This document shows positions 1-64,000 of a stretch of DNA of 64,000 bases, in pieces (position 1 is the first letter of the stretch; every line of letters begins with the position of its first letter). The notes under the pieces were generated by a model, which was not told where the DNA came from, did not search any database, and saw only the letters and a program-made list of their open reading frames with translations. Source of the stretch: an uncultured Mycoplasmatota bacterium (lineage in GTDB: Bacteria > Bacillota_I > Bacilli_A > RF39 > UBA660); NCBI GenBank assembly GCA_946488855.1, contig CAMLWC010000003.1, forward strand, positions 3,349 to 67,348, in the 5' to 3' direction. The position numbers and the translations under genes were made by a program.

Positions 1-1060
1 TAATAAATGATTTTAAACAAAGACTAATTATGAAAATATTAAACAAATATATATATCTAAAATTATATCCTATTGGTGAAGATAAGGCATGCCAAAAATT
101 ATCAAAAGGTATAAAAATAATATTTAAAACTAAAATTAAAATAAATATTCCTGATAATATTTTTTCTTTCTTATCTATTTTTTTATTGATGAAATAAAAT
201 AATAATAATATTATATTAAAAATTCCAATATATAAATACGGATGATAATAATTAAGTATACCTCTTTCAATGTTAGAACCAACAAATAATTTAGATAAAA
301 CTCCTAATATATCTGTATTAAATAAATAATCTTTAGCACTATTTCTTTCTATTTTTATAAGTTCTAGTAAATTAGGAATATGTAAAAACATTGTCATTAA
401 GCCAAATAAAATAGAAATAATTATAAATATTTTTATTGTTCTTTTATCTTTATTATTTAATAAATATTTATATATGAAGTATAGAGTTCCAAATAAACAG
501 CACATATATCCCATATAATAATTAGATAATATAATTAAAAACAGAGTTATTCCATATAATAAATATTTTTTTTCTTTAATTATTTTGTCAATTCCTAATA
601 ATAATAAAGGACTTAATAAATAAGCATCTAACCACATAAATTGAAAGTAATTAGCTAAACTATAAAAAGATAAAGCATAAGAAGTTGAAAAAATTAATAT
701 ATATTTACTTTTATAATTATATTTTAAATAATTATATATAGTTAAACCGCATAAACTTATTTTAACTAAAACAGTTATAATTAAAAATAATTCAATATTA
801 TTAAAAAATTTAACTAATAAATTAGTTATTGGACCTAAATAATAGGCAATAGTTGTAATCATTGAAGTTCCTAATCCAATTTGAAAAGAATAAAATGAAC
901 CGTTATCTAATAGTTGTTTTAAATATACAAACGCCTGATAATATTGATATTGTGAATCACTATATAAAATTGAATTTTCACCGAATATAAAATTATTTAT
1001 TGTAAATAGAATAACCAAACAAATAAAAGGAATTAAAAAAGATAAAAATTGTTTTTTCAT
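1..1060 (-). CDS. YfhO-like polytopic membrane protein (putative glycosyltransferase), N-terminal part; ORF runs off the window start
   Basis: ATG at 1060-1058 has AAGGAG 7 nt upstream. The frame stays open to position 1, which explains its absence from the ORF track. Translation is MKKQFLSFLIPFICLVILFTINNFIFGENSILYSDSQYQYYQAF... and is strongly hydrophobic with multiple TM segments. The YfhO resemblance is recognised from memory only. Confidence 0.4.
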   Translation of the reverse strand, partial: MKKQFLSFLIPFICLVILFTINNFIFGENSILYSDSQYQYYQAFVYLKQLLDNGSFYSFQIGLGTSMITTIAYYLGPITNLLVKFFNNIELFLIITVLVKISLCGLTIYNYLKYNYKSKYILIFSTSYALSFYSLANYFQFMWLDAYLLSPLLLLGIDKIIKEKKYLLYGITLFLIILSNYYMGYMCCLFGTLYFIYKYLLNNKDKRTIKIFIIISILFGLMTMFLHIPNLLELIKIERNSAKDYLFNTDILGVLSKLFVGSNIERGILNYYHPYLYIGIFNIILLLFYFINKKIDKKEKILSGIFILILVLNIIFIPFDNFWHALSSPIGYNFRYIYLFNIFIISLCLKSFI

Positions 1061-1117
1061 AAACAAACTCCTTTATATGAAAAAAGCTTCACAAATTGTG
1101 AAGCAATTTTATTTTTA

Positions 1118-1525
1118 CTATTGAAGTGTAGTTGTTTTAGTACCAGATTCAGGAATAACACTACCAGTAACAGTATATTTATATCCATTTGAAAGTACAG
1201 AGAAAGTATATTTTCCATCTGATACAGTTACATCAGTAACTTTAGCATTTCCTAAGTTAACCATTGTTGCTACATCAGCTGCTGTTATTGAACCTTTTCC
1301 AGAACATTTTGCAGCTGAAGCTTGTACAGATCCCATTTGAACTTTCATATCTTCAGTTGCACAGTAACTTTGAATACCACTTAAAATCATACTAGTTTCT
1401 GATTTAGCAGCTGATTTTCGAGCATCTTCAACAACATCCAAAATAATAGGTGTTGCGATTAAAGCTACGATTGCTAAAATGATAATAACTGCTAACAATT
1501 CGATTAAAGTAAAACCTTTTTTCAT
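1118..1525 (-). CDS. Type IV pilin / ComGC-like pseudopilin (prepilin-type N-terminal methylation domain)
   Basis: Start moved to the ATG after a GGTGGTGA RBS, giving MKKGFTLIELLAVIIILAIVALIATPIIL. This is the class III signal G|FTLIE with Glu at +5 followed by a hydrophobic helix. A Cys pair (YCATEDMK...KCSGKG) lies in the C-terminal half. Confidence 0.85.
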   Translation of the reverse strand: MKKGFTLIELLAVIIILAIVALIATPIILDVVEDARKSAAKSETSMILSGIQSYCATEDMKVQMGSVQASAAKCSGKGSITAADVATMVNLGNAKVTDVTVSDGKYTFSVLSNGYKYTVTGSVIPESGTKTTTLQ

Positions 1526-1558
1526 TAATCTCACCACCTTACTTTTCTAACTATTTTC

Positions 1559-1587
1559 ATTATACCTTTTTTTTAAATTTAAGTCAA
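1559..1587 (-). promoter_or_regulatory. Consensus sigma-A type promoter for the downstream pilin gene (TTGACT-17 nt-TATAAT)
   Basis: The minus strand reads TTGACTtaaatttaaaaaaaaggTATAAT. The -35 box is at 1587-1582 and the -10 box at 1564-1559, with an exact 17-nt spacer, about 30 nt upstream of the RBS. Confidence 0.55.
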
Positions 1588-1607
1588 TTAATTGTGTAAA
1601 TTAAATG

Positions 1608-1636
1608 AAAAAAAGTCAAAATATTATTCTGACTTT
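1608..1636 (-). terminator. Weak hairpin between the two pilin genes (possible terminator/attenuator)
   Basis: AAAGTCA (1612-1618) pairs with TGACTTT (1630-1636) across an 11-nt loop. It overlaps the stop of the upstream pilin gene and is followed on the minus strand by a short T-run. Confidence 0.3.
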
Positions 1637-2013
1637 GTTGGGTCTGCCCAAGTTCCTCCTGTCATAACAACTTTATAATTATTACTAATAACAGTAATTG
1701 CAGTTACTCTACCATCAGCAAAAGTTGGATTTCCTTCTAATGTAGCATTTCCCATATTTACCATAGTAGCAACTTCTGCACTTGTCACACCATCAGCACA
1801 TATATCAGTGTAGCTATCATCTATTTGAGCTTTCATTTCAGAGGTTGCACAAAAATTATTTATACCGCTTACTATAACATTTGCTTCAGATGCAGCTGCA
1901 CTTTTTCTAGCATCATCAACAACATCTAATATAATTGGAGTTGCGATTAAGGCTACAATTGCTAAAATGATAATAACAGCTAATAATTCTATTAATGTAA
2001 AACCTTTTTTCAT
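1624..2013 (-). CDS. Type IV pilin / ComGC-like pseudopilin, tandem paralog
   Basis: MKKGFTLIELLAVIIILAIVALIATPIIL is identical to the neighbour's N-terminus. The 5' ~100 nt are nearly identical at DNA level and the C-terminal half has diverged, with a Cys pair (FCATSEMK...ICADG). Confidence 0.85.
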   Translation of the reverse strand: MKKGFTLIELLAVIIILAIVALIATPIILDVVDDARKSAAASEANVIVSGINNFCATSEMKAQIDDSYTDICADGVTSAEVATMVNMGNATLEGNPTFADGRVTAITVISNNYKVVMTGGTWADPTKSE

Positions 2014-2067
2014 CAAATTCACCACCTTTTATCTTTATTTTGGGCAAAATTAGATAAAATATGTGAA

Positions 2068-4574
<2,507 letters not shown>

Positions 4575-4581
<7 letters not shown>

Positions 4582-5318
4582 AACTTTTCCCTCTTTTTCA
4601 TATATTTTTTAATAACCAATTTTATTTTACTTAACTTAAAATAATTTTTCTTATTTTTATTAATTACTCGATCAATAAACAAATTAACATATTTTTTTTC
4701 ATTTAAATAATGATATGACCAATTAAAATTAATATCGTAAACTAATCCTATTAGTAATAGATAAAAATCTAAATCATTTTTTCTTTCTTCATAATCTATT
4801 TTACATTTTATTAAACGATGATAAATCTTATCATTAATTTTAGCATCTACTGTTTTAACTTCTAAATTTGTCCAAATATAATAAATATCTATTTTATCTG
4901 CATCTCTTATTATTTTAGCAAATAAAATCTCTCGTTCAGTTAAATTATCTTCAATAAATGTTTTATTATGAAGTAAAATAGCTTTTTTTACTAATTTTTG
5001 GACTTCTTCATCTTCAACAAATTGGTCAATATCAAATTCTTCTAATAATTGAACTCCTAATACTGCATGATCGACACTTATTCTATCATCAAATGTATCA
5101 TATATTTTTATTTGTTCAAACCTACCAAAATCATGTAATAATCCAATCATTTCAGCTATTTCAACATCTTCTTTAGGTAATTTTAAATATAAAGCAATTT
5201 TTTTACATAATTCACAAACTCTTAAAGAATGATCATATTTTAATTTTATTTTATCATCATCTAAATTATAATTTTCAACATATTTTTCAAATATTTTTTT
5301 TGCCTTTTCTATATTCAT
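4575..5318 (-). CDS. HD-domain metal-dependent phosphohydrolase
   Basis: H...HD signature (DHSLRV ... [12 protein letters not shown] ... RDADKIDIY). Its stop overlaps the valS start by 7 nt, and it lies directly downstream of a T-box leader. Confidence 0.7.
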
Positions 5319-5332
5319 AAAAATCCTCCATT

Positions 5333-5527
5333 AAAAAATCACATCCTAATAAGGACGTGATTGAACGTGGTACCACCTTAATTTGTAGAAAAATCTACCT
5401 TGAAAGACTATAACGCATCACCTTTTAGCTCAAAAGACTACTTCATTAAAGATTATTAAATGTTTCCATCAACCACATTCTCTCTCTAAATAATTACTTT
5501 AACTACTCCTTCTCCATCAACGCTGTT
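5333..5527 (-). promoter_or_regulatory. T-box riboswitch leader (Val-type candidate) controlling the HD gene and valS
   Basis: The minus strand carries the conserved T-box sequence AATTAAGGTGGTACCACG (5383-5366). It is followed by the terminator hairpin TCACGTCC-ttatta-GGATGTGA and a T-run (5360-5333). Upstream are an AGAGAGAG element and GTGGTTGATGGAAAC. The candidate specifier region GAAGUAGUC contains the Val codons GUA and GUC. Confidence 0.8.
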
Positions 5528-5593
5528 TATATAATAACATATTTTAATTTTTTAGACAATATTTAAATAACCAAAATTTTTATTTATTTCCAA

Positions 5594-6319
5594 TTAAACA
5601 TTTAATTTATTTAAATTTTTAATAAATTTTTTACTTTTTAAATAAAGTCCAGTATATCTTTCATAATATTCATCTAAAAATATATTAATTTCATTTTTAG
5701 CTTGCTTACTAACTTCTAATTTAGTTATTTTAGATATATCAACATAATAATACATTCTTAACAATTTAATTGTTTTTTCTGATACTATTCTTTCATTAGT
5801 ATAACATTTACTACAAATATAACCATCGTTAGATAATGTTTTAATTAATGTACTGCCACATTTTGAGCATCTATCTAATATTGGCATAACCCCTAAATAA
5901 TCTAAATATTTAAGTTCTAAAATATTCATAATAACTAAGGAATCATAATCTTCATTTATTTTTATCAAACCGCTAATTAACAAATCATATACTTCATATC
6001 TCATACTATGTTTTATAACTTGTCCAGTTAATTCTAATAAATAACTTGCATAACTTATTTTTGATATATCATTTTTTATATTTTTAAAATTATCAATTAT
6101 ATCAACACTAGATAAAGTTGATAATTTATCTTTTTTATAATATATATAAAATTTACCATATGTCAGTTTATCAGTTACACTTCGTAAATTACTTTTTAAA
6201 CTTTTACATCCTTTTGCTATAACACCTATTATTCCATATTCTTTAGTTATAACATTAAGTATTTTACTTGTTTCACCATAATCTTGATTATTTAAAATAA
6301 TTCCTTCAACTTCAATCAT
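5594..6319 (-). CDS. recO: DNA repair protein RecO
   Basis: N-terminal OB-fold region MIEVEGIILNNQDYGETSKIL.. plus a zinc-finger CSKCGS...CSKC. It sits in the era-yqzL-recO synteny. Confidence 0.85.
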   Translation of the reverse strand: MIEVEGIILNNQDYGETSKILNVITKEYGIIGVIAKGCKSLKSNLRSVTDKLTYGKFYIYYKKDKLSTLSSVDIIDNFKNIKNDISKISYASYLLELTGQVIKHSMRYEVYDLLISGLIKINEDYDSLVIMNILELKYLDYLGVMPILDRCSKCGSTLIKTLSNDGYICSKCYTNERIVSEKTIKLLRMYYYVDISKITKLEVSKQAKNEINIFLDEYYERYTGLYLKSKKFIKNLNKLNV

Positions 6320-6548
6320 TTTTAATCAACTCAAAACGATATTCTTGAGTAACATCAGGATATTTATTTTTATCAACTTTAGATACAAATTCTTCATATG
6401 GTCTTACCCAACATTCATCATTATCTAAATGTCTATAAACAACCATTTTTTCTAATGTTTCTGAATGTTTAGCTAAAGCAATTACTTTAACCTTAATATT
6501 TTTAAAATGTTTATATGTACAACCTACAGCAACTTCCAAATTAATCAC
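6312..6548 (-). CDS. DUF1653-family small protein
   Basis: YKHFKN...AKHSETLEKMVVYRHL...WVRPYEEF matches the DUF1653 pattern (YRHYKG..HSET..VVY..WVRP..F). The start is GTG. Confidence 0.6.
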   Translation of the reverse strand: MINLEVAVGCTYKHFKNIKVKVIALAKHSETLEKMVVYRHLDNDECWVRPYEEFVSKVDKNKYPDVTQEYRFELIKND

Positions 6549-6624
6549 CTGCTTTTTTATATTTTATATAATATTCAATTTTCCCCGTTTTTTTAAATAG
6601 TTGCCACAATATCTCTTTTTTCAT
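6541..6624 (-). CDS. yqzL: YqzL-like micro-protein (27 aa), absent from the ORF track
   Basis: ATG at 6624 follows a GGAGA RBS. Translation is MKKEILWQLFKKTGKIEYYIKYKKAGD. The W..F..TG.I..Y pattern and the position between era and recO match Bacillus yqzL. Confidence 0.5.
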   Translation of the reverse strand: MKKEILWQLFKKTGKIEYYIKYKKAGD

Positions 6625-6673
6625 TTTATCATCTCCATTAATATTGTGTTTATCTAATTTAAATTTTATTCAA

Positions 6674-7561
6674 TTATTCTAAAAAATCTTTAAATCCAAA
6701 TTCTTGTAAATATTTTTCTTTATCACGCCAATTTTTAATTGTTTTAACAAACAACTCCAAATAAACCTTTTTTTCCAATAATTCTTCTAAATCTTTTCGT
6801 GATTCAATTCCAATTTCTTTAATCATATTTCCTTGTTTGCCTATTATAATTTTTTTAAGTGAATCTCTATCAACTATAATGGCAACATTAATACTATAGT
6901 TATTTTTTTCTTTTTTTATTTGTTCCACCACACAAGTAACAGAATGTGGTACTTCTTCATTTGTTAAATTAAAAACTTTTTCTCTAACTATTTCAGATAT
7001 CAAAAATTCTAATCTTTTATTAGTATATACATCATCTTCAAAATATTTAATATTGTCTGGTAAATATTTTTTTAAAACTTCAATTAATGTTTTGATATTA
7101 TCTTTTTTTAAAGCTGATAAAGGAATTATTTCTTCAAAATGATATAAATCTTTGTATTCATCAATTTTTAATAAAATTTGTTCTTTTTTAATTTTATCAA
7201 TTTTATTTAAAATTAAAATGACTGGTTTATTTAATTCTTTTAATTTTTCAATTATATATAAATCACCTTTACCTAAAGATTCACTAGCATCAACTAAAAA
7301 TACTACTACATCAACATCATCAATACTATAATAAGCCTGTTTATTTAAATATTTGCCTAATTTATATTTAGGTTTATGAATTCCTGGAGTATCTACAAAT
7401 ACAATTTGTGACTCATTATCATTATATATACCTTCAATAATATTTCTAGTAGTTTGTGGTTTATCTGATGTAATAGCAACTTTTTTACCAATAATACTAT
7501 TTAATAATGTACTTTTTCCTACATTTGGTCTTCCTATTAAACTTACAAATCCACTTTTCAT
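6674..7561 (-). CDS. era: GTPase Era
   Basis: G1 motif GRPNVGKST, G3 motif DTPG, G4 motif NKID, and a C-terminal KH domain (KIIIGKQGNMIKEIG). Confidence 0.95.
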   Translation of the reverse strand: MKSGFVSLIGRPNVGKSTLLNSIIGKKVAITSDKPQTTRNIIEGIYNDNESQIVFVDTPGIHKPKYKLGKYLNKQAYYSIDDVDVVVFLVDASESLGKGDLYIIEKLKELNKPVILILNKIDKIKKEQILLKIDEYKDLYHFEEIIPLSALKKDNIKTLIEVLKKYLPDNIKYFEDDVYTNKRLEFLISEIVREKVFNLTNEEVPHSVTCVVEQIKKEKNNYSINVAIIVDRDSLKKIIIGKQGNMIKEIGIESRKDLEELLEKKVYLELFVKTIKNWRDKEKYLQEFGFKDFLE

Positions 7562-7564
7562 AAT

Positions 7565-8005
7565 TCACCTCATAATGCCAAATTCATTTAACAAATCCTC
7601 TTGTTTTTTAAACATAATCTCTTCTTCTTCTTTAATCATATGATCATATCCTAATAAATGTAATAATCCATGAATAGTTAAGAAAGATAATTCTCTCAAA
7701 AATGAATGATTATATAAATCAGCTTGTTCATAAGTTTTATCTAATGAAATATAAATATCTCCTAATACTCTAAAATCTAATTTAATATTATCAACTTCAT
7801 CTTCTAGAGCAAAACTTATAACATCTGTTGGTCTATCAATTCCTCTATATTCTTTATTTAATTTGTGAATATATTCATTATCGACAATAATTATATTAAA
7901 TAAACAATTTTCTAATTTTTCTTTTTTAACAACAAAATTTAAAAAATCATTTATTTGTTCTAATTCTTTAATATTTTCATTTGTTTCATTTATTATTTCA
8001 AACAT
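7565..8005 (-). CDS. ybeY: rRNA maturation endoribonuclease YbeY
   Basis: Zinc motif HGLLHLLGYDH. 146 aa, located upstream of era. Confidence 0.9.
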   Translation of the reverse strand: MFEIINETNENIKELEQINDFLNFVVKKEKLENCLFNIIIVDNEYIHKLNKEYRGIDRPTDVISFALEDEVDNIKLDFRVLGDIYISLDKTYEQADLYNHSFLRELSFLTIHGLLHLLGYDHMIKEEEEIMFKKQEDLLNEFGIMR

Positions 8006-8591
8006 AAAGCGCTCCTAACATATATACTAAAATAAATACTAATATAACACTAATAATTATATTATAAATAAAGTCTTTTTTCAAGAATTTAATTTTATAA
8101 ATAATTTTAAAAATAAAATAACCAAATAATCCACCAATAATATTTAAAAATATATCATCTATATCAAAAACTCTACCAATTAATAATTGTGTAGTTTCGA
8201 TTGTAATAGATGTTAATAAGGTTAATAAAAAAATAGAATAAAATTTTTTTAATTTTAAAAAATATGAAGTAAAAAAACCAAATGGAATAAACATTAACAT
8301 ATTACCAACAACATTTTTAAAAAATAATTTTGTTCCAAATTCATATCTTAACATTTCTTTAAATGGAATAAAATTAGAGCTTGACCAACTAACATCTTGA
8401 AAAGTAACCACTTCAAATAAAGCAATTACATACATAATAAAACCTAACATTAATATTTCTTTATAAAATTTAAATTTAACTTTATTTTTGATTAAATAAG
8501 TTATTCTTAAAGAAATTATAATTACACAACAAATAAGTAAACTAGGCCATATATCGAATATTATTTCTCTTATACTATCTTGAAACATCAT
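7998..8591 (-). CDS. VanZ-family membrane protein
   Basis: Multi-TM protein with NVVGNMLMFIPFGFF and ETTQLLIGRVFDIDDIFLNIIGGLFGY motifs, typical of VanZ-like proteins. Confidence 0.65.
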   Translation of the reverse strand: MMFQDSIREIIFDIWPSLLICCVIIISLRITYLIKNKVKFKFYKEILMLGFIMYVIALFEVVTFQDVSWSSSNFIPFKEMLRYEFGTKLFFKNVVGNMLMFIPFGFFTSYFLKLKKFYSIFLLTLLTSITIETTQLLIGRVFDIDDIFLNIIGGLFGYFIFKIIYKIKFLKKDFIYNIIISVILVFILVYMLGALYV

Positions 8592-9730
8592 TCACCTTCT
8601 ATCTTGCTATATTCAGTAATATTTTCATAAACTGTGAAAAATACATTTACAATTACTTTATCATCTTCAACACTAGAATTTAACACTTTATAATTTATTA
8701 TTTTTTCATCATCACTTAAATTTTCATTCATTTTTTTTATTGCTTCTTCTATAGCTTTATCATTAGCTTCCTCACTAGTTAACAACAATGATATTGTTTC
8801 TAATTCTTGTTGTTTTTGTTTAACTAAAGAAATTGGTAATATATTATGTTTTAAAATAATTGTTTCTTCCTTCTTTTTATCTTTAAATTTATTAAAAGTA
8901 AATTCAATTTCTTTATTAAATAATTTTAATACATAAACATCTTGAAAATTATTTTTTTCTTTTATTTCGCTATAAACATATGGATACGCAACGCTAACAT
9001 TATACCATACCTCACCATATACAATCCCATCAGCTTTAATAGTATCTTTTACTTCTTCATTTAAATAGATATTACCAGATATAATAATATCTCCTTTATT
9101 AACATATGTATTAAGATCTTTAATGACTTCACCATTTTTAGCAATTATCTTTTTTATAACTGCACTTTTACCAGCTATAACATTTTGTTTTTCGTAACTT
9201 ACTTCATTATCAGGAATAATTCTTGGTTCTATTCTAACTATATAACTAGTACCACTTTCCTCTATTTCCAACCATTCTATTTTATCTTGATATTTATTTA
9301 ATATATCATTTTTTATATTTTGAATTTCATCATAATTTTTTTTAAACTTATATTTTTTTATATCGTAAGTTTCTAATTCATTTAAAATGAAATTTCTTAA
9401 ATCTTTATCATTATGAATAACTTCAACATTAAAAATAACATTACTTAAAAATAACAAAATAAATATTCCTAATATAATAAAAATTATTATATACTTATAT
9501 ATATTAATAACTTCTCTTAATTTAATTATACCATAAATATTTACTAAATTAATATCATAAATTGTTTTTAATTCTAATAACTTTTCATAATCTTTTTTAT
9601 AAATTATTATATTTATTTCATTATACTTTATATATTCTATTTTTAATAAATCAATATTATTAGATTTTAATCTTTTAATAAATCTTTCAACATTTTTTCC
9701 TTTTACATTTAATTTAATTTTACTTGTCAT
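8588..9730 (-). CDS. yqfD: Sporulation protein YqfD
   Basis: 380 aa with a single central TM segment. The N-terminus KLNVKGKNVERFIKRL.. and the position downstream of yqfC match Bacillus/Clostridium yqfD. Confidence 0.8.
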   Translation of the reverse strand: MTSKIKLNVKGKNVERFIKRLKSNNIDLLKIEYIKYNEINIIIYKKDYEKLLELKTIYDINLVNIYGIIKLREVINIYKYIIIFIILGIFILLFLSNVIFNVEVIHNDKDLRNFILNELETYDIKKYKFKKNYDEIQNIKNDILNKYQDKIEWLEIEESGTSYIVRIEPRIIPDNEVSYEKQNVIAGKSAVIKKIIAKNGEVIKDLNTYVNKGDIIISGNIYLNEEVKDTIKADGIVYGEVWYNVSVAYPYVYSEIKEKNNFQDVYVLKLFNKEIEFTFNKFKDKKKEETIILKHNILPISLVKQKQQELETISLLLTSEEANDKAIEEAIKKMNENLSDDEKIINYKVLNSSVEDDKVIVNVFFTVYENITEYSKIEGE

Positions 9731-9734
9731 TTAA

Positions 9735-9971
9735 TCACCTAAATTCTAATTTATAAATACTACCTTCAATTAACAATTCATCACTTAATAATTTTGAAAC
9801 AACTAAATTTTTACCAGTGATTAAAATACTACCATCTTTATAATTTATTATTATTTTATTACTATCAAAATGAGATATATCATTATAATTTACTATGTCT
9901 AATTTATTAGTTAAATAAATAATTTTGAAATCACTTTCCAATATGTAGTTTCTTAAATTCATTAATCTCAC
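9735..9971 (-). CDS. yqfC: Sporulation protein YqfC (YabP/YqfC family)
   Basis: 78 aa, reading ...IIINYKDGSILITGKNLVVSKLLSDELLIEGSIYKLEF. The YabP-like pattern and synteny with yqfD support the call. Confidence 0.75.
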   Translation of the reverse strand: MRLMNLRNYILESDFKIIYLTNKLDIVNYNDISHFDSNKIIINYKDGSILITGKNLVVSKLLSDELLIEGSIYKLEFR

Positions 9972-10056
9972 CTATTTAATTTTATTATTTTAAATCTAAA
10001 ATTTGACAAAATAAAAAAGATGTGTTAGTATATAACGCACTCAGGGGGAATTTATT

Positions 10057-10212
10057 ATGAGTAATTATGAATTTCAATATAATTTAGATATTGACTCTGC
10101 TATTATCATAGCTAATATCAAAAATGATAATGAAGAAAAAGAAGAAGTTGTTGAAGAAGAATATATTTATTTAGAAAATCCTATTCAACGTATAAATGAA
10201 GTTAACTATTAA
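10057..10212 (+). CDS. Small acidic hypothetical protein (51 aa), absent from the ORF track
   Basis: AGGGGGA RBS lies 8 nt before the ATG. Translation is MSNYEFQYNLDIDSAIIIANIKNDNEEKEEVVEEEYIYLENPIQRINEVNY, followed immediately by a hairpin terminator. Confidence 0.35.
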   Translation: MSNYEFQYNLDIDSAIIIANIKNDNEEKEEVVEEEYIYLENPIQRINEVNY

Positions 10213-10236
10213 AATGCTTTTACAGCATTTTTTATT
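10212..10236. terminator. Hairpin terminator between convergent genes
   Basis: AAATGCT (10212-10218) pairs with AGCATTT (10224-10230) and is followed by a T-run. It sits between the + strand micro-ORF and the - strand ylbE-like gene. Confidence 0.55.
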
Positions 10237-10447
10237 TTGTAAATAATGTTTGCAACATTTCAAAAGTATCTATTGCCCTACTTATTTTATCAGTTGGTCG
10301 TAATTTATATACATTTTTAACTTCTTCTTCAAATAATTTAAAATTATTAGGATCTCTATTTAAATATTTATACCAATTAGAATTTTCTCTTAAATATCTA
10401 AGGTAATATTTATTACTTTTTATTTTATACTGAATATCTATATTCAT
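10232..10447 (-). CDS. YlbE-like protein
   Basis: 71 aa. YYLRYLRENSNWYKYLNRDPNNFKLFEEEVK resembles Bacillus YlbE (LRYQPIWYRKLTRNP..FE). It is adjacent to the ylbD-like gene. Confidence 0.55.
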   Translation of the reverse strand: MNIDIQYKIKSNKYYLRYLRENSNWYKYLNRDPNNFKLFEEEVKNVYKLRPTDKISRAIDTFEMLQTLFTK

Positions 10448-10792
10448 TTAATCCTCAAAATGTTTATAAATAGGTCTTGGTTTATATTCTTCTTTTGGTT
10501 TATCATCCTTACTTGTTAGTTCTTGAACCATACCTAACATTTTTTGAATATTAGCCACACCAGATTGAACACTATCTAAATTAATATTTTTAAGCCAACT
10601 TAATGCATCTATTGCTCCTACAGTTGCAGTTGTTGCAGCAATACCTAAATATTCTTTCCATGCATCTTCATTTTCGCCATATAAATCATATATTTCATAA
10701 AATTTTTGCCAAGAACCTTCACCATTTCTTACATATTTAACTAATTTAGGATTTTTTTTAACAAATTCTTTAAATTCCTCTTTTTTAGACAT
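10448..10792 (-). CDS. YlbD-like (putative spore coat) protein
   Basis: Start moved to the ATG after an AGGTGG RBS. MSKKEEFKEFVKKNPKLVKYVRNGEGSWQKFYEIYDLYGENEDAWKEY resembles the Bacillus YlbD N-terminus. Confidence 0.55.
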   Translation of the reverse strand: MSKKEEFKEFVKKNPKLVKYVRNGEGSWQKFYEIYDLYGENEDAWKEYLGIAATTATVGAIDALSWLKNINLDSVQSGVANIQKMLGMVQELTSKDDKPKEEYKPRPIYKHFED

Positions 10793-10884
10793 TATTACCA
10801 CCTATCATATTTTATGCTTTTAAATTAAAAAATACACTTTATTTATAATTTAGAAATGTGTTATAATAATATAGAGGTGGAGTT

Positions 10885-12153
10885 ATGGAAAAGATAAAAG
10901 AAATATTTTCCAAAATAAAAATTAGTAATTTAGCAAAAAAAAATATTAAAGGTTTTTTAATAATTATATTTATAATTTTATTTTCATATTTTGTAATTTC
11001 TAGTTTTATTAAAGGAAGTAGAAACAAAACTTGCAATAATTTAAGACAAGAAATATTTAGTAAAACTGATTTATATTTTAATGAATTTAATTTATTGCCA
11101 ACTTTAAACGGTGATAGCATAACAATAAATTTAAATGACTTAAATGATACTATTGTTTTTAAAGATTATGCTGTAACAGGTACAGTTACATATACAAAAT
11201 ATAATGATTCTTATATCAAATCAGTAAATATTGATAATGCAGGATATTGTAATACTAAAGAATTCGGTAAAGAAACTGATAAATATGATGAAAATAAAAA
11301 TGTGGAAGTTGTAACTTATTATAATTATTATGAAGTTGATTCATATAATTCAAAATGGTCAGAATGGTATCCTAGTGAAGATATAAATACTACTGAAACT
11401 AATGGTGTTTTATTACCACTTGATGAAGATGATTTACCATATATACCAAATAATGCTGTCGTTACTGAATATGTAAGAGAAACTAAAACATATTATAGCT
11501 ATCGTGATAAACAATGGAGATTTTATAAAAATAATATTAAATATAGTGATTATAGTTCTACAAAACCAAAAGGATATACTAATAAAGATGGTGATACCAA
11601 AACCACTACTGACCCAACTGATTGGAGTTTAGATTACCCGGAAGTATTTGATTATCGTCATATTAAACAACAAACTGGATATAGATGGTATTATATGGAT
11701 GGAGAAAATAAAATATATTGGAATAATGGTGAATATAGTGTTACTTCACCTGGTGAAGAATATGAAAAAGACAAAGAAAATACTGTAAAAATGTATTCAT
11801 ATTATGATGATATATGGCGTTGGTATAATGGAAATACAAGAAGAATATATAGTAGTTATGCTTCAACTATTCCTAATGGATATAAATATAAAGATGAAAC
11901 AACTTTAAGATATACTGATTGGAGCAGATTTACAGACGAAAGTAAAATAAATAGTTCTAATAAAACTTATCGTGAAGAAAGAACCGATACATATTCAAGA
12001 TATTTAATTAAATATGATATTTATTCTTTACCTATGTTAGACAATTATGTTTCATTAGAAGAATTAGAAAACATATTAGGAAAATCTTATGAAGAAATTA
12101 ATAATGATAAATCATTAAAAGTAGATGTTATATTTAAATTTAAATATGAATAA
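10885..12153 (+). CDS. N-terminally membrane-anchored protein with W/Y-rich repeated modules, function unknown
   Basis: TM helix GFLIIIFIILFSYFVISSFI. Recurring motifs are YYSYRDKQWRFYKNN, GYRWYYMDGENKIYWNNG and YSYYDDIWRWYNGN, each followed by S/T..P.GY. Confidence 0.6.
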   Translation: MEKIKEIFSKIKISNLAKKNIKGFLIIIFIILFSYFVISSFIKGSRNKTCNNLRQEIFSKTDLYFNEFNLLPTLNGDSITINLNDLNDTIVFKDYAVTGTVTYTKYNDSYIKSVNIDNAGYCNTKEFGKETDKYDENKNVEVVTYYNYYEVDSYNSKWSEWYPSEDINTTETNGVLLPLDEDDLPYIPNNAVVTEYVRETKTYYSYRDKQWRFYKNNIKYSDYSSTKPKGYTNKDGDTKTTTDPTDWSLDYPEVFDYRHIKQQTGYRWYYMDGENKIYWNNGEYSVTSPGEEYEKDKENTVKMYSYYDDIWRWYNGNTRRIYSSYASTIPNGYKYKDETTLRYTDWSRFTDESKINSSNKTYREERTDTYSRYLIKYDIYSLPMLDNYVSLEELENILGKSYEEINNDKSLKVDVIFKFKYE

Positions 12154-12164
12154 AAACTCAAAGT

Positions 12165-12653
12165 TTAATCTTTGAGTTTTTTCATTATATCATACCTATC
12201 ATTATTATATTCTTCAATTATTTTTTCTAAAATATATTCTTCTTTTGCCTCACTATATCCAGTTATAACTTCATCACCAACTACTAAAAATGGAATTACA
12301 TATTTTGTTTGATTTAAATAATCTCCTACTTTATGCATTAAATCACTATTTTCTTCATTATACCAAACTTCATATTGAACTAAATTAAAATACTTATTGT
12401 AACTACTATCTAAATTATTAAAAAATTTTTTTAAATTAGCACAAGCATAACATCCATCACCCCAAAACAAATAAATATTAATTGGTTCAGCATCGTTGAC
12501 ATCATCATTATTTTGAGTATTATCTTCTACCTCTTCTTGATTATTTAATGTATCATCTATTTCATTAGTTTGTTCTTTTGTTATTTCTTCAACATTTTGC
12601 TTATTACACCCAACAGCGATAAATAATAATAAAATTAATAATATTTTTTTCAT
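12165..12653 (-). CDS. Thioredoxin-fold lipoprotein (thiol-disulfide oxidoreductase-like)
   Basis: Lipobox LLLFIAVGC|N, an acidic linker, a CxxC motif WGDGCYACANL and the cis-Pro region VIPFLVVGD. It lies 8 nt downstream of the arylsulfotransferase gene. Confidence 0.75.
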   Translation of the reverse strand: MKKILLILLLFIAVGCNKQNVEEITKEQTNEIDDTLNNQEEVEDNTQNNDDVNDAEPINIYLFWGDGCYACANLKKFFNNLDSSYNKYFNLVQYEVWYNEENSDLMHKVGDYLNQTKYVIPFLVVGDEVITGYSEAKEEYILEKIIEEYNNDRYDIMKKLKD

Positions 12654-12661
12654 TTATTCAC

Positions 12662-14578
12662 CTAAAATTCTACATAATTGTTTGTTTTGTATAATTTATC
12701 ATCTATCTTAATAAATATATCATATCTTCCTTTTAAATTAGTACTATTAATATATTTATTAGTATTTAATCCATTTTTTGTTCCTTCTTCATTAAATATA
12801 TCAACACACATTGCAGTATATGGAGTTTTACTAATTCGCCATTCATATTTATAGGCAACTAAATTTTGATATAAAATTATTTCTACGTTTGTTCCTTTTT
12901 TAAAAGTACCATTAACTACTAATCTATCATACTCTTTAGTAAATGTTATATTATGAGATTTATACTCATCATCAATATTTTTAGCATTAAATATTAATGA
13001 CATACTTTTATCAACTTTAGTTTCATCTAAACTACCTAATATAATACCATCTTTTAATTCATAATTTCCACTATATAAACTCATCTTTTCAACTCGATAG
13101 TTATTTGTTGGTAATTCTATTTCAAATATAATTTCATCATTTAATAGTTCTGTTGTTATACTTTTTAATGTATCTGCTCCTACCAAACCTGCTGGTTGAT
13201 TTTGAATAACACCATCTTTATATGATATACCACCAGAATGAACAATATAATGATTAGTATCAATGTAATCAACATCTGATATATAAGGAGAATAATAACT
13301 ACTTCCTCTTTCTTTTCCATATTGCCATACTTGTTCAATAGTCATATTAGTAGTATCTATTTTATACATAACACCTCTAGAATAACTATCAATTGCAGGA
13401 ACATATTCATCTTTTATTTTTGACTTATTATTACCATTATCAAATATAAATACATATCCTTCTGGAGTTATCATAGCAGCATGTTGACTCCATTGCCATT
13501 CAAAATCACCTATAGGTTTAAAAAAATATTTTTGATATTCACTACTCCAATTAGTAGGATCACCTATTATCCAATTTAACTTTCCAGTATCATAATCAAT
13601 ATTTATTACAGCATCTTGATGTCTACCTGATAAAGTTATAGAATTAGTATTTTTATCATACCAAACTGCATTATTGTGAAACCAATCATAATCAGTCCAA
13701 TTTTCTGATTTACCATCATTCATATTTAATATATTTTTTAAATCAAAGGTTTTAACTATATCGCCAGTTTTTCTATCTAATTCAACAATATAATCTTCAA
13801 CTGTTCCACTATCAAAATTATCTGATGCTACTAAAATATTTCCATTTTCCAATTCAAAATAATCATGATGATATCCGCCATTTAATTTATATTCTGTATA
13901 TATTTTTCCTAATAAATCTATTTCATATAAACCAGTTGTATAATATGGCGGATTAACTAGTCTTTCTGTACTTACCAATAAATTACCATTTTTCAGTCTA
14001 TTAATATTCCAGGTAAAACTTTCAGTTAAATACCATCTTACATCACCATTTACATCATAAGCACACATATATCCTTTACTAGAAGGTGAAAAAAAATATA
14101 ATTCATTATCTAACTTTGATTTATTAGATTCTACATTAGTAGACAAAATAAAATCATCTGGTAATTTATCTGGTTTTATATATATAGTTTTACTAATATT
14201 TCCATATTTAATAGTTATTTCATTATTATAATCAGGATATAAACCATATATAGGCAAATAATGAACTTTATTAGATTCAAAAGTATTAGTAAAAGTAGTA
14301 TTTTTATCTTTACCATTAATTATTACTGTAGGCTCTACTTCATCAGCAGTTTCAAAAATAACTAAAGCTGTTAATGGTGAAATTTCATAAGGATTTAAAA
14401 TAATATTTGGATTATCGATTGTATATCCACTACTTTTAAAATCTTTTTCATATTGTTTTTGTTCATTAATCAAACTATCTTTATAACTAACTAAATTATC
14501 ACTTTTTATAGAATAATAATAAACAATACTTATAAATACTAATATTATAATTGGAACTAACAAAATTATTTTTTTCAT
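12662..14578 (-). CDS. Arylsulfotransferase (ASST) family protein, membrane-anchored
   Basis: Start moved to MKKIILLVPIIILVF after an AGGTGA RBS. The ASST N-domain (NPYEISPLTALVIFET) is followed by a beta-propeller region with GGYHHDYFELENGN, DWFHNNAV and WQWSQHAAM. Confidence 0.7.
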   Translation of the reverse strand: MKKIILLVPIIILVFISIVYYYSIKSDNLVSYKDSLINEQKQYEKDFKSSGYTIDNPNIILNPYEISPLTALVIFETADEVEPTVIINGKDKNTTFTNTFESNKVHYLPIYGLYPDYNNEITIKYGNISKTIYIKPDKLPDDFILSTNVESNKSKLDNELYFFSPSSKGYMCAYDVNGDVRWYLTESFTWNINRLKNGNLLVSTERLVNPPYYTTGLYEIDLLGKIYTEYKLNGGYHHDYFELENGNILVASDNFDSGTVEDYIVELDRKTGDIVKTFDLKNILNMNDGKSENWTDYDWFHNNAVWYDKNTNSITLSGRHQDAVINIDYDTGKLNWIIGDPTNWSSEYQKYFFKPIGDFEWQWSQHAAMITPEGYVFIFDNGNNKSKIKDEYVPAIDSYSRGVMYKIDTTNMTIEQVWQYGKERGSSYYSPYISDVDYIDTNHYIVHSGGISYKDGVIQNQPAGLVGADTLKSITTELLNDEIIFEIELPTNNYRVEKMSLYSGNYELKDGIILGSLDETKVDKSMSLIFNAKNIDDEYKSHNITFTKEYDRLVVNGTFKKGTNVEIILYQNLVAYKYEWRISKTPYTAMCVDIFNEEGTKNGLNTNKYINSTNLKGRYDIFIKIDDKLYKTNNYVEF

Positions 14579-14639
14579 ATCATCACCTACAATAATTATA
14601 CAAAAAAAACATTGAAAAATCAATGTTATATTTTCTAAA

Positions 14640-14730
14640 TGGCGGAGTAGAAAGGATTTGAACCTTCGCGCCGGTTACCCGACCTACACCCTTAGCAGGG
14701 GCGCCTCTTCAGCCTCTTGAGTACTACTCC
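14640..14730 (-). tRNA. tRNA-Ser (anticodon GCU), CCA encoded
   Basis: The minus strand folds by hand as GGAGTAG-TA-CTCaagaggctgaaGAG-G-CGCCC-CTGCTAA-GGGTG, then a long variable arm, GAAGG-TTCAAAT-CCTTT, CTACTCC-G-CCA. It is class II with a 3-bp D stem. Confidence 0.9.
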
Positions 14731-14865
14731 AAAAACGCTACATATAAATTGTACTATATTTTTAATAATAAAGCAAGGTTTTAATAAAAAAAATTTAAAA
14801 AACATTAAATTATCTTGAACAAATATAATAGCAAATGTATAATATTTTATTGAAAGAAGGTTTTT

Positions 14866-15297
14866 ATGAAATATAATGATATTGATTTAAAAATTATAAG
14901 TTCATTAGAAAAAGAAAAAAAGAGATTTATTCAAAGTGAAGATAAAAGAACTCCATTATTTTTTTGCTCAGCAAATAATGATAATTTATTTTGCATTATT
15001 ACAGCTCCATTTGAATGTGAAGCTATGCAAATAATTGGAGAATTTGAACACGATTTATCTATTGACAAATTATTTAAAACTTATGTTGTAGTTGGAAATA
15101 AAGTTTTAGAAATTGAAAAAATTTTATTAGATCATCTAATAAAGAAAAATTTTATTTTAGAGGCTAATGAACAAGAACAATTAAAAAGTATTTATAATCA
15201 ATTTTTATCAAATGATTTTGATTACTATTTTCAAAACTATATTGATTATTGTCAAAATTTAAGAAATAATAAAAGAAAAAAAATCAAATTATATTGA
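14866..15297 (+). CDS. Hypothetical protein
   Basis: 143-aa ORF with no recognisable motif. Confidence 0.4.
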   Translation: MKYNDIDLKIISSLEKEKKRFIQSEDKRTPLFFCSANNDNLFCIITAPFECEAMQIIGEFEHDLSIDKLFKTYVVVGNKVLEIEKILLDHLIKKNFILEANEQEQLKSIYNQFLSNDFDYYFQNYIDYCQNLRNNKRKKIKLY

Positions 15298-15303
15298 TTT
15301 TTT

Positions 15304-15654
15304 TTAATCTTTTGGTTTGAATATTAATGAAAATATAAATGAAAATACAATAGCAGCTGTAATTCCAGATGCTGTTAAATTAAACATGCCACTCATTAAT
15401 CCCATATAACCAACTTCAACACTAGATACCATTGCTCCATGAATTAATAAGTGACCAAAACTAGTAATTGGAACACATGCTCCAGCACCAGCCCACAATA
15501 TTATTTTATCATATATATTAAACAAATCTAAAAAACAACCTAAGACAACAAATATCGTAGTTATATGACCTGGTGTTAATTTTGTATTATCTAATATCAA
15601 CTCACCTATTAAACAAATAATACCACAAAATAGAAATGAATTTATATAAATCAA
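15304..15654 (-). CDS. spoVAEb: Stage V sporulation protein AEb
   Basis: 116 aa, collinear with B. subtilis SpoVAEb (..KLTPGH..AGAGACVPITSFGHLLIHGAM..SGITAAIVF..FKPKD). Confidence 0.9.
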   Translation of the reverse strand: MIYINSFLFCGIICLIGELILDNTKLTPGHITTIFVVLGCFLDLFNIYDKIILWAGAGACVPITSFGHLLIHGAMVSSVEVGYMGLMSGMFNLTASGITAAIVFSFIFSLIFKPKD

Positions 15655-16640
15655 TCTATCACCTCCAAACTTACTGCATGAGCAATACTTGGAATAGTAC
15701 TTTTATTATTAACCATTGTTGTATTCATTAAAGCACCAGTTGCAACTAACAATACCCTTTTTATTTCTTTTTTATACATTTTATTAAATATATAACCATA
15801 AGTAACTAAAGGAGCACAAGCAGGACCACTAGCACCAGCATAAACTGGTTGTTTATTTATATCATATATCATCGAACCGCAATCATCATAGTTTTTAAGT
15901 TCTATATTATACTCTGTCAACATATAATCTTTTAGAATATCCTTACCATACATTCCTAAATCTCCAGTTAAAATTAAATCATAATAACCTATTTCTCTTT
16001 TTGTTTCTCTTAAATGATCATATATTGTTTTAGCAGCAGCTGGTGCCATAACAGCTCCCATATGATATACGTCAGTTACTCCTAAATCAACCACAGTTCC
16101 TAAAGTAGCACTTTCTATTTTAATACCTTTTTTATTTTTAGATAAATAAGCACTAGCTCCTCCAGTAGAAGTAAATGTTGTAGTTTTTCTTTTTGGCCCA
16201 CCATATTCAACTGGATATCTAAATTGTTTTTCAGCAGCATTATTATGAGATGATGTTGAAGTAATAGCATTTTCTACTTGCTTAGCCTCAATCATATTAG
16301 AAGCTATAATTAAACCTAATACACTTGTTGAACAAGCACCATATATGCCAATTAATGGAATTCCTAAACTAGAAGCTGCATAATTAGTAGCTACTATTTG
16401 ATTTAATAAATCACCTGATACTAACACATCAATATCAAATTTAGTTTTACCTACTTTGTTTAATAAAATATCAATTGATTCTTCAATCAATTTTATTTCA
16501 GCTAATTCCCATGATTTAGTATTAAAATATAAATCATTATAACTTTTATCAAAATATTTAGATAATGGACCACTTCCTTCATAAGGCCCTGTTATTGTAG
16601 CAGTATCATTTATATAAACATTATTATATTTAAAAGTCAT
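15651..16640 (-). CDS. spoVAD: Stage V sporulation protein AD
   Basis: Start at MTFKYNNVYIND after a GGAGG RBS. Thiolase-like fold with GACSTS, in the spoVAC-AD-AE order. Confidence 0.9.
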   Translation of the reverse strand: MTFKYNNVYINDTATITGPYEGSGPLSKYFDKSYNDLYFNTKSWELAEIKLIEESIDILLNKVGKTKFDIDVLVSGDLLNQIVATNYAASSLGIPLIGIYGACSTSVLGLIIASNMIEAKQVENAITSTSSHNNAAEKQFRYPVEYGGPKRKTTTFTSTGGASAYLSKNKKGIKIESATLGTVVDLGVTDVYHMGAVMAPAAAKTIYDHLRETKREIGYYDLILTGDLGMYGKDILKDYMLTEYNIELKNYDDCGSMIYDINKQPVYAGASGPACAPLVTYGYIFNKMYKKEIKRVLLVATGALMNTTMVNNKSTIPSIAHAVSLEVID

Positions 16641-16641
16641 A

Positions 16642-17079
16642 TTAACCTCCAATTATTAATCTTAAAAAGCCAAATATATAAGCACTTACAACACCAAATA
16701 CTATTACAGAACCAGCTAATTTAAACATATTAGCACCTATTCCTGTTACAAATCCTTCTTTTCTATACTCTAATGTAGCACTCATCACCGCATGAGCAAA
16801 CCCTGTAATTGGTATAATTAATCCACATCTTGCAAAATTAACTAATTTATCAAAAAAACCTAAACAAGTAAATAAACATCCTAAAAATACTAAAGTAACT
16901 ATCATTAGCATCGTACCATCACTTGTAGAAATATTAAAAATATAAGAATATATATCTGTTAAAAATTGTCCTAATAATCCCATAACTCCACCTATTAAAA
17001 AAGCAATTAAAGCATTATTTAAAACATTTTCTTTTGGTGTATGTTTAGCTACTAATCTTTTATATTTATTTTCTTCCAT
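16642..17079 (-). CDS. spoVAC: Stage V sporulation protein AC
   Basis: 145-aa membrane protein (..FLIGG.MGLLGQ...IPITGFAHAV...). It is the first gene of the spoVA trio. Confidence 0.9.
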   Translation of the reverse strand: MEENKYKRLVAKHTPKENVLNNALIAFLIGGVMGLLGQFLTDIYSYIFNISTSDGTMLMIVTLVFLGCLFTCLGFFDKLVNFARCGLIIPITGFAHAVMSATLEYRKEGFVTGIGANMFKLAGSVIVFGVVSAYIFGFLRLIIGG

Positions 17080-17096
17080 AAAATTCCTCCTAAGGT

Positions 17097-17125
17097 TATT
17101 ATGTATTTATTATTTTTTTTTATAC
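17097..17125 (-). promoter_or_regulatory. Candidate forespore (sigma-G/sigma-F type) promoter for spoVAC-AD-AEb
   Basis: The minus strand reads GTATA-17 nt-CATAATA (-35 at 17125-17121, -10 at 17103-17097). This fits the published GHATR-N17/18-CATXHTA consensus. The leader to the SD would be very short. Confidence 0.35.
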
Positions 17126-17153
17126 AAAAAAACTAGTTTATGCAACTAGTTTT
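17126..17153 (-). terminator. Hairpin at the 3' end of the sigma-factor gene
   Basis: AACTAGTT (17131-17138) pairs with AACTAGTT (17144-17151) and is extendable to 10 bp. It overlaps the stop codon and is followed on the minus strand by a T-run. Confidence 0.45.
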
Positions 17154-17785
17154 GATTTTAATTTGGTTAATATTTTTTGTTCACCACGTGAAACTTGAAC
17201 TTGACTTATTCCAAGTTCATTAGCTGTTTGTTGTTGTGTTAAATCATACATATAACGTTTATTTATTAATTCTTGTTCAAAAGGATTAAGTTTAGATAAT
17301 TCTTCTTTTAAAAGTAATAAATCATCAATATCGTCAGTCTTACCAATAGTATCTTGTAAAGTTATGTCTTTTCCTTCATCATTTAATGGTTCATCAATAC
17401 TATAAATTGGTTTATTACTATTTATAGCTTCTTCAATCATATAAGTTGGAATTTCTAAATAATCAGATAATTCCAAAATAGTAGGTGTTCTCATCAATTT
17501 TTGAGTTAATAAAATATTAGCTTTTTCTATTTTTAAATTTAATAATTGAATATTTCTACTTATTTTAATACTTTTATCTTCACGAACTAACTTCTTCATT
17601 TCACCTAAAATATAAGGATACGCATAAGTTGTAAATTTAACATTCATATCAGGATTATAATTTTTATAAGCCATAATCATTCCAATACATCCTGCTTGAA
17701 ATAAATCTTCTTTATTTGAATATTTTTCAAAATATCTCGTAATTGAATAAATTAAATTTTTATTTTCGAATATTAGTTCTTCCAT
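17138..17785 (-). CDS. sigF: Sporulation-type sigma-70 family factor (SigF/SigG-like)
   Basis: Region 2 FQAGCIGMIMAYKNYNP..FTTYAYPYILGEMKKLVRE and region 4 LGISQVQVSRGEQKILTKLK closely parallel B. subtilis SigF (LGISQVQVSRLEKKIL). It is preceded by a STAS gene and followed by spoVA. Confidence 0.75.
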   Translation of the reverse strand: MEELIFENKNLIYSITRYFEKYSNKEDLFQAGCIGMIMAYKNYNPDMNVKFTTYAYPYILGEMKKLVREDKSIKISRNIQLLNLKIEKANILLTQKLMRTPTILELSDYLEIPTYMIEEAINSNKPIYSIDEPLNDEGKDITLQDTIGKTDDIDDLLLLKEELSKLNPFEQELINKRYMYDLTQQQTANELGISQVQVSRGEQKILTKLKSKLVA

Positions 17786-17794
17786 TTATTCCTC

Positions 17795-18157
17795 CTATAA
17801 ATTAATTACATTAACAGCACTTAATTCATCAGACGTTTCATACATATATTTTAATAATCTACTATTATTTATTCTATGTTTAACTAAATTATTATTCATA
17901 CCACATACTAAACTTTTGCCATTATTTATTTTGCATAATTCATAATTATTAAGTAATGCATTAATACCATAACAATCAATTGATTCTAATTCACTTATAT
18001 TAAAAACTAAATTTCTAATACCATTTTCTCTTACTAAATTATTTACTTCCTCTTTTAATTTATTAACTGTACTTTTATTAAGAACTCCTTTTAATCTAAT
18101 AAATAAAATTCCTTTACAAAATTCTAAATTAATATCTAACAATCTATCACCTTCCAT
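17795..18157 (-). CDS. STAS-domain protein (SpoIIAA-like anti-sigma-factor antagonist homolog) lacking the conserved Ser
   Basis: It aligns by eye along the full length with B. subtilis SpoIIAA. The motif LSFMDSSGLG corresponds to LESIDCYGIN here, so Ser57/Ser58 become Cys/Tyr. Confidence 0.65.
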   Translation of the reverse strand: MEGDRLLDINLEFCKGILFIRLKGVLNKSTVNKLKEEVNNLVRENGIRNLVFNISELESIDCYGINALLNNYELCKINNGKSLVCGMNNNLVKHRINNSRLLKYMYETSDELSAVNVINL

Positions 18158-18209
18158 AATAATTTAGCACAACTTTTTTCAAAATTATACACAATCGACA
18201 AAACTAGAA

Positions 18210-19802
18210 TTATTTTTTGTTCGACTTTTTTCCTATTAAATAACTTAAATAAAGAAGTAACAAAAATATTATTAAAATAACTTTACTATCTAGTGATCCT
18301 AATTTTAATATATATTTAGGTATTTTATTATTATTCAATTTTTTTAATAATTCTTCTTTTTCTAAAGTTACATTACCAATACCTTCATTTAAAGTTTTAA
18401 TATCTTCTTCTAAATCAGTTATTTTATTTGAATTAAAATTATTTAATTTATTTAAATTATAAATTTCTTCTTCTTTTTTCATAAGTTCATTATTTAAATT
18501 ACTAATCTCTTTTTCATATTGTTTAATCAAATTATTCAATTCAATAATCTTTTTATTTAAACAATCTTTATCTAAATTACATTTATTTAGTTGTTCTTTT
18601 AATATTTTTATTTCCTCTTGATATTTTTTTATCTGTTCCTGTAATGAAGAAATTAAATTACTTTCAACATTTAAAGTTATTTTTTCTGTAACTATTAAAT
18701 CATTTAATTTAAATTGAATATCATATACACCATTTTTATTCCAATTAATATTACTATTTATTACAACTTCTCCAGTACTAGAAATAATAAAATTCTTTAG
18801 ATCAAAATCTTTATTAGTTATTTCTTTTAAATTTAGTTCAAGTTTATCTCTGGTTCGATAACTATAAAAATATTTTAAACTATCTTCTAGTTTATAAATA
18901 TAATCATCTATTGGTTCTTTAGAATAATTTGAATACTCTTTTTCTAAAATATAAACTTTACACCATTTTTCTTTATAACGATATTCATAATTTACTTTAG
19001 TATCAATTATATATTCACAATCTTCTTTTTCATAAGAATTATAAGTAGTAACATAACTAGTAGTTGGAATATTTAGATCATAAATTGTTCTAATAACTTT
19101 TTGAGCATTATCCCAATAATAATCAGAAAACTTCATTGTATAGCTTTGTGCAGCATATATGTCTTTTTTATCATTAGAGAATCCTATTGTATATAATTTA
19201 TCTGTACTTCCTAAATCATAGATATAAAATAATATTTCTATTTTGGTTATTGGATAACTTTTACCTAAATCAACAATTAATGAGCCATTATTATCAATAT
19301 AAGAACTATTTTCATCATAATTACCATTATTTATATATTTTCCAAAATTACTATTACATCCATTACAACTAAATGTATAATTAATTTTTTTACCATCAAT
19401 TGTAATATTTAATTCAGGAATTCTAAAAGCACCATAACTTCCTTGTAAATTATATAAATGAATATATCTTGCTTCTTTTGCTTTTGTATAAGTATATTTT
19501 TCTCTAGTTTCATATATATAACCTATATTATCTATTTTTTTATTACTCCAATTAGAATATTCAGTTAAATAACAATCATCACTAAATTCATCTAAATTAT
19601 TATATAACTTATAATCAGTTAAAACTTTATTTTCCTTATACCATAAATATCTTGGTTCTTTAATTACATCAACAGTATCGCTAGCTACTACATCTTCTTC
19701 TTGAAATTCACTAAAACTAGAATAATTAGAATAATAAACTTTAGCACTTACTATATTACTAAAAATTAAACTTAAAAATATTAACCACAAAAACTTTTTC
19801 AT
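18210..19802 (-). CDS. Secreted/surface protein with W/Y-rich modules, C-terminal coiled coil and TM anchor
   Basis: Signal peptide MKKFLWLIFLSLIFSNIVSA. Motifs RYLWYKENK, EYRYKEKWCKVY and YFYSYRTRDK. Heptad-rich region ~aa 385-500 (QEQIKKYQEEIKILKEQL...). C-terminal TM segment VILIIFLLLLYLSYLIG. Confidence 0.6.
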   Translation of the reverse strand: MKKFLWLIFLSLIFSNIVSAKVYYSNYSSFSEFQEEDVVASDTVDVIKEPRYLWYKENKVLTDYKLYNNLDEFSDDCYLTEYSNWSNKKIDNIGYIYETREKYTYTKAKEARYIHLYNLQGSYGAFRIPELNITIDGKKINYTFSCNGCNSNFGKYINNGNYDENSSYIDNNGSLIVDLGKSYPITKIEILFYIYDLGSTDKLYTIGFSNDKKDIYAAQSYTMKFSDYYWDNAQKVIRTIYDLNIPTTSYVTTYNSYEKEDCEYIIDTKVNYEYRYKEKWCKVYILEKEYSNYSKEPIDDYIYKLEDSLKYFYSYRTRDKLELNLKEITNKDFDLKNFIISSTGEVVINSNINWNKNGVYDIQFKLNDLIVTEKITLNVESNLISSLQEQIKKYQEEIKILKEQLNKCNLDKDCLNKKIIELNNLIKQYEKEISNLNNELMKKEEEIYNLNKLNNFNSNKITDLEEDIKTLNEGIGNVTLEKEELLKKLNNNKIPKYILKLGSLDSKVILIIFLLLLYLSYLIGKKSNKK

Positions 19803-19870
19803 TAAATCACCTCCTACTAGTTATATACGACAAAATTATTCTAAATTCCTGCACAAAAAAAGAAAAAAGT

Positions 19871-20275
19871 TTAAAAATTAATATTTTTTATATCTTTTAA
19901 AACTTTTTTCCATAATTCTTTCATATTATCAAATGTTAATAGATCAATAACTTTATCAATATCAATCCATAAAATATCATTTATTTCTGATTCTTGTTTT
20001 TTTATATTTTTATTAATTGGTTTAGCCAAAAAATATATAACCTCTTTATCTATCTTATTATCTATTACATAGTTTAATGAATATCTTTTTTCTTTATCAA
20101 TTAAAACATCTAAATTAGTTTCCTCTTTTGTTTCTCTTATAGCAGTTTCTATTTCTGTTTCATTATTTTCCATATGGCCTTTAGGAAACCCATAAAAACC
20201 TTGTTTTTGATTTATTATTAATACTTTTTCATTATCTATAATTATTGTGCCACATGCTTTCTCTTTTTTTAACAT
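19871..20275 (-). CDS. NUDIX hydrolase
   Basis: Nudix box GFPKGHMENNETEIETAIRETKEETNL, matching GX5EX7REUXEEXGU. Confidence 0.85.
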   Translation of the reverse strand: MLKKEKACGTIIIDNEKVLIINQKQGFYGFPKGHMENNETEIETAIRETKEETNLDVLIDKEKRYSLNYVIDNKIDKEVIYFLAKPINKNIKKQESEINDILWIDIDKVIDLLTFDNMKELWKKVLKDIKNINF

Positions 20276-20278
20276 AAA

Positions 20279-23095
20279 TTATCCTTTCAAATATGGTTTT
20301 AAGAACTCTCCAGTATAACTTTCTTTTACTTTAACAATTTCTTCAGGTGTTCCACAAGCTACTAAATTACCTCCCATGTCTCCACCTTCAGGACCCAAAT
20401 CGATAATATAGTCAGCTACTTTAATAATATCTAAATTATGTTCAATTACTAAAACAGTATCACCATTATCTACTATTTTTTGTAAAATAGTTAACAGTTT
20501 CTTTATGTCATAACTATGTAAACCAGTACTTGGTTCATCTAAAATAAACAAACTTTTTCCAGTAGGCTTTTTTTGTAATTCCTTAGCTAATTTTACTCTT
20601 GCTGCTTCACCACCTGATAAAGTAGGAGCACTTTGTCCTAATTTAATATAAGATAATCCTACATCCATTAACATTTGTAATTTATTTCTTACTTTTGGAA
20701 CATTTTCAAAAAATTCATATGCCTCTTCTACACGCATTTCTAAAACATCATAAATATTTTTCCCTTTATATTTAATATCTAAAGTTTCTTTATTATATCT
20801 TGTTCCATGACATACTTCACAAGGAACATATACATCTGGTAAAAAATGCATTTCTATTTTTTTTACGCCATCACCCCAACAAGCTTCACATCTTCCACCT
20901 TTAACATTAAACGAAAATCTACCTTTATCATATCCTCTTATTTTAGCTTCTTTAGTTTGAGTAAATACATCTCTTATATCATCAAATACACCAGTATATG
21001 TAGCAGGATTACTTCTTGGTGTTCTACCAATAGGAGCTTGTGATATATCAATTACCTTATCAATATTTTCTAATCCTTTTATCTCTTTATATTTTCCTGG
21101 TTTTTCTTTAAATTTATATAAATTACTTGCTACTGCTTTATATAATATTTCATTAATCAATGTTGATTTTCCACTTCCTGAAACACCTGTTACACAAGTA
21201 AATGTATTTAAAGGTATTTTAACATTGATATTTTTTAAATTATTTTCTTTAGCACCTTTAATTTCTAAATACTTTTTATTTCCTTTTCTTCTTTTAGTAG
21301 GTACTTCAATTTTTTCTATACCAGATAAAAATTTACCTGTAATACTATTAGGATTTGCCATAACTTCTTTAGGTGTCCCACAAGCAACTACTTCCCCACC
21401 ATGTAATCCAGCTAAAGGACCAATATCTACTAAATAATCACTTGCCAACATCGTATCAGTATCATGTTCAACAACAATCAATGTATTGCCTAAATTACGC
21501 ATTTCTAATAAAGAATTAATTAATCGTGTATTATCTCTTTGATGTAATCCAATACTTGGTTCATCTAAAACATATAAAACACCAGTTAATCTTGAACCAA
21601 TTTGGGTTGCTAATCTAATTCTTCCAGCTTCACCACCAGATAAAGTACCTGCTGATCTATTTAAAGTTAAATACTCTAAGCCAACATTGATTAAAAAAGT
21701 CAATCTTGATAATATTTCTTTAATAATTAATTCTGATATTTTTGTTTGTTCTTTATTTAATTTTAAATTAGATAAAAATTCTTTTAAATCTTTAATACTT
21801 AATTTAGTTAATTCATAAATATTTTTTTTATTTATTAATACTGATAATACAGAATCAGATAATCTAGCTCCTTTACATTTTGGGCATACTGATTCGGTCA
21901 TATAATTTTCTATCCATTCTCTTATCCAGTTACTTTTAGTTTCTACATATCTTCTTTCTAAATTAGTAATAATACCTTCAAAATAATCTTTACTATTTCT
22001 TGTATTACCATTTTTAGAAGTATATTTAAATTCTAAAACATCTTTAGAACCATATAAAATAATATTCAATTTTTTTCTATCTAAATCTTTAATTGGTATA
22101 TTTAAATCAATATCATAATATTTAGCTAAAGTATTCATTTGTGTGGAATAAATACTATTTTCGTCATCTAAATTTAAAGATACAATTGCTCCTTCATTAA
22201 TACTTAAATCTTTATTTGGAATAATTAAATCTTCATCTATTTTTAATTTAATTCCTAAACCTTTACATTCATCACAAGCACCATATGGTGAATTAAAACT
22301 AAATAATCTTGGTTCTAGTTCTGGAAGTGAGAAATCACATTCAGGACATGCATAATTCTCACTCATAACTATTTTTTCGCCACCAACGACATCAATTACA
22401 ACTTTACCCTTACTTAATTTAGAAGCAAGTTCAATTGATTCATATAATCTACTTCTTATATCTTCTTTTATAATTAATCTGTCAATTATAACTTCAATAA
22501 AATGTTTTTTATTCTTTTCTAAATTTATTTCTTCACCTAATTCATATTCTTCATTATCGATTATTACTCTAACATATCCATCTTTAACTAATTTCTCTAA
22601 TAAATCTTTATGAGTTCCTTTTTCACCATAAACTACTGGACTTAAAACTCTTATTTTAGTATTTATATCTAATTCCATTATTTGATTAGTCATTTCTTCA
22701 ATGCTTTGACTAGTAATTGGTTTTTTATGGATAGGACAATAAGGTATTCCAATTCTTGCATATAATAATCTTAAATAATCATATATTTCAGTTATAGTTC
22801 CAACCGTACTTCGTGGATTTTTATTAGTAGTTTTTTGATCAATGCTAATAGCAGGACTTAAACCTTCAATACTATCGACATCAGGTTTTTCTGTTCCACC
22901 TAAAAATTGTCTAGCATAAGCTGATAGACTTTCCACATATCTTCTTTGACCTTCTGCATAAATAGTGTCAAAAGCTAAACTACTTTTACCACTACCTGAT
23001 ACACCAGTCATGACAATTAATTTATTTTTAGGTAATTCAATATCAATATTTTTTAAATTATTTTCTCTTGCACCTTTAATAATTATTTTATCCAT
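20279..23095 (-). CDS. uvrA: Excinuclease ABC subunit A
   Basis: 938 aa with two ABC modules (GVSGSGKSSLAF and GVSGSGKSTLIN), LSGGE signatures and zinc-finger Cys clusters. Confidence 0.97.
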   Translation of the reverse strand: MDKIIIKGARENNLKNIDIELPKNKLIVMTGVSGSGKSSLAFDTIYAEGQRRYVESLSAYARQFLGGTEKPDVDSIEGLSPAISIDQKTTNKNPRSTVGTITEIYDYLRLLYARIGIPYCPIHKKPITSQSIEEMTNQIMELDINTKIRVLSPVVYGEKGTHKDLLEKLVKDGYVRVIIDNEEYELGEEINLEKNKKHFIEVIIDRLIIKEDIRSRLYESIELASKLSKGKVVIDVVGGEKIVMSENYACPECDFSLPELEPRLFSFNSPYGACDECKGLGIKLKIDEDLIIPNKDLSINEGAIVSLNLDDENSIYSTQMNTLAKYYDIDLNIPIKDLDRKKLNIILYGSKDVLEFKYTSKNGNTRNSKDYFEGIITNLERRYVETKSNWIREWIENYMTESVCPKCKGARLSDSVLSVLINKKNIYELTKLSIKDLKEFLSNLKLNKEQTKISELIIKEILSRLTFLINVGLEYLTLNRSAGTLSGGEAGRIRLATQIGSRLTGVLYVLDEPSIGLHQRDNTRLINSLLEMRNLGNTLIVVEHDTDTMLASDYLVDIGPLAGLHGGEVVACGTPKEVMANPNSITGKFLSGIEKIEVPTKRRKGNKKYLEIKGAKENNLKNINVKIPLNTFTCVTGVSGSGKSTLINEILYKAVASNLYKFKEKPGKYKEIKGLENIDKVIDISQAPIGRTPRSNPATYTGVFDDIRDVFTQTKEAKIRGYDKGRFSFNVKGGRCEACWGDGVKKIEMHFLPDVYVPCEVCHGTRYNKETLDIKYKGKNIYDVLEMRVEEAYEFFENVPKVRNKLQMLMDVGLSYIKLGQSAPTLSGGEAARVKLAKELQKKPTGKSLFILDEPSTGLHSYDIKKLLTILQKIVDNGDTVLVIEHNLDIIKVADYIIDLGPEGGDMGGNLVACGTPEEIVKVKESYTGEFLKPYLKG

Positions 23096-23209
23096 AGTAA
23101 CACCTCAACATTTAATATTTTATCACATATTTCTAATTTTTAAACTATTATTATTATATATCACGAACATATTTTTGTAAATAAAAAAAGTTATAATTAA
23201 AATAACTTT

Positions 23210-25159
23210 TCACTTAACTAATTTTTTAGCATTATCAACCTCTTCAGCATCTAACACCATAATTTTACCATCTTTTTCTATTTGATAGAATTTTTTTACA
23301 TTTTTAACTTTTAAAAGTTTATTATTTTCTATATCATAAGCCATAGAATAATAAAAATTTGTAAATTTACTTGTATTTTCTTCAATAAAATTTAATCTAT
23401 TATTTATAATTTGTTCTGAAAGTAGTTTACCAGTCCTATCAACATAATCAACCTTATCGTTAATATATACTTTACCTAAACCTTCTTTAAAATTATCAAC
23501 CCTACTATATTGACATTGAATAATTTCTTTTCCTGTTTCATCTACATATCCCCATTTATCATTTTTTTCTACCATTACAAAACCTTCATGAAATTCTCCA
23601 ACAAAATCATATATGATTGGTACTACTTCTTTTCCGGTTTTATCTATATAGCCACACTTACCATTCTTTCTTACTCGTGCTAAACCTTTTTCAAAATTTC
23701 CGGCTTCTTCATATATACATGGTACTACTTCTTTTCCACTTTTATTTATAAATCCATATTTGTAATTCTTTTCAACTTTTGCTAAGCCTTCTTTAAAATT
23801 ATCTGATCTATCATATGTAATTTCTAATCTCTTTCTTCCTGTTTTGTCTATAAAATTATATTTGCCATTTTTTAAAGCCATAGCTAAACCTTCTTTAAAA
23901 TTATCAATAAAATCATATATACATGGTACTACTTCTTTTCCGTTTTTATTTATAAATCCATAACTATAATTTTTTCTTACCATAGCTAAGCCTTCTTTAA
24001 AATCTCCAACATAATCATATATACATGGTACTACTTCTTTTCCTGTTTTATCGACATATCCATATTTATTATATTTTTTTACTATTGCTAAGCCTTCTTT
24101 AAAATCATCAATAAAATCATATATGATTGGTACTACTACTTTTCCATTTTTATCTATGCAGCCATATTTGTTGTTTTTTTTCACTTTTGCTAATCCTTCT
24201 TTAAAATTTTCTACATAATCATATAAACATGGCACCATTTCTTTTCCTGTTTTATCTATAAATCCATAACTGTAATTTTCTTTTACTACTAGTGCTAATC
24301 TTTCTTTAAAATTTTTAGCAAAATCATATATACATGGTACTACTTCTTTTCCACTTTTATTTACATATCCCCATTTGTTATTTTTTTCTATTGTTGCTAA
24401 TCCTTCTTTAAAATCATCAATAAAATCATATATAATTGGTATTACTTCTTTTCCTGTTTTATCTATATAGCCATATTTTCCATTTTTTTTCACTTTTGCA
24501 AATTCTTCACTAAAATAACATACTTTGTCATATATACATGGTACTACTTCTTTTCCCGTTTTATCTACATATCCACATTTACCATTTTTTTCTGTTTTTG
24601 CTAAACCTTCTGAAAAATTAGAAATAAAATCATATATAATTGGAATTATCTCTTTTCCAGTTTTATCTATATATCCCCATTTGCAATTTTTTTTAACTTT
24701 TGCTAAGCCTTCTGAAAAATTAGAAATAAAATCATATATAATTGGAATTGTTTCTTTTCCAGTTTTATCTATATATCCCCATGTACCATTTTTTTCTACT
24801 CTTACTATACCATCACGAAATCTAAATACTTTGTCATATATAATTGATTTTTCATTTTTGTCCATATTATCATATTTGTCATTTTTTCTTGCTAATATTG
24901 CCCCTTCACAAATATCAAATTCTTTATCATATATAATTGGGATTATTTCTCTTCCTGCTTTATCCATATATCCATATTTTCCATTTTTACTTACTAATAT
25001 TACATCTTCATAAATTTTAATAAAACAAATATTTTTATAATAATTAACAATTTTTTCTTCTAATATTTCAGGTAAAAACAATGTAATTTTTTCATCATTA
25101 GGTTTTATAATTTGCCCATCATCTAGTTCAAATTCATACACATATTTTACATCTATCAT
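23210..25159 (-). CDS. WG-repeat (KWG-type) protein
   Basis: Start at the ATG after an AGGAGG RBS. Roughly 15-17 consecutive 34-aa repeats of the form WGYIDKTGKEVVPCIYDFxxxFKEGLAxVKKNxK. Confidence 0.8.
   Translation of the reverse strand: MIDVKYVYEFELDDGQIIKPNDEKITLFLPEILEEKIVNYYKNICFIKIYEDVILVSKNGKYGYMDKAGREIIPIIYDKEFDICEGAILARKNDKYDNMDKNEKSIIYDKVFRFRDGIVRVEKNGTWGYIDKTGKETIPIIYDFISNFSEGLAKVKKNCKWGYIDKTGKEIIPIIYDFISNFSEGLAKTEKNGKCGYVDKTGKEVVPCIYDKVCYFSEEFAKVKKNGKYGYIDKTGKEVIPIIYDFIDDFKEGLATIEKNNKWGYVNKSGKEVVPCIYDFAKNFKERLALVVKENYSYGFIDKTGKEMVPCLYDYVENFKEGLAKVKKNNKYGCIDKNGKVVVPIIYDFIDDFKEGLAIVKKYNKYGYVDKTGKEVVPCIYDYVGDFKEGLAMVRKNYSYGFINKNGKEVVPCIYDFIDNFKEGLAMALKNGKYNFIDKTGRKRLEITYDRSDNFKEGLAKVEKNYKYGFINKSGKEVVPCIYEEAGNFEKGLARVRKNGKCGYIDKTGKEVVPIIYDFVGEFHEGFVMVEKNDKWGYVDETGKEIIQCQYSRVDNFKEGLGKVYINDKVDYVDRTGKLLSEQIINNRLNFIEENTSKFTNFYYSMAYDIENNKLLKVKNVKKFYQIEKDGKIMVLDAEEVDNAKKLVK
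23400..24990 (-). repeat. Intragenic 102-bp (34-codon) tandem repeat array of the WG-repeat gene
   Basis: The periodicity is visible in both protein and DNA. The most similar adjacent copies are at 24606-24707 and 24708-24809, and the string CCTTCTGAAAAATTAGAAATAAAATCATATATAATTGGAATT recurs exactly 102 nt apart. Confidence 0.85.
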
Positions 25160-25225
25160 ATCCAATCCTCCTAAGTAGGTTATATTTTAACATTTATAAT
25201 AAGAAAAAGCAAAAAAAATTTAAAT

Positions 25226-25615
25226 TTATCTTGTTTTAAAATCAGGTTCTAGTTCGTAACTTTTACTTATTCTTTTAACCTTAAACATTTCCATTGTTGT
25301 ATTATTATTAACAACAACATATCCAAATCGATTAATTAAATCATTTATATTAATAAAACCTATTTTATCATCTTTTTTTACTGAAACTATACCATTAGTA
25401 ACTACATCTAACAATTGATATTCTTCTAACATTGTAAATCTTTCATATAAATCAATATAACCTAATTTACCATTTTCATTAACTATTCTTGGATTAACTT
25501 TATCCACTCCAAATTGTTTAGCAGTTTCTTTCTTACTTAATTGTTTAGTAATTAATAAAGAAAAATTACCATAGTCAGTATAATTTTCACCATTTATCAA
25601 TTCAAATTCAAACAT
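25226..25615 (-). CDS. Small protein with degenerate WG-like repeats
   Basis: Start at MFEFELINGENY, with a GGAGG RBS inside the upstream gene. It contains GKLGYIDLYERF and DKIGFININ. The N-terminus (FEFEL.NG) echoes that of the large WG protein (YEFELDDG). Confidence 0.5.
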   Translation of the reverse strand: MFEFELINGENYTDYGNFSLLITKQLSKKETAKQFGVDKVNPRIVNENGKLGYIDLYERFTMLEEYQLLDVVTNGIVSVKKDDKIGFININDLINRFGYVVVNNNTTMEMFKVKRISKSYELEPDFKTR

Positions 25616-27347
25616 ATAAACCTCCATTTTTACTTAAAACTTTATCTAATTTTTTAATATCCTGTTCTAAAGCTTCAAAACCATCACTTAAATTATTTAA
25701 ATTTATACCAATTATTTTTAATAATTCTAATGAATAATCATGACAACCAGCAGATAAAAATTCAATATATTTTTCTTTTGTCAATATTTTATCAATTAAC
25801 AAATGCTTAACTAAAGTATTAGCAATCAACAATCCTGTAGCATAATTGAATTGATAATAACTATGACGATATAAGTGTCCTAATCTTGGCCATTCATATT
25901 TAAATAATTCATCATAAATAATACTATCACCATAATATTTTTTTAAAAGTTCACTATATTTTTTACTTATTAATTGGGAATCAATATTTTCTTCACTATA
26001 TAACTCAGCTTCTAATTCAGTATACATAATTTGTTTAAATACTGAAATAAAATAATTTTCTATTTCTTTGCTTAAATAAAATATTTTTTCTTCTTCAGTT
26101 TTGGAATTTTCGTATAAATATTTGTTTAACAATATTTCATTCACAATTGAAGCTATTTCACCAATGAAAATTGTACTATCTCCATAAATAAATGGTTGAT
26201 TATTTTTAGATAAATAATAATTAACAATATGACCAATTTCATGAATTAAATTTTTAACGTCATTATAACTACCTCTAAAATTTAAAAATGAATAATCCAA
26301 CCAAGAAAAAGTTATTGATTGGTGTTTATTATCATCTGATAAAGCGTCAATATGCCCATTTAACAATAAATCAACAACGCTTAAATAATCATCACCTAAT
26401 GGCTTTAATGCATTTTTTATGATTTCAATTGCTTCAGAAATTGTATATTTGATTTTTAAATTATTATCCAAAGGAACTCCTAAATCATATATACAAAGTT
26501 TATCTATATTTAACAAAATTGATTTTTGTTGAATATATTTTTGAATTAAATATAAATTTTTGTTAACTATTTTTATCAAATCATTAATAATATTAGTATC
26601 TATATTTTCTTCAAATAATGACTTTTCCAAAACTGAAGTATAGTTTTCTAATGTACTATTTTCTTTTCTACAGCAATATATTGAATTTAAAATATCAGCA
26701 AAATCATTACTTCTATCTTTAAATGCTTCATCCACTACTAAATAAGTTTTTCTTCTTGTTTCTCTATCTCTAGATGTGATATATTTATTGAAATTAGCTG
26801 AAGTTATTTTTATTTCCTTACCATCAATAGTAATTGTTCCGTATTCAATATCTCTTAATAAATTATTATATAAAACTAATTGTTCACTAATAAAATCATC
26901 ATTTAATCTAATTTTTTCATCATCAACAATATGTTTTTGTATTCTAAATAAATTATTAAGCTCAAATTCATAAATTTTCAAACTAGGATTTTCTTTAATA
27001 AAATTATTAACATTTTCTTGACCTAATTCAATAATTTTACAGTCGATAAATTTTAAAGATGAATCAACTAAATTATTTAGTGATTCACCTACCTTTTTCA
27101 TATTGATACATTCTTCACTTTTAATATTTTTATAATATCTTAGAAAACCATACACTAAAATATTATTTGATAATTTTTTTATATTCCATTTTATATTTAA
27201 TAATTTTAATAATGTCTCACTATTTTTTATTGCAATTTTTTTATATTTTTCAACATTTGACAATAAAATTTTTACTTTTTCAACTTCTTTATAAAAATCT
27301 GTTTCTGATTTAAATAATTCACTTAAATTCCATTCTAATTTTTCCAT
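25608..27347 (-). CDS. M3-family oligoendopeptidase (PepF-like)
   Basis: 579 aa. Zinc motif HEIGHIVNYY with the downstream Glu in GEIASIVNE, and PepF-like overall length. Confidence 0.75.
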   Translation of the reverse strand: MEKLEWNLSELFKSETDFYKEVEKVKILLSNVEKYKKIAIKNSETLLKLLNIKWNIKKLSNNILVYGFLRYYKNIKSEECINMKKVGESLNNLVDSSLKFIDCKIIELGQENVNNFIKENPSLKIYEFELNNLFRIQKHIVDDEKIRLNDDFISEQLVLYNNLLRDIEYGTITIDGKEIKITSANFNKYITSRDRETRRKTYLVVDEAFKDRSNDFADILNSIYCCRKENSTLENYTSVLEKSLFEENIDTNIINDLIKIVNKNLYLIQKYIQQKSILLNIDKLCIYDLGVPLDNNLKIKYTISEAIEIIKNALKPLGDDYLSVVDLLLNGHIDALSDDNKHQSITFSWLDYSFLNFRGSYNDVKNLIHEIGHIVNYYLSKNNQPFIYGDSTIFIGEIASIVNEILLNKYLYENSKTEEEKIFYLSKEIENYFISVFKQIMYTELEAELYSEENIDSQLISKKYSELLKKYYGDSIIYDELFKYEWPRLGHLYRHSYYQFNYATGLLIANTLVKHLLIDKILTKEKYIEFLSAGCHDYSLELLKIIGINLNNLSDGFEALEQDIKKLDKVLSKNGGLYV

Positions 27348-27369
27348 TTAAATCACCTTATATTAAAAA

Positions 27370-28485
27370 TTAATTTTTTAATTTAAATTGTTTATCTTTT
27401 TGTCTCATACTAGAGAACTTAGTTAAATCATTATCTTTTACAAATTCTAACAATAAAGTAAAAATAATATTATTTTCATAAATTGATTTATCCCAAAGAT
27501 ACCAAATGTCAAATGCTGTTTGAGCACCATTTTCTAACATATGCTTAACTTTATCACTTTTAAACACAACATTGTTTTGTTGCTCATCTAATTGATTTTG
27601 CATACAATTATCTTGATATACTTTAGCTTGAATATCGGCCTCTATTTTATCACAATAATGACTAAACACTGATTCATTAGTTTGATATTCATCAAATTCA
27701 AAAATTAAATTAATTAAATTAGTTTGATTTGTTAAGCATTCTAACACATCTTCGATTGCATTATGTTCAATTTCCTTTTTCTGTTGTGGCGTTACGCCAT
27801 CAAATGGAGTTATATCCCCAATTAATATCTCACCAACTTCGTGAATTGCTAACATTTCTATTACTTTATTTATATCAATATTAAAATCAAATTCTGAATC
27901 AATAGCAATTGCTAAAGCAATAGTACCAATAATATGTTCGGAAATGCGCTCTATTCTATCACCTTTAACATTCCAATGCTTCTTATCCCAACCAGACCTT
28001 AATTTGTTTTTTAATCGATAATTTAAATAATAAAATTTAAATATTTTTTTATATTTTTCATAATCTTCTATATGATTTAGTTTAAATATAGCTAAATTTA
28101 ATGCCTCTTTATATAAATTTTCAAATGATAAATAATCTCCTTTTTCATCAATTAACTTAGTTAAAGAAAAATCTGTTATTCGAAATCTAAATGCTTCTTT
28201 TGCTTCTAAATTTTTAATTTGTAAGTATTCTATAGCCTCTTTTTCATATTGCTTTCCTTTTTTTAATGTTTCAACTAAATTTAAGTTTGGATTTTTTAAA
28301 GTTATTTCACTTAATATCAACATTCTCACTATTTTACTAATATCCTTAGGTTCACCAAACTCAGAATTAAAAGCAACTGCTAATATGATACTACCATACA
28401 AATTATCAGCAACACTGTATTTCTCATCAGTAAGTATATTTTTTAAATCGTTGGATTTCATATAAAAATTTAAAATATTGTTCAT
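27370..28485 (-). CDS. Tandem HD_3/YfbR-like domain protein (N-terminal copy degenerate)
   Basis: The C-terminal half aligns with E. coli YfbR. ERISEHIIG matches ENVSEHSLQ, LAIHEVGEILIGDITPF matches AMYHDASEVLTGDLPTP (HD becomes HE), and DKIEAD matches KQADAL. The N-terminal half has the same layout but the metal ligands are replaced (DN and LS). Confidence 0.6.
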   Translation of the reverse strand: MNNILNFYMKSNDLKNILTDEKYSVADNLYGSIILAVAFNSEFGEPKDISKIVRMLILSEITLKNPNLNLVETLKKGKQYEKEAIEYLQIKNLEAKEAFRFRITDFSLTKLIDEKGDYLSFENLYKEALNLAIFKLNHIEDYEKYKKIFKFYYLNYRLKNKLRSGWDKKHWNVKGDRIERISEHIIGTIALAIAIDSEFDFNIDINKVIEMLAIHEVGEILIGDITPFDGVTPQQKKEIEHNAIEDVLECLTNQTNLINLIFEFDEYQTNESVFSHYCDKIEADIQAKVYQDNCMQNQLDEQQNNVVFKSDKVKHMLENGAQTAFDIWYLWDKSIYENNIIFTLLLEFVKDNDLTKFSSMRQKDKQFKLKN

Positions 28486-28539
28486 AACTTCCTCCCATAA
28501 AATGAATATATATATTATACACTAACATTAAATAATTTT

Positions 28540-29817
28540 CTATGGTTTTAAAGCTGTTATTGGTACAATGTATATTCCAGATTCAGGATCTCTTGCTATT
28601 ACATCAGTAAAGCCAACTATGACACACATAAATTTAGGTTTTTTAACCATATTATTATATAAATTTAATAAATTTTGTTTAGCCTCTTCAACTTGATTAA
28701 ATCCTAATTTTATTTCAATAATAGCGTATTCACCATTATTAAATTCTAATATAGAATCTGCTTCTAAACCAGTAACATTATCTCTAAAATGATATAATTT
28801 GCCACCTAAATATTCCATATAAATGTTTAAGTCACGTTCTACTAATGCTTCAAACATAAGCCCAAAAGTTTTTAAATCATTCATTAATTTATCTTTAGTT
28901 AAGTCTAAACAAGCACAGGCTAATGAAGGATCTATAAAATGTCTTTTAGCTGTCTTACCTACTCTTTCTTTTGACCTATAATTATTACTATAGGCTTCTT
29001 GGTTTTCAATCATATTAAGTCTATTTAATACATCTAAGTAATCATCTATGGTAATTCTACTTTCAATTAATTCTTTTTCATTAGCAAACTCTTCTATATC
29101 TTTTAATAGAGTACTTTTATTTGAAATAGTCGATTCATTACGAGCCAAACTTTTAAGTAACATCAACATTTTATTTTTATCTCTTTTTTTATCATCGTTA
29201 ATATCTTTTTCGAGAATTGCTTCAATATAACTTTTAGGAATAATTCCAGCCTTATTTTCTTCAATATTTATATTTGAAGGCCATCCACCTCTTATTATTA
29301 AATTAGCTAATTCATCTAAGGTAATTTTAGAATTTAATTCATTTTTTACATTATTATTTAATAAATCACTAATCGAAACTTTTCCAGTTGAATCACCTGA
29401 TTCGTATAAACTCATAGTATGCATTTTTATTTTTCCAATTCTTCCTGCTCCAGAATGATGAATCTTTTCTTTTTGATTTTCATCAGTTAATTTTGTTGAA
29501 CAAGTTAGAATATAATTTCCTTTTGCCGTTGTGTCATCACATTTTCTTCTAATTGCATCCCATATTTCTGGAATTAAATTCCACTCATCAATTAATTCTG
29601 GTTTTTCATTATTTAAAATTAAATCAAAACTTAATCTAGCCTTTTCTTTTATTTCTTCTTCATCTAAATATACAACACTATTAGCGTGATTTAAAGATGT
29701 CCAGGTTTTACCACACCATTTCGGTCCTTCAATACTTACAGCCCCAAAAATAGATAAATAATCATCTATTTTTTTATCAACCAATCTTTCTATATATTCA
29801 TTTTTACGCAATGACAT
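28540..29817 (-). CDS. AAA-type ATPase with C-terminal DUF4143-like (nuclease-fold-like) domain
   Basis: Start at MSLRKNEYIERL after a GGAGGG RBS. Walker A EGPKWCGKTWT. The C-terminal GLEADSILEF..YAIIEIKLG resembles a D..E-x-K motif. The architecture matches the COG1373 family as recalled. Confidence 0.6.
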   Translation of the reverse strand: MSLRKNEYIERLVDKKIDDYLSIFGAVSIEGPKWCGKTWTSLNHANSVVYLDEEEIKEKARLSFDLILNNEKPELIDEWNLIPEIWDAIRRKCDDTTAKGNYILTCSTKLTDENQKEKIHHSGAGRIGKIKMHTMSLYESGDSTGKVSISDLLNNNVKNELNSKITLDELANLIIRGGWPSNINIEENKAGIIPKSYIEAILEKDINDDKKRDKNKMLMLLKSLARNESTISNKSTLLKDIEEFANEKELIESRITIDDYLDVLNRLNMIENQEAYSNNYRSKERVGKTAKRHFIDPSLACACLDLTKDKLMNDLKTFGLMFEALVERDLNIYMEYLGGKLYHFRDNVTGLEADSILEFNNGEYAIIEIKLGFNQVEEAKQNLLNLYNNMVKKPKFMCVIVGFTDVIARDPESGIYIVPITALKP

Positions 29818-29862
29818 TTTATCCCTCCATATAAATTTTATCATAAAATAATTATTTAATCA

Positions 29863-29953
29863 AATTTAATATACAAATTTTAAGAATTTTAATATACATT
29901 TTTTAAGAATTTTAATATACGTTTTTTAAGAATTTTGATATGCAAATTTTAAA
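29863..29953. repeat. Four tandem ~23-bp direct repeats in the promoter region of the ATPase gene
   Basis: The four units are AATTTAATATACAAATTTTAAG, AATTTTAATATACATTTTTTAAG, AATTTTAATATACGTTTTTTAAG and AATTTTGATATGCAAATTTTAAA. They are contiguous with no spacers. Confidence 0.85.
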
Positions 29954-29975
29954 AAAACTGTTTTAAAAACAGTTT
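29948..29975 (-). terminator. Rho-independent terminator of the tsaEBD/rimI/cofE-like operon
   Basis: Perfect palindrome AAACTGTTT-taa-AAACAGTTT (29955-29975), followed on the minus strand by TTTTTTT. It overlaps the stop codon at 29974-29976. Confidence 0.65.
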
Positions 29976-31146
29976 ATTCATCAGCATAATTACTAAAATA
30001 TCTTTGTACTAAAACTACTGGTGTCCCTTTATCTCCAGAACCACTTGTTAAATCACAAAGGGAACCTAATAAATCAGTTATTTGTCTTGGCGTTGTACCT
30101 AAAGTTATATTTTGGCCTTTTAAATCTTTTTCTTTATTTCTTATTTCTTTCCTCATTGCTTCTTGTAATTCACTACCTCTTAAATCAGCAAATTTATTAT
30201 CAGATACATATTTTAATTTAATTTCATTAGGTGTTCCTTTTAAACCTTCAGTATAAAATGGAGAAACAACTGGATCAGCCAATTCCCAAATTTTACCTAC
30301 TGGATCTTTAAAAGCACCATCACCATATATCATAACTTCAACATTTTTATTTGTTTTTTCTTTTATCATTCTTTGAATATCTAAAACTAATTGTTCACTG
30401 TTATTAGGAAATAATTTTAATTTTTCATTTGTTGATTTATTAGAGCCCAATAATCCATACTTGCTATTAAATCCTGAACCATTTACTGATTCATTTAAAA
30501 TATCATCTAAACCTAAACAATTAAGCAATCTTTTTGTTTCAAATCTAGTATGAATATCACATGCTAAAGCTTCATCAACATAATTATATATAACTTTTGG
30601 ATCATTAGCAAAAACAAAATCAATTTCACAATTTTCACTTTCTACTAATTCTTTATAAAAATCTACATAATTAATTCCTGTAAATGTATGAACTTCATTT
30701 TTAAATAATTCATTATATTTTTCATATGATAATACATCAACATAAGGATTTATATCATATTCTCTTAAATATTTTTCATCAAATAAATGGTTACCTACTT
30801 CATCAGCAGGATAACTTAATAACATAGTTATTTTACTGCACCCACGAGCTATACCTTTTAATATCATTGAAAATCTATTTCTACTTAAAATAGGAAAAAC
30901 AATTCCAATATGATTAGATTTAAACTTTCTTTTAATATCAAAAGCAATATCATCAACTGTACAGTAATTACCTTGAGCAATACCAACTACTGCTTCAGTT
31001 ACTGCAATAACATCTTTATCTAGTATTTCAAAGTTTTCACTTACACTAGCATTCATAACTGAATCTACAACAATACTAGCTAAATCATCATTTTCTTTAA
31101 TAATAGGTGTTCTAATACCTCTTACAATAGTTCCAACATTTCTCAT
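29974..31146 (-). CDS. CofE-like (F420-0:gamma-glutamyl ligase family) protein
   Basis: The N-terminus [18 protein letters not shown]...[18 protein letters not shown] fits the gamma-glutamyl ligase family pattern as recalled. Its start overlaps the tsaD stop by 4 nt. Confidence 0.4.
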
Positions 31147-32147
31147 ATATTTTCTCCTAACTCACAATTAGCTTTAGCATTTAAATTTATATCACTAATT
31201 ATTCCTTTTTGATAAGCATAATAACCAGCAGCTCCAATCATTGCAGCATTATCAGTACAATATAAAATTGGAGGTACCGTTAATTTTATATTATTTTTAA
31301 TACATTCTTGTTCTAAAGAAGATCTAATTCCACTATTAGCAGCAACACCACCAGCTACAATTAAATTTTTAACATTATATTCTTTTAAAGCTTTCATTGT
31401 CTTTTTTGTTAATATTTCAACTACTTTATTTTGAAATGAACAAGCTAAATCTTCTTTTCTAATAGTATTTCCTTTTTGTAATTCATTATGATTCAAATTA
31501 ATAACAGCAGATTTTATACCACTAAAACTAAAATCATAAGAATCATCATTTAAAGGAAGTGGTAGTTTATAAGTATCATTACCTAATTTAGCCATTTTAT
31601 CAATGCTAGGACCACCTGGATAAGGAATATTTAATACTCTAGCTACTTTATCATAACATTCCCCAACTGCATCATCTAATGTTCCACCAATTCTTTTAAA
31701 AGAATAATCTTCTTCCATATATATTAATTCGGTATGACCACCACTAATAACTAAAGCAATTAATGGAAATTCTAATCTTTTAACTAAGTTATTAGCATAT
31801 ATATGTCCTGCTATATGATGAACAGGAATTAATGGCTTATTATAAATATAAGCCAATGTTTTAGCAGCTAATAGACCAACTAATAAAGAACCAATCAACC
31901 CTGGGCCATAAGTTACAGCAATAGCATCAATATCTTCAATCTTCACATTAGCTTTATTTAGTACTTCTTCTAAAACAATAGTTATACTTTCAACATGAGA
32001 ACGACTTGCTATTTCAGGAACTACTCCTCCATATAGTTTATGAATATCAATTTGAGACAATATAACAGTTCCTAAATCGATACTTCCATCCTTAATTACA
32101 CTCATACTTGTTTCATCACAAGATGATTCAATTGCTAAAATAGTCAT
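31143..32147 (-). CDS. tsaD: tRNA N6-adenosine threonylcarbamoyltransferase TsaD
   Basis: [21 protein letters not shown]-type motif ([10 protein letters not shown]), GGVAANS. Confidence 0.95.
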
Positions 32148-32517
32148 TTTTCACCTCCATTAAATATCCATCTACTCCATCATAATATTTCTTTCTTATA
32201 CCTATAACTTTAAAACCTAATTTTTTATATAAATTAATTGCATTAATGTTATTTACATTAACTTCTAAAGTTATATTTTCAAAATCATAATTATTAATTA
32301 CATATTCTATTAAACTATAAGCAATATTTTTTCGTCTATATTCATTAATAACAAATATATAATTTATTTCTATTTTTTCATACATAACACTATAATCTAA
32401 AAAACCAACAATTTTATTATCAATATAATATCCTATTACTTTATTAAAAGAATTTAAAGTTATCTTATAATCACTTAAATTATTTAAATAAGTAATATCA
32501 TTAATTTCTTTTATCAT
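32128..32517 (-). CDS. rimI: Ribosomal-protein-alanine N-acetyltransferase (GNAT)
   Basis: GNAT motif A region [32 protein letters not shown]. It sits between tsaB and tsaD. Confidence 0.75.
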
Positions 32518-33082
32518 CTAATCTTTCTTCTGCTTCAGTTCTTTTTAAATAATTAGGTTTTAAATCGTGTGGATTAATCGGATTATCAAATTCATGTTTT
32601 TTAATTATTTTAAGTAAATCAATGTTATCATAATTATCAATTACAGTATAGTTATTAGGATATTTTATATCACTTAATAAAATATGTTGATCATTTAAAC
32701 AACAATTTAAATCTTTATCATAAATTCCTGCATATACATATCCACGTCTAGCATCGATTAATGCAACATTATAATCAGCGTCTGTATTAGTGGTAGCTAA
32801 TAACTCTAATTCACTTAGACTAATAATTGGAATATTTAAACAAAATCCAATTGTTTTAGCTATTGTAACACCAACTCTAATACCAGTAAAAGAACCTGGA
32901 CCATTAACAACAAATATTTTATCAATAGTATTAATATCATTAACAGCATCTTTTAATACTTTCATAACCTTAGATGATGTATCGTTATTGTTTTTATCAA
33001 TAAAAAAATAATCAATTTTATTATTAATAATTGTACTTATAATTAAACAATTTGAACAAGTATCTATAAAAAGATATTTCAT
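32501..33082 (-). CDS. tsaB: tRNA threonylcarbamoyladenosine biosynthesis protein TsaB
   Basis: LFIDTCSN..., GPGSFTGIRVGVTIAK motif. Confidence 0.85.
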   Translation of the reverse strand: MKYLFIDTCSNCLIISTIINNKIDYFFIDKNNNDTSSKVMKVLKDAVNDINTIDKIFVVNGPGSFTGIRVGVTIAKTIGFCLNIPIISLSELELLATTNTDADYNVALIDARRGYVYAGIYDKDLNCCLNDQHILLSDIKYPNNYTVIDNYDNIDLLKIIKKHEFDNPINPHDLKPNYLKRTEAEERLDDKRN

Positions 33083-33528
33083 AACACAGCCTCACATAGT
33101 TCTTCATATTGTTTACCATAAGGAGTTATTACTAAAACCCTTTTATTTTCATCTAAAACCTTAAATTTAATTTCTAATCTTTCTTTAGGTAAAATATCTT
33201 TAATAGTATCAGCCCATTCAATTATAACTACTCCACCTTTAGTATAATATTCTTCAATATTAACTCCACTAGTATTACCATCTAATCTATAAACATCCAT
33301 ATGATAAAGAGGTAATTCACCATCATATTCTTTAATAATAGAAAAAGTTGGAGATGTAATATTATCTTTAATACCTAAAGCTTTAGCAAATCCTTTTGTA
33401 AATAAAGTTTTCCCACTTCCTAACTCACCATTTAAACAAATAATCATATTAGGAAACTTTTCAGATTCTAAATTTTGCGCCAATTCAATTGTATCATACT
33501 CATCTTTCATTGTAACTTTATATTCCAT
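33079..33528 (-). CDS. tsaE: tRNA threonylcarbamoyladenosine biosynthesis ATPase TsaE
   Basis: Walker A GELGSGKTLFTKG, SPTFSI, HMDVYRL. Confidence 0.9.
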   Translation of the reverse strand: MEYKVTMKDEYDTIELAQNLESEKFPNMIICLNGELGSGKTLFTKGFAKALGIKDNITSPTFSIIKEYDGELPLYHMDVYRLDGNTSGVNIEEYYTKGGVVIIEWADTIKDILPKERLEIKFKVLDENKRVLVITPYGKQYEELCEAVL

Positions 33529-33649
33529 TTATATCACCAATATTATTATATAAAATAAAATCAATTATTACAATATATTTTAGTCAATTTGACTTTTTTT
33601 TATTTTTGTAGTAATATTATAAACCATGTGTTTAAAAAGGAGGGTTTGT

Positions 33650-34447
33650 ATGACAAATAATATGTTAGAATTTAAAGATTTTTTAGATTATTTTCAAAAT
33701 GTCATAAGTTTAAAATCAAATGGAATTGTAAAAATAAAAATTTATTATAAGGATAATGCATTATTTATTGAATCTAATGAAGCTAATGGTAAAGCTGTTG
33801 ATTACTTTAATTGTTCAAAAAATATGTATGATAAAATTGTTGAATTATTACTTTCAAATTTTATTTTAGAAAACAAAATTATGGTAGCTTATAAAAATAA
33901 AAATCAATATACAATTAAAAGTGAAAAATTTGAAATCGCTGCTGATGTAACTGATGAAATGTTTAATGATTTATCAAAAAAAATATTTTCTAAACAAGAT
34001 AAACATAATTTTGAAGCAAAAAAAGAAATGAGCGAATTTGAAAAAATAAGTTCTTTCTATGCTGATTATAATATGTTTTTAAAAAGATGTTTAAAAAATG
34101 ATGGAAAAAATGATATATCTTTAAATTATAATAATGGTATATTTAGTATTATAATAACGAACAACGAACAAATTATTTTTAGTAAAAAAATTAATTGTAG
34201 TATTATTAAAGCAAATTATTTATTTAAAATTATTTGTGAAAACATTATTGATTCAAATAGTATCATTATTTCAAGTATAAATAAAATAACTGAAAATGCA
34301 AAATACATAAAAATTCAAACACCAAAATTCAATTTATCAATTCCTTATGCAAAAAATTTAGAAAAATTCCATATTGAAGCATTAAACAAAATGAATGAAT
34401 ACAATGTATCATTTGCTAATCAAAAAATAAAAAGTTCTACTCGTTAG
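33650..34447 (+). CDS. Hypothetical protein
   Basis: Start moved to MTNNMLEFKDF after an AAGGAGGG RBS. No recognisable motif. It converges on tyrS with an 11-nt overlap. Confidence 0.45.
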   Translation: MTNNMLEFKDFLDYFQNVISLKSNGIVKIKIYYKDNALFIESNEANGKAVDYFNCSKNMYDKIVELLLSNFILENKIMVAYKNKNQYTIKSEKFEIAADVTDEMFNDLSKKIFSKQDKHNFEAKKEMSEFEKISSFYADYNMFLKRCLKNDGKNDISLNYNNGIFSIIITNNEQIIFSKKINCSIIKANYLFKIICENIIDSNSIIISSINKITENAKYIKIQTPKFNLSIPYAKNLEKFHIEALNKMNEYNVSFANQKIKSSTR

Positions 34448-35669
34448 AACTTTTTTTTATACCTAAATAGTATTTTTTCTTTCCTTTTCTTAATACAATT
34501 ATCTCATCATCAATAGCCATATCTTTAGTTATTAATTTGTCTTCTAATATTTTTTCATCATTAATGCTAATAGCTCCATTATTAATAAATTCTCTTGCCT
34601 CTCTTTTTGAAGAACAAATACTATTATCAACTAATAAATCAACTAAATTTTTTTCTTCAAATTTAAAAGTTGGTACTCCTTTAAATCCTATCAATATTTC
34701 ATCTTTAGTTAATTTTTTAACATTGCCACTAAATAAAGATTCACTTATTCTAACAGCTTTTTCATATTCTTCATTTCCATGTAAAAATGTAATAACTTCT
34801 TTAGCTAAAGCCTTATGTGCTTCTCTTTTTTCAGGACAAGCTAAATGTTTTTTTTCTAATTCATTTATTTCATCAATCGATAAAAATGTTAATTTTTTTA
34901 AATATTCTATAACTTTACTATCTTCAGCATTTAAGAAAAATTGATACATTTCATAACTAGATGTTTTATTAATATCTAACCATATTGCATTTCCTTCTGA
35001 TTTACCAAATTTTGTTCCATCTGCTTTTGTAATTAATGGCATAGTTAAACCATATGCTTCTTTTCCTATTTTTTTTCTAATTAATTCTACTCCTGATGTA
35101 ATATTCCCCCATTGATCAGATCCACCTATTTGTAATGTACAACCTTTATTTTCATATAACCATAAAAAGTCTAAAGCTTGCATAATCATATATGAAAATT
35201 CAGTATATGTTATACCAATATCTAATCTACTTTTAACAGTTTCTTTATTTAACATATAATTTAAATTAAAATATTTACCATAGTCTCTTAAATAATCAAT
35301 AAAATTAATATCTTTTGACCAATCATAATTATTAACTACTTCAAAGCCAAATATTTTTTCAACTTGATTTCTTAATTTTTTATAATTATATTCTAATAAT
35401 TCTTTAGTTATCATAGGTCTTTCAGCGGTAGGTTTAGGATCACCTATTAAACCAGTTGCTCCTCCTACTAATAAAATTGGATTATGTCCACCTTTTTTTA
35501 ATCTTGTAGCCATTGAAAACGTTGAATAATGACCAATATGTAAACTATCTCCAGTTGGATCTGTTCCTATATAAAATGTTAATCCACCATTATTTATCTT
35601 TTCAATTAAACTTTCATCTGTAATATTTTCAATTAAACCTCTCCATACTAATTCATCATATAATTTCAT
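34437..35669 (-). CDS. tyrS: Tyrosyl-tRNA synthetase
   Basis: HIGH-type motif GDSLHIGH, KFGKS (KMSKS-type) motif, C-terminal S4 domain. Confidence 0.95.
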   Translation of the reverse strand: MKLYDELVWRGLIENITDESLIEKINNGGLTFYIGTDPTGDSLHIGHYSTFSMATRLKKGGHNPILLVGGATGLIGDPKPTAERPMITKELLEYNYKKLRNQVEKIFGFEVVNNYDWSKDINFIDYLRDYGKYFNLNYMLNKETVKSRLDIGITYTEFSYMIMQALDFLWLYENKGCTLQIGGSDQWGNITSGVELIRKKIGKEAYGLTMPLITKADGTKFGKSEGNAIWLDINKTSSYEMYQFFLNAEDSKVIEYLKKLTFLSIDEINELEKKHLACPEKREAHKALAKEVITFLHGNEEYEKAVRISESLFSGNVKKLTKDEILIGFKGVPTFKFEEKNLVDLLVDNSICSSKREAREFINNGAISINDEKILEDKLITKDMAIDDEIIVLRKGKKKYYLGIKKSSNE

Positions 35670-36151
35670 TTTTCATCTCTCCTATCTGTACTTCCAAATC
35701 CACCTTTTCTAATCTCAGTAACATTATCATCATCTGTAATCAAATATTTAATAAAGACTCCTTGGCAATATGCTTTATTTTTAGGAATAAAAATATCTTC
35801 ATTTCCCTCATTTTGAATTGATAACCACATATGTCCTTCATTAGATTCATTATTATAATAATCACTTTCAATTAATCCAACTTGATTAGTTAATCTTAAA
35901 TTATATTTAAATCCCAAACTACTTCTCATAATTAATAATAATGCTTCATCACTATTAAAGTTAGCTTTATAACCAGTTGGTATTTTAACTATTTCATTAG
36001 GTTTAATAACTATATCATCAATAGCAAAAAAATCATATCCTGCACTATTTTTAGTAGCTCTTTTAGGTAGCAAATAATTATTATATAAATTCAAATCATC
36101 TTTGATATCTTTTTTAAATTGTTCAAAACTTATTTTTTCAAAAAATCTCAT
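35666..36151 (-). CDS. dut: Trimeric-type dUTP diphosphatase
   Basis: SAGYDFFA, RSSLG, GLIESDYY, and the C-terminal GGFGSTD motif 5. Its stop overlaps the tyrS start by 4 nt. Confidence 0.85.
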   Translation of the reverse strand: MRFFEKISFEQFKKDIKDDLNLYNNYLLPKRATKNSAGYDFFAIDDIVIKPNEIVKIPTGYKANFNSDEALLLIMRSSLGFKYNLRLTNQVGLIESDYYNNESNEGHMWLSIQNEGNEDIFIPKNKAYCQGVFIKYLITDDDNVTEIRKGGFGSTDRRDEK

Positions 36152-36152
36152 T

Positions 36153-36632
36153 TCAATAACCTTCTTCTAATCTCTTTTCTTGCTTACTTATTTTTTTTAA
36201 ACAAGCATTATAAATTTCTTCTTCATTTAAATTTAATAATTTACCAATATAAATTAAATAATTAAAAATTTTAATTACATTTTCTTTATCTATGTTATCT
36301 ATTAATGAAGTAGATAATTTAAAGACATCATTTAAAGATATTAAAATATCATTGGAAAAATTGTAATTTTTAATCTTTATTTCTTTAACATTTAAATAAT
36401 TATAAAAATATAAACATATCATAATACAATCAGCTAATTCTTCTAATACATCATCTTTATTAATTGATTTTTTAGACCAATATTTAAAACATCTAGATTC
36501 GTTTGCAAATTCAGCTATCTCAACTATTAATTCAATACAGTTTTTTTCAAACATTTTATCATCGTTTTTAAATTTGTTATAAAATATTTCATCTAACAAT
36601 TTATTTCTAACATATATATCATTCCAATTCAT
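36153..36632 (-). CDS. Dimeric (all-alpha, dUTPase_2 family) dUTPase-like protein
   Basis: Start at MNWNDIY after a GGAGGTG RBS. Motifs ELIVEIAEFANESRCFKYWS, LEELADCIMICLYF and a C-terminal K..K.EKRLEEGY fit the dimeric dUTPase family pattern. Confidence 0.65.
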   Translation of the reverse strand: MNWNDIYVRNKLLDEIFYNKFKNDDKMFEKNCIELIVEIAEFANESRCFKYWSKKSINKDDVLEELADCIMICLYFYNYLNVKEIKIKNYNFSNDILISLNDVFKLSTSLIDNIDKENVIKIFNYLIYIGKLLNLNEEEIYNACLKKISKQEKRLEEGY

Positions 36633-36643
36633 AAACACCTCCA

Positions 36644-36845
36644 TAAAAAAATATTCATAGACTAAGGACGAACAAATTCCGCGGTACCACCTTAATTTAT
36701 GAATATATCATACACTTTAATTTATAACGCAATTACCCGTTTTAACTCCCAAAATGTAATTTATTATTTAATCTTGATTAGTTTTCATCAGCCACTAATT
36801 TTCTAAATTACCAATTAAATAACTATATTTTTGTTCTTCATTAAA
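36644..36845 (-). promoter_or_regulatory. T-box riboswitch leader, Tyr specifier (UAC)
   Basis: Minus-strand T-box sequence AATTAAGGTGGTACCGCGG (36697-36680). A specifier-like AAUUACAUU contains UAC followed by the conserved A. The distal element is AGTGGCTGATGAAAAC. A weak terminator helix and T-run end at ~36644, immediately before the RBS of the first gene. Confidence 0.8.
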
Positions 36846-36881
36846 TCTATAAATAATAATATCATATATTTAAAACAAATG

Positions 36882-37751
36882 TCAAACTATTATTCCATTA
36901 CTTTCTTTTATTAATACATTTAATTTATCAATTGTAAAATCATATGCTTCAATAACTTGTCTATTATTTTGTTTTCTACGCATTTTTTCTAGTATTTTTT
37001 CTTCTTTTATTATTTGAGCAACACTTAACAATCTAATTTGATTTATAAAAGTTAGTCTAACTAATTCACCAACATTACTATTCCACAAACCTTCTTTTCT
37101 TAACTTTGCAATATTTAAATATTTTCCATCATAAAATTGGTTTAAAACAATATTAGATATTTTATCTTTTGATTTAATTGGATTCCATCTGCCATCTATA
37201 ATTTGATGATAAATATCTAGTCGATCAACATCTTGTACTATCTGAGTTATTGTATCTATAACCTTTTGTTTTTCTTCTGTACTAGCAGTAGAAAAGAAAT
37301 CTAAAGCATCTTCATTTTTTAATAAATTTGAAGAAAGTATCAATAATTGTTTAGGATTAATAACTTTTGTAACATGATTATTAACTATTGATAATATTGG
37401 TCCATCAAAATTTCTAGTTATAGGTATTTGTGAATTAATTAAACCTGATTTTAAAACATAAGTACCTAATTCACCATGATTTTCAAAACAAAACTTATGC
37501 AATTCTATATCATTAAATGTTTTCGTAACACGAGCTTGCAAAAATCTGCCAACATCATGATTCATTAAAGCTATCTTTGTAAAATCTATAAACGATTCAT
37601 TAAAGTTTAATTTTTTAATAGTTTTTATTCCATCTATTACAACTTCATTAGTATGCATTCTTTTTTGTTCTATTAACTTACTAATATCACTTTCGTTAAA
37701 TGATGAAACATAATCATCAAAACACTTTCTTGCTGTTTGATAATATTCCAT
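36882..37751 (-). CDS. HD-domain phosphohydrolase (paralog of 4575-5318)
   Basis: MHTNEV...ALMNHDVGRFLQ...NHGELG...QDVDRLDIY has the same motif order as the HD protein upstream of valS. Confidence 0.65.
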   Translation of the reverse strand: MEYYQTARKCFDDYVSSFNESDISKLIEQKRMHTNEVVIDGIKTIKKLNFNESFIDFTKIALMNHDVGRFLQARVTKTFNDIELHKFCFENHGELGTYVLKSGLINSQIPITRNFDGPILSIVNNHVTKVINPKQLLILSSNLLKNEDALDFFSTASTEEKQKVIDTITQIVQDVDRLDIYHQIIDGRWNPIKSKDKISNIVLNQFYDGKYLNIAKLRKEGLWNSNVGELVRLTFINQIRLLSVAQIIKEEKILEKMRRKQNNRQVIEAYDFTIDKLNVLIKESNGIIV

Positions 37752-39062
37752 TTATTCCTCACCTTTATTTTTAAATTGCAAAATAATTGGAGTACCTTCG
37801 AAATCAAAAGATTCTCTTATTTTATTTTCTAAATATCTTTCATATGAAAAATGGATTAAACCTTTACTATTTACTTGAATATTAAATTTAGGTGGTTTAT
37901 TAGAAACTTGATTACAAAAATATATTTTTAATCTTTTACCTTTATAAGAAGGTGGTAAATTAAGATTATATGCATCTTTAATACAATCATTAATTAAATT
38001 AGTTGCTATCATTTTAGTACTATTTTTGTATACCTTAATTATTTCTGGCATTAATGTATGCATTCTTTTTTTAGTTAATGCAGACAAGAATACAATTGGT
38101 GCATATGGCATAAATTGAAAATTATTTCTAATATCTTTAATAAATTTTTTCATATTCTCATCTTTATCACTAATTGTATCCCATTTATTAACAACAATTA
38201 CTATTGGTTTTCCTGCTTCTATTGCATAACCAGCTATATGCTTATCATGCTCTATTATTCCAGTTTCAGCATCAATTACTAATAAACAAACATCAGATCT
38301 ATCAATCGCTTTCATACTTCTTAATAAACTATATTTTTCTACAGTTTCATATATTTTTCCTTTTTTTCTCATTCCTGCTGTATCGATAACAACAAACTTT
38401 TCATTATGATAAGTAAAAGGTGTATCAATTGCGTCTCTTGTTGTACCAGCTATATTGCTAACAATTACTCTTTCTTCATTTAAAATAGCATTAACTAAAC
38501 TACTTTTTCCAACATTTGGTCTTCCTATAACACTAAATTTTATTACATCAGCATCATCTTCTTCATATTCTTTAAAATCAGATGTTATTGCCAATAATAA
38601 TTCATATATTCCTTCATTTTGTTCTGAACTTATATTAATATAATTATCAAAACCTAATTCATAAAAATCATAAATATTATCCTTAGCTAATTTACTATCT
38701 ATCTTATTAATTGCTACAATAACTTTTTTTCCTGATTTTAAAAGCATTTCTTTTACTACTAAATCATTTTGTGTTATTCCTTCTTTAGCGTCAACAACAA
38801 AGACAATAATATCAGCTTCATTAATTGCTATTTCAGCTTGAGTTTTAATCTCTTCATTAAAATTTTCATCACCTATATCTATACCACCAGTATCAATTAA
38901 ATGAAAAGAGTATTTATCAAATTTTACATCACCATATATTCTATCACGAGTAATACCTGGTATATCCTCAATAATAGCTACTTTTGTTCCTACTAATCGA
39001 TTAAACAAAGTACTTTTCCCTACATTTGGTCTTCCAACTAAAGCAACAACCGGTTTTTTCAT
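37752..39062 (-). CDS. der: Ribosome-associated GTPase Der (EngA)
   Basis: Two GTPase domains (GRPNVGKSTLFN and GRPNVGKSSLVN) plus a KH-like C-terminus. Confidence 0.95.
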   Translation of the reverse strand: MKKPVVALVGRPNVGKSTLFNRLVGTKVAIIEDIPGITRDRIYGDVKFDKYSFHLIDTGGIDIGDENFNEEIKTQAEIAINEADIIVFVVDAKEGITQNDLVVKEMLLKSGKKVIVAINKIDSKLAKDNIYDFYELGFDNYINISSEQNEGIYELLLAITSDFKEYEEDDADVIKFSVIGRPNVGKSSLVNAILNEERVIVSNIAGTTRDAIDTPFTYHNEKFVVIDTAGMRKKGKIYETVEKYSLLRSMKAIDRSDVCLLVIDAETGIIEHDKHIAGYAIEAGKPIVIVVNKWDTISDKDENMKKFIKDIRNNFQFMPYAPIVFLSALTKKRMHTLMPEIIKVYKNSTKMIATNLINDCIKDAYNLNLPPSYKGKRLKIYFCNQVSNKPPKFNIQVNSKGLIHFSYERYLENKIRESFDFEGTPIILQFKNKGEE

Positions 39063-39517
39063 ATTTTCACCTTCTTACTAATTTTTAATATTTCTCTAAC
39101 ATTATCATCATATATAATTTTACTACATTCAATTATTTTGTTTAAAATACTTTGATCTATTATTTTAAAATACAATTTATTATTCAATTTATATATAATA
39201 GTTTTATCTAATATTTCTTTATTTATATATTCATAATCTATTTCATATAAAAATGTAGTTTTATTTATTTTTATTTCCATATCAATTTGATTAAAATAAT
39301 TATAATAATCTAAATCTTCATCTTCCATCTCAATTATACTACCATAATATTTATCTATATAAACATTAATATTATAATAACCATTAAGTTTTAAATTATA
39401 TTTATCTTTTATTTCAAAAAATAATTTTTTGAAATAATTTTCCAAATTTATTTTATCTAAATCTAATTTTTTATTTAAAAAAACAATAATTTTATTGTCT
39501 TTAAAAACTAATTTCAC
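39059..39517 (-). CDS. Hypothetical protein
   Basis: 152-aa ORF whose stop overlaps the der start by 4 nt. No recognisable motif. Confidence 0.45.
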   Translation of the reverse strand: MKLVFKDNKIIVFLNKKLDLDKINLENYFKKLFFEIKDKYNLKLNGYYNINVYIDKYYGSIIEMEDEDLDYYNYFNQIDMEIKINKTTFLYEIDYEYINKEILDKTIIYKLNNKLYFKIIDQSILNKIIECSKIIYDDNVREILKISKKVKI

Positions 39518-39550
39518 ACTATCACCTAAAATAGTGTATGAAATTAAATA

Positions 39551-40132
39551 CTAAATCGTTCTTTCAATTTTTTGATGTATTTCATCCTTACCAATTTTAG
39601 TAACATTACTAAACATTACGAATTCATCACCAACTACTAAATCTAAATCTTCTAATAAAACATTTCTTTGTTGTTGTTGTTTTGTAATAGGAATTTTATC
39701 GACTTTAGTTGCAATTATAGTAACTGGTAATTTATAATATTTTAAAAAATTATACATCATAATATCATCATTAGTTAATTTATGTCTAAAATCGACTAAC
39801 ATAAAAACTTGTTTTAAATTTTTTCTATTAGTTAAATAATCTTCCATCATCAAACCAAATTTTTTTTGTTTTTTCTTATTTACTTGAGCATAACCATATC
39901 CTGGAGCATCAACTAAATAAAATTGATCATTCACTAAATAAAAATTTATTGTTTGAGTTTTTCCAGGTGTTGCAGAAGTTCTAGCATAATTTTTTCGATT
40001 AATTAAAGTATTAATAAAACTACTTTTACCAACATTTGATCTACCAACTAATAAAAATTCAGGTTTGTTATCAGTTGGATATTGACTACGTCTAACTGCA
40101 CTTATTACTAAATTAACTGAATTAATTTTCAT
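39551..40132 (-). CDS. engB: Ribosome biogenesis GTPase EngB/YsxC
   Basis: GRSNVGKSSFIN, DAPGYGYA, TKVDK. Confidence 0.9.
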   Translation of the reverse strand: MKINSVNLVISAVRRSQYPTDNKPEFLLVGRSNVGKSSFINTLINRKNYARTSATPGKTQTINFYLVNDQFYLVDAPGYGYAQVNKKKQKKFGLMMEDYLTNRKNLKQVFMLVDFRHKLTNDDIMMYNFLKYYKLPVTIIATKVDKIPITKQQQQRNVLLEDLDLVVGDEFVMFSNVTKIGKDEIHQKIERTI

Positions 40133-40188
40133 TTTAATTCACCCCTTAAACCATTCAATTATAACATTATAGCAAACAATTGTCAAAA

Positions 40189-40761
40189 TTATCTAATATA
40201 TATTTTATTAATTTCTTCACCTAATAGTGAACATTCTACTCTTTGCTTTCTCAATTTTTCAACTAAAGCGTAATATTGATAATATTCATAATCAAATTTT
40301 GAAGCTAAACTACCATCTAATTCTCTATCAAATTTTTCTCTTAAACCTAAAATTTTAGAAATAATATCATCATCTAATTTTTTTTCACTATAATATTCTT
40401 TTAACAATTTTAATTTAGCAATTGTAAAAATTGGACTATTTTTTGTATAATTACCTTCAGTTTGATTATAAACTATTAAATTGTTATATAAATTATTATT
40501 ATTGTCAATAATTGCATAATTTCCTATTAATATATATGATAGAAGTTTATTATATTCAACACATCTCGTCAAAATATCAAAAGGAATATTATCATATAAT
40601 GCATCAGGTATCATTGTATAATACTGATATGATGTATCTAAATACTTAGTATAACATCTATAATTAAAATCAAGTGAAGAATATTTTAAAATCATTTTTC
40701 TCGATTCAAATAAAAATTTTTTTAAATTTGGATTAATACTATCAATATGTATAACTTGCAT
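40189..40761 (-). CDS. Hypothetical protein
   Basis: 190-aa ORF with no recognisable motif. Confidence 0.4.
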   Translation of the reverse strand: MQVIHIDSINPNLKKFLFESRKMILKYSSLDFNYRCYTKYLDTSYQYYTMIPDALYDNIPFDILTRCVEYNKLLSYILIGNYAIIDNNNNLYNNLIVYNQTEGNYTKNSPIFTIAKLKLLKEYYSEKKLDDDIISKILGLREKFDRELDGSLASKFDYEYYQYYALVEKLRKQRVECSLLGEEINKIYIR

Positions 40762-40796
40762 ATGTTTTCCCCCTAAATAAATTATAACATATATTC

Positions 40797-41237
40797 TTAT
40801 TTTTTTATATAATTATTTTTAGAGAGCAAAAATTTGCCTGTTCTAGAATCAAAATCAAATTCATAAGAACAAGTTTTTTCATCAAATATAATATATTCTT
40901 CATATTCTTTATCATATGGTTTAAAAGAAACTTTATCAGTTTTAAACATTTCAAAAAATAATTCTATTTTTTTCTTAGTATTATAAACATCTTCTATTTT
41001 AGAATAATAACCTGGAATAACTAAATATTTAAAAATACTCATTTCACTATCATCAATTAAATCTAACATTTTTAAAACAATAGGCACCCAATCAGCTGTA
41101 GAATGACCAACTATGGCTATTCTTTTATTTTCTTCATACAATAATATTCCAAAACAAGTTGCTAAAGCACAGGTGCCAATAATAGGATATTCTTCATTAG
41201 AAATATCAGCTTCATTCATATTAACTATTTTTTTCAT
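40797..41237 (-). CDS. Hypothetical protein with possible CheD-like (Cys-His deamidase) fold
   Basis: IIGTCALATCFGILLYEENKRIAIVGH compares with T. maritima CheD LGSCVAVCMRDPVAKVGAMAH. The C-terminal SYEFDFDSRTGKFLLSK compares with SVEYNIETGKLLVRK. The comparison is from memory. Confidence 0.3.
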   Translation of the reverse strand: MKKIVNMNEADISNEEYPIIGTCALATCFGILLYEENKRIAIVGHSTADWVPIVLKMLDLIDDSEMSIFKYLVIPGYYSKIEDVYNTKKKIELFFEMFKTDKVSFKPYDKEYEEYIIFDEKTCSYEFDFDSRTGKFLLSKNNYIKK

Positions 41238-41280
41238 TTTATCACCATATTAAAAACCACCAAATGTGGTTTATTTTCAT

Positions 41281-41624
41281 TTGGTGGAGTCGAGGGGAAT
41301 CGCACCCCTGTCCGAAAATATAAAGATTAAAGTTCTACAAGTTTAGATAGTTTGTTAATGTCCTAAATAATAATAAACTATCAAAATTTTATTTAGTAAT
41401 TTCTATTTTTATTCATCAATAATTCTAGAAAAAAACTATTGATATAACTCACTAATCGAGCCTCTTTTATATTTCGTGAGCAAAAATATAAAGAAGCAGC
41501 CTTCTAATATATTAAGCGAAAGCTAATTGATTTCTGTTTCCAGTTATTTTTAAATTTGAATGTATCGTATATCTTACGACCTGCCCTTTAAAAATTATTA
41601 TTTTCGTCGAAACTAGACGACCCC
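41281..41624 (-). ncRNA. ssrA: tmRNA (SsrA)
   Basis: The 5' end is GGGGTCGTCTAGTTTCGACG and the 3' end is GGACAGGGGTGCGATTCCCCTCGACTCCACCA (tRNA-like T-arm plus ACCA). The internal tag ORF GGA AAC AGA AAT CAA TTA GCT TTC GCT TAA (41541-41512) gives (A)GNRNQLAFA. smpB and rnr lie upstream. Confidence 0.9.
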
Positions 41625-41635
41625 ATGTGGTACAA

Positions 41636-41664
41636 ATTATACCACATTATTACTTTTTTTTCAA
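41636..41664 (-). promoter_or_regulatory. ssrA promoter (TTGAAA-17 nt-TATAAT with TGn extension)
   Basis: The minus strand reads TTGAAAaaaaagtaataatgTGgTATAAT (-35 at 41664-41659, -10 at 41641-41636). The -10 box lies between the arms of an 8-bp inverted repeat, ATGTGGTA...TACCACAT. Confidence 0.6.
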
Positions 41665-41866
41665 ATTATAATTCATTATAAAATATTAAAAACATACTTT
41701 TTCATATAATTCACAACTTATTACTATAAAACTTATTTATTATCTTTAAAGGTTAATTTATTGAAACAATTATTTCAACAATTTCAATTTAATTTTACTA
41801 CCTTAAAAAATAAGAACATTTGAATATATCTTTACTTTTTAATTATTTACACCAAAAATATAATAT

Positions 41867-42502
41867 CTATTTTTCCTTGTTTTCCATCTTCAAATTAAAT
41901 TTAGACGTTTCTATTTCTTGTTTTTTTATAAGCGGTAGTATTTTTTTATCGAGATAAGGTAATAAATCTTCAAAACCTAATTGTAATAATTCGTCTTTTG
42001 CTCGTTCATATGTATTAATAAACTCTCCAGGTGTAAAAATATAATACTCATCACTACTAAAATATGAAATCATTGCTAATGAAATATGATCTTTTATATT
42101 AAAATCAGTTATTTTAGAACATGATTCTACATACTTTTTTATAACATTACTAATAATTTTGTTACCTATTTTAGATGTTCCTTCAAACAAAAATAATCCA
42201 TTACTTATTTTCAATTTATTGATAATTTTATATATTATTTTAATATTTTCTTCTATTAAATCAAAGAAATAATTATTGATAATATCTCTTAAAACTATTT
42301 TATCAAAAAAGTTTATTCCCATTTTAGAAAATTGTTCCTCTAAATCGAAAGTTTTATTACGATAAATAGTACCTATGTTAGGAAGATTCAAATTTTCTCC
42401 AACTATTTTATTTATTTCAATTAATGCACTATTAATTCTATATTCAATATTGTTTGTTATAGTTTTAAAATTATTCTTTTCATCTATATCTTTCCATGCC
42501 AT
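41867..42502 (-). CDS. Hypothetical protein inserted between smpB and ssrA
   Basis: 211-aa ORF with no recognisable motif. Confidence 0.4.
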   Translation of the reverse strand: MAWKDIDEKNNFKTITNNIEYRINSALIEINKIVGENLNLPNIGTIYRNKTFDLEEQFSKMGINFFDKIVLRDIINNYFFDLIEENIKIIYKIINKLKISNGLFLFEGTSKIGNKIISNVIKKYVESCSKITDFNIKDHISLAMISYFSSDEYYIFTPGEFINTYERAKDELLQLGFEDLLPYLDKKILPLIKKQEIETSKFNLKMENKEK

Positions 42503-42517
42503 ATAATAAACTCCTTT

Positions 42518-42955
42518 TTAATATCTTTTTAAATCTTTAGCTATTTGTCTTTCAATATCTTTTTTCTTAATAGATTCTCTTTTATCATAATTTTTTTTAC
42601 CTTTAGCTAGTCCTATTAATAATTTAGCTTTACTACCTTTAAAATATAGTTTAATTGGAACTAAAGTAAATCCTTCAATTTCCAGTTTATCTCTTAATTT
42701 TAATATTTCTTTTTTATGCATTAATAATTTTCTAGTTCTAGTTTCATCATGATTAAATCTATTTCCTTGTTCATACTGACTAATATGCATATTAAGAATA
42801 AATATTTCATTATTCTTAATAATTGCATAACTATCTTTTAAATTACATTTGCCTAATCTTATTGATTTAATCTCAGTACCAGTTAATACAATACCAGCTT
42901 CAAATGTATCAAGTATTTCATAATCAAAATTAACTTTCCTGTTTAGTATCTCCAT
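42518..42955 (-). CDS. smpB: SsrA-binding protein SmpB
   Basis: NRKVNFDYEILDTFEAGIVLTGTEIKSIR and the basic C-terminal tail. Confidence 0.95.
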   Translation of the reverse strand: MEILNRKVNFDYEILDTFEAGIVLTGTEIKSIRLGKCNLKDSYAIIKNNEIFILNMHISQYEQGNRFNHDETRTRKLLMHKKEILKLRDKLEIEGFTLVPIKLYFKGSKAKLLIGLAKGKKNYDKRESIKKKDIERQIAKDLKRY

Positions 42956-45038
42956 CTCTTACCACCTCGAAGTCAATTGTTCTTTTTTCTTTATCAGCAG
43001 CCACAACTCTTACTTTAATACTATCACCTAATCTAAATCCACGTTTATCTTTATTTCCTCTTATAGTAAATGTTGTTTCATCATAAGTATAATAATCACC
43101 TTTAATGCTATCTAATCTAACTAATCCTTCAATTAAATTAGGTAATTCAACAAACATTCCAAAATTCATAACAGAACTAATAATACCATCAAATTCTTCA
43201 CCAATGTGATCCATCATATATTCTGCTTTCTTCATATCATCAACAGCTCGTTCACACTCAATACTTCTTCTTTCCATATTAGATGTATGTTCTGCTACAA
43301 AAGGTAATTCTCTTTCATAAAAATTAATTGTTTCATTATTAATATTATTATCAAATATGTAAGTATGTAATAATCTATGAACAGTTGTATCTGGATATCT
43401 TCTAATAGGAGATGTAAAATGTGTATAACATTTACTTGCAATACCAAAATGACCTATATTATTAGTATCATATATTGCTTTTTGCATACTTCTTAAAAGT
43501 AAAGCTGATAATAAATGAAATTCTTTTTTATCTTTTAATTGACCTAATATATTTTGCATAGTTTTAGGTGTTAACTTATTTAAATCTTCTTTTACTTTAT
43601 AACCTAAAATATTTAAAAATCTCATAAAATTACTAATTTTTTCTTCATTAGGTTCACCATGAATACGATAAATGAACGGTAATTCCATATAATAAATATG
43701 AGTTGCTACTGTTTCATTAGCAGCTATCATAAAGTCTTCAATTAATTTTTCTCCTTCTCCACGATATCTTAATGTAACATCAATAGCTTTTCCTTTATCA
43801 TCTACAATTATTTTAGATTCATCAATATCAAAATCAATATAACCTCTATTTTCTTTATGTTTACGTAAAATATGGGCTAATTCTAACATTAATCTTAATT
43901 TTTCTGCATACTCTTCGTAACCTTCTGGTACTATATTTTCTTCTAATATTTTATTAACATTTTTATATGTCATTTGTTTTCTAGATCTAATAACAGTTTG
44001 TAATAGATCATAATCTACAACATTACCATTTTTATCTATCTCCATAATACAAGATAAAGCTAATCTATCAACACCAGGATTTAATGAACAAATTCCATTA
44101 GATAATTTATGAGGTAACATTGGTATTACCCTATCAGCTAAATAAACACTAGTACCACGATCAAAAGCTTCACTATCTAATGATGTATTAGGTTTTACAT
44201 AATAACTAACATCAGCTATATGCACACCTAACTTATAATTATCACCTACTTTTTCAATTGATATTGCATCATCTATATCTTTGGTATCATCACCATCAAT
44301 TGTAAATATCATTTCATTTCTTAAATCAGTTCTACCTACTAAATCTTTTTCTAAAACTTCGTCAGGTAAATTATCTACTTCTTCCATCGTTTTATCACTA
44401 AAAGTATCAGGAATACCCATTTCATTAGTAATAGATAATATATCAACACCAGGATCATTTTTATGACCTAATATTTTAATTACTTCACCTTTATAATTAT
44501 TATCTTTTAATTTATTAGTAATTTTAACTAAAACTTTATGTCCAGGCATAGCTCCCATAGTTTTATCTAATTTAATAGTTATTTTTACCCTTTCATCATC
44601 TAAATCAACATAAGGAATATTTTTATTAAAATATACTTCACCTACCATTTGTTTAAATTTACGATCGACAATTTTCACTATTCTACCTTCTAAATCAATA
44701 CCTTTTGGAGATGTTATCTCAACTACTACTCTATCACCATGAATTGCCCCATTCATATTAGTAGGTGCAATAAAAATATCATCATCGCCATCGATATCAA
44801 CAAAACCATAACCTTTTTTATTTGCTATCATTGTTCCTAATTTTAAATGACTATTAGTAAATAATAAATAATTATTTTTTTTAGTTCTATATATTTTTAA
44901 ACTATCTTCCATTTCATTTAATACTTTTAATAATTGTTTTAATTCTTCTACTGATTTAAAACCCAATCCATCATTAATTTCATCAACTGATAAAGCTTTA
45001 TCAGTATTTTTTAATAATTCTATAATTCTTTCTTCCAT
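42930..45038 (-). CDS. rnr: Ribonuclease R
   Basis: Cold-shock-like N-domains, an RNB catalytic domain (FTIDGDDTKDIDDAIS; HFGIASKCYTHFTSPIRRYPD) and a C-terminal S1 domain. Confidence 0.95.
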   Translation of the reverse strand: MEERIIELLKNTDKALSVDEINDGLGFKSVEELKQLLKVLNEMEDSLKIYRTKKNNYLLFTNSHLKLGTMIANKKGYGFVDIDGDDDIFIAPTNMNGAIHGDRVVVEITSPKGIDLEGRIVKIVDRKFKQMVGEVYFNKNIPYVDLDDERVKITIKLDKTMGAMPGHKVLVKITNKLKDNNYKGEVIKILGHKNDPGVDILSITNEMGIPDTFSDKTMEEVDNLPDEVLEKDLVGRTDLRNEMIFTIDGDDTKDIDDAISIEKVGDNYKLGVHIADVSYYVKPNTSLDSEAFDRGTSVYLADRVIPMLPHKLSNGICSLNPGVDRLALSCIMEIDKNGNVVDYDLLQTVIRSRKQMTYKNVNKILEENIVPEGYEEYAEKLRLMLELAHILRKHKENRGYIDFDIDESKIIVDDKGKAIDVTLRYRGEGEKLIEDFMIAANETVATHIYYMELPFIYRIHGEPNEEKISNFMRFLNILGYKVKEDLNKLTPKTMQNILGQLKDKKEFHLLSALLLRSMQKAIYDTNNIGHFGIASKCYTHFTSPIRRYPDTTVHRLLHTYIFDNNINNETINFYERELPFVAEHTSNMERRSIECERAVDDMKKAEYMMDHIGEEFDGIISSVMNFGMFVELPNLIEGLVRLDSIKGDYYTYDETTFTIRGNKDKRGFRLGDSIKVRVVAADKEKRTIDFEVVRDGDTKQES

Positions 45039-45047
45039 AAATTCCTC

Positions 45048-45599
45048 CTACAAATTATCTATTAAAAATCTAATTAATAATTTTTTATTTTTATATTCAA
45101 ATATATAACTTAATATAAACAATATATTACCAAACAAAGTAATTATAATATCTTTCATTGTATCGTATACCCCAGTTGCACTTCTTTGCATATCGGCATT
45201 AAAAATATTATCCACCATAAATTCAAAAATTTCCCATAATCCTGATGTTGCTAAAGAAAAAATGAAAATAAATAAGCAACTAAATATTATATTATCAAAC
45301 TTTTTAAATTTTTTTAATAACAAAACTGCTAATAAACTTGATAAAAATCCCCATATAAAATGTGAAAAATTATCATACCAATAAACAGTTTTATACAAAT
45401 GTAATTGACACCCTAAAAATAAAGCTATAAAACCAAATATTAAATATAAGAAAGTAATTATTGGTTTTAGTTTAAATATAAAAGGAATTATTATATATAA
45501 ACTAAAAAGCAATATTGTTATATCCTTATTTATAAATGTAAATAAAAATGAAATAAAACAAAATACAAAAGAAATTAATATATTTATTTTATTCAACAT
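45048..45599 (-). CDS. Polytopic membrane protein (possibly YjdF/DUF2238-like)
   Basis: Five or six TM segments, with WYDNFSHFIWGF and WEIFEF motifs. The family call is tentative. Confidence 0.35.
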   Translation of the reverse strand: MLNKINILISFVFCFISFLFTFINKDITILLFSLYIIIPFIFKLKPIITFLYLIFGFIALFLGCQLHLYKTVYWYDNFSHFIWGFLSSLLAVLLLKKFKKFDNIIFSCLFIFIFSLATSGLWEIFEFMVDNIFNADMQRSATGVYDTMKDIIITLFGNILFILSYIFEYKNKKLLIRFLIDNL

Positions 45600-46650
45600 C
45601 GATTTTCTCCATTTCTACTTGATTAATTGAATTAAACCTTTTCGTTATCTTATCTGTTGTTGTATGTATATCTTTAACATCTTTACTTACTGTTTCGATA
45701 CTTCGATATAACTTGTCCCATCTTTCTTTGTATCTATTAAATTCATTACTTAATAATTTTAACTCGTTATGTATTACTGTAGTATATTTATCTCTTTCCA
45801 TATTTTTAATTATTACTTGAATAGTTGTTAGTGTACTGATTAAAGTAGTTGGACTAGTAATCCACACTCTTTTTTTATAAGCATATTCAATAATATCTGG
45901 ATGATGAGCATTAACTTCTGCAAAAATTGCTTCTGCTGGTAAAAACAAAATAGCTTGATCAGATGTAACATTATCAATTATATATTTACTAGCTATAGCA
46001 TCTATATGCTTTTTCATATCAGTTCTAAATAATTTTTCTGCTTGTTCTCTAATACTTATTTCATTTTTTTTATCCACCATAATTTGATAATGTTCCAAAG
46101 GAAATTTAGAATCAATTGCAATTGTACCTAATGGTTGTGGAGCAAATAAAACGCAATCAGCTATGGTATCATTATTAAATTTATATTGCATTTGATATAT
46201 TTTATCATTATCACCAAAAATATTATACATAATATTTTTTAAATTAACTTCACCAAATATTCCTCTTGTTTTTTTATCCGTTAAAATACTTTGTAAAGAT
46301 ATAATATCACTAGAAAGATTATCAATTTTTTTTTGAGCTTCGTCTATTTTGGATAATCTTTCTAAAACATTGGTAAATGTTTTATTAGTTTTTTCAAAAT
46401 TTTCATCTAATCTCTCATTAACTTTATTATTAATTAAAGTTAATTTGTTATCTAACTTATCATTTAATTTATCAAAATCATTAGTTAAGTCTCTACTAAA
46501 AGATGATTTAAATTCACTAACCTCTTTTACAACATTTGTCTCTAATTTTCCTAGTCTTTCAGTTATGTTTGATTCGTTTATATTTTTTGATAAAGATAAA
46601 ATACAAATTATTAATATAACTATCAATAAAATAATTATTATATATTCCAT
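45589..46650 (-). CDS. rmuC: DNA recombination protein RmuC
   Basis: N-terminal TM segment, a long coiled coil, then a RmuC nuclease-like core (GEVNLKNIM..., IAIDSKFPLEHY, LFLPAEAIF). Confidence 0.8.
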   Translation of the reverse strand: MEYIIIILLIVILIICILSLSKNINESNITERLGKLETNVVKEVSEFKSSFSRDLTNDFDKLNDKLDNKLTLINNKVNERLDENFEKTNKTFTNVLERLSKIDEAQKKIDNLSSDIISLQSILTDKKTRGIFGEVNLKNIMYNIFGDNDKIYQMQYKFNNDTIADCVLFAPQPLGTIAIDSKFPLEHYQIMVDKKNEISIREQAEKLFRTDMKKHIDAIASKYIIDNVTSDQAILFLPAEAIFAEVNAHHPDIIEYAYKKRVWITSPTTLISTLTTIQVIIKNMERDKYTTVIHNELKLLSNEFNRYKERWDKLYRSIETVSKDVKDIHTTTDKITKRFNSINQVEMEKIDVE

Positions 46651-46710
46651 ACAATCACCATTTTAATTATATCATATTTTATAAAAAAAAGTCTTATATT
46701 TCTATAAAAC

Positions 46711-46998
46711 TTATTTTTCTAATAACCATCCTTCATAACCTTCTAAAATATTATATACTTTGTAACCTTTTGTAGCTAAAATATTACATACTTTTAAACT
46801 ATTTTTACCATATTGGCAATATATATAATATTCTTCATTCTTATTCAAATATTTTTCTGGTTCTTTAAGTAATAATATGTAAGGTATATTAATTGCTCCA
46901 TTTATATGGTTATCATTATATTTTTCAATACTTCTAATATCAATAATATTTATATTATTTTTATTTAATAATTCTTTTATTGAAATATTTAATACCAT
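46711..46998 (-). CDS. Single-domain rhodanese-like sulfurtransferase
   Basis: 95 aa with the active-site loop YCQYGKNS and IDIRS..EYNDNHINGAINIP. Confidence 0.8.
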   Translation of the reverse strand: MVLNISIKELLNKNNINIIDIRSIEKYNDNHINGAINIPYILLLKEPEKYLNKNEEYYIYCQYGKNSLKVCNILATKGYKVYNILEGYEGWLLEK

Positions 46999-47053
46999 AT
47001 AACCACCCTAATACATTATATGTATCAAGGAATAATTAATAAAGGTAATTAAA

Positions 47054-49228
47054 CTACTCGTCATCATTAAAAAAATCATCAAAGAATTCATCATCAGAAA
47101 CTCCATTAATTACTTTGTTTTCTTCTTCTTTTAATTTAATCTCTGGCATTTCAACGACTTTACTTACATTTGTTGTTGCTTTTTCTACTTTATCATTATT
47201 TTCTTTATCTAAATTGTCATGATTTAAATTTGTAGATTTATTATCATTTGTAATATTTTGTTGTTCAACTTTTGTATTTTGTAAAGTAGCAACATTATTT
47301 TGATTCATTGAAGCATTTTTAGCATTTTCCTGTTTTTCTTGTTCTTCTAATTCAGCAATTTTAGCATCAATTCTCTTTACTAATGAATCTATATCAAAAG
47401 CATCATTTTTTGGCATTTCTCTTTTTTCAGGTCGTGGTATATTTGGCATTCCACCACTTACTGAACTCATTGGATTAAATGAATTCATCATTTCATTTAA
47501 TTTTGATTCTCTTTTTGCATCAACAAATGCTTTTATATCAAACAATTTAATTTCTTGTTTTTCTCTTTCTGGATAAGTAGCTTTAGGATATGATTTACCC
47601 CAGCCACCTTCTTTTTGAATTTTCCAATCAGGAACAACTTTTGTTTTAAAAGGCATTGATCTGATTCTTAAAACAATAATTGTATTTTCAGGTAATCGTT
47701 GTAAATCACTAACTGTTACTAAAGGTGTACTAGCTGTTTTATCCTTTTCTTTTGATTTAACTTCACCACATAATTTACTAATTTCCTCTAATGACGCTAA
47801 CTCACTACTAATAAGATATACAATATTACCACAGTTACCTTTAATAGTTTCTCCATTTTCTTTTCCATATACTTGATATAATTGAGCAAAGTTTTGAATA
47901 ATAAATGTAAATCTTATATTTCTACTTCTTGCTGCTGTAACCATTGTTGTAACATCTTTAAGTGGTGGCATATTAGCAAATTCGTCTAGTATGAAATTTG
48001 TTTTAAATGGTAATTTACCACCCGATTCTTGCGCTACATCAATTAATGTTTCATAACATTGCTTAATAAATATAGTAACTAATGAATGGTAAGTTTTCTT
48101 TTCATCTTGAATTACTAGGAAAACTGCTGTTTTCTTTCTACCAATATCTTTTAAATCAAAATCACTATGACTTAACATTTCTGATAAATTTTCTCTTGAA
48201 GAAAATAATTTTATTTTTTGCTTAAATACAGACAAAATACTACTTTTTGTATCATTTGGTGCCATAATAGTTGAAGAAACATTAATGTAAGCAGGACTTG
48301 ATTTATCCTTATAACTAAAGTACTCTTTTATATAAGTAGTATTTCCTATTTTTTCTTCACCAACAGTTGTCATTAAATTTATTGTATTTAAATTTATTTC
48401 TTCTTCTTTTGCATCTTCAAACAATGCTAAAGCTAAACCAGTAAAATAATCAGCAGAAGTTTTCTCCCAGAAAGGATCTTGACTTTGAGCTTTATCATCG
48501 TAAAGAATATTCATAGCTAAATCATCTAATAACTCATTTGCCTTATCTTTATTTCCACTTTTATATAATTGATATGGTAAACCTAATGGATTCCAAGCAC
48601 TTCCTTTTTGTGGATCACGGAAATTTAATAACACAATGTTATAACCTTTTTCTCTTAACATTTCTGCATTATTTTCATAAATTTCTCCTTTAGGATCGGT
48701 AATAATCATTGATTCACCTTTTTTAGCTAAAATTCTAACCATTGGTTGAACCATAGTTTGAGTTTTACCAGCACCAGTAGAACCTAAAATAAGATTATGA
48801 TATTCACCAGAATCAACCCATATTTCTTTACCATTATTTATTAAAGGAATACCTGCATATTCACTAGTTTCTTGATTTGGTAAAACTTTGTTAATACCAC
48901 TTTGTTTTTTAAATTCTTTTTCTTCTGCCCATCTAGAATAACCTTTTTCTTCTTTACTACCTGTACTAAATCCAAAACCTTTATCCCTTTCGAAGAAATA
49001 TGATGAAACACTTGTAAATATAAATATAAATGCAAATATATATCCAACTATTGTAGGCAATAAATATTCTTCAGTAAAAGCTGGAAATGGATCTAATCCG
49101 TGAAAACTGGCATCAGTTGCAAAACTAGAAATATTAAGCACTGCTATAGCAACAAAATATAATAATACAACTGCAAATATAGCAAATATTAAATAATCCT
49201 TGGCTGTTGCTTTAAATTTTAACTTCAT
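47054..49228 (-). CDS. VirD4/TraG-type type IV coupling protein
   Basis: Start at the ATG after an AAGGGG RBS. Two N-terminal TM segments, GYSRWAEE (the hGSARWA-like motif), Walker A GSTGAGKTQT and Walker B NFILDEFANM. The tail is long and low-complexity and ends DDEFFDDFFNDDE. Confidence 0.85.
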   Translation of the reverse strand: MKLKFKATAKDYLIFAIFAVVLLYFVAIAVLNISSFATDASFHGLDPFPAFTEEYLLPTIVGYIFAFIFIFTSVSSYFFERDKGFGFSTGSKEEKGYSRWAEEKEFKKQSGINKVLPNQETSEYAGIPLINNGKEIWVDSGEYHNLILGSTGAGKTQTMVQPMVRILAKKGESMIITDPKGEIYENNAEMLREKGYNIVLLNFRDPQKGSAWNPLGLPYQLYKSGNKDKANELLDDLAMNILYDDKAQSQDPFWEKTSADYFTGLALALFEDAKEEEINLNTINLMTTVGEEKIGNTTYIKEYFSYKDKSSPAYINVSSTIMAPNDTKSSILSVFKQKIKLFSSRENLSEMLSHSDFDLKDIGRKKTAVFLVIQDEKKTYHSLVTIFIKQCYETLIDVAQESGGKLPFKTNFILDEFANMPPLKDVTTMVTAARSRNIRFTFIIQNFAQLYQVYGKENGETIKGNCGNIVYLISSELASLEEISKLCGEVKSKEKDKTASTPLVTVSDLQRLPENTIIVLRIRSMPFKTKVVPDWKIQKEGGWGKSYPKATYPEREKQEIKLFDIKAFVDAKRESKLNEMMNSFNPMSSVSGGMPNIPRPEKREMPKNDAFDIDSLVKRIDAKIAELEEQEKQENAKNASMNQNNVATLQNTKVEQQNITNDNKSTNLNHDNLDKENNDKVEKATTNVSKVVEMPEIKLKEEENKVINGVSDDEFFDDFFNDDE

Positions 49229-49271
49229 TAAGTTCACCCCTTAATCATATATAAGTATATCATATTATTAA

Positions 49272-49946
49272 TTAAATTTCATTATTTTTTTTACCAATAA
49301 TTATAATAACAGAAACTGTGATTGCAATCAATAAAAATAATCCACCAAAAATAACAAATGTTAAAAAATTATTTTTTATAAATTGTAATATTTTATCAAA
49401 AAAATTTAATTGTTTTACAGAACCAAATTTGGCATAAATACTTTTTTCTTCAGCATTATTATCGTCAATATTCCATATAAGTTTACCATTTTTTATTTCA
49501 TCTGCATTACTTTCGATAATTTCATGATTTGTATTAATTACGACTTCAACATTATCAACTTTATTATAATCAACAAACATGCAATTAAATCCTTGACTAG
49601 TTGATAAAATATAATTATCATCATTAGTGACAAAACTAAATGCATCAAAACAACTTTTAATATAAAGAGCATGTCTAAATTCATCAAAATTATATGTATA
49701 TTGATAATTTGCAGTAAAATTTGTTATTCCATTATTATAATTTACTTTATATAATCTTTGATAAGTATTATCAAAAATTGAATATGCTTTATATTTTTTT
49801 ATATCTTCAATTTGTTTTTCATCAGATTTTTTTAATTCAACATTAATGTTTTCAATTAAATTTTCATCTTCAAATTTTAATTCATATTTAATTTGACATC
49901 CAGTTAATATAATGAGCGATAAAACCAAAATCATTATTTTTTTCAT
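49272..49946 (-). CDS. Lipoprotein with C-terminal TM anchor (T4SS accessory, unknown)
   Basis: Start at the ATG after a GGTGA RBS. Lipobox LIILTGC|Q and C-terminal TM segment FLTFVIFGGLFLLIAITVSVIIIIG. Confidence 0.55.
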   Translation of the reverse strand: MKKIMILVLSLIILTGCQIKYELKFEDENLIENINVELKKSDEKQIEDIKKYKAYSIFDNTYQRLYKVNYNNGITNFTANYQYTYNFDEFRHALYIKSCFDAFSFVTNDDNYILSTSQGFNCMFVDYNKVDNVEVVINTNHEIIESNADEIKNGKLIWNIDDNNAEEKSIYAKFGSVKQLNFFDKILQFIKNNFLTFVIFGGLFLLIAITVSVIIIIGKKNNEI

Positions 49947-49947
49947 T

Positions 49948-52416
49948 TTATTCACCTTTACCTAATATATAAACATATCCATTAAATGTATACCCAGTAT
50001 TATAGCTTTGTAATTGATCAAATGTTTTTGTTGTAGTATTAATTACTACATTCCCCCAAGTTGAAGAACCATTTGCTCCAGCAGCATTCCAACCTTCTGA
50101 CATTACGACCGTTTTGTTTTCATAATCAACACTTTCAATTATTGCAACATGTCCATAATTATGTCTTGCACCAGCACTTTCACTACTAGACCATGAAATT
50201 ATAGCACCTGGCATAGGCATATTTCTATCAGTACTTTTTTCAAAAATTTCTAAAGATGAATAATCAAACCATCCTTCTCCATTAGCACTAACCGACAATA
50301 TAGCATTTAATGCAATTGCTTTTGTCATATCATCCATATTCGATGACAATATTAATTCTAATGCTCTTGATTTAGCATACCAAACACATTGTCCTAAATT
50401 ACTTGCATTACTATTATATATTTTTGATAAATCAAATTGTTGTCCACCAATTGTTACAATTCCCAAAGACGCATAATACTCTGATCTTTCTTTTAACTCA
50501 GCAATACTAGAAGGTGGTTTTGAGGAACTTGCATATCCACCATAAACAGTATTCATTCCAACAATTTCGACACCATCTGAATAAAAGAATTTCAATATTT
50601 CATCATATGTTGAACCATTATTAGCCATTTCATATGATGCTACTTGACTCATACCACGACCATGTCCACCTGCAATCATATGATAATATTCAGGACTTAA
50701 ATAAACTTTATGTGTTTCCATAGTTGGCTTTTTTGAATATATTACATATCTTTTTCCATTTTCTTCACCATAAGTACAATTGCTATCACCATAACAATAT
50801 GAATCATATTCAGAAGAAAATATTTCATCATTATACACTAAAACCATACCAGAAGTTTCTTCAGTTGCTTGACGTGCAAAATCTTTTATATTTTCATTAA
50901 ATACTTGATCACTTTGGCTACTTTCAATAGCAACTGTACAATTTTTGGTTCTGCTTAAAGTGTAAGTTCTAACAGCAATTGCTTGAGCCTTATATGCTTC
51001 CATATTTTGTCCACCCCAAGCTTCACCACTTACAACTCCCGCGACATATTCCTCTAAATCATATGTGCCTTTAACGCTTCCGTCTTGATTTAAAACTGTA
51101 ACACCAGAACAATAAGCATAAACTTTTCCAAATTTCTTTTGATCAGTAAAGTTTTCATAAAATGATACTCTTAAAAAAATTTCTTCAACAGCTCGATCTA
51201 TTTTTCCTTGAGTTTCATCATTTTTTTTATTTTCATAATAAAATTTTTGAATAAATTCATCTTCTAAATATTCTCTATATCGTTCTATATCTAATTTATA
51301 TTTTTCTGAGTAATCTATTAATACTTCTCCAGTTTCTTCATCAATTACATCATCAGGACAAGAATAACTAATGTCTTTATAATTTTTATGATCACTTCCT
51401 TGGCACATATGTTTTCCATTAGGTGCTTCATATTCATCTCCATCTTTATAGCAACAATAACTAACCATTTTTGTTGCTAATAGATCAACTTTTTTTTCAC
51501 TTTTTTTAAAATCAACATAATTTGATGGTAAAAGATCTTCTAAACTTGTAGCCTCACCATCAGTTCCTTCTGTTGTAGAAAAAGGATCAGAATATGTAAG
51601 AGTAGCTGTTATTAAATTAGTGTTTAAAGTAACAAAATATGGATCTTTCTTATATTCTCCATAAACTTCATCTATTTTTTCATAAAAGTCATTTTGCTCT
51701 TTTTCTTCACATTCTGAATCAGTACACCAACCTCTAAAAGTTAATAAATTACCTAATTTCTCACCAAAAGTAGTTAATGTTCCAGAAATATTGCCGATTA
51801 TTTCATTAATAAAGAATAATGGTGATATAATAAGACAAATTATTGCTAGAATAATTATTGCAGTTAAACAGCCATTAATACTAACTATACCAGCAGTAAA
51901 AAATGTTATAATTTTCTTGGCTATATCGGCACTAAATTCTCCTTCTCCATCAACATTTTCTTCTTTTTCTTTATTTTTTCCAAAAAAATTAAACAAAGAT
52001 GGTTTCTTTAAAGGATTATTTATTTGTTTAGATGTTTCATTTAAAGCTTTTTTGCCCAATTCTGTTTTAGAAAATTGTTCAACCGCTATTCCTCCAACAG
52101 GTCCAACTGCAGCATCAGCTGCTTTCTTAGCACCTTCCTTAACAATTTGTTGTTTAGCCTGATTAATTTTATTTTCTCTATTTAAATTTTGCGGATTATT
52201 GTTTAAATTTTTACCTCTATTTAATTGATTATTAGGATGAAATTTTTGTTTTTGAAATTCATTATTATTTAAAGATTTATTATTTTCAATATTAGGAAAA
52301 GAAGAATTTAAACTTGGTATTTTTTGATTATTATTTTCATTTATTAGTGGTTCTTTTGGTGATGCTGAAAAATTTCCTTTTTGAGGAAATTTTTCTTTAT
52401 TTTCTTTATTGTTCAT
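49948..52416 (-). CDS. Membrane-anchored cell-wall hydrolase: SpoIID/LytB-like domain + C-terminal CHAP domain
   Basis: An N/Q/K-rich N-terminus is followed by TM segment FTAGIVSINGCLTAIIILAIICLIISPLFFI. The SpoIID-like core is YVAGVVSGEAWGGQNMEAYKAQAIAVRTYTL. The CHAP-like Cys is in GQCVWYAKSRA and the His in HNYGHVAIIESV. Confidence 0.75.
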   Translation of the reverse strand: MNNKENKEKFPQKGNFSASPKEPLINENNNQKIPSLNSSFPNIENNKSLNNNEFQKQKFHPNNQLNRGKNLNNNPQNLNRENKINQAKQQIVKEGAKKAADAAVGPVGGIAVEQFSKTELGKKALNETSKQINNPLKKPSLFNFFGKNKEKEENVDGEGEFSADIAKKIITFFTAGIVSINGCLTAIIILAIICLIISPLFFINEIIGNISGTLTTFGEKLGNLLTFRGWCTDSECEEKEQNDFYEKIDEVYGEYKKDPYFVTLNTNLITATLTYSDPFSTTEGTDGEATSLEDLLPSNYVDFKKSEKKVDLLATKMVSYCCYKDGDEYEAPNGKHMCQGSDHKNYKDISYSCPDDVIDEETGEVLIDYSEKYKLDIERYREYLEDEFIQKFYYENKKNDETQGKIDRAVEEIFLRVSFYENFTDQKKFGKVYAYCSGVTVLNQDGSVKGTYDLEEYVAGVVSGEAWGGQNMEAYKAQAIAVRTYTLSRTKNCTVAIESSQSDQVFNENIKDFARQATEETSGMVLVYNDEIFSSEYDSYCYGDSNCTYGEENGKRYVIYSKKPTMETHKVYLSPEYYHMIAGGHGRGMSQVASYEMANNGSTYDEILKFFYSDGVEIVGMNTVYGGYASSSKPPSSIAELKERSEYYASLGIVTIGGQQFDLSKIYNSNASNLGQCVWYAKSRALELILSSNMDDMTKAIALNAILSVSANGEGWFDYSSLEIFEKSTDRNMPMPGAIISWSSSESAGARHNYGHVAIIESVDYENKTVVMSEGWNAAGANGSSTWGNVVINTTTKTFDQLQSYNTGYTFNGYVYILGKGE

Positions 52417-52436
52417 AAACATCACCACCGCTTATT

Positions 52437-54221
52437 TTATAATCCGCCACCGCTTCCAAAAGAATCCAATTCTTGTTCAGTAGCAATAATATTTATTCTC
52501 ATACGTCTACTTCCACACACAAATAAAGCTTCACCTTGATTATATTTTTTAATACTTTCTTTTTCATTATCATTTAAATCAATTAATTTTGATAAATCTT
52601 CAACTGCTTGTTTTTTCAATCCCATAACCAAATAATATGAAGCGTTATCAAAAATTGCTTTTCCTTGAGTTATAACAGAAGGATCACTAAAATCAGAAGG
52701 TTGTTGAGTTATTATGATAGTACCAGTATTATATTTTCTAGCACGTCTTTGAATTTGACCTAAGAAATCAGCTCCTAAAACATTACTTCCAGAAATTAAC
52801 ACATGAGCTTCATCAACAGTTAAAACAGTATTAATACTTGAATCTAAAGTTAAACTCCAAGCATATTTCAATATATTGAAAAATAAAGCATTTCTGATAT
52901 TTTTATCACTATTCATTAATTCTTTAATATTAAAAACTATAAAATTGCTTTGAGGTTTAATAGTTGTATGACCATCAAAGTAATATCTTAATTCTTTAAT
53001 TAAAGGTCTAATTTTCAACTCTAATTTCTCTAAAATATCCTTTTCATGAGTTTTTTCAGGAATTGATAATAATTTTCCTCTAATTGTTGCATAAACATCT
53101 TTAAAGGTTGGATAATCTTCAGAAGTTAATTTAGAAAAATCAGTAGTAAAATCAATACCAAATCTTCTATAAGTATCTTGTACTATTTCACTAAATAAAT
53201 TAATTACATCTTCTTCAGTACTAGGGTCATAATATTTAATAAAAGCTTTAATAGATTGTAAAGTTCTTGTCAACACAGTGTAACCTAATCCTTGCTTAAT
53301 TTCATCTTCATCGGCATCCATAATTATTTCAAGTGGATTTACCATTCCAAATTCTCCACCTTTACCTAAATCAATGAAATCGCCACCATACAATCTAGCC
53401 ATATCTTCGAATTCACCTTCAGGATCAATAATTACTAATTGAATATCATTTCTAATATGAGTTCTAATTAATAATTTTGCTGCTGTAGATTTACCTGAAC
53501 CAGAAGTACCTAAAATAATTACATTAGCATTATTTCTGTTATGTTCCTTCTTAATTTGATATAAAAATTGATTAAATAAAATAACTCCTCCAGAAAAATC
53601 AACACCTAATAAACAAGATAACCCAGGATCTTTTATACTATCAAATATAAAAGGAAACATAGCTGCTATAGTTGGAGCAGGTATAGGGGTTCCTATTCTG
53701 CTTTCAATTGGTTGATTAGGATAAATTGGTAAAATAGATTTTAAAACTTTTTCTTGTTCAAATCGTAATGGAAAAGCTTTCATTTCCATTGCTTCTAAAT
53801 AACTTTTTACCTGCATTTTTTTTGAAATTAATTCTTCTTCTGAATCTGCAGTAATCATAACATGCATTTGAAAATCAAATATTTTTGATTGTGTACTAGC
53901 TAATTGTGAAATAAAATATTCCAATGATTCATAATCTTGCCTAATTCTTTCTTGAATAGTTTTATCATTTTCTTCTTGATATCTTGTTTTTAAATCTGCA
54001 ATTTCTTTATTTAACATTCTTTGTATTACACTAAATGGAAGAGGTATATGCTTAATTACAACTTTAACTCCAGACATACTTGTTAAATTTGCTAAATAGC
54101 CAGGAGAAATAAATTTTGGATACGAAATTACCGTTAAAATAGTTGCATATTTATCACTAATTACAAAATCACTTGATCTAAACTCCAATCCTTTTGGAGC
54201 AATTTGACTCTTTATATCCAT
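52437..54221 (-). CDS. VirB4/TraE/TrsE-type T4SS ATPase
   Basis: IAPKGLEFRSSDFVISDKYATILTVISYP N-region typical of Gram-positive VirB4 homologs, Walker A GTSGSGKSTAAK and Walker B LTVDEAHVL. Confidence 0.85.
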   Translation of the reverse strand: MDIKSQIAPKGLEFRSSDFVISDKYATILTVISYPKFISPGYLANLTSMSGVKVVIKHIPLPFSVIQRMLNKEIADLKTRYQEENDKTIQERIRQDYESLEYFISQLASTQSKIFDFQMHVMITADSEEELISKKMQVKSYLEAMEMKAFPLRFEQEKVLKSILPIYPNQPIESRIGTPIPAPTIAAMFPFIFDSIKDPGLSCLLGVDFSGGVILFNQFLYQIKKEHNRNNANVIILGTSGSGKSTAAKLLIRTHIRNDIQLVIIDPEGEFEDMARLYGGDFIDLGKGGEFGMVNPLEIIMDADEDEIKQGLGYTVLTRTLQSIKAFIKYYDPSTEEDVINLFSEIVQDTYRRFGIDFTTDFSKLTSEDYPTFKDVYATIRGKLLSIPEKTHEKDILEKLELKIRPLIKELRYYFDGHTTIKPQSNFIVFNIKELMNSDKNIRNALFFNILKYAWSLTLDSSINTVLTVDEAHVLISGSNVLGADFLGQIQRRARKYNTGTIIITQQPSDFSDPSVITQGKAIFDNASYYLVMGLKKQAVEDLSKLIDLNDNEKESIKKYNQGEALFVCGSRRMRINIIATEQELDSFGSGGGL

Positions 54222-54766
54222 TATCCTAACACCGTCCCAAAAGTAGTAGTAGTACCACCATTTAAAAAGTTATCCAAAATCATTCTTAAATCATCATTTG
54301 TCGTTTGATAAGCAACTAATCCAGCACCTGCTAAAGTATTAATCAAAGTTCTAATTCTTTTTTGAATTAAATCATCTTTCTTTTCCCTAAAAAGTAAAAA
54401 GTATTCTGTATCAACTATATTATTATTCATAAACATATTGCCTTTATTAATATCTTCCATGATCAATTTTCTCTTAACAGGATTACTTATATTATTATAT
54501 AAAAGTTCTAATTGAGATAAATAAACATTAATATCTACTGGTCTATCAGCTGCTATAATCCAAAATTCATAATCAATTGTATTATAAACAGTTCTTAAAT
54601 TAGCTATAATACTATCTTGAGTTAATTGATCCAAAATGAAAATATTTCTTGGCATTATTTTAACTCCAGTTACTTTTAAACCATTATCTAAAATAATATA
54701 ACCATTTTTAATTTCTTTTACAGGTATATCATCATTTGTATATCTATTTCTTTTTTTCTTCGCCAT
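54221..54766 (-). CDS. T4SS protein resembling the extra N-terminal module of Tn916 Orf16-type VirB4 proteins
   Basis: Start at the ATG (MAKKKRNRYTNDDIPVKEIKNGYIILDNG..VKIMPRNIFILDQ). Its stop overlaps the VirB4 start by one base (TAATG at 54223-54219). Confidence 0.5.
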   Translation of the reverse strand: MAKKKRNRYTNDDIPVKEIKNGYIILDNGLKVTGVKIMPRNIFILDQLTQDSIIANLRTVYNTIDYEFWIIAADRPVDINVYLSQLELLYNNISNPVKRKLIMEDINKGNMFMNNNIVDTEYFLLFREKKDDLIQKRIRTLINTLAGAGLVAYQTTNDDLRMILDNFLNGGTTTTFGTVLG

Positions 54767-55061
54767 GTGGAACACACCAACCTTTCCATTTAAATTTTCT
54801 TTGATTTGTATAAAATTCAATAGCTGAACCTATCAATGTTCTCATATTATAATAGTTAGGAACCGGCATCACTAAGAAACCTGTAATTAATGCCGGAAGT
54901 AAAGCTATTATAGATACTGCAAATTCTTCAAGTGGTAATATCATTAATAATAACAATGTCAATCCTACACCACAACCAAATAATATCAAATCAAATTTAG
55001 TAAACAAACCTAATATTAACATTGATTTTTTTGCATTTGCTGGTATCAAAAAATTATTCAT
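54744..55061 (-). CDS. PrgI/VirB3-like small two-TM T4SS protein
   Basis: 105 aa. IPANAKKSMLILGLFTKFDLILFGCGVGLTLLLL followed by a second TM segment, which matches the layout of PrgI-family proteins that precede VirB4. Confidence 0.6.
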   Translation of the reverse strand: MNNFLIPANAKKSMLILGLFTKFDLILFGCGVGLTLLLLMILPLEEFAVSIIALLPALITGFLVMPVPNYYNMRTLIGSAIEFYTNQRKFKWKGWCVPHGEEKKK

Positions 55062-55078
55062 CTAATATCACACCCTTT

Positions 55079-56917
55079 TTAATTATTATTTCTTCTTTGT
55101 TGTTTTTCTCTACTAGTGTTTGGATTTGGTTGACCAGGCACTGGATCACCACGTCCATTTGGACCATGAGTTGGTGGAATAGGTGATGGTTGTGTTGAAT
55201 TTCTATTTGCATTTTCATTTAAAATGTTCTTAGCTGTAGCAATGGCCTCATCAACATCTTTTTTAGGTGAATCATCAATATTATATAATCTCTTAATATC
55301 TTTAATTTGATCGTCAAGAGCACTAATATTTTTAGTGTATTTACCATATAATTCTCGATTATCTTTAATTTCTGTATTTAATTTTAATTTTTCTTCTTCT
55401 GTTGTTGCTTTAGTTAATTGATCATATAATGTTTGAAGGCGCGCATCAAGTTTAGCTTGTTCTCCTTGTAAAGCATATTTATATTGCTTTAATCCAGGAC
55501 TTTCTTTAGTTCCAATTTCTTTTTCACCAGCTGATTTTCCAAAATCTTTCCAAATACTATATTGTGTAAAATCTTTACCTGTTATTGTCTTATAACCTGC
55601 TTGCATACCTGTATGTAACGCACGAGGACTCTTTCCTTTATCGTCACCCATTAATGGAACTTTTCCTCTTATTTCTCTTCCGGCGCCCATCATACCTTGC
55701 CACAATCCTCTACCAGCATGTCCAGCTTCTACACCAGCTTTATATCCAGTATAAGCTCCCCCTGCTAAAGCTGCTGCTGTTGTAACACCTGCACCAACTA
55801 ATGGAGTTTGTCTCAATTTACTCATTGGATTAAGAGTAAATTTACCATCCATCTTAATACCAGTAATTTCTTCAATTAATTTAGGCAATTGTTTTGCAAA
55901 CAGCAATGCACCTAAAATTATAAACACTTTAACAAATGCATTAACATCAGCAGTTTGTCCAGTTACCATATCTTCAAATTGTAAATCAATAATTTGAGTT
56001 ACAACAAAAACTGCAAAATAAATTCCCATCAATCTTATAAATAAATCTAAATATGTATTAACACATGTTTTAACCCATTTATCAAACATATCTTTTCCTT
56101 TTTTAGGATCAATTCTAGAAATTATTGGTACTGGTGCTAACATTCTTAAAAATCCAATTTTTACACTTCTAACAGCTATATCAAAACAAAAAACAATTAA
56201 TAATAATACTATTGCTCCACCTGCTAAAGTAGAAATTATTGGAATATAATACATAACATAGTTATCATCTTGGCCTTTCAAAAATAGCAAATCATAATCC
56301 ATATAAACACTAGTGCTATTTGAATTATAAGCATTATTTAAAATAGTTTCTAAATTATTCCACTCATCATCCTTCAATCCTAAAGAATTTTCACAATTAG
56401 ATGCATTTTCAAAAGGTGAATCTTCTCCACTTGCACATTCAGGGTATAAATTAGTATCTATGTGATAAAAAGCTTTAAGTGTTTCATAAGCCATAACATT
56501 ACCTGCATCATCAGTTACATTTTCATTTAATCCATTCACAGAAAAAAATTTACCAATTATATTATCATTTAAAATAATTCTTTGAATATCCATTGCTTGA
56601 TTAAAAATCCAAGGAACAAATAATAATAAAGCTAAAGTAACTAAAATATTACTAATTAATTTGCTAAAGCCTTTACTTTTATCTAAAAAAGAATCTGGAT
56701 CAACTATGTATGTAAAAATAGAAAAAGACACTTTAAACAACATAAAAATACCTAAAAGGGCATATACTCGACTAGCAAACAATTCAAAAACATCACTAGT
56801 AAATATAGAAGTTTGTGCTATATCAGTTAATAAATTATAAACAGTTGATATGAAAGTATATATAACTTTATCAAGCCAAAATGATAAAAACCTTGCAATC
56901 CATTCTACCCATTCCAT
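55079..56917 (-). CDS. VirB6/TrbL-like polytopic T4SS membrane protein with coiled-coil and Pro/Gly-rich C-terminal tail
   Basis: Start at MEWVEWIARF after a GGGAG RBS. About 6 or more TM segments, then a soluble G/A-rich region, a coiled coil (LQGEQAKLDARLQTLYDQL) and the tail PSPIPPTHGPNGRGDPVPGQPNPN. Confidence 0.55.
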   Translation of the reverse strand: MEWVEWIARFLSFWLDKVIYTFISTVYNLLTDIAQTSIFTSDVFELFASRVYALLGIFMLFKVSFSIFTYIVDPDSFLDKSKGFSKLISNILVTLALLLFVPWIFNQAMDIQRIILNDNIIGKFFSVNGLNENVTDDAGNVMAYETLKAFYHIDTNLYPECASGEDSPFENASNCENSLGLKDDEWNNLETILNNAYNSNSTSVYMDYDLLFLKGQDDNYVMYYIPIISTLAGGAIVLLLIVFCFDIAVRSVKIGFLRMLAPVPIISRIDPKKGKDMFDKWVKTCVNTYLDLFIRLMGIYFAVFVVTQIIDLQFEDMVTGQTADVNAFVKVFIILGALLFAKQLPKLIEEITGIKMDGKFTLNPMSKLRQTPLVGAGVTTAAALAGGAYTGYKAGVEAGHAGRGLWQGMMGAGREIRGKVPLMGDDKGKSPRALHTGMQAGYKTITGKDFTQYSIWKDFGKSAGEKEIGTKESPGLKQYKYALQGEQAKLDARLQTLYDQLTKATTEEEKLKLNTEIKDNRELYGKYTKNISALDDQIKDIKRLYNIDDSPKKDVDEAIATAKNILNENANRNSTQPSPIPPTHGPNGRGDPVPGQPNPNTSREKQQRRNNN

Positions 56918-56965
56918 ACAATCTCCCACTCTCTAATAAAGTTTACATTCATAAATAATTATATC

Positions 56966-57004
56966 ATAAAAAAAAAAGATAATAAATAGTTTTAATTATC
57001 TTTT
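56966..57004 (-). terminator. Rho-independent terminator downstream of the beta-helix membrane protein gene
   Basis: AAAAGATAAT (56974-56983) pairs with ATTATCTTTT (56995-57004) across an 11-nt loop, and a run of T follows on the minus strand. Confidence 0.6.
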
Positions 57005-57035
57005 TTAAATTGTTTAATTATCTTTTTTAAATTGT
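56992..57035. repeat. Perfect 22-bp tandem duplication spanning the gene's 3' end and a terminator arm
   Basis: TTAATTATCTTTTTTAAATTGT occurs at 56992-57013 and again at 57014-57035. Confidence 0.9.
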
Positions 57036-58057
57036 TGTAATATTATTCCCATACCAATCATGACACTTATTACACTAAATAAAGTTCCTATATATGGTAT
57101 AATCGTTAAAATACTAATAACACTTATACCAATTAAACCTATTAAATAAATATTTTCATCTTTTTTAATAAAATTTTTCCAAATTAAGTTTCCTAATAAA
57201 TATGAAGTAAATATATTGGATAACCAAATTGCTAGAATATATAAAATCAATAATAAAATAGAAAGTGGTAAACAAAAAGTTAAAGTTAATAACATAATAA
57301 ATATAACAGGTATTAAAATAATAGATAAAGTACCAAATCCAAATAATGAGAATGCATTTAAAACTGTAATATTTTCATTTTTCTTTTGAATTCTTTTAAA
57401 TAATTGTGGAACTATCAATACAAAAGCTAAAAATATAACTAAATTTCCACCATAATTAACAATAAAATTCCATATTTTATCTTGAAATGAAACTTCTTTA
57501 GTTAATTTTTCAGTTGTTTTAGTTTCATTAACATTTCCGTTTATTGATATCGCAGCATCTTCATTATAAGATAGTGTCCCACTAACATTACCATCTACTT
57601 TTATTTCATTAGCTTTAATATTAACATTTCCTAATACTTCACCATTAACAGAAACATTCATAGCATAAATTGTTATATCTCTGTTTATCTTTCCATTTAT
57701 AGTTACATCACTACCAAAAACAACTAAATCACGATCAACATTTACATTTTCATCAAACTTAATTACATTACCAAAAATAAAACCGTCGTTATTAATAGTA
57801 CCTTTAACATTTACATTGTTACCAAATAAAAATGCATAATCACTTTTTCCATTAAATGTAACATTATTTCCAAACATCATATCAATGCCTTCAACAATAT
57901 TATTTGAATTTACATTATTTCCAAAAATAACAGAACTACCAACAACTTCTTTTGTGTCATCTACATCTTCATCTGCTATAAAATTTAAGCCATCCGCTCT
58001 TATAATCATAGGAAGAGTTAATAGACACACTATCAAAAAAATTAATTTCTTCATCAT
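57014..58057 (-). CDS. Exported beta-helix-repeat (bactofilin/polymer-forming-like) protein with C-terminal polytopic membrane domain
   Basis: Start moved to MMKKLIFLIVCLLTLPMIIRADG (signal peptide). Repeats follow of the form FGNNVNxxG / VFGSDVTINGKI / VSVNGEVLGNVNI, then 5-6 TM segments. Confidence 0.55.
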   Translation of the reverse strand: MMKKLIFLIVCLLTLPMIIRADGLNFIADEDVDDTKEVVGSSVIFGNNVNSNNIVEGIDMMFGNNVTFNGKSDYAFLFGNNVNVKGTINNDGFIFGNVIKFDENVNVDRDLVVFGSDVTINGKINRDITIYAMNVSVNGEVLGNVNIKANEIKVDGNVSGTLSYNEDAAISINGNVNETKTTEKLTKEVSFQDKIWNFIVNYGGNLVIFLAFVLIVPQLFKRIQKKNENITVLNAFSLFGFGTLSIILIPVIFIMLLTLTFCLPLSILLLILYILAIWLSNIFTSYLLGNLIWKNFIKKDENIYLIGLIGISVISILTIIPYIGTLFSVISVMIGMGIILQQFKKDN

Positions 58058-58148
58058 ATCACCATTAACATAATACCATTTTATGCTGAAAAAGTCAAAA
58101 ATAATAGTAAAAAATTTAAAAAATTGGTATAATATAAATGGTGATGAT

Positions 58149-58676
58149 ATGGAATTGTTTCTTTTATGTATTAAAATTTTTTTTGTAAGAATATTAGATG
58201 TTTCAATGGGAACATTAAGAACTGTTGTAACAGTTAAAGGAAAAGCTTTATATGCTAGTATGATAGGTTTTTTTGAAATGTTTATTTGGTTTTCGATTGT
58301 CAAAGAAGCCTTAAATACTAATGAAACAAGTATTTGGATTGCTGTAGCTTATTCTTTAGGATTTGCAACAGGAACTTTTATTGGAAGTGTTTTATCAAAA
58401 AAATTTATATCAGGTAATTTAAGTGTTCAAATAATTACCGATAAAGCATATCCAGACATGGTTAATACTTTAAGAAATGAAGGATATGGTGTTACAGTAA
58501 TGGATGTAGAAGGAAAAAATAAAGATCAAGAAAAATATATGTTATTTATTGAAATTAATAATAAAAGTCTCAATCACTTACAACATTTAGTGAAGAAAAT
58601 GGACACTAATGCATTTATCGTAGTAAATGAAACAAAATATGTACAAAATGGATTTATTGATATTGTAAAAAAATAA
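58149..58676 (+). CDS. UPF0316/DUF2179-family membrane protein (YebE-like)
   Basis: Start at MELFLLCIKIFFVRILDVSMGTLRT after a GGTGA RBS. It is collinear with the Bacillus UPF0316 protein, with a C-terminal GYGVTVMDVEGKN domain. Confidence 0.7.
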   Translation: MELFLLCIKIFFVRILDVSMGTLRTVVTVKGKALYASMIGFFEMFIWFSIVKEALNTNETSIWIAVAYSLGFATGTFIGSVLSKKFISGNLSVQIITDKAYPDMVNTLRNEGYGVTVMDVEGKNKDQEKYMLFIEINNKSLNHLQHLVKKMDTNAFIVVNETKYVQNGFIDIVKK

Positions 58677-58697
58677 CTTCGATTTAAAATCGAAGTT
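58675..58697. terminator. Bidirectional hairpin terminator between convergent genes
   Basis: AACTTCGATT (58675-58684) pairs with AATCGAAGTT (58688-58697), flanked by A-run and T-run sequences. Confidence 0.65.

Positions 58698-64000: not shown

Follow-up and report, generated by a model that had tools for sequence, protein, structure and literature searches.

The STAS-sigma locus

The window, a stretch of 64,000 nucleotides from an uncultured bacterium of the order RF39, carries on its reverse strand a STAS gene, a SigF-type sigma gene and a set of spoVA genes. RF39-type Bacilli have small, very AT-rich genomes, are gut-associated and form a species-rich order. The features are, following the direction of transcription:

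18184..18226, (-) strand: predicted promoter region of the STAS-sigma operon, read from the sequence
17795..18157, (-) strand: STAS gene, 120 aa from ATG 18157, Pfam STAS match
17786..17794, (-) strand: STAS-sigma spacer of 9 nt, GAGGAATAA, with no room for a gene
17138..17785, (-) strand: SigF-type sporulation sigma gene, 215 aa, regions 2, 3 and 4
17124..17153, (-) strand: terminator-like hairpin with a 10-bp stem and the sigma stop codon in its loop, followed by a T-run
17097..17125, (-) strand: putative forespore-type promoter motif GTATA-N17-CATAATA, upstream of spoVAC
16642-17079, (-) strand: spoVAC (SpoVAC, 166 bits, above cut-off)
15651-16652, (-) strand: spoVAD (SpoVAD, 423 bits, above cut-off)
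15304-15654, (-) strand: spoVAEb (SpoVAE, 135 bits, above cut-off)

The first-pass annotation had described the STAS gene, the 9-nt gap and the SigF-like gene, and all three are borne out by the ORFs and by Pfam and NCBIfam matches. The STAS protein scores 51.8 bits with Pfam STAS (cut-off 22.6) and 52 bits with the SpoIIAA equivalog model TIGR02886, well under its cut-off of 114.75. Its true start is probably TTG 18142, giving a protein of 115 aa, since this codon is kept in the genus and fits the N-termini of family relatives, while ATG 18157 is unconserved within the genus. A Shine-Dalgarno sequence, GGAAGGTGAT, lies upstream of this TTG at 18155-18146.

Regions 2, 3 and 4 of the sigma protein each score above the Pfam cut-off. 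The best NCBIfam matches are the SigB/F/G model TIGR02980 (184 bits, cut-off 234) and the SigF model TIGR02885 (178 bits, cut-off 321), whereas sigma G, E and K score near or above their cut-offs. By these scores the sigma F of the window is strongly diverged, and as they fall below the cut-offs, its orthology is assigned from synteny with canonical loci. Among solved structures, 1L0O_C (G. stearothermophilus sigma F) is the closest, with E = 1e-35. The alignment begins at residue 31 of that protein, so the short N-terminus is real. The gene evolves with a dN/dS of 0.14 within the genus.

The spacer GAGGAATAA contains a GGAGG ribosome-binding site that spans the STAS stop codon. Besides the STAS and sigma genes, no ORF of at least 50 aa overlaps 17138-18157. 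In the genus loci inspected the two genes are mostly 8-11 nt apart, with two overlaps (-1 and -17), and the distance ranges from -16 to +12 nt across 30 further genera of the family. Upstream, two heptamers resemble Spo0A boxes (AGTCGAA at 18226-18220 and TGTCGAT at 18200-18194), and a TATAAT -10 box lies at 18189-18184. Within the genus, 19 species share the proximal box and the -10 box (cTAGTTTTGTCGAA..GTATAA), the former mostly as a perfect TGTCGAA. From the B. subtilis 0A-box consensus, we infer that this promoter is a putative Spo0A target. The gene upstream of the operon varies by genus, being a surface protein, a 415-470-aa protein whose N-terminus is hydrophobic, or dacF. GC skew sampled in the closed genome G265 puts the origin near 340 kb and the terminus near 945 kb, with the operon at 606 kb. 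This is about 45% along the replichore and not close to the origin, a position that does not discriminate between mechanisms.

Downstream, the hairpin at 17124-17153 has a fold energy of -9.4 kcal/mol (z = -3.45) and is kept in the genus, one locus (L014) being changed on both arms. A generic terminator scan makes no call there, the stem being too poor in G-C pairs. The GTATA-N17-CATAATA motif, conserved throughout the genus, presumably corresponds to the sigma G/F consensus, which it resembles; it stays a predicted promoter. The genes spoVAC-spoVAD-spoVAEb (15304..17079), identified by Pfam and NCBIfam matches, follow sigF in the same order as in canonical relatives.

Loss of the kinase and the phosphatase

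In Bacillus the sigma F switch includes the anti-sigma kinase SpoIIAB and the phosphatase SpoIIE. The first-pass annotation had noted that no HATPase-type anti-sigma ORF separates the two genes, and genome-wide profile and tblastn searches extend this absence to the whole 1.23-Mb assembly, which is 71% complete. HATPase_c_2 has zero matches in it. The SpoIIAB model TIGR01925, with which the B. subtilis control scores above cut-off, matches only frames of 384-458 aa in this genome, taken to be histidine kinases. In tblastn with three canonical SpoIIAB queries taken from related families, the best E value was 0.006, and these weak matches fall in the same long frames (contigs C27, C14 and C1) and on contig C10.

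The absence is not peculiar to this assembly. The searches detected no SpoIIAB-type kinase in 30 genomes of the genus, of which nine reach 90% completeness or more, HATPase_c_2 being confined to frames of 310-894 aa. At the level of the order, 151 genomes from 86 genera were sampled, with a completeness of at least 90% in 150. None has a TIGR01925 match above cut-off; among the matches listed, the frames measure 254-787 aa. The SpoIIE-type PP2C domain (PF07228) is likewise absent from the genome of the window and from all 151 order genomes, and was found in one of the 30 genus genomes, in a single 233-aa frame. A canonical spoIIAA-spoIIAB pair elsewhere, which would have made the STAS gene of the window a mere paralogue, was thus found neither in its own genome nor in the genus or the order.

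An orthologous spoIIA operon without spoIIAB

The ancestry of the locus is apparent from other families of the class. Loci L048-L051 display the order STAS (with an FMDSSG motif), SpoIIAB (143-149 aa) and sigF, followed in L048, L049 and L051 by spoVAC-spoVAD. In L052, from the sister family within the order, and in the window, the same locus appears without the kinase, and dacF is retained upstream in some genera, as in Bacillus. Because the canonical spoIIAA-spoIIAB-sigF-spoVA arrangement of neighbouring families is syntenic with it, the locus of the window is identified as the orthologous spoIIA operon with spoIIAB deleted, and by this gene order the STAS gene is not an unrelated paralogue.

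The short N-terminus of sigma F had been proposed as part of the rewiring. Its shortness holds, its connection with kinase loss does not: sigma F is short (207-241 aa) in SpoIIAB-bearing relatives too.

A second STAS-sigma pair in the same assembly (contig C23 of G000, 13978-14957, with an IDESG motif and overlapping genes) was considered as a duplicated kinase-less module and rejected. The RpsF encoded on this contig is just 39-51% identical to that of all 29 other genus genomes and 83% identical to that of G047, a member of another genus of the family, which shares the rpsF-ssb-STAS-sigma order and whose STAS protein is 80% identical. The agreement in RpsF, gene order and STAS indicates a mis-binned contig, and the organism of the window has one STAS-sigma pair.

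A retained and remodelled STAS protein

Phmmer alignments with the SpoIIAA structures of G. stearothermophilus (1TH8_B) and B. subtilis (1AUZ_A) show that the STAS fold matches SpoIIAA over its full length, ungapped through the phospho-loop and with one small gap later. The loop reads ID-C-Y-G: 'sidCYgin' falls under 'fmdSSglg' and D-C-Y-G under D-S-S-G, in agreement with the replacement of DSSGLG by DCYGIN that had been read by eye. The position of the phosphorylated serine (Ser58 of B. subtilis SpoIIAA) is therefore occupied by a Cys, and not by Ser or Thr.

The same remodelling is seen in 32 kinase-less relatives. The phospho-site position is hypervariable among them (E, N, S, L, D, C, Y and others), and the share of Ser or Thr stays at or below 66% in every column of their alignment. 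The motifs that are invariant in canonical SpoIIAA (GELD, FMDSSG-G-I-GRY and SGL) are retained in only 0-30% of these proteins, while the fold-core residues are retained in 91-100%. The median dN/dS of the STAS gene within the genus is 0.11, which means strong purifying selection and a functional protein. The gene is single-copy per genome and adjoins the sigma gene in 30 of the 30 family loci inspected; a profile of this protein family matches about 1,825 protein clusters. All STAS-positive genomes sampled in both surveys possess SpoIIR, and SpoIIR-negative genomes, where this could be checked, have no STAS gene.

The first-pass suggestion of a rewired module is thus sustained by the lack of SpoIIAB, of SpoIIE and of a phosphorylatable serine, together with the synteny that identifies the operon. 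It is almost certain that this is the orthologous spoIIA operon minus spoIIAB, with SpoIIE also gone, STAS kept under selection with its motifs erased, and the rest of the early programme retained, throughout the order.

The sporulation programme of the order

The genes of the wider programme to which this operon belongs are in place: sigma F, E, G and K, Spo0A, SpoIIR, SpoIIGA and SpoVA were all found. On whether RF39 sporulates, published predictions conflict (PMC10868615 against PMC12536801). In the genome of the window, Spo0A scores 258 bits against a cut-off of 200. SpoIIR is present in 86 of 101 order genomes, this one included, and SpoIIGA, whose gene adjoins sigE, in 28 of 30 genus genomes, again including this one. 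Upstream of spoIIR lies a partial match to a sigma F-type promoter, in very AT-rich DNA, and it is not claimed as a promoter.

How sigma F may be controlled

As a tentative proposal, possible though short of probable, STAS would have taken on a new use as a stoichiometric partner that needs no phosphorylation and acts on sigma F itself, which would be held or stabilised until STAS is removed specifically in the forespore. The two proteins would be made 1:1 from one Spo0A-dependent bicistronic mRNA. STAS would most plausibly keep sigma F inactive, or may stabilise it; a forespore-specific event, such as turnover or dilution after septation, would then remove STAS, and the freed sigma F would switch on spoIIR together with the forespore genes, as it does in other spore formers. 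The narrower form of this proposal is rather unlikely. According to it, the four-protein phospho-switch (SpoIIE, SpoIIAA, SpoIIAB and sigma F) would have collapsed to two proteins, STAS binding and holding sigma F and releasing it by turnover or dilution after asymmetric division.

Direct STAS-sigma binding is hypothesised here, and we know of no STAS protein with a sigma factor as its direct binding partner. A single reading frame runs from the STAS stop codon through the spacer to the sigma start codon, which provides a natural read-through fusion, STAS-GEES-sigma. AlphaFold2, run on this fusion with a 146-row block alignment, folded each domain well (pLDDT 81.8) and gave no confident docking (pTM 0.39 vs 0.37 for sigma alone), a value that undocked bodies would be expected to reach as well; this is a weak negative, coming from a monomer model with a 4-residue linker, an alignment whose rows are for the most part unpaired, and an output lacking error map and coordinates. 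The tight adjacency of STAS and sigF could simply be what a clean deletion left of the ancestral operon. Median pI values are 9.2 for kinase-less STAS proteins and 5.3 for sigma F. Charge complementarity was considered and discarded, as canonical relatives overlap in range and the charges are uncorrelated (r = 0.17).

Of the alternatives, a somewhat unlikely one does without any protein inhibitor of sigma F: control would consist of Spo0A-dependent transcription and sigma F turnover, and STAS would have another job in sporulation. It might be a positive factor or a chaperone, or bind a ligand or a membrane partner, its place in the operon being merely inherited. Conservation of the 0A and -10 boxes upstream and the missing docking signal in the fusion agree with this explanation, and the position of the operon in G265 demands no special control. 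However, unrestrained sigma F is deleterious in B. subtilis, the STAS-sigma spacing stays within -17 to +12 nt in more than 30 genera, and, where a check was possible, asporogenous members have lost both STAS and SpoIIR.

It is rather unlikely that STAS instead antagonises a non-GHKL anti-sigma factor encoded elsewhere, the partner switch then relying on binding or turnover in place of phosphorylation. Some STAS antagonists do bind non-kinase inhibitors, as HsbA does with FlgM in Pseudomonas. Also in favour, STAS stays under selection although its old interface motifs were replaced, and the fusion model gave no sign of STAS docking directly on sigma. Such a factor nevertheless has no candidate gene in or adjoining the operon, where no further ORF of at least 50 aa was found over 17138-18157; the upstream neighbour differs among genera, and the genomes, at about 1.1 Mb, are strongly reduced.

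A very improbable alternative is that the order makes no endospores, the operon being the remnant of a decaying pathway or co-opted for another programme. To our knowledge, there is no cultured sporulating member of the order and none has been shown experimentally to sporulate. The SpoMAG classifier, moreover, gives RF39 MAGs a 0% sporulation probability (PMC12536801), a verdict that is partly circular because the classifier uses genes such as spoIIAB. Against this alternative stand the dN/dS values of 0.11-0.14, the complete sigma F/E/G/K set with Spo0A, SpoIIR, SpoIIGA and spoVA, and the prediction that RF39 sporulates (PMC10868615).

Finally, it is hardly credible that an assembly or binning artefact has left a true spoIIAA-spoIIAB pair in the missing 29% of the MAG: the assembly is incomplete and holds at least one foreign contig (C23), but the 9-nt gap lies at the syntenic site itself, each genome has a single STAS gene, and the kinase is also missing from the nine genus and 150 order genomes that are at least 90% complete.

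Comparison with known switches and implications

SpoIIAA, SpoIIAB and SpoIIE are regarded as belonging to the universal core of endospore formation, and they are the textbook example of partner switching that couples gene expression with cell division. With the kinase, the phosphatase and the phospho-serine lost, this forespore switch cannot work here as described. The order keeps sigma F, STAS and the relay, so its first compartment-specific sigma factor is activated in an undescribed way.

The closest known systems are the spoIIA operons of Bacillus, Geobacillus and Clostridia (structures 1TH8, 1TID, 1AUZ and 1L0O), with which the RF39 locus shares its orthologous organisation, (dacF)-STAS-sigF-spoVAC/AD/AE, a 0A-box promoter, the downstream SpoIIR-SpoIIGA-sigma E relay and sigma F as the closest sigma factor. 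It differs from them in having neither a GHKL anti-sigma kinase nor a PP2C phosphatase, in the replacement of the phospho-Ser (Cys in the window, hypervariable over the order), in the erased SpoIIAA motifs and in a strongly diverged sigma F. RsbV-RsbW-sigma B and other STAS/GHKL switches likewise combine the gene of a STAS antagonist and that of a group-3 sigma factor in one operon, but all need the kinase and the phosphatase that the RF39 module lacks.

For RF39, the absence of these genes was already on record in 2024: 'Multiple independent losses of sporulation and peptidoglycan in the Mycoplasmatales and related orders' (PMC10868615) lists it in a table. That paper offers just a KEGG presence/absence table on this point and gives no account of STAS abutting sigF, of the phospho-site loss, of selection or of mechanism. 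What is new here is the retained, remodelled STAS partner, whose mechanism is undescribed. The first-pass annotation had missed both the order-wide extent of the trait and this earlier record of the gene absences.

Sporulation predictors that use spoIIAB as a marker will call such organisms non-sporulating (PMC12536801). If the proposed two-protein module of STAS and sigma F is true, it would be the first case of a STAS domain acting directly as an anti-sigma factor. The order represents a natural minimal system for finding what makes sigma F forespore-specific.

Organization of the STAS-sigma F locus

The genes and flanking elements of the locus, in window DNA of about 23% G+C, are as follows.

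18226-18220, minus strand: second 0A-like box (sequence)
18200-18194, minus strand: 0A box TGTCGAT, the window copy of a conserved cTAGTTTTGTCGAA element
18189-18184, minus strand: TATAAT -10 box, abutting the 0A box
17795-18157, minus strand: STAS ORF of 120 aa (ORF calling, Pfam STAS)
9-nt spacer between the STAS and sigma ORFs, minus strand (sequence)
17138-17785, minus strand: sigma-70 family ORF of 215 aa (ORF calling, sigma regions 2, 3 and 4)
17097-17153, minus strand: terminator-like hairpin and forespore-promoter-like motif (sequence, fold energy, genus conservation)
Downstream of the sigma ORF, minus strand: spoVAC, spoVAD and spoVAEb

The first-pass annotation had described a STAS-SigF-like pair at 17138-18157, and the ORFs, the 9-nt gap and the profile matches agree with it. 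The 120-aa product scores 51.8 bits with Pfam STAS and 52 bits with the SpoIIAA equivalog model (cut-off 114.75). The sigma protein contains regions 2, 3 and 4 and is matched best by the SigB/F/G subfamily model at 184 bits and by the SigF model at 178 bits, neither score reaching its cut-off. The annotated STAS start, ATG 18157, is not shared across the genus, while TTG 18142, preceded by GGAAGGTGAT, is kept there and agrees with the N-termini of family relatives; the true protein is therefore probably 115 aa long.

In 19 species of the genus (loci L004-L022 and the window), the cTAGTTTTGTCGAA element immediately precedes a TATAAT/TATAAA -10 box; in most of them it is a perfect Spo0A box. At the other end, a conserved AT-rich terminator-like hairpin (-9.4 kcal/mol, z = -3.45) has a 10-bp stem, holds the sigma stop codon in its loop and is followed by a T-run; in one species both arms of the stem are altered. 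After it, in front of spoVAC, stands a conserved GTATA-N17-CATAATA motif, which we take to resemble forespore (sigma G/F) promoters. With the boxes upstream and the hairpin after sigma, STAS and sigF thus look, by their sequence, like one Spo0A-driven bicistronic unit. In the closed genome of a family member (G265:C1, 1,191,766 bp; origin near 340 kb and terminus near 945 kb by sampled GC skew), the operon lies at 606 kb, about 45% along the replichore, and is not origin-proximal.

Orthology with the canonical operon

Four other families of the class have STAS (FMDSSG), SpoIIAB (143-149 aa) and sigF at the locus, in this order. Three of these canonical loci (L048, L049, L051) continue with spoVAC-spoVAD, the fourth (L050) stopping past sigF. 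Neither L052, from the sister family in the order, nor L053 and L054, from divergent species within the genus, has the kinase gene, and their STAS loops read DEYA, DNSG or DSEG. The genus loci inspected have STAS then sigma at 8-11 nt (two overlap, at -1 and -17), the loop SID[C/Y]YGIN and, in most, spoVAC next. In 30 further genera of the family, sigma follows every STAS gene at -16 to +12 nt, again mostly with spoVAC next. This synteny with the canonical loci of four families rules out the unrelated paralogue envisaged earlier: judged by gene order and sequence, the locus is the orthologous spoIIA operon.

Upstream of STAS, some family genera carry dacF, as in Bacillus, and others a 415-470-aa unidentified protein with a hydrophobic N-terminus. 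In many genera (the window, 18210-19802, and loci L075-L089), this position is occupied by a secreted protein anchored to the membrane at its C-terminus, for which Pfam gives just a weak discoidin-like match.

A second STAS-sigma pair, found by tblastn on contig C23 of the same assembly (16.7 kb; L024, 5979-6958), is also kinase-less and has the loop IDESG. A duplicated module was considered and rejected. The RpsF of C23 shares 83% identity with its counterpart in G047, which belongs to a different genus of the family, and 39-51% with those of all other genomes of the assembly's own genus; G047 has the same rpsF-ssb-STAS-sigma order with STAS proteins 80% identical, and every other family genome has a single STAS gene. 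By these comparisons C23 is therefore a mis-binned contig carrying the other organism's own pair, which the CheckM contamination of 0.43% does not reveal.

Absence of the kinase and phosphatase

No HATPase_c_2 domain and no SpoIIE PP2C were found by profile search in the source assembly (a 1.23-Mb MAG of 76 contigs, 71% complete), where the SpoIIAB model matches solely frames of 384-458 aa. A tblastn search with canonical SpoIIAB sequences of three related families gave nothing better than E = 0.006; the weak matches fall in these long frames (contigs C27, C14, C1) and on contig C10. Among 30 genus genomes, nine of them at least 90% complete, there is no short SpoIIAB-like HATPase_c_2 frame, all matches lying within frames of 310-894 aa. 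Of 151 genomes sampled from 86 genera of the order, 150 of them at 90% completeness or above, none exceeds the SpoIIAB cut-off or contains a SpoIIE domain; the weak SpoIIAB matches, among those listed, are in frames of 254-787 aa. B. subtilis, the control, was positive in every search. The lack of a kinase gene first noticed in the window thus extends to the order. That of a SpoIIE-like phosphatase holds in the source genome and the order sample, while one of the 30 genus genomes has a PP2C match (G020:C2:16248-16805, 30.9 bits) in a 233-aa frame, too short for SpoIIE.

Remodelling of the STAS protein

The best PDB matches of the STAS protein (phmmer, all chains) are the SpoIIAA of G. stearothermophilus (1TID, 1TH8) and B. 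subtilis (1AUZ). The phospho-loop aligns without gaps, 'lesidCYginallnny' against 'ltfmdSSglgvilgry', and the earlier by-eye alignment was therefore right: Cys replaces Ser58. Among 32 kinase-less STAS proteins aligned with four canonical ones, no column holds Ser/Thr in more than 66% of the sequences, and a conserved phospho-acceptor is therefore absent, at the level of this alignment, from the whole protein. The canonical-invariant GELD, F-M-D-S-S-G-x-G-x-I-x-G-R-Y and S-G-L motifs are left in only 0-30% of the 32, while fold-core residues L18, G24, L26, N53, D61, G64 and G80 are retained in 91-100%. The erased motifs presumably form the SpoIIAB-contacting face, following structural work on 1TH8. 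The family profile is matched by 1,825 clusters at 90% identity, annotated at source just as 'STAS domain-containing protein' or 'anti-sigma factor antagonist'.

Control of sigma F and sporulation

The loss of spoIIAB and SpoIIE and the replaced serine agree with the rewired module proposed initially, whereas direct STAS-sigma docking found no support from AlphaFold2. Since the reading frame is kept from the STAS stop codon across the spacer into the sigma start codon, the fusion that read-through would naturally give (STAS-GEES-sigma) was folded (7 paired, 70 STAS-only and 69 sigma-only alignment rows). Every domain folds well (pLDDT 81.8) but the pTM is 0.39 (sigma alone, 0.37), the value expected of undocked rigid bodies; the fold therefore lends no support to a confident interface. 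The test is weak, as the linker is short, most alignment rows are unpaired and no error map came with the model.

The source assembly encodes Spo0A (258 bits, cut-off 200), sigma G (365 bits), pro-sigma E (323 bits) and sigma K, which at 316 bits exceeds the cut-off of the subfamily. SpoIIGA adjoins sigE and is present in 28 of 30 genus genomes. Among the sporulation sigma factors, only sigma F has diverged far from its model, scoring 178 bits where the cut-off is 321. Of 101 genomes sampled from the order, 86 have SpoIIR, as does the source assembly. Of the genomes that both surveys sampled, every STAS-positive one has SpoIIR, and the SpoIIR-negative genomes that could be checked lack STAS; this co-occurrence links the STAS protein with the sporulation genes.

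Ranked first, tentatively, is that the STAS protein would partner sigma F directly and independently of phosphorylation, because the two proteins would be co-produced stoichiometrically, STAS is conserved order-wide and lost along with sporulation genes, and sigma F is exceptionally divergent. It is rather doubtful that sigma F has no protein inhibitor, the STAS protein having a different job, and unlikely that a further, non-kinase inhibitor controls it.

Reports on RF39 reach opposite verdicts: one predicts sporulation and lists spoIIAB and spoIIE as reduced or absent (PMC10868615, 2024), and the other gives RF39 MAGs 0% sporulation probability by a classifier and names spoIIAB as one of nine genes that every predicted spore-former has (PMC12536801, 2025). 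The losses are thus already tabulated in print; the literature search found no paper describing the retained pair, the lost phospho-site or a mechanism. That the operon is a remnant in a non-sporulating order is very improbable, the median dN/dS being 0.11 for STAS and 0.14 for sigma (pairwise Nei-Gojobori, 19 species of the genus). These sequence data indicate that the STAS protein is maintained for some function, but not one serving SpoIIAB.

What the first reader, a model, noticed from the sequence alone, without database searches (positions are those of the whole stretch)
47054..56917. Compact type IV secretion cluster with no relaxase, recombinase or replication gene, wedged between core genes
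**What is there.** Seven tightly packed, co-directional ORFs encode the following:
- a VirB6/TrbL-like polytopic protein
- a PrgI/VirB3-like two-TM protein
- a 182-aa VirB4-associated module
- a VirB4-type ATPase (Walker A GTSGSGKST)
- a TM-anchored SpoIID+CHAP wall hydrolase
- a lipoprotein
- a VirD4-type coupling protein (Walker A GSTGAGKTQT)

This is a recognisable Gram-positive mating-pair-formation core.

**What is missing.** I could find no MOB relaxase, no tyrosine, serine or DDE recombinase, no replication or partition gene, no obvious VirB8/TraM-like protein, no surface adhesin and no flanking direct repeats anywhere in the 64 kb.

**Context.** The neighbours are core genes on the same strand: rbfA-infB-nusA-rimP on one side and rhodanese-rmuC-rnr-smpB-ssrA on the other. 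The cluster starts right after an intrinsic terminator and has its own extended -10 box. No terminator is visible between the coupling-protein gene and the rhodanese gene.

**Interpretation.** It could be a decayed ICE remnant. It could also be a domesticated T4SS used for something other than self-transfer, such as DNA release or uptake, effector export, or a role linked to sporulation given the SpoIID domain. The presence of a coupling protein implies a substrate is still recruited.
Basis: partly seen in the sequence, partly recalled or inferred. Interest (0 to 1): 0.8.

Follow-up and report, generated by a model that had tools for sequence, protein, structure and literature searches.

The report
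Chromosomally fixed type IV secretion system
The seven-gene type IV secretion cluster is real and intact. It is not a decaying mobile element but a vertically inherited chromosomal machine, kept at the same locus across a large clade of uncultured, small-genome gut Bacilli, with an unknown cargo.

Summary
Window 47054-56917 (- strand) holds a tight operon:
- VirB6-like protein
- PrgI/VirB3-like protein
- TrsD-like VirB4 N-domain protein
- VirB4 ATPase
- SpoIID+CHAP wall hydrolase
- lipoprotein
- VirD4 coupling protein

No relaxase, recombinase, replication gene or att repeats occur in the 64 kb.

- The same genes sit next to rhodanese-rmuC in all 80 best species-representative genomes. VirB4 is 78-98% identical among them.
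- They also sit there in 37 of 41 metagenome loci chosen only through rmuC.
- The ATPases evolve like core genes (dN/dS 0.02-0.14). The best plasmid VirB4 match is only 29-31% identical.
- The surface parts (hydrolase, lipoprotein, VirB6) are hypervariable.

So "decayed ICE" and "sporulation role" are rejected, and "domesticated T4SS" is supported.

The window shows only half of the usual system. Most relatives carry, just upstream of VirB6, arrays of VirB2-like pilins, three further conserved genes of unknown family and a Tad/VirB11-like pilus module. These are missing from this window after a local rearrangement.

The closest known analogue is the relaxase-less chromosomal T4SS of Patescibacteria. 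The substrate is unknown.

The parts
56958..57006 (-). AT-rich hairpin (about 57006-56972) ending the upstream gene, then an extended -10 box TGaTATAAT (56966-56958). This is the likely promoter of the cluster.
   Evidence: Read from the sequence. The same hairpin and box are conserved in sister species L010. The consensus scan missed the hairpin because it requires at least 3 G-C pairs.
55079..56917 (-). VirB6/TrbL-like polytopic membrane protein (612 aa) with a low-complexity C-terminal tail
   Evidence: TrbL_4 E=1.7e-5 and NF045890 pLS20_p028 E=8e-10, both below cutoff. Evolves fast: 48-75% aa identity, dN/dS 0.26-0.49.
54744..55061 (-). PrgI/TcpE (VirB3)-like two-TM protein, 105 aa
   Evidence: Window protein: PrgI E=0.074, TcpE E=0.031. 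In the family, 12 of 29 orthologues hit PrgI (best 2.8e-4). PrgI_like (weak) appears in precomputed Pfam of relatives. dN/dS 0.04-0.16.
54221..54775 (-). TrsD-like separate VirB4 N-terminal domain protein (184 aa from the ATG; the ORF extends to 54820)
   Evidence: Matches NF045975 VirB4 model positions 97-276, E=1.4e-13. PF26593 TraC-like. dN/dS 0.02-0.08. Its stop overlaps the VirB4 start as TAATG.
52437..54221 (-). VirB4-type ATPase, C-terminal motor part (594 aa). Walker A is GTSGSGKST; Walker B is VDEAH.
   Evidence: NF045975 E=2.6e-108 at model positions 295-891, CD1110 E=1.6e-54, P-loop_TraG. 78-98% identical in 80 species genomes. dN/dS 0.017-0.037.
49948..52416 (-). TM-anchored peptidoglycan hydrolase, a VirB1 analogue (SpoIID + CHAP), 822 aa
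   Evidence: SpoIID E=2e-14, CHAP E=7e-12. Only 34-59% identical to orthologues in close species, dN/dS 0.31-0.81. The catalytic modules are swapped in relatives.
49272..49946 (-). Surface lipoprotein with lipobox LTGC, an LppM-like beta-rich domain and a C-terminal TM anchor (224 aa)
   Evidence: Family alignment has invariant C20, Y24, N150 and W161. The LppM Pfam domain is found in 3 members. AF2 model pLDDT 72. Top Foldseek hit is M. tuberculosis LppM 2nc8, E=2.8e-6, TM 0.55. 30-59% identity, dN/dS 0.31-1.0.
47054..49228 (-). VirD4-type coupling protein (724 aa). Walker A is GSTGAGKTQT; Walker B is LDEFAN. It has an acidic C-terminal tail.
   Evidence: PF02534 E=1.7e-55, TrwB_AAD_bind, TraG-D_C. 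NF045973 scores 298 bits, above its cutoff of 250. dN/dS 0.07-0.14.
46711..46998 (-). Rhodanese gene. It is the conserved downstream neighbour, with no terminator between it and virD4, so it may be co-transcribed.
   Evidence: PF00581 E=1e-18. The order VirD4-Rhod-RmuC is conserved in most loci. Intergenic sequence.

Best explanation
The cluster is the chromosomally fixed ('domesticated') motor-and-channel half of a Gram-positive, MPF-FATA-like type IV secretion system. An ancestor of a large clade of uncultured, low-GC, small-genome gut Bacilli acquired it, probably from an ICE or plasmid. That clade is labelled Bacilli, Tenericutes or Mycoplasmatota incertae sedis and lies near Ca. Faecisoma and 'Acholeplasma sp. 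CAG:878'. The system has been inherited vertically next to rhodanese-rmuC ever since.

**Shown.**
- The locus is syntenic across the clade.
- The ATPases and the PrgI-like protein are under core-gene-like purifying selection.
- Relaxase, recombinase and replication genes are absent from the window. No gene family conserved across the related loci looks like one; only some of the variable families there were annotated.
- The exposed parts are hypervariable.

**Inferred mechanism.**
- The hydrolase opens the wall locally.
- VirB6, the PrgI-like protein and the TrsD-like + VirB4 pair form the membrane translocon.
- VirD4 recruits a cytoplasmic substrate, either DNA or protein.
- The lipoprotein, the VirB6 loops and the hydrolase N-terminal region face the outside. 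In most relatives, arrays of VirB2-like pilins and a Tad-like pilus do so as well. These mediate contact with partner cells and diversify under selection.
- The system therefore serves the host, through contact-dependent exchange or delivery of macromolecules, and not the self-transfer of an element.

In the window's own species the pilin and pilus genes are no longer adjacent to the cluster. I could not determine whether they lie elsewhere in the genome.
For: The best 80 are 78-98% identical.

**Synteny.** The order [X151 X145 X328 X110xN] VirB6-B3-B4N-B4C-hydrolase-lipoprotein-VirD4-Rhod-RmuC holds in essentially all 80.

**Unbiased test.** Of 41 metagenome loci selected through RmuC alone and having at least 5 kb upstream, 37 have VirD4/T4SS directly upstream.

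**Selection.** dN/dS for B4C is 0.017-0.037 and for VirD4 0.07-0.14. RmuC gives 0.02-0.05 and Rnr 0.06-0.09. This includes the comparison with L010, which shares the window's truncated arrangement.

**Co-divergence.** Nucleotide distances of the T4SS ATPases (0.105-0.21) track those of the core genes (0.073-0.235).

**Isolation from mobile T4SSs.**
- At 50% clustering the clade collapses to one representative (72% identity). The next full-length representatives are at 45%, 41% and then 35% or less.
- The best plasmid match is 29-31% identical.
- The nearest named outgroup is Thomasclavelia ramosa at 35%. It sits in an ordinary ICE with SSB, a Toprim primase and a serine recombinase.

**Composition.** GC3 of the cluster genes (0.07-0.20) overlaps that of the flanking genes (0.03-0.14), so there is no sign of recent acquisition.

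**Mobility genes.** No relaxase, recombinase or replication gene occurs in the window. No att-like repeats bracket the cluster.
Against: - The substrate and function are not shown by any of these data.
- A relaxase could be encoded elsewhere in the genome, or belong to an unrecognised family. A distantly related VirB4+Tad plasmid of a Mycoplasmatota bacterium is itself typed 'non-mobilizable'.
- The window's species lacks the pilin, X151, X145 and X328 genes at the locus and shows no remnants of them. Its system may work differently or be partly disabled.
- Four of the 41 RmuC-anchored loci lack the T4SS at this site.
- The VirB6 and PrgI assignments rest on sub-threshold HMM scores.
- Distances among the window, L010 and L013 are mildly incongruent between the T4SS genes and the downstream core genes. 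Some recombination therefore occurs in the region.
Confidence: 0.78

Rival explanations
1. The cluster is a working conjugation machine whose relaxase and oriT lie elsewhere in the chromosome, or belong to an unrecognised family. It would move chromosomal DNA or small mobilisable elements between cells of the clade. This resembles Mycoplasma chromosomal transfer or Thermus transjugation.
For: - A conserved VirD4 with intact motifs is retained in the operon.
- The best NCBIfam VirB4 model is the Mycoplasma ICE family. My own recollection is that no canonical relaxase was recognised in the prototype Mycoplasma ICE, though a 2025 survey classes Mollicutes ICE/IME relaxases mainly as MOBV.
- A related VirB4+Tad plasmid has no relaxase recognised by MOB-suite.
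- Signs of recombination appear among close species.
Against: - No DNA-processing gene (SSB, primase, relaxase, nuclease) is conserved inside the locus in the 80 genomes, unlike the nearest ICE.
- Nothing here shows DNA to be the substrate.
- This rival is partly compatible with the best explanation, because it would also be host-serving.
Confidence: 0.25
2. In this particular species the system is a truncated survivor. The rearrangement removed the pilin, X151, X145 and X328 genes, and the remaining seven genes are non-functional or on the way to decay.
For: - There are no homologues or remnants of X151, X145, X328, X110 or the Tad-like genes in the 64 kb.
- Sister species have them directly upstream of VirB6.
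Against: - dN/dS between the window and L010 is 0.017 for VirB4, 0.024 for B4N, 0.043 for B3 and 0.098 for VirD4, at dS of about 0.7. L010 is a different species sharing the same truncated junction.
- All ORFs are intact, and are 99-100% identical in independent assemblies.
- The promoter and hairpin are conserved.
- The missing genes may simply lie elsewhere in the genome.
Confidence: 0.12
3. The cluster is part of, or a recent remnant of, an ordinary ICE whose relaxase, recombinase and att sites lie outside the window.
For: The T4SS gene families are those of Gram-positive conjugative elements.
Against: - Core genes flank the cluster on both sides of the window.
- The same junction with rhodanese-rmuC occurs in 80 species and in 37 of 41 unbiased loci.
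- Divergence matches that of the core genes.
- The GC3 range overlaps that of the flanking genes.
- There are no flanking repeats.
Confidence: 0.03
4. The system is linked to sporulation, because the hydrolase has a SpoIID domain and the organism forms spores.
For: - The hydrolase has a SpoIID domain.
- Sporulation genes lie in the window: SpoVA, YqfD, YabP, YlbD.
Against: - The hydrolase catalytic modules differ between relatives: CHAP only, NlpC/P60, M23, M23+lysozyme, M23+glucosaminidase. SpoIID is therefore not a conserved part of the machine.
- Wall hydrolases are standard VirB1 analogues in Gram-positive T4SSs (PMC12102498).
Confidence: 0.03

Closest known systems
Chromosomal T4SS of Patescibacteria/CPR (Quinonero-Coronel et al. 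2025, PMC12102498; Wang et al. 2023 as summarised in PMC12857230)
   Same: - It derives from a monoderm MPF-FATA-type system.
- It is chromosomal, lineage-wide and usually lacks a relaxase.
- A TrsD-like protein lies next to VirB4, together with PrgI-like and VirB6-like proteins and wall hydrolases.
- Arrays of divergent VirB2-like (PF18895) pilins are present. In this clade they occur in the relatives: 1-6 copies, with 18 of about 35 scanned proteins hitting PF18895.
- Type IV pilus genes take part.
- The hosts have small genomes.
   Different: - The hosts here are walled, spore-forming Bacilli with genomes of about 1.5 Mb.
- VirD4 is inside the operon and strongly conserved. In CPR it is mostly remote, and it is dispensable in S. 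epibionticum.
- The nearest named VirB4 relatives are from Erysipelotrichales, not CPR.
- The window itself has no pilin array.
- Essentiality and an epibiotic lifestyle are unknown here.
Gram-positive conjugative T4SS of ICEs and plasmids (pCF10 Prg/Pcf, CTn2 CD1110/CD1115 type, the Thomasclavelia ramosa ICE)
   Same: - The component set is the same: VirB6/PrgH-like, PrgI-like, a split N-domain plus VirB4, a hydrolase and VirD4.
- The T. ramosa ICE has the same 121/225/606-aa arrangement.
   Different: - There is no relaxase, SSB, primase, recombinase, adhesin/sortase pilus or att sites.
- The locus is fixed in the chromosome.
- VirB4 identity is 35% or less.
Mycoplasma ICE T4SS (Mbov_0397/CDS17 VirB4, CDS5 VirD4, CDS14 lipoprotein) and Mycoplasma chromosomal transfer
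   Same: - The best NCBIfam VirB4 model is this family.
- It is a minimal T4SS with a surface lipoprotein.
- From my own knowledge, plus PMC12857230: no canonical relaxase was recognised in the prototype Mycoplasma ICE, though a 2025 survey classes Mollicutes ICE/IME relaxases mainly as MOBV.
- In Mycoplasma the machine moves chromosomal DNA.
   Different: - The score is below the equivalog cutoff (363 bits against 590).
- VirB4 is split into three ORFs here.
- No DDE transposase is present.
- The host has a cell wall, so a hydrolase is needed.
- The cluster is not mobile.
Other exapted T4SSs: H. pylori ComB (DNA uptake), the gonococcal genetic island (DNA release) and archaeal Ced/Ted (DNA import, PMC9905601)
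   Same: Conjugation machinery is retained by the host for a purpose other than self-transfer of an element. Ced works together with a type IV pilus.
   Different: - ComB and Ced lack a VirD4.
- The gonococcal genetic island keeps a relaxase and is a horizontally acquired island.
- None of them is an MPF-FATA system in Firmicutes.

Membership tests
Type IV secretion system, monoderm MPF-FATA-like machinery | VirB4-family ATPase with intact Walker motifs | tested here: met
   NF045975 E=2.6e-108, NF045971 E=1.6e-54, P-loop_TraG. Motifs are visible.
Type IV secretion system, monoderm MPF-FATA-like machinery | VirD4-type coupling protein | tested here: met
   NF045973 scores 298 bits, above its cutoff of 250. 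PF02534 E=1.7e-55.
Type IV secretion system, monoderm MPF-FATA-like machinery | VirB6/PrgH-like polytopic protein and VirB3/PrgI-like protein | tested here: inconclusive
   All scores are sub-threshold: TrbL_4 24.8 bits against 27, pLS20_p028 38 against 150, and PrgI in 12 of 29 orthologues with best E=2.8e-4. Position, size and topology fit.
Type IV secretion system, monoderm MPF-FATA-like machinery | VirB8-like (NTF2-fold) channel protein such as PrgL, TraM or TcpC | tested here: not met
   The only candidate in the window, the lipoprotein, has an LppM-like fold: Foldseek 2nc8 E=2.8e-6 with a model of pLDDT 72. A profile search against the PDB found nothing.
Integrative conjugative element (ICE) | Relaxase (MOB) and oriT | tested here: not met
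   No relaxase Pfam family appears on any gene of the 64 kb. No gene family conserved across the 80 related loci looks like a relaxase, but only part of the variable families there was annotated. The rest of the genome was not searched.
Integrative conjugative element (ICE) | Integrase/recombinase and flanking att direct repeats | tested here: not met
   No recombinase is present. Only imperfect AT-rich chance repeats were found, and none bracket the cluster.
Integrative conjugative element (ICE) | Variable presence among related genomes, with divergence decoupled from the core genes | tested here: not met
   The cluster is present at the same junction in 80 of 80 VirB4-anchored loci and 37 of 41 RmuC-anchored loci. 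Distances and dN/dS track those of the core genes.
Patescibacteria-type exapted chromosomal T4SS | Chromosomal, lineage-wide and relaxase-less, with a TrsD-like protein next to VirB4 | tested here: met
   Features as described in PMC12102498.
Patescibacteria-type exapted chromosomal T4SS | Array of VirB2-like (PF18895) pilins near virB4 | tested here: not met
   Absent from the window. Present in most relatives, with 1-6 copies.
Patescibacteria-type exapted chromosomal T4SS | VirB4 belongs to the monophyletic Patescibacteria clade | not tested
   No phylogeny including CPR sequences was built. The nearest named relatives are Thomasclavelia/Coprobacillus, Solobacterium and a Mycoplasmatota plasmid.
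Mycoplasma ICE VirB4 (NF045975 equivalog) | Score above the curated cutoff over the full-length fused protein | tested here: not met
   363 bits against a cutoff of 590. The model is covered by separate ORFs: positions 97-276 and positions 295-891.

The most novel reading that the evidence does not exclude
A large clade of walled, spore-forming, small-genome gut Bacilli carries a vertically inherited, relaxase-less T4SS as a core cellular organelle. In most members it includes VirB2-like pilin arrays and a Tad-like pilus, features that a 2025 review calls unique to Patescibacteria among monoderms. The system would be used for contact-dependent acquisition or exchange with neighbouring cells. 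That could be a dependence on other bacteria like that of epibionts, or relaxase-independent chromosomal DNA exchange. The hypervariable surface parts would act as partner-specificity or evasion determinants.
Probability: 0.3. Interest if true: 0.85.

Novelty: new variant of a known kind. Interest (0 to 1): 0.68.

Why it matters
Exapted T4SSs are known in only a few lineages: ComB, the gonococcal island, Ced/Ted, effector translocators of diderms, and recently Patescibacteria.

This locus would add a clade spanning at least 80, and probably several hundred, species-level genomes of abundant but uncultured human and animal gut Bacilli. In them a Gram-positive conjugation machine has become a core-like chromosomal trait.

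It would also break the current statement that VirB2-like pilins do not occur in Gram-positive T4SSs outside Patescibacteria (PMC12857230).

It offers a tractable comparative system: conserved motors next to hypervariable surface modules. That contrast can be used to ask what such machines transport and how partner specificity evolves. It may also say something about the lifestyle of these reduced-genome gut bacteria.

Tried and rejected
**Led nowhere.**
- I tried to find the missing pilin and X328 genes of the window's own species. All near-identical X328 relatives that I looked up sit in the sister arrangement TyrS-X151-X145-X328-X110-X110-VirB6. Whether the window's genome has them elsewhere remains unresolved.
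- The single-sequence AF2 model of the lipoprotein was useless, with pLDDT 44. The 16-sequence alignment gave pLDDT 72.
- A PDB sequence search gave nothing significant for the lipoprotein family profile or for VirB6.
- Naming the outgroup VirB4 representatives was mostly uninformative, because few carry names.
- Literature searches for RFN20 or RF39 with type IV secretion or VirB4, for VirB2 in Erysipelotrichales and for PF18895 found no description of this system.

**Considered and dropped.**
- The 22-bp exact tandem duplication at 56991-57034 is not an att scar. It is a species-specific duplication of the 3' end of the upstream gene and is single-copy in L010.
- tmRNA as an island integration site does not apply. 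ssrA lies 5.4 kb away, beyond five core genes.
- An alternative genetic code is ruled out. The long ORFs are intact under table 11.

Full report
**1. What is in the window**

The window is very AT-rich (24% GC) and almost all of its genes are on the - strand. Precomputed Pfam for the called genes of an identical 67.9-kb metagenome contig covers the whole window. It shows only housekeeping and sporulation genes:
- rimP-nusA-ylxR-infB-rbfA
- rhodanese-rmuC-DUF2238-rnr-smpB, with ssrA found by ARAGORN
- der, two dUTPases, tyrS, tsaEBD, uvrA
- spoVAC/AD/AEB, a sigma factor, yqfD, yabP and others

The organism is a walled, spore-forming bacterium. Its closest named relatives are MAGs labelled Ca. 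Faecisoma merdavium, 'Acholeplasma sp. CAG:878', Bacilli, Tenericutes or Mollicutes.

**2. The seven genes**

- VirD4 passes the curated NCBIfam cutoff (conju_CD1115, 298 bits against 250).
- The VirB4 motor (594 aa) hits the Mycoplasma-ICE VirB4 model (E=2.6e-108) and the CD1110 model.
- The 184-aa protein upstream covers positions 97-276 of the same model and is annotated PF26593 TraC-like. It is therefore a separate VirB4 N-domain protein of the TrsD kind (PMC12102498).
- The hydrolase carries SpoIID and CHAP domains.
- The VirB6-like and PrgI-like assignments rest on sub-threshold but consistent scores.
- The lipoprotein family has a lipobox, a C-terminal TM anchor and an LppM-like fold. 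The AF2 model has pLDDT 72, and Foldseek matches 2nc8 at E=2.8e-6. It is not VirB8-like.
- The genes overlap or lie at most about 43 nt apart.
- An AT-rich hairpin and a TGaTATAAT box precede VirB6 and are conserved in a sister species.
- No terminator separates virD4 from the rhodanese gene.
- No att-like repeats bracket the cluster.
- GC3 of the cluster genes (0.07-0.20) overlaps that of the flanking genes (0.03-0.14).

**3. Comparative genomics settles remnant versus domesticated**

- The 594-aa VirB4 is 85-97% identical across the 120 listed 90%-identity clusters. All but four (truncated) of them are exactly 594 aa.
The best 80 loci are 78-98% identical.
- tblastn plus ORF clustering give the same order everywhere: VirB6-B3-B4N-B4C-hydrolase-lipoprotein-VirD4, followed by rhodanese-rmuC-DUF2238-rnr-smpB.
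- To avoid selecting on the T4SS, I anchored a metagenome scan on RmuC. Of 41 loci with at least 5 kb upstream, 37 have VirD4/T4SS directly upstream.
- dN/dS against five related species is 0.017-0.037 for VirB4, 0.02-0.08 for B4N, 0.04-0.16 for B3 and 0.07-0.14 for VirD4. RmuC gives 0.02-0.05 and Rnr 0.06-0.09.
- Distances of the ATPase genes scale with those of the core genes.
- Outside the clade the similarity falls off sharply. The 50%-identity representatives run 72%, then (full-length entries) 45%, 41% and 35% or less. The best plasmid match is 29-31%.
- The nearest named relative is Thomasclavelia ramosa at 35%. It lies in a standard ICE with a sortase pilus, SSB, a Toprim primase and a serine recombinase, and it has the same split N-domain/VirB4 layout.

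The cluster is therefore an old, vertically inherited descendant of such an element. It is not a decaying or active ICE.

**4. What the window does not show**

In nearly all relatives the operon region extends upstream of VirB6. It then contains:
- one to six tandem X110 genes, which are VirB2-like pilins. 18 of about 35 scanned proteins hit PF18895 (best 6e-7), one hits CagC, and some are fused to Cys-rich extracellular domains.
- X328, which has no known family.
- two paralogous proteins with an N-terminal TM segment (X151 and X145).
- often a CpaB-like protein, a VirB11/TadA-type ATPase, two polytopic proteins and a small pilin-like protein.

The window has none of these, nor any remnants of them. 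Sister species read infB-rbfA-339aa-298aa-dUTPase2-dUTPase-tyrS-X151-X145-X328-X110-X110-VirB6. In the window the dUTPase-tyrS block sits at 34.4-37.7 kb, and VirB6 is preceded by a bactofilin-like membrane protein and a DUF2179 gene.

Another species, L010, shares the window's junction. It is separated from the window by dS of about 0.7, yet the ATPases remain under strong constraint. I could not establish whether the missing module lies elsewhere in the genome.

**5. Hypervariable surface parts**

Between genomes whose core proteins are 95-97% identical, the exposed parts differ much more:
- hydrolase: 34-59% identical
- lipoprotein: 30-59% identical
- VirB6: 48-75% identical
- dN/dS for these three: 0.3-1.0

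The window's hydrolase and lipoprotein are closer to those of L011, L012 and L014 than to those of L010 and L013, which are its nearest relatives by core genes. This points to cassette exchange or diversifying selection. The hydrolase catalytic modules are swapped between lineages: SpoIID+CHAP, CHAP, NlpC/P60, M23 with or without lysozyme or glucosaminidase, and SpoIID+C39. This removes the basis for a sporulation link.

**6. Mechanism**

*Shown:* an intact, selected machine consisting of a hydrolase, a membrane translocon, two ATPases and exposed variable proteins, with no element-maintenance genes.

*Inferred:* VirD4 recruits a cytoplasmic substrate for contact-dependent transfer that serves the host. 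Whether the cargo is DNA or protein is unknown. DNA transfer could be relaxase-independent or use a relaxase acting in trans, as in Mycoplasma chromosomal transfer or Thermus transjugation (PMC12857230, PMC7767461).

A distant Mycoplasmatota plasmid (CP074574.1) also combines VirB4 with a CpaB/CpaF/TadB-type locus, and it has no relaxase recognised by MOB-suite. The T4SS plus Tad pairing may therefore be ancestral, and an unrecognised relaxase cannot be excluded.

**7. Comparison and novelty**

The closest known analogue is the Patescibacteria T4SS. It is chromosomal and relaxase-less, and it has TrsD, PrgI and VirB2 arrays. It is essential in S. epibionticum (PMC12102498, PMC12857230).

A 2025 review states that VirB2-type subunits are not found in Gram-positive T4SSs apart from Patescibacteria. 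The relatives of this window contradict that.

I found no paper describing this system in these Bacilli.

I rate it a new variant of a known kind, an exapted T4SS. The interest is fairly high, tempered by two points: the function is unknown, and the most striking parts (pilin arrays and pilus genes) lie outside this window.

Noticed in passing
relatives L012-L089, upstream of VirB6 (e.g. L012:175-7171): Most relatives carry a CpaB-like gene, a VirB11/TadA-like ATPase, two polytopic proteins, a small pilin-like protein, two proteins with an N-terminal TM segment, an unknown 328-aa protein and 1-6 VirB2-like pilins (PF18895) directly upstream of VirB6. Some of the pilins are fused to 250-350-aa Cys-rich extracellular domains.
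   Followed up: partly
window 34437-37751 versus L090/L096: The block 289aa-dUTPase_2-dUTPase-tyrS lies directly upstream of the T4SS module in sister species. In the window it sits about 10 kb downstream of the cluster. This is a local rearrangement that also separated or removed the pilin genes.
   Followed up: partly
window 56991-57034: An exact 22-bp tandem duplication (TTTAATTATCTTTTTTAAATTG x2) spans the stop codon of the upstream gene. It is single-copy in sister species L010.
   Followed up: yes
window 57014-58009 (- strand): A 331-aa membrane protein with a weak bactofilin match (E=1.4e-4) and a polytopic C-terminal half lies immediately upstream of the cluster. It is only 77% identical in L010, and sister species have an unrelated 339-aa protein in its place.
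   Followed up: no
window 7500-19800: This stretch holds sporulation genes (spoVAC/AD/AEB, a sigma factor, an anti-sigma antagonist STAS protein, yqfD, yabP, ylbD/ylbE). The lineage is filed by NCBI under Mycoplasmatota incertae sedis, so these 'Tenericutes-like' gut MAGs are walled spore-formers.
   Followed up: no
window 1118-2025 (- strand): Two small proteins with weak N_methyl (prepilin) matches lie next to yfhO and lepA. They are possible competence or type IV pilins unrelated to the T4SS locus.
   Followed up: no
L182 (CP074574.1 14167-43900): A 98-kb plasmid of a cold-seep Mycoplasmatota bacterium carries a VirB4 (31% identical) followed by a SAF/CpaB gene, an AAA ATPase, CpaF and a T2SS-F Tad locus. 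MOB-suite types it 'non-mobilizable', so this T4SS lineage may use an unrecognised relaxase.
   Followed up: partly
L047 (OZ007038.1 105943-127724) and L050 (OZ007022.1 78231-100012): In two closed 1.5-Mb chromosomes the locus lies at 5-8% of the record coordinates. If the records start at dnaA, the locus would be origin-proximal, as reported for some Patescibacteria. I did not verify this.
   Followed up: no
L037, L050, L059, L076 (cluster c33): YhcG/DUF1016 PDDEXK nuclease genes are inserted at different places within or beside the locus in a few relatives (Pfam checked on the L059 copy).
   Followed up: no
L115, L118, L123, L130: Four RmuC-anchored metagenome loci (RmuC 73-78% identical) have no T4SS upstream of rmuC. 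These are possible losses or relocations within the clade.
   Followed up: no
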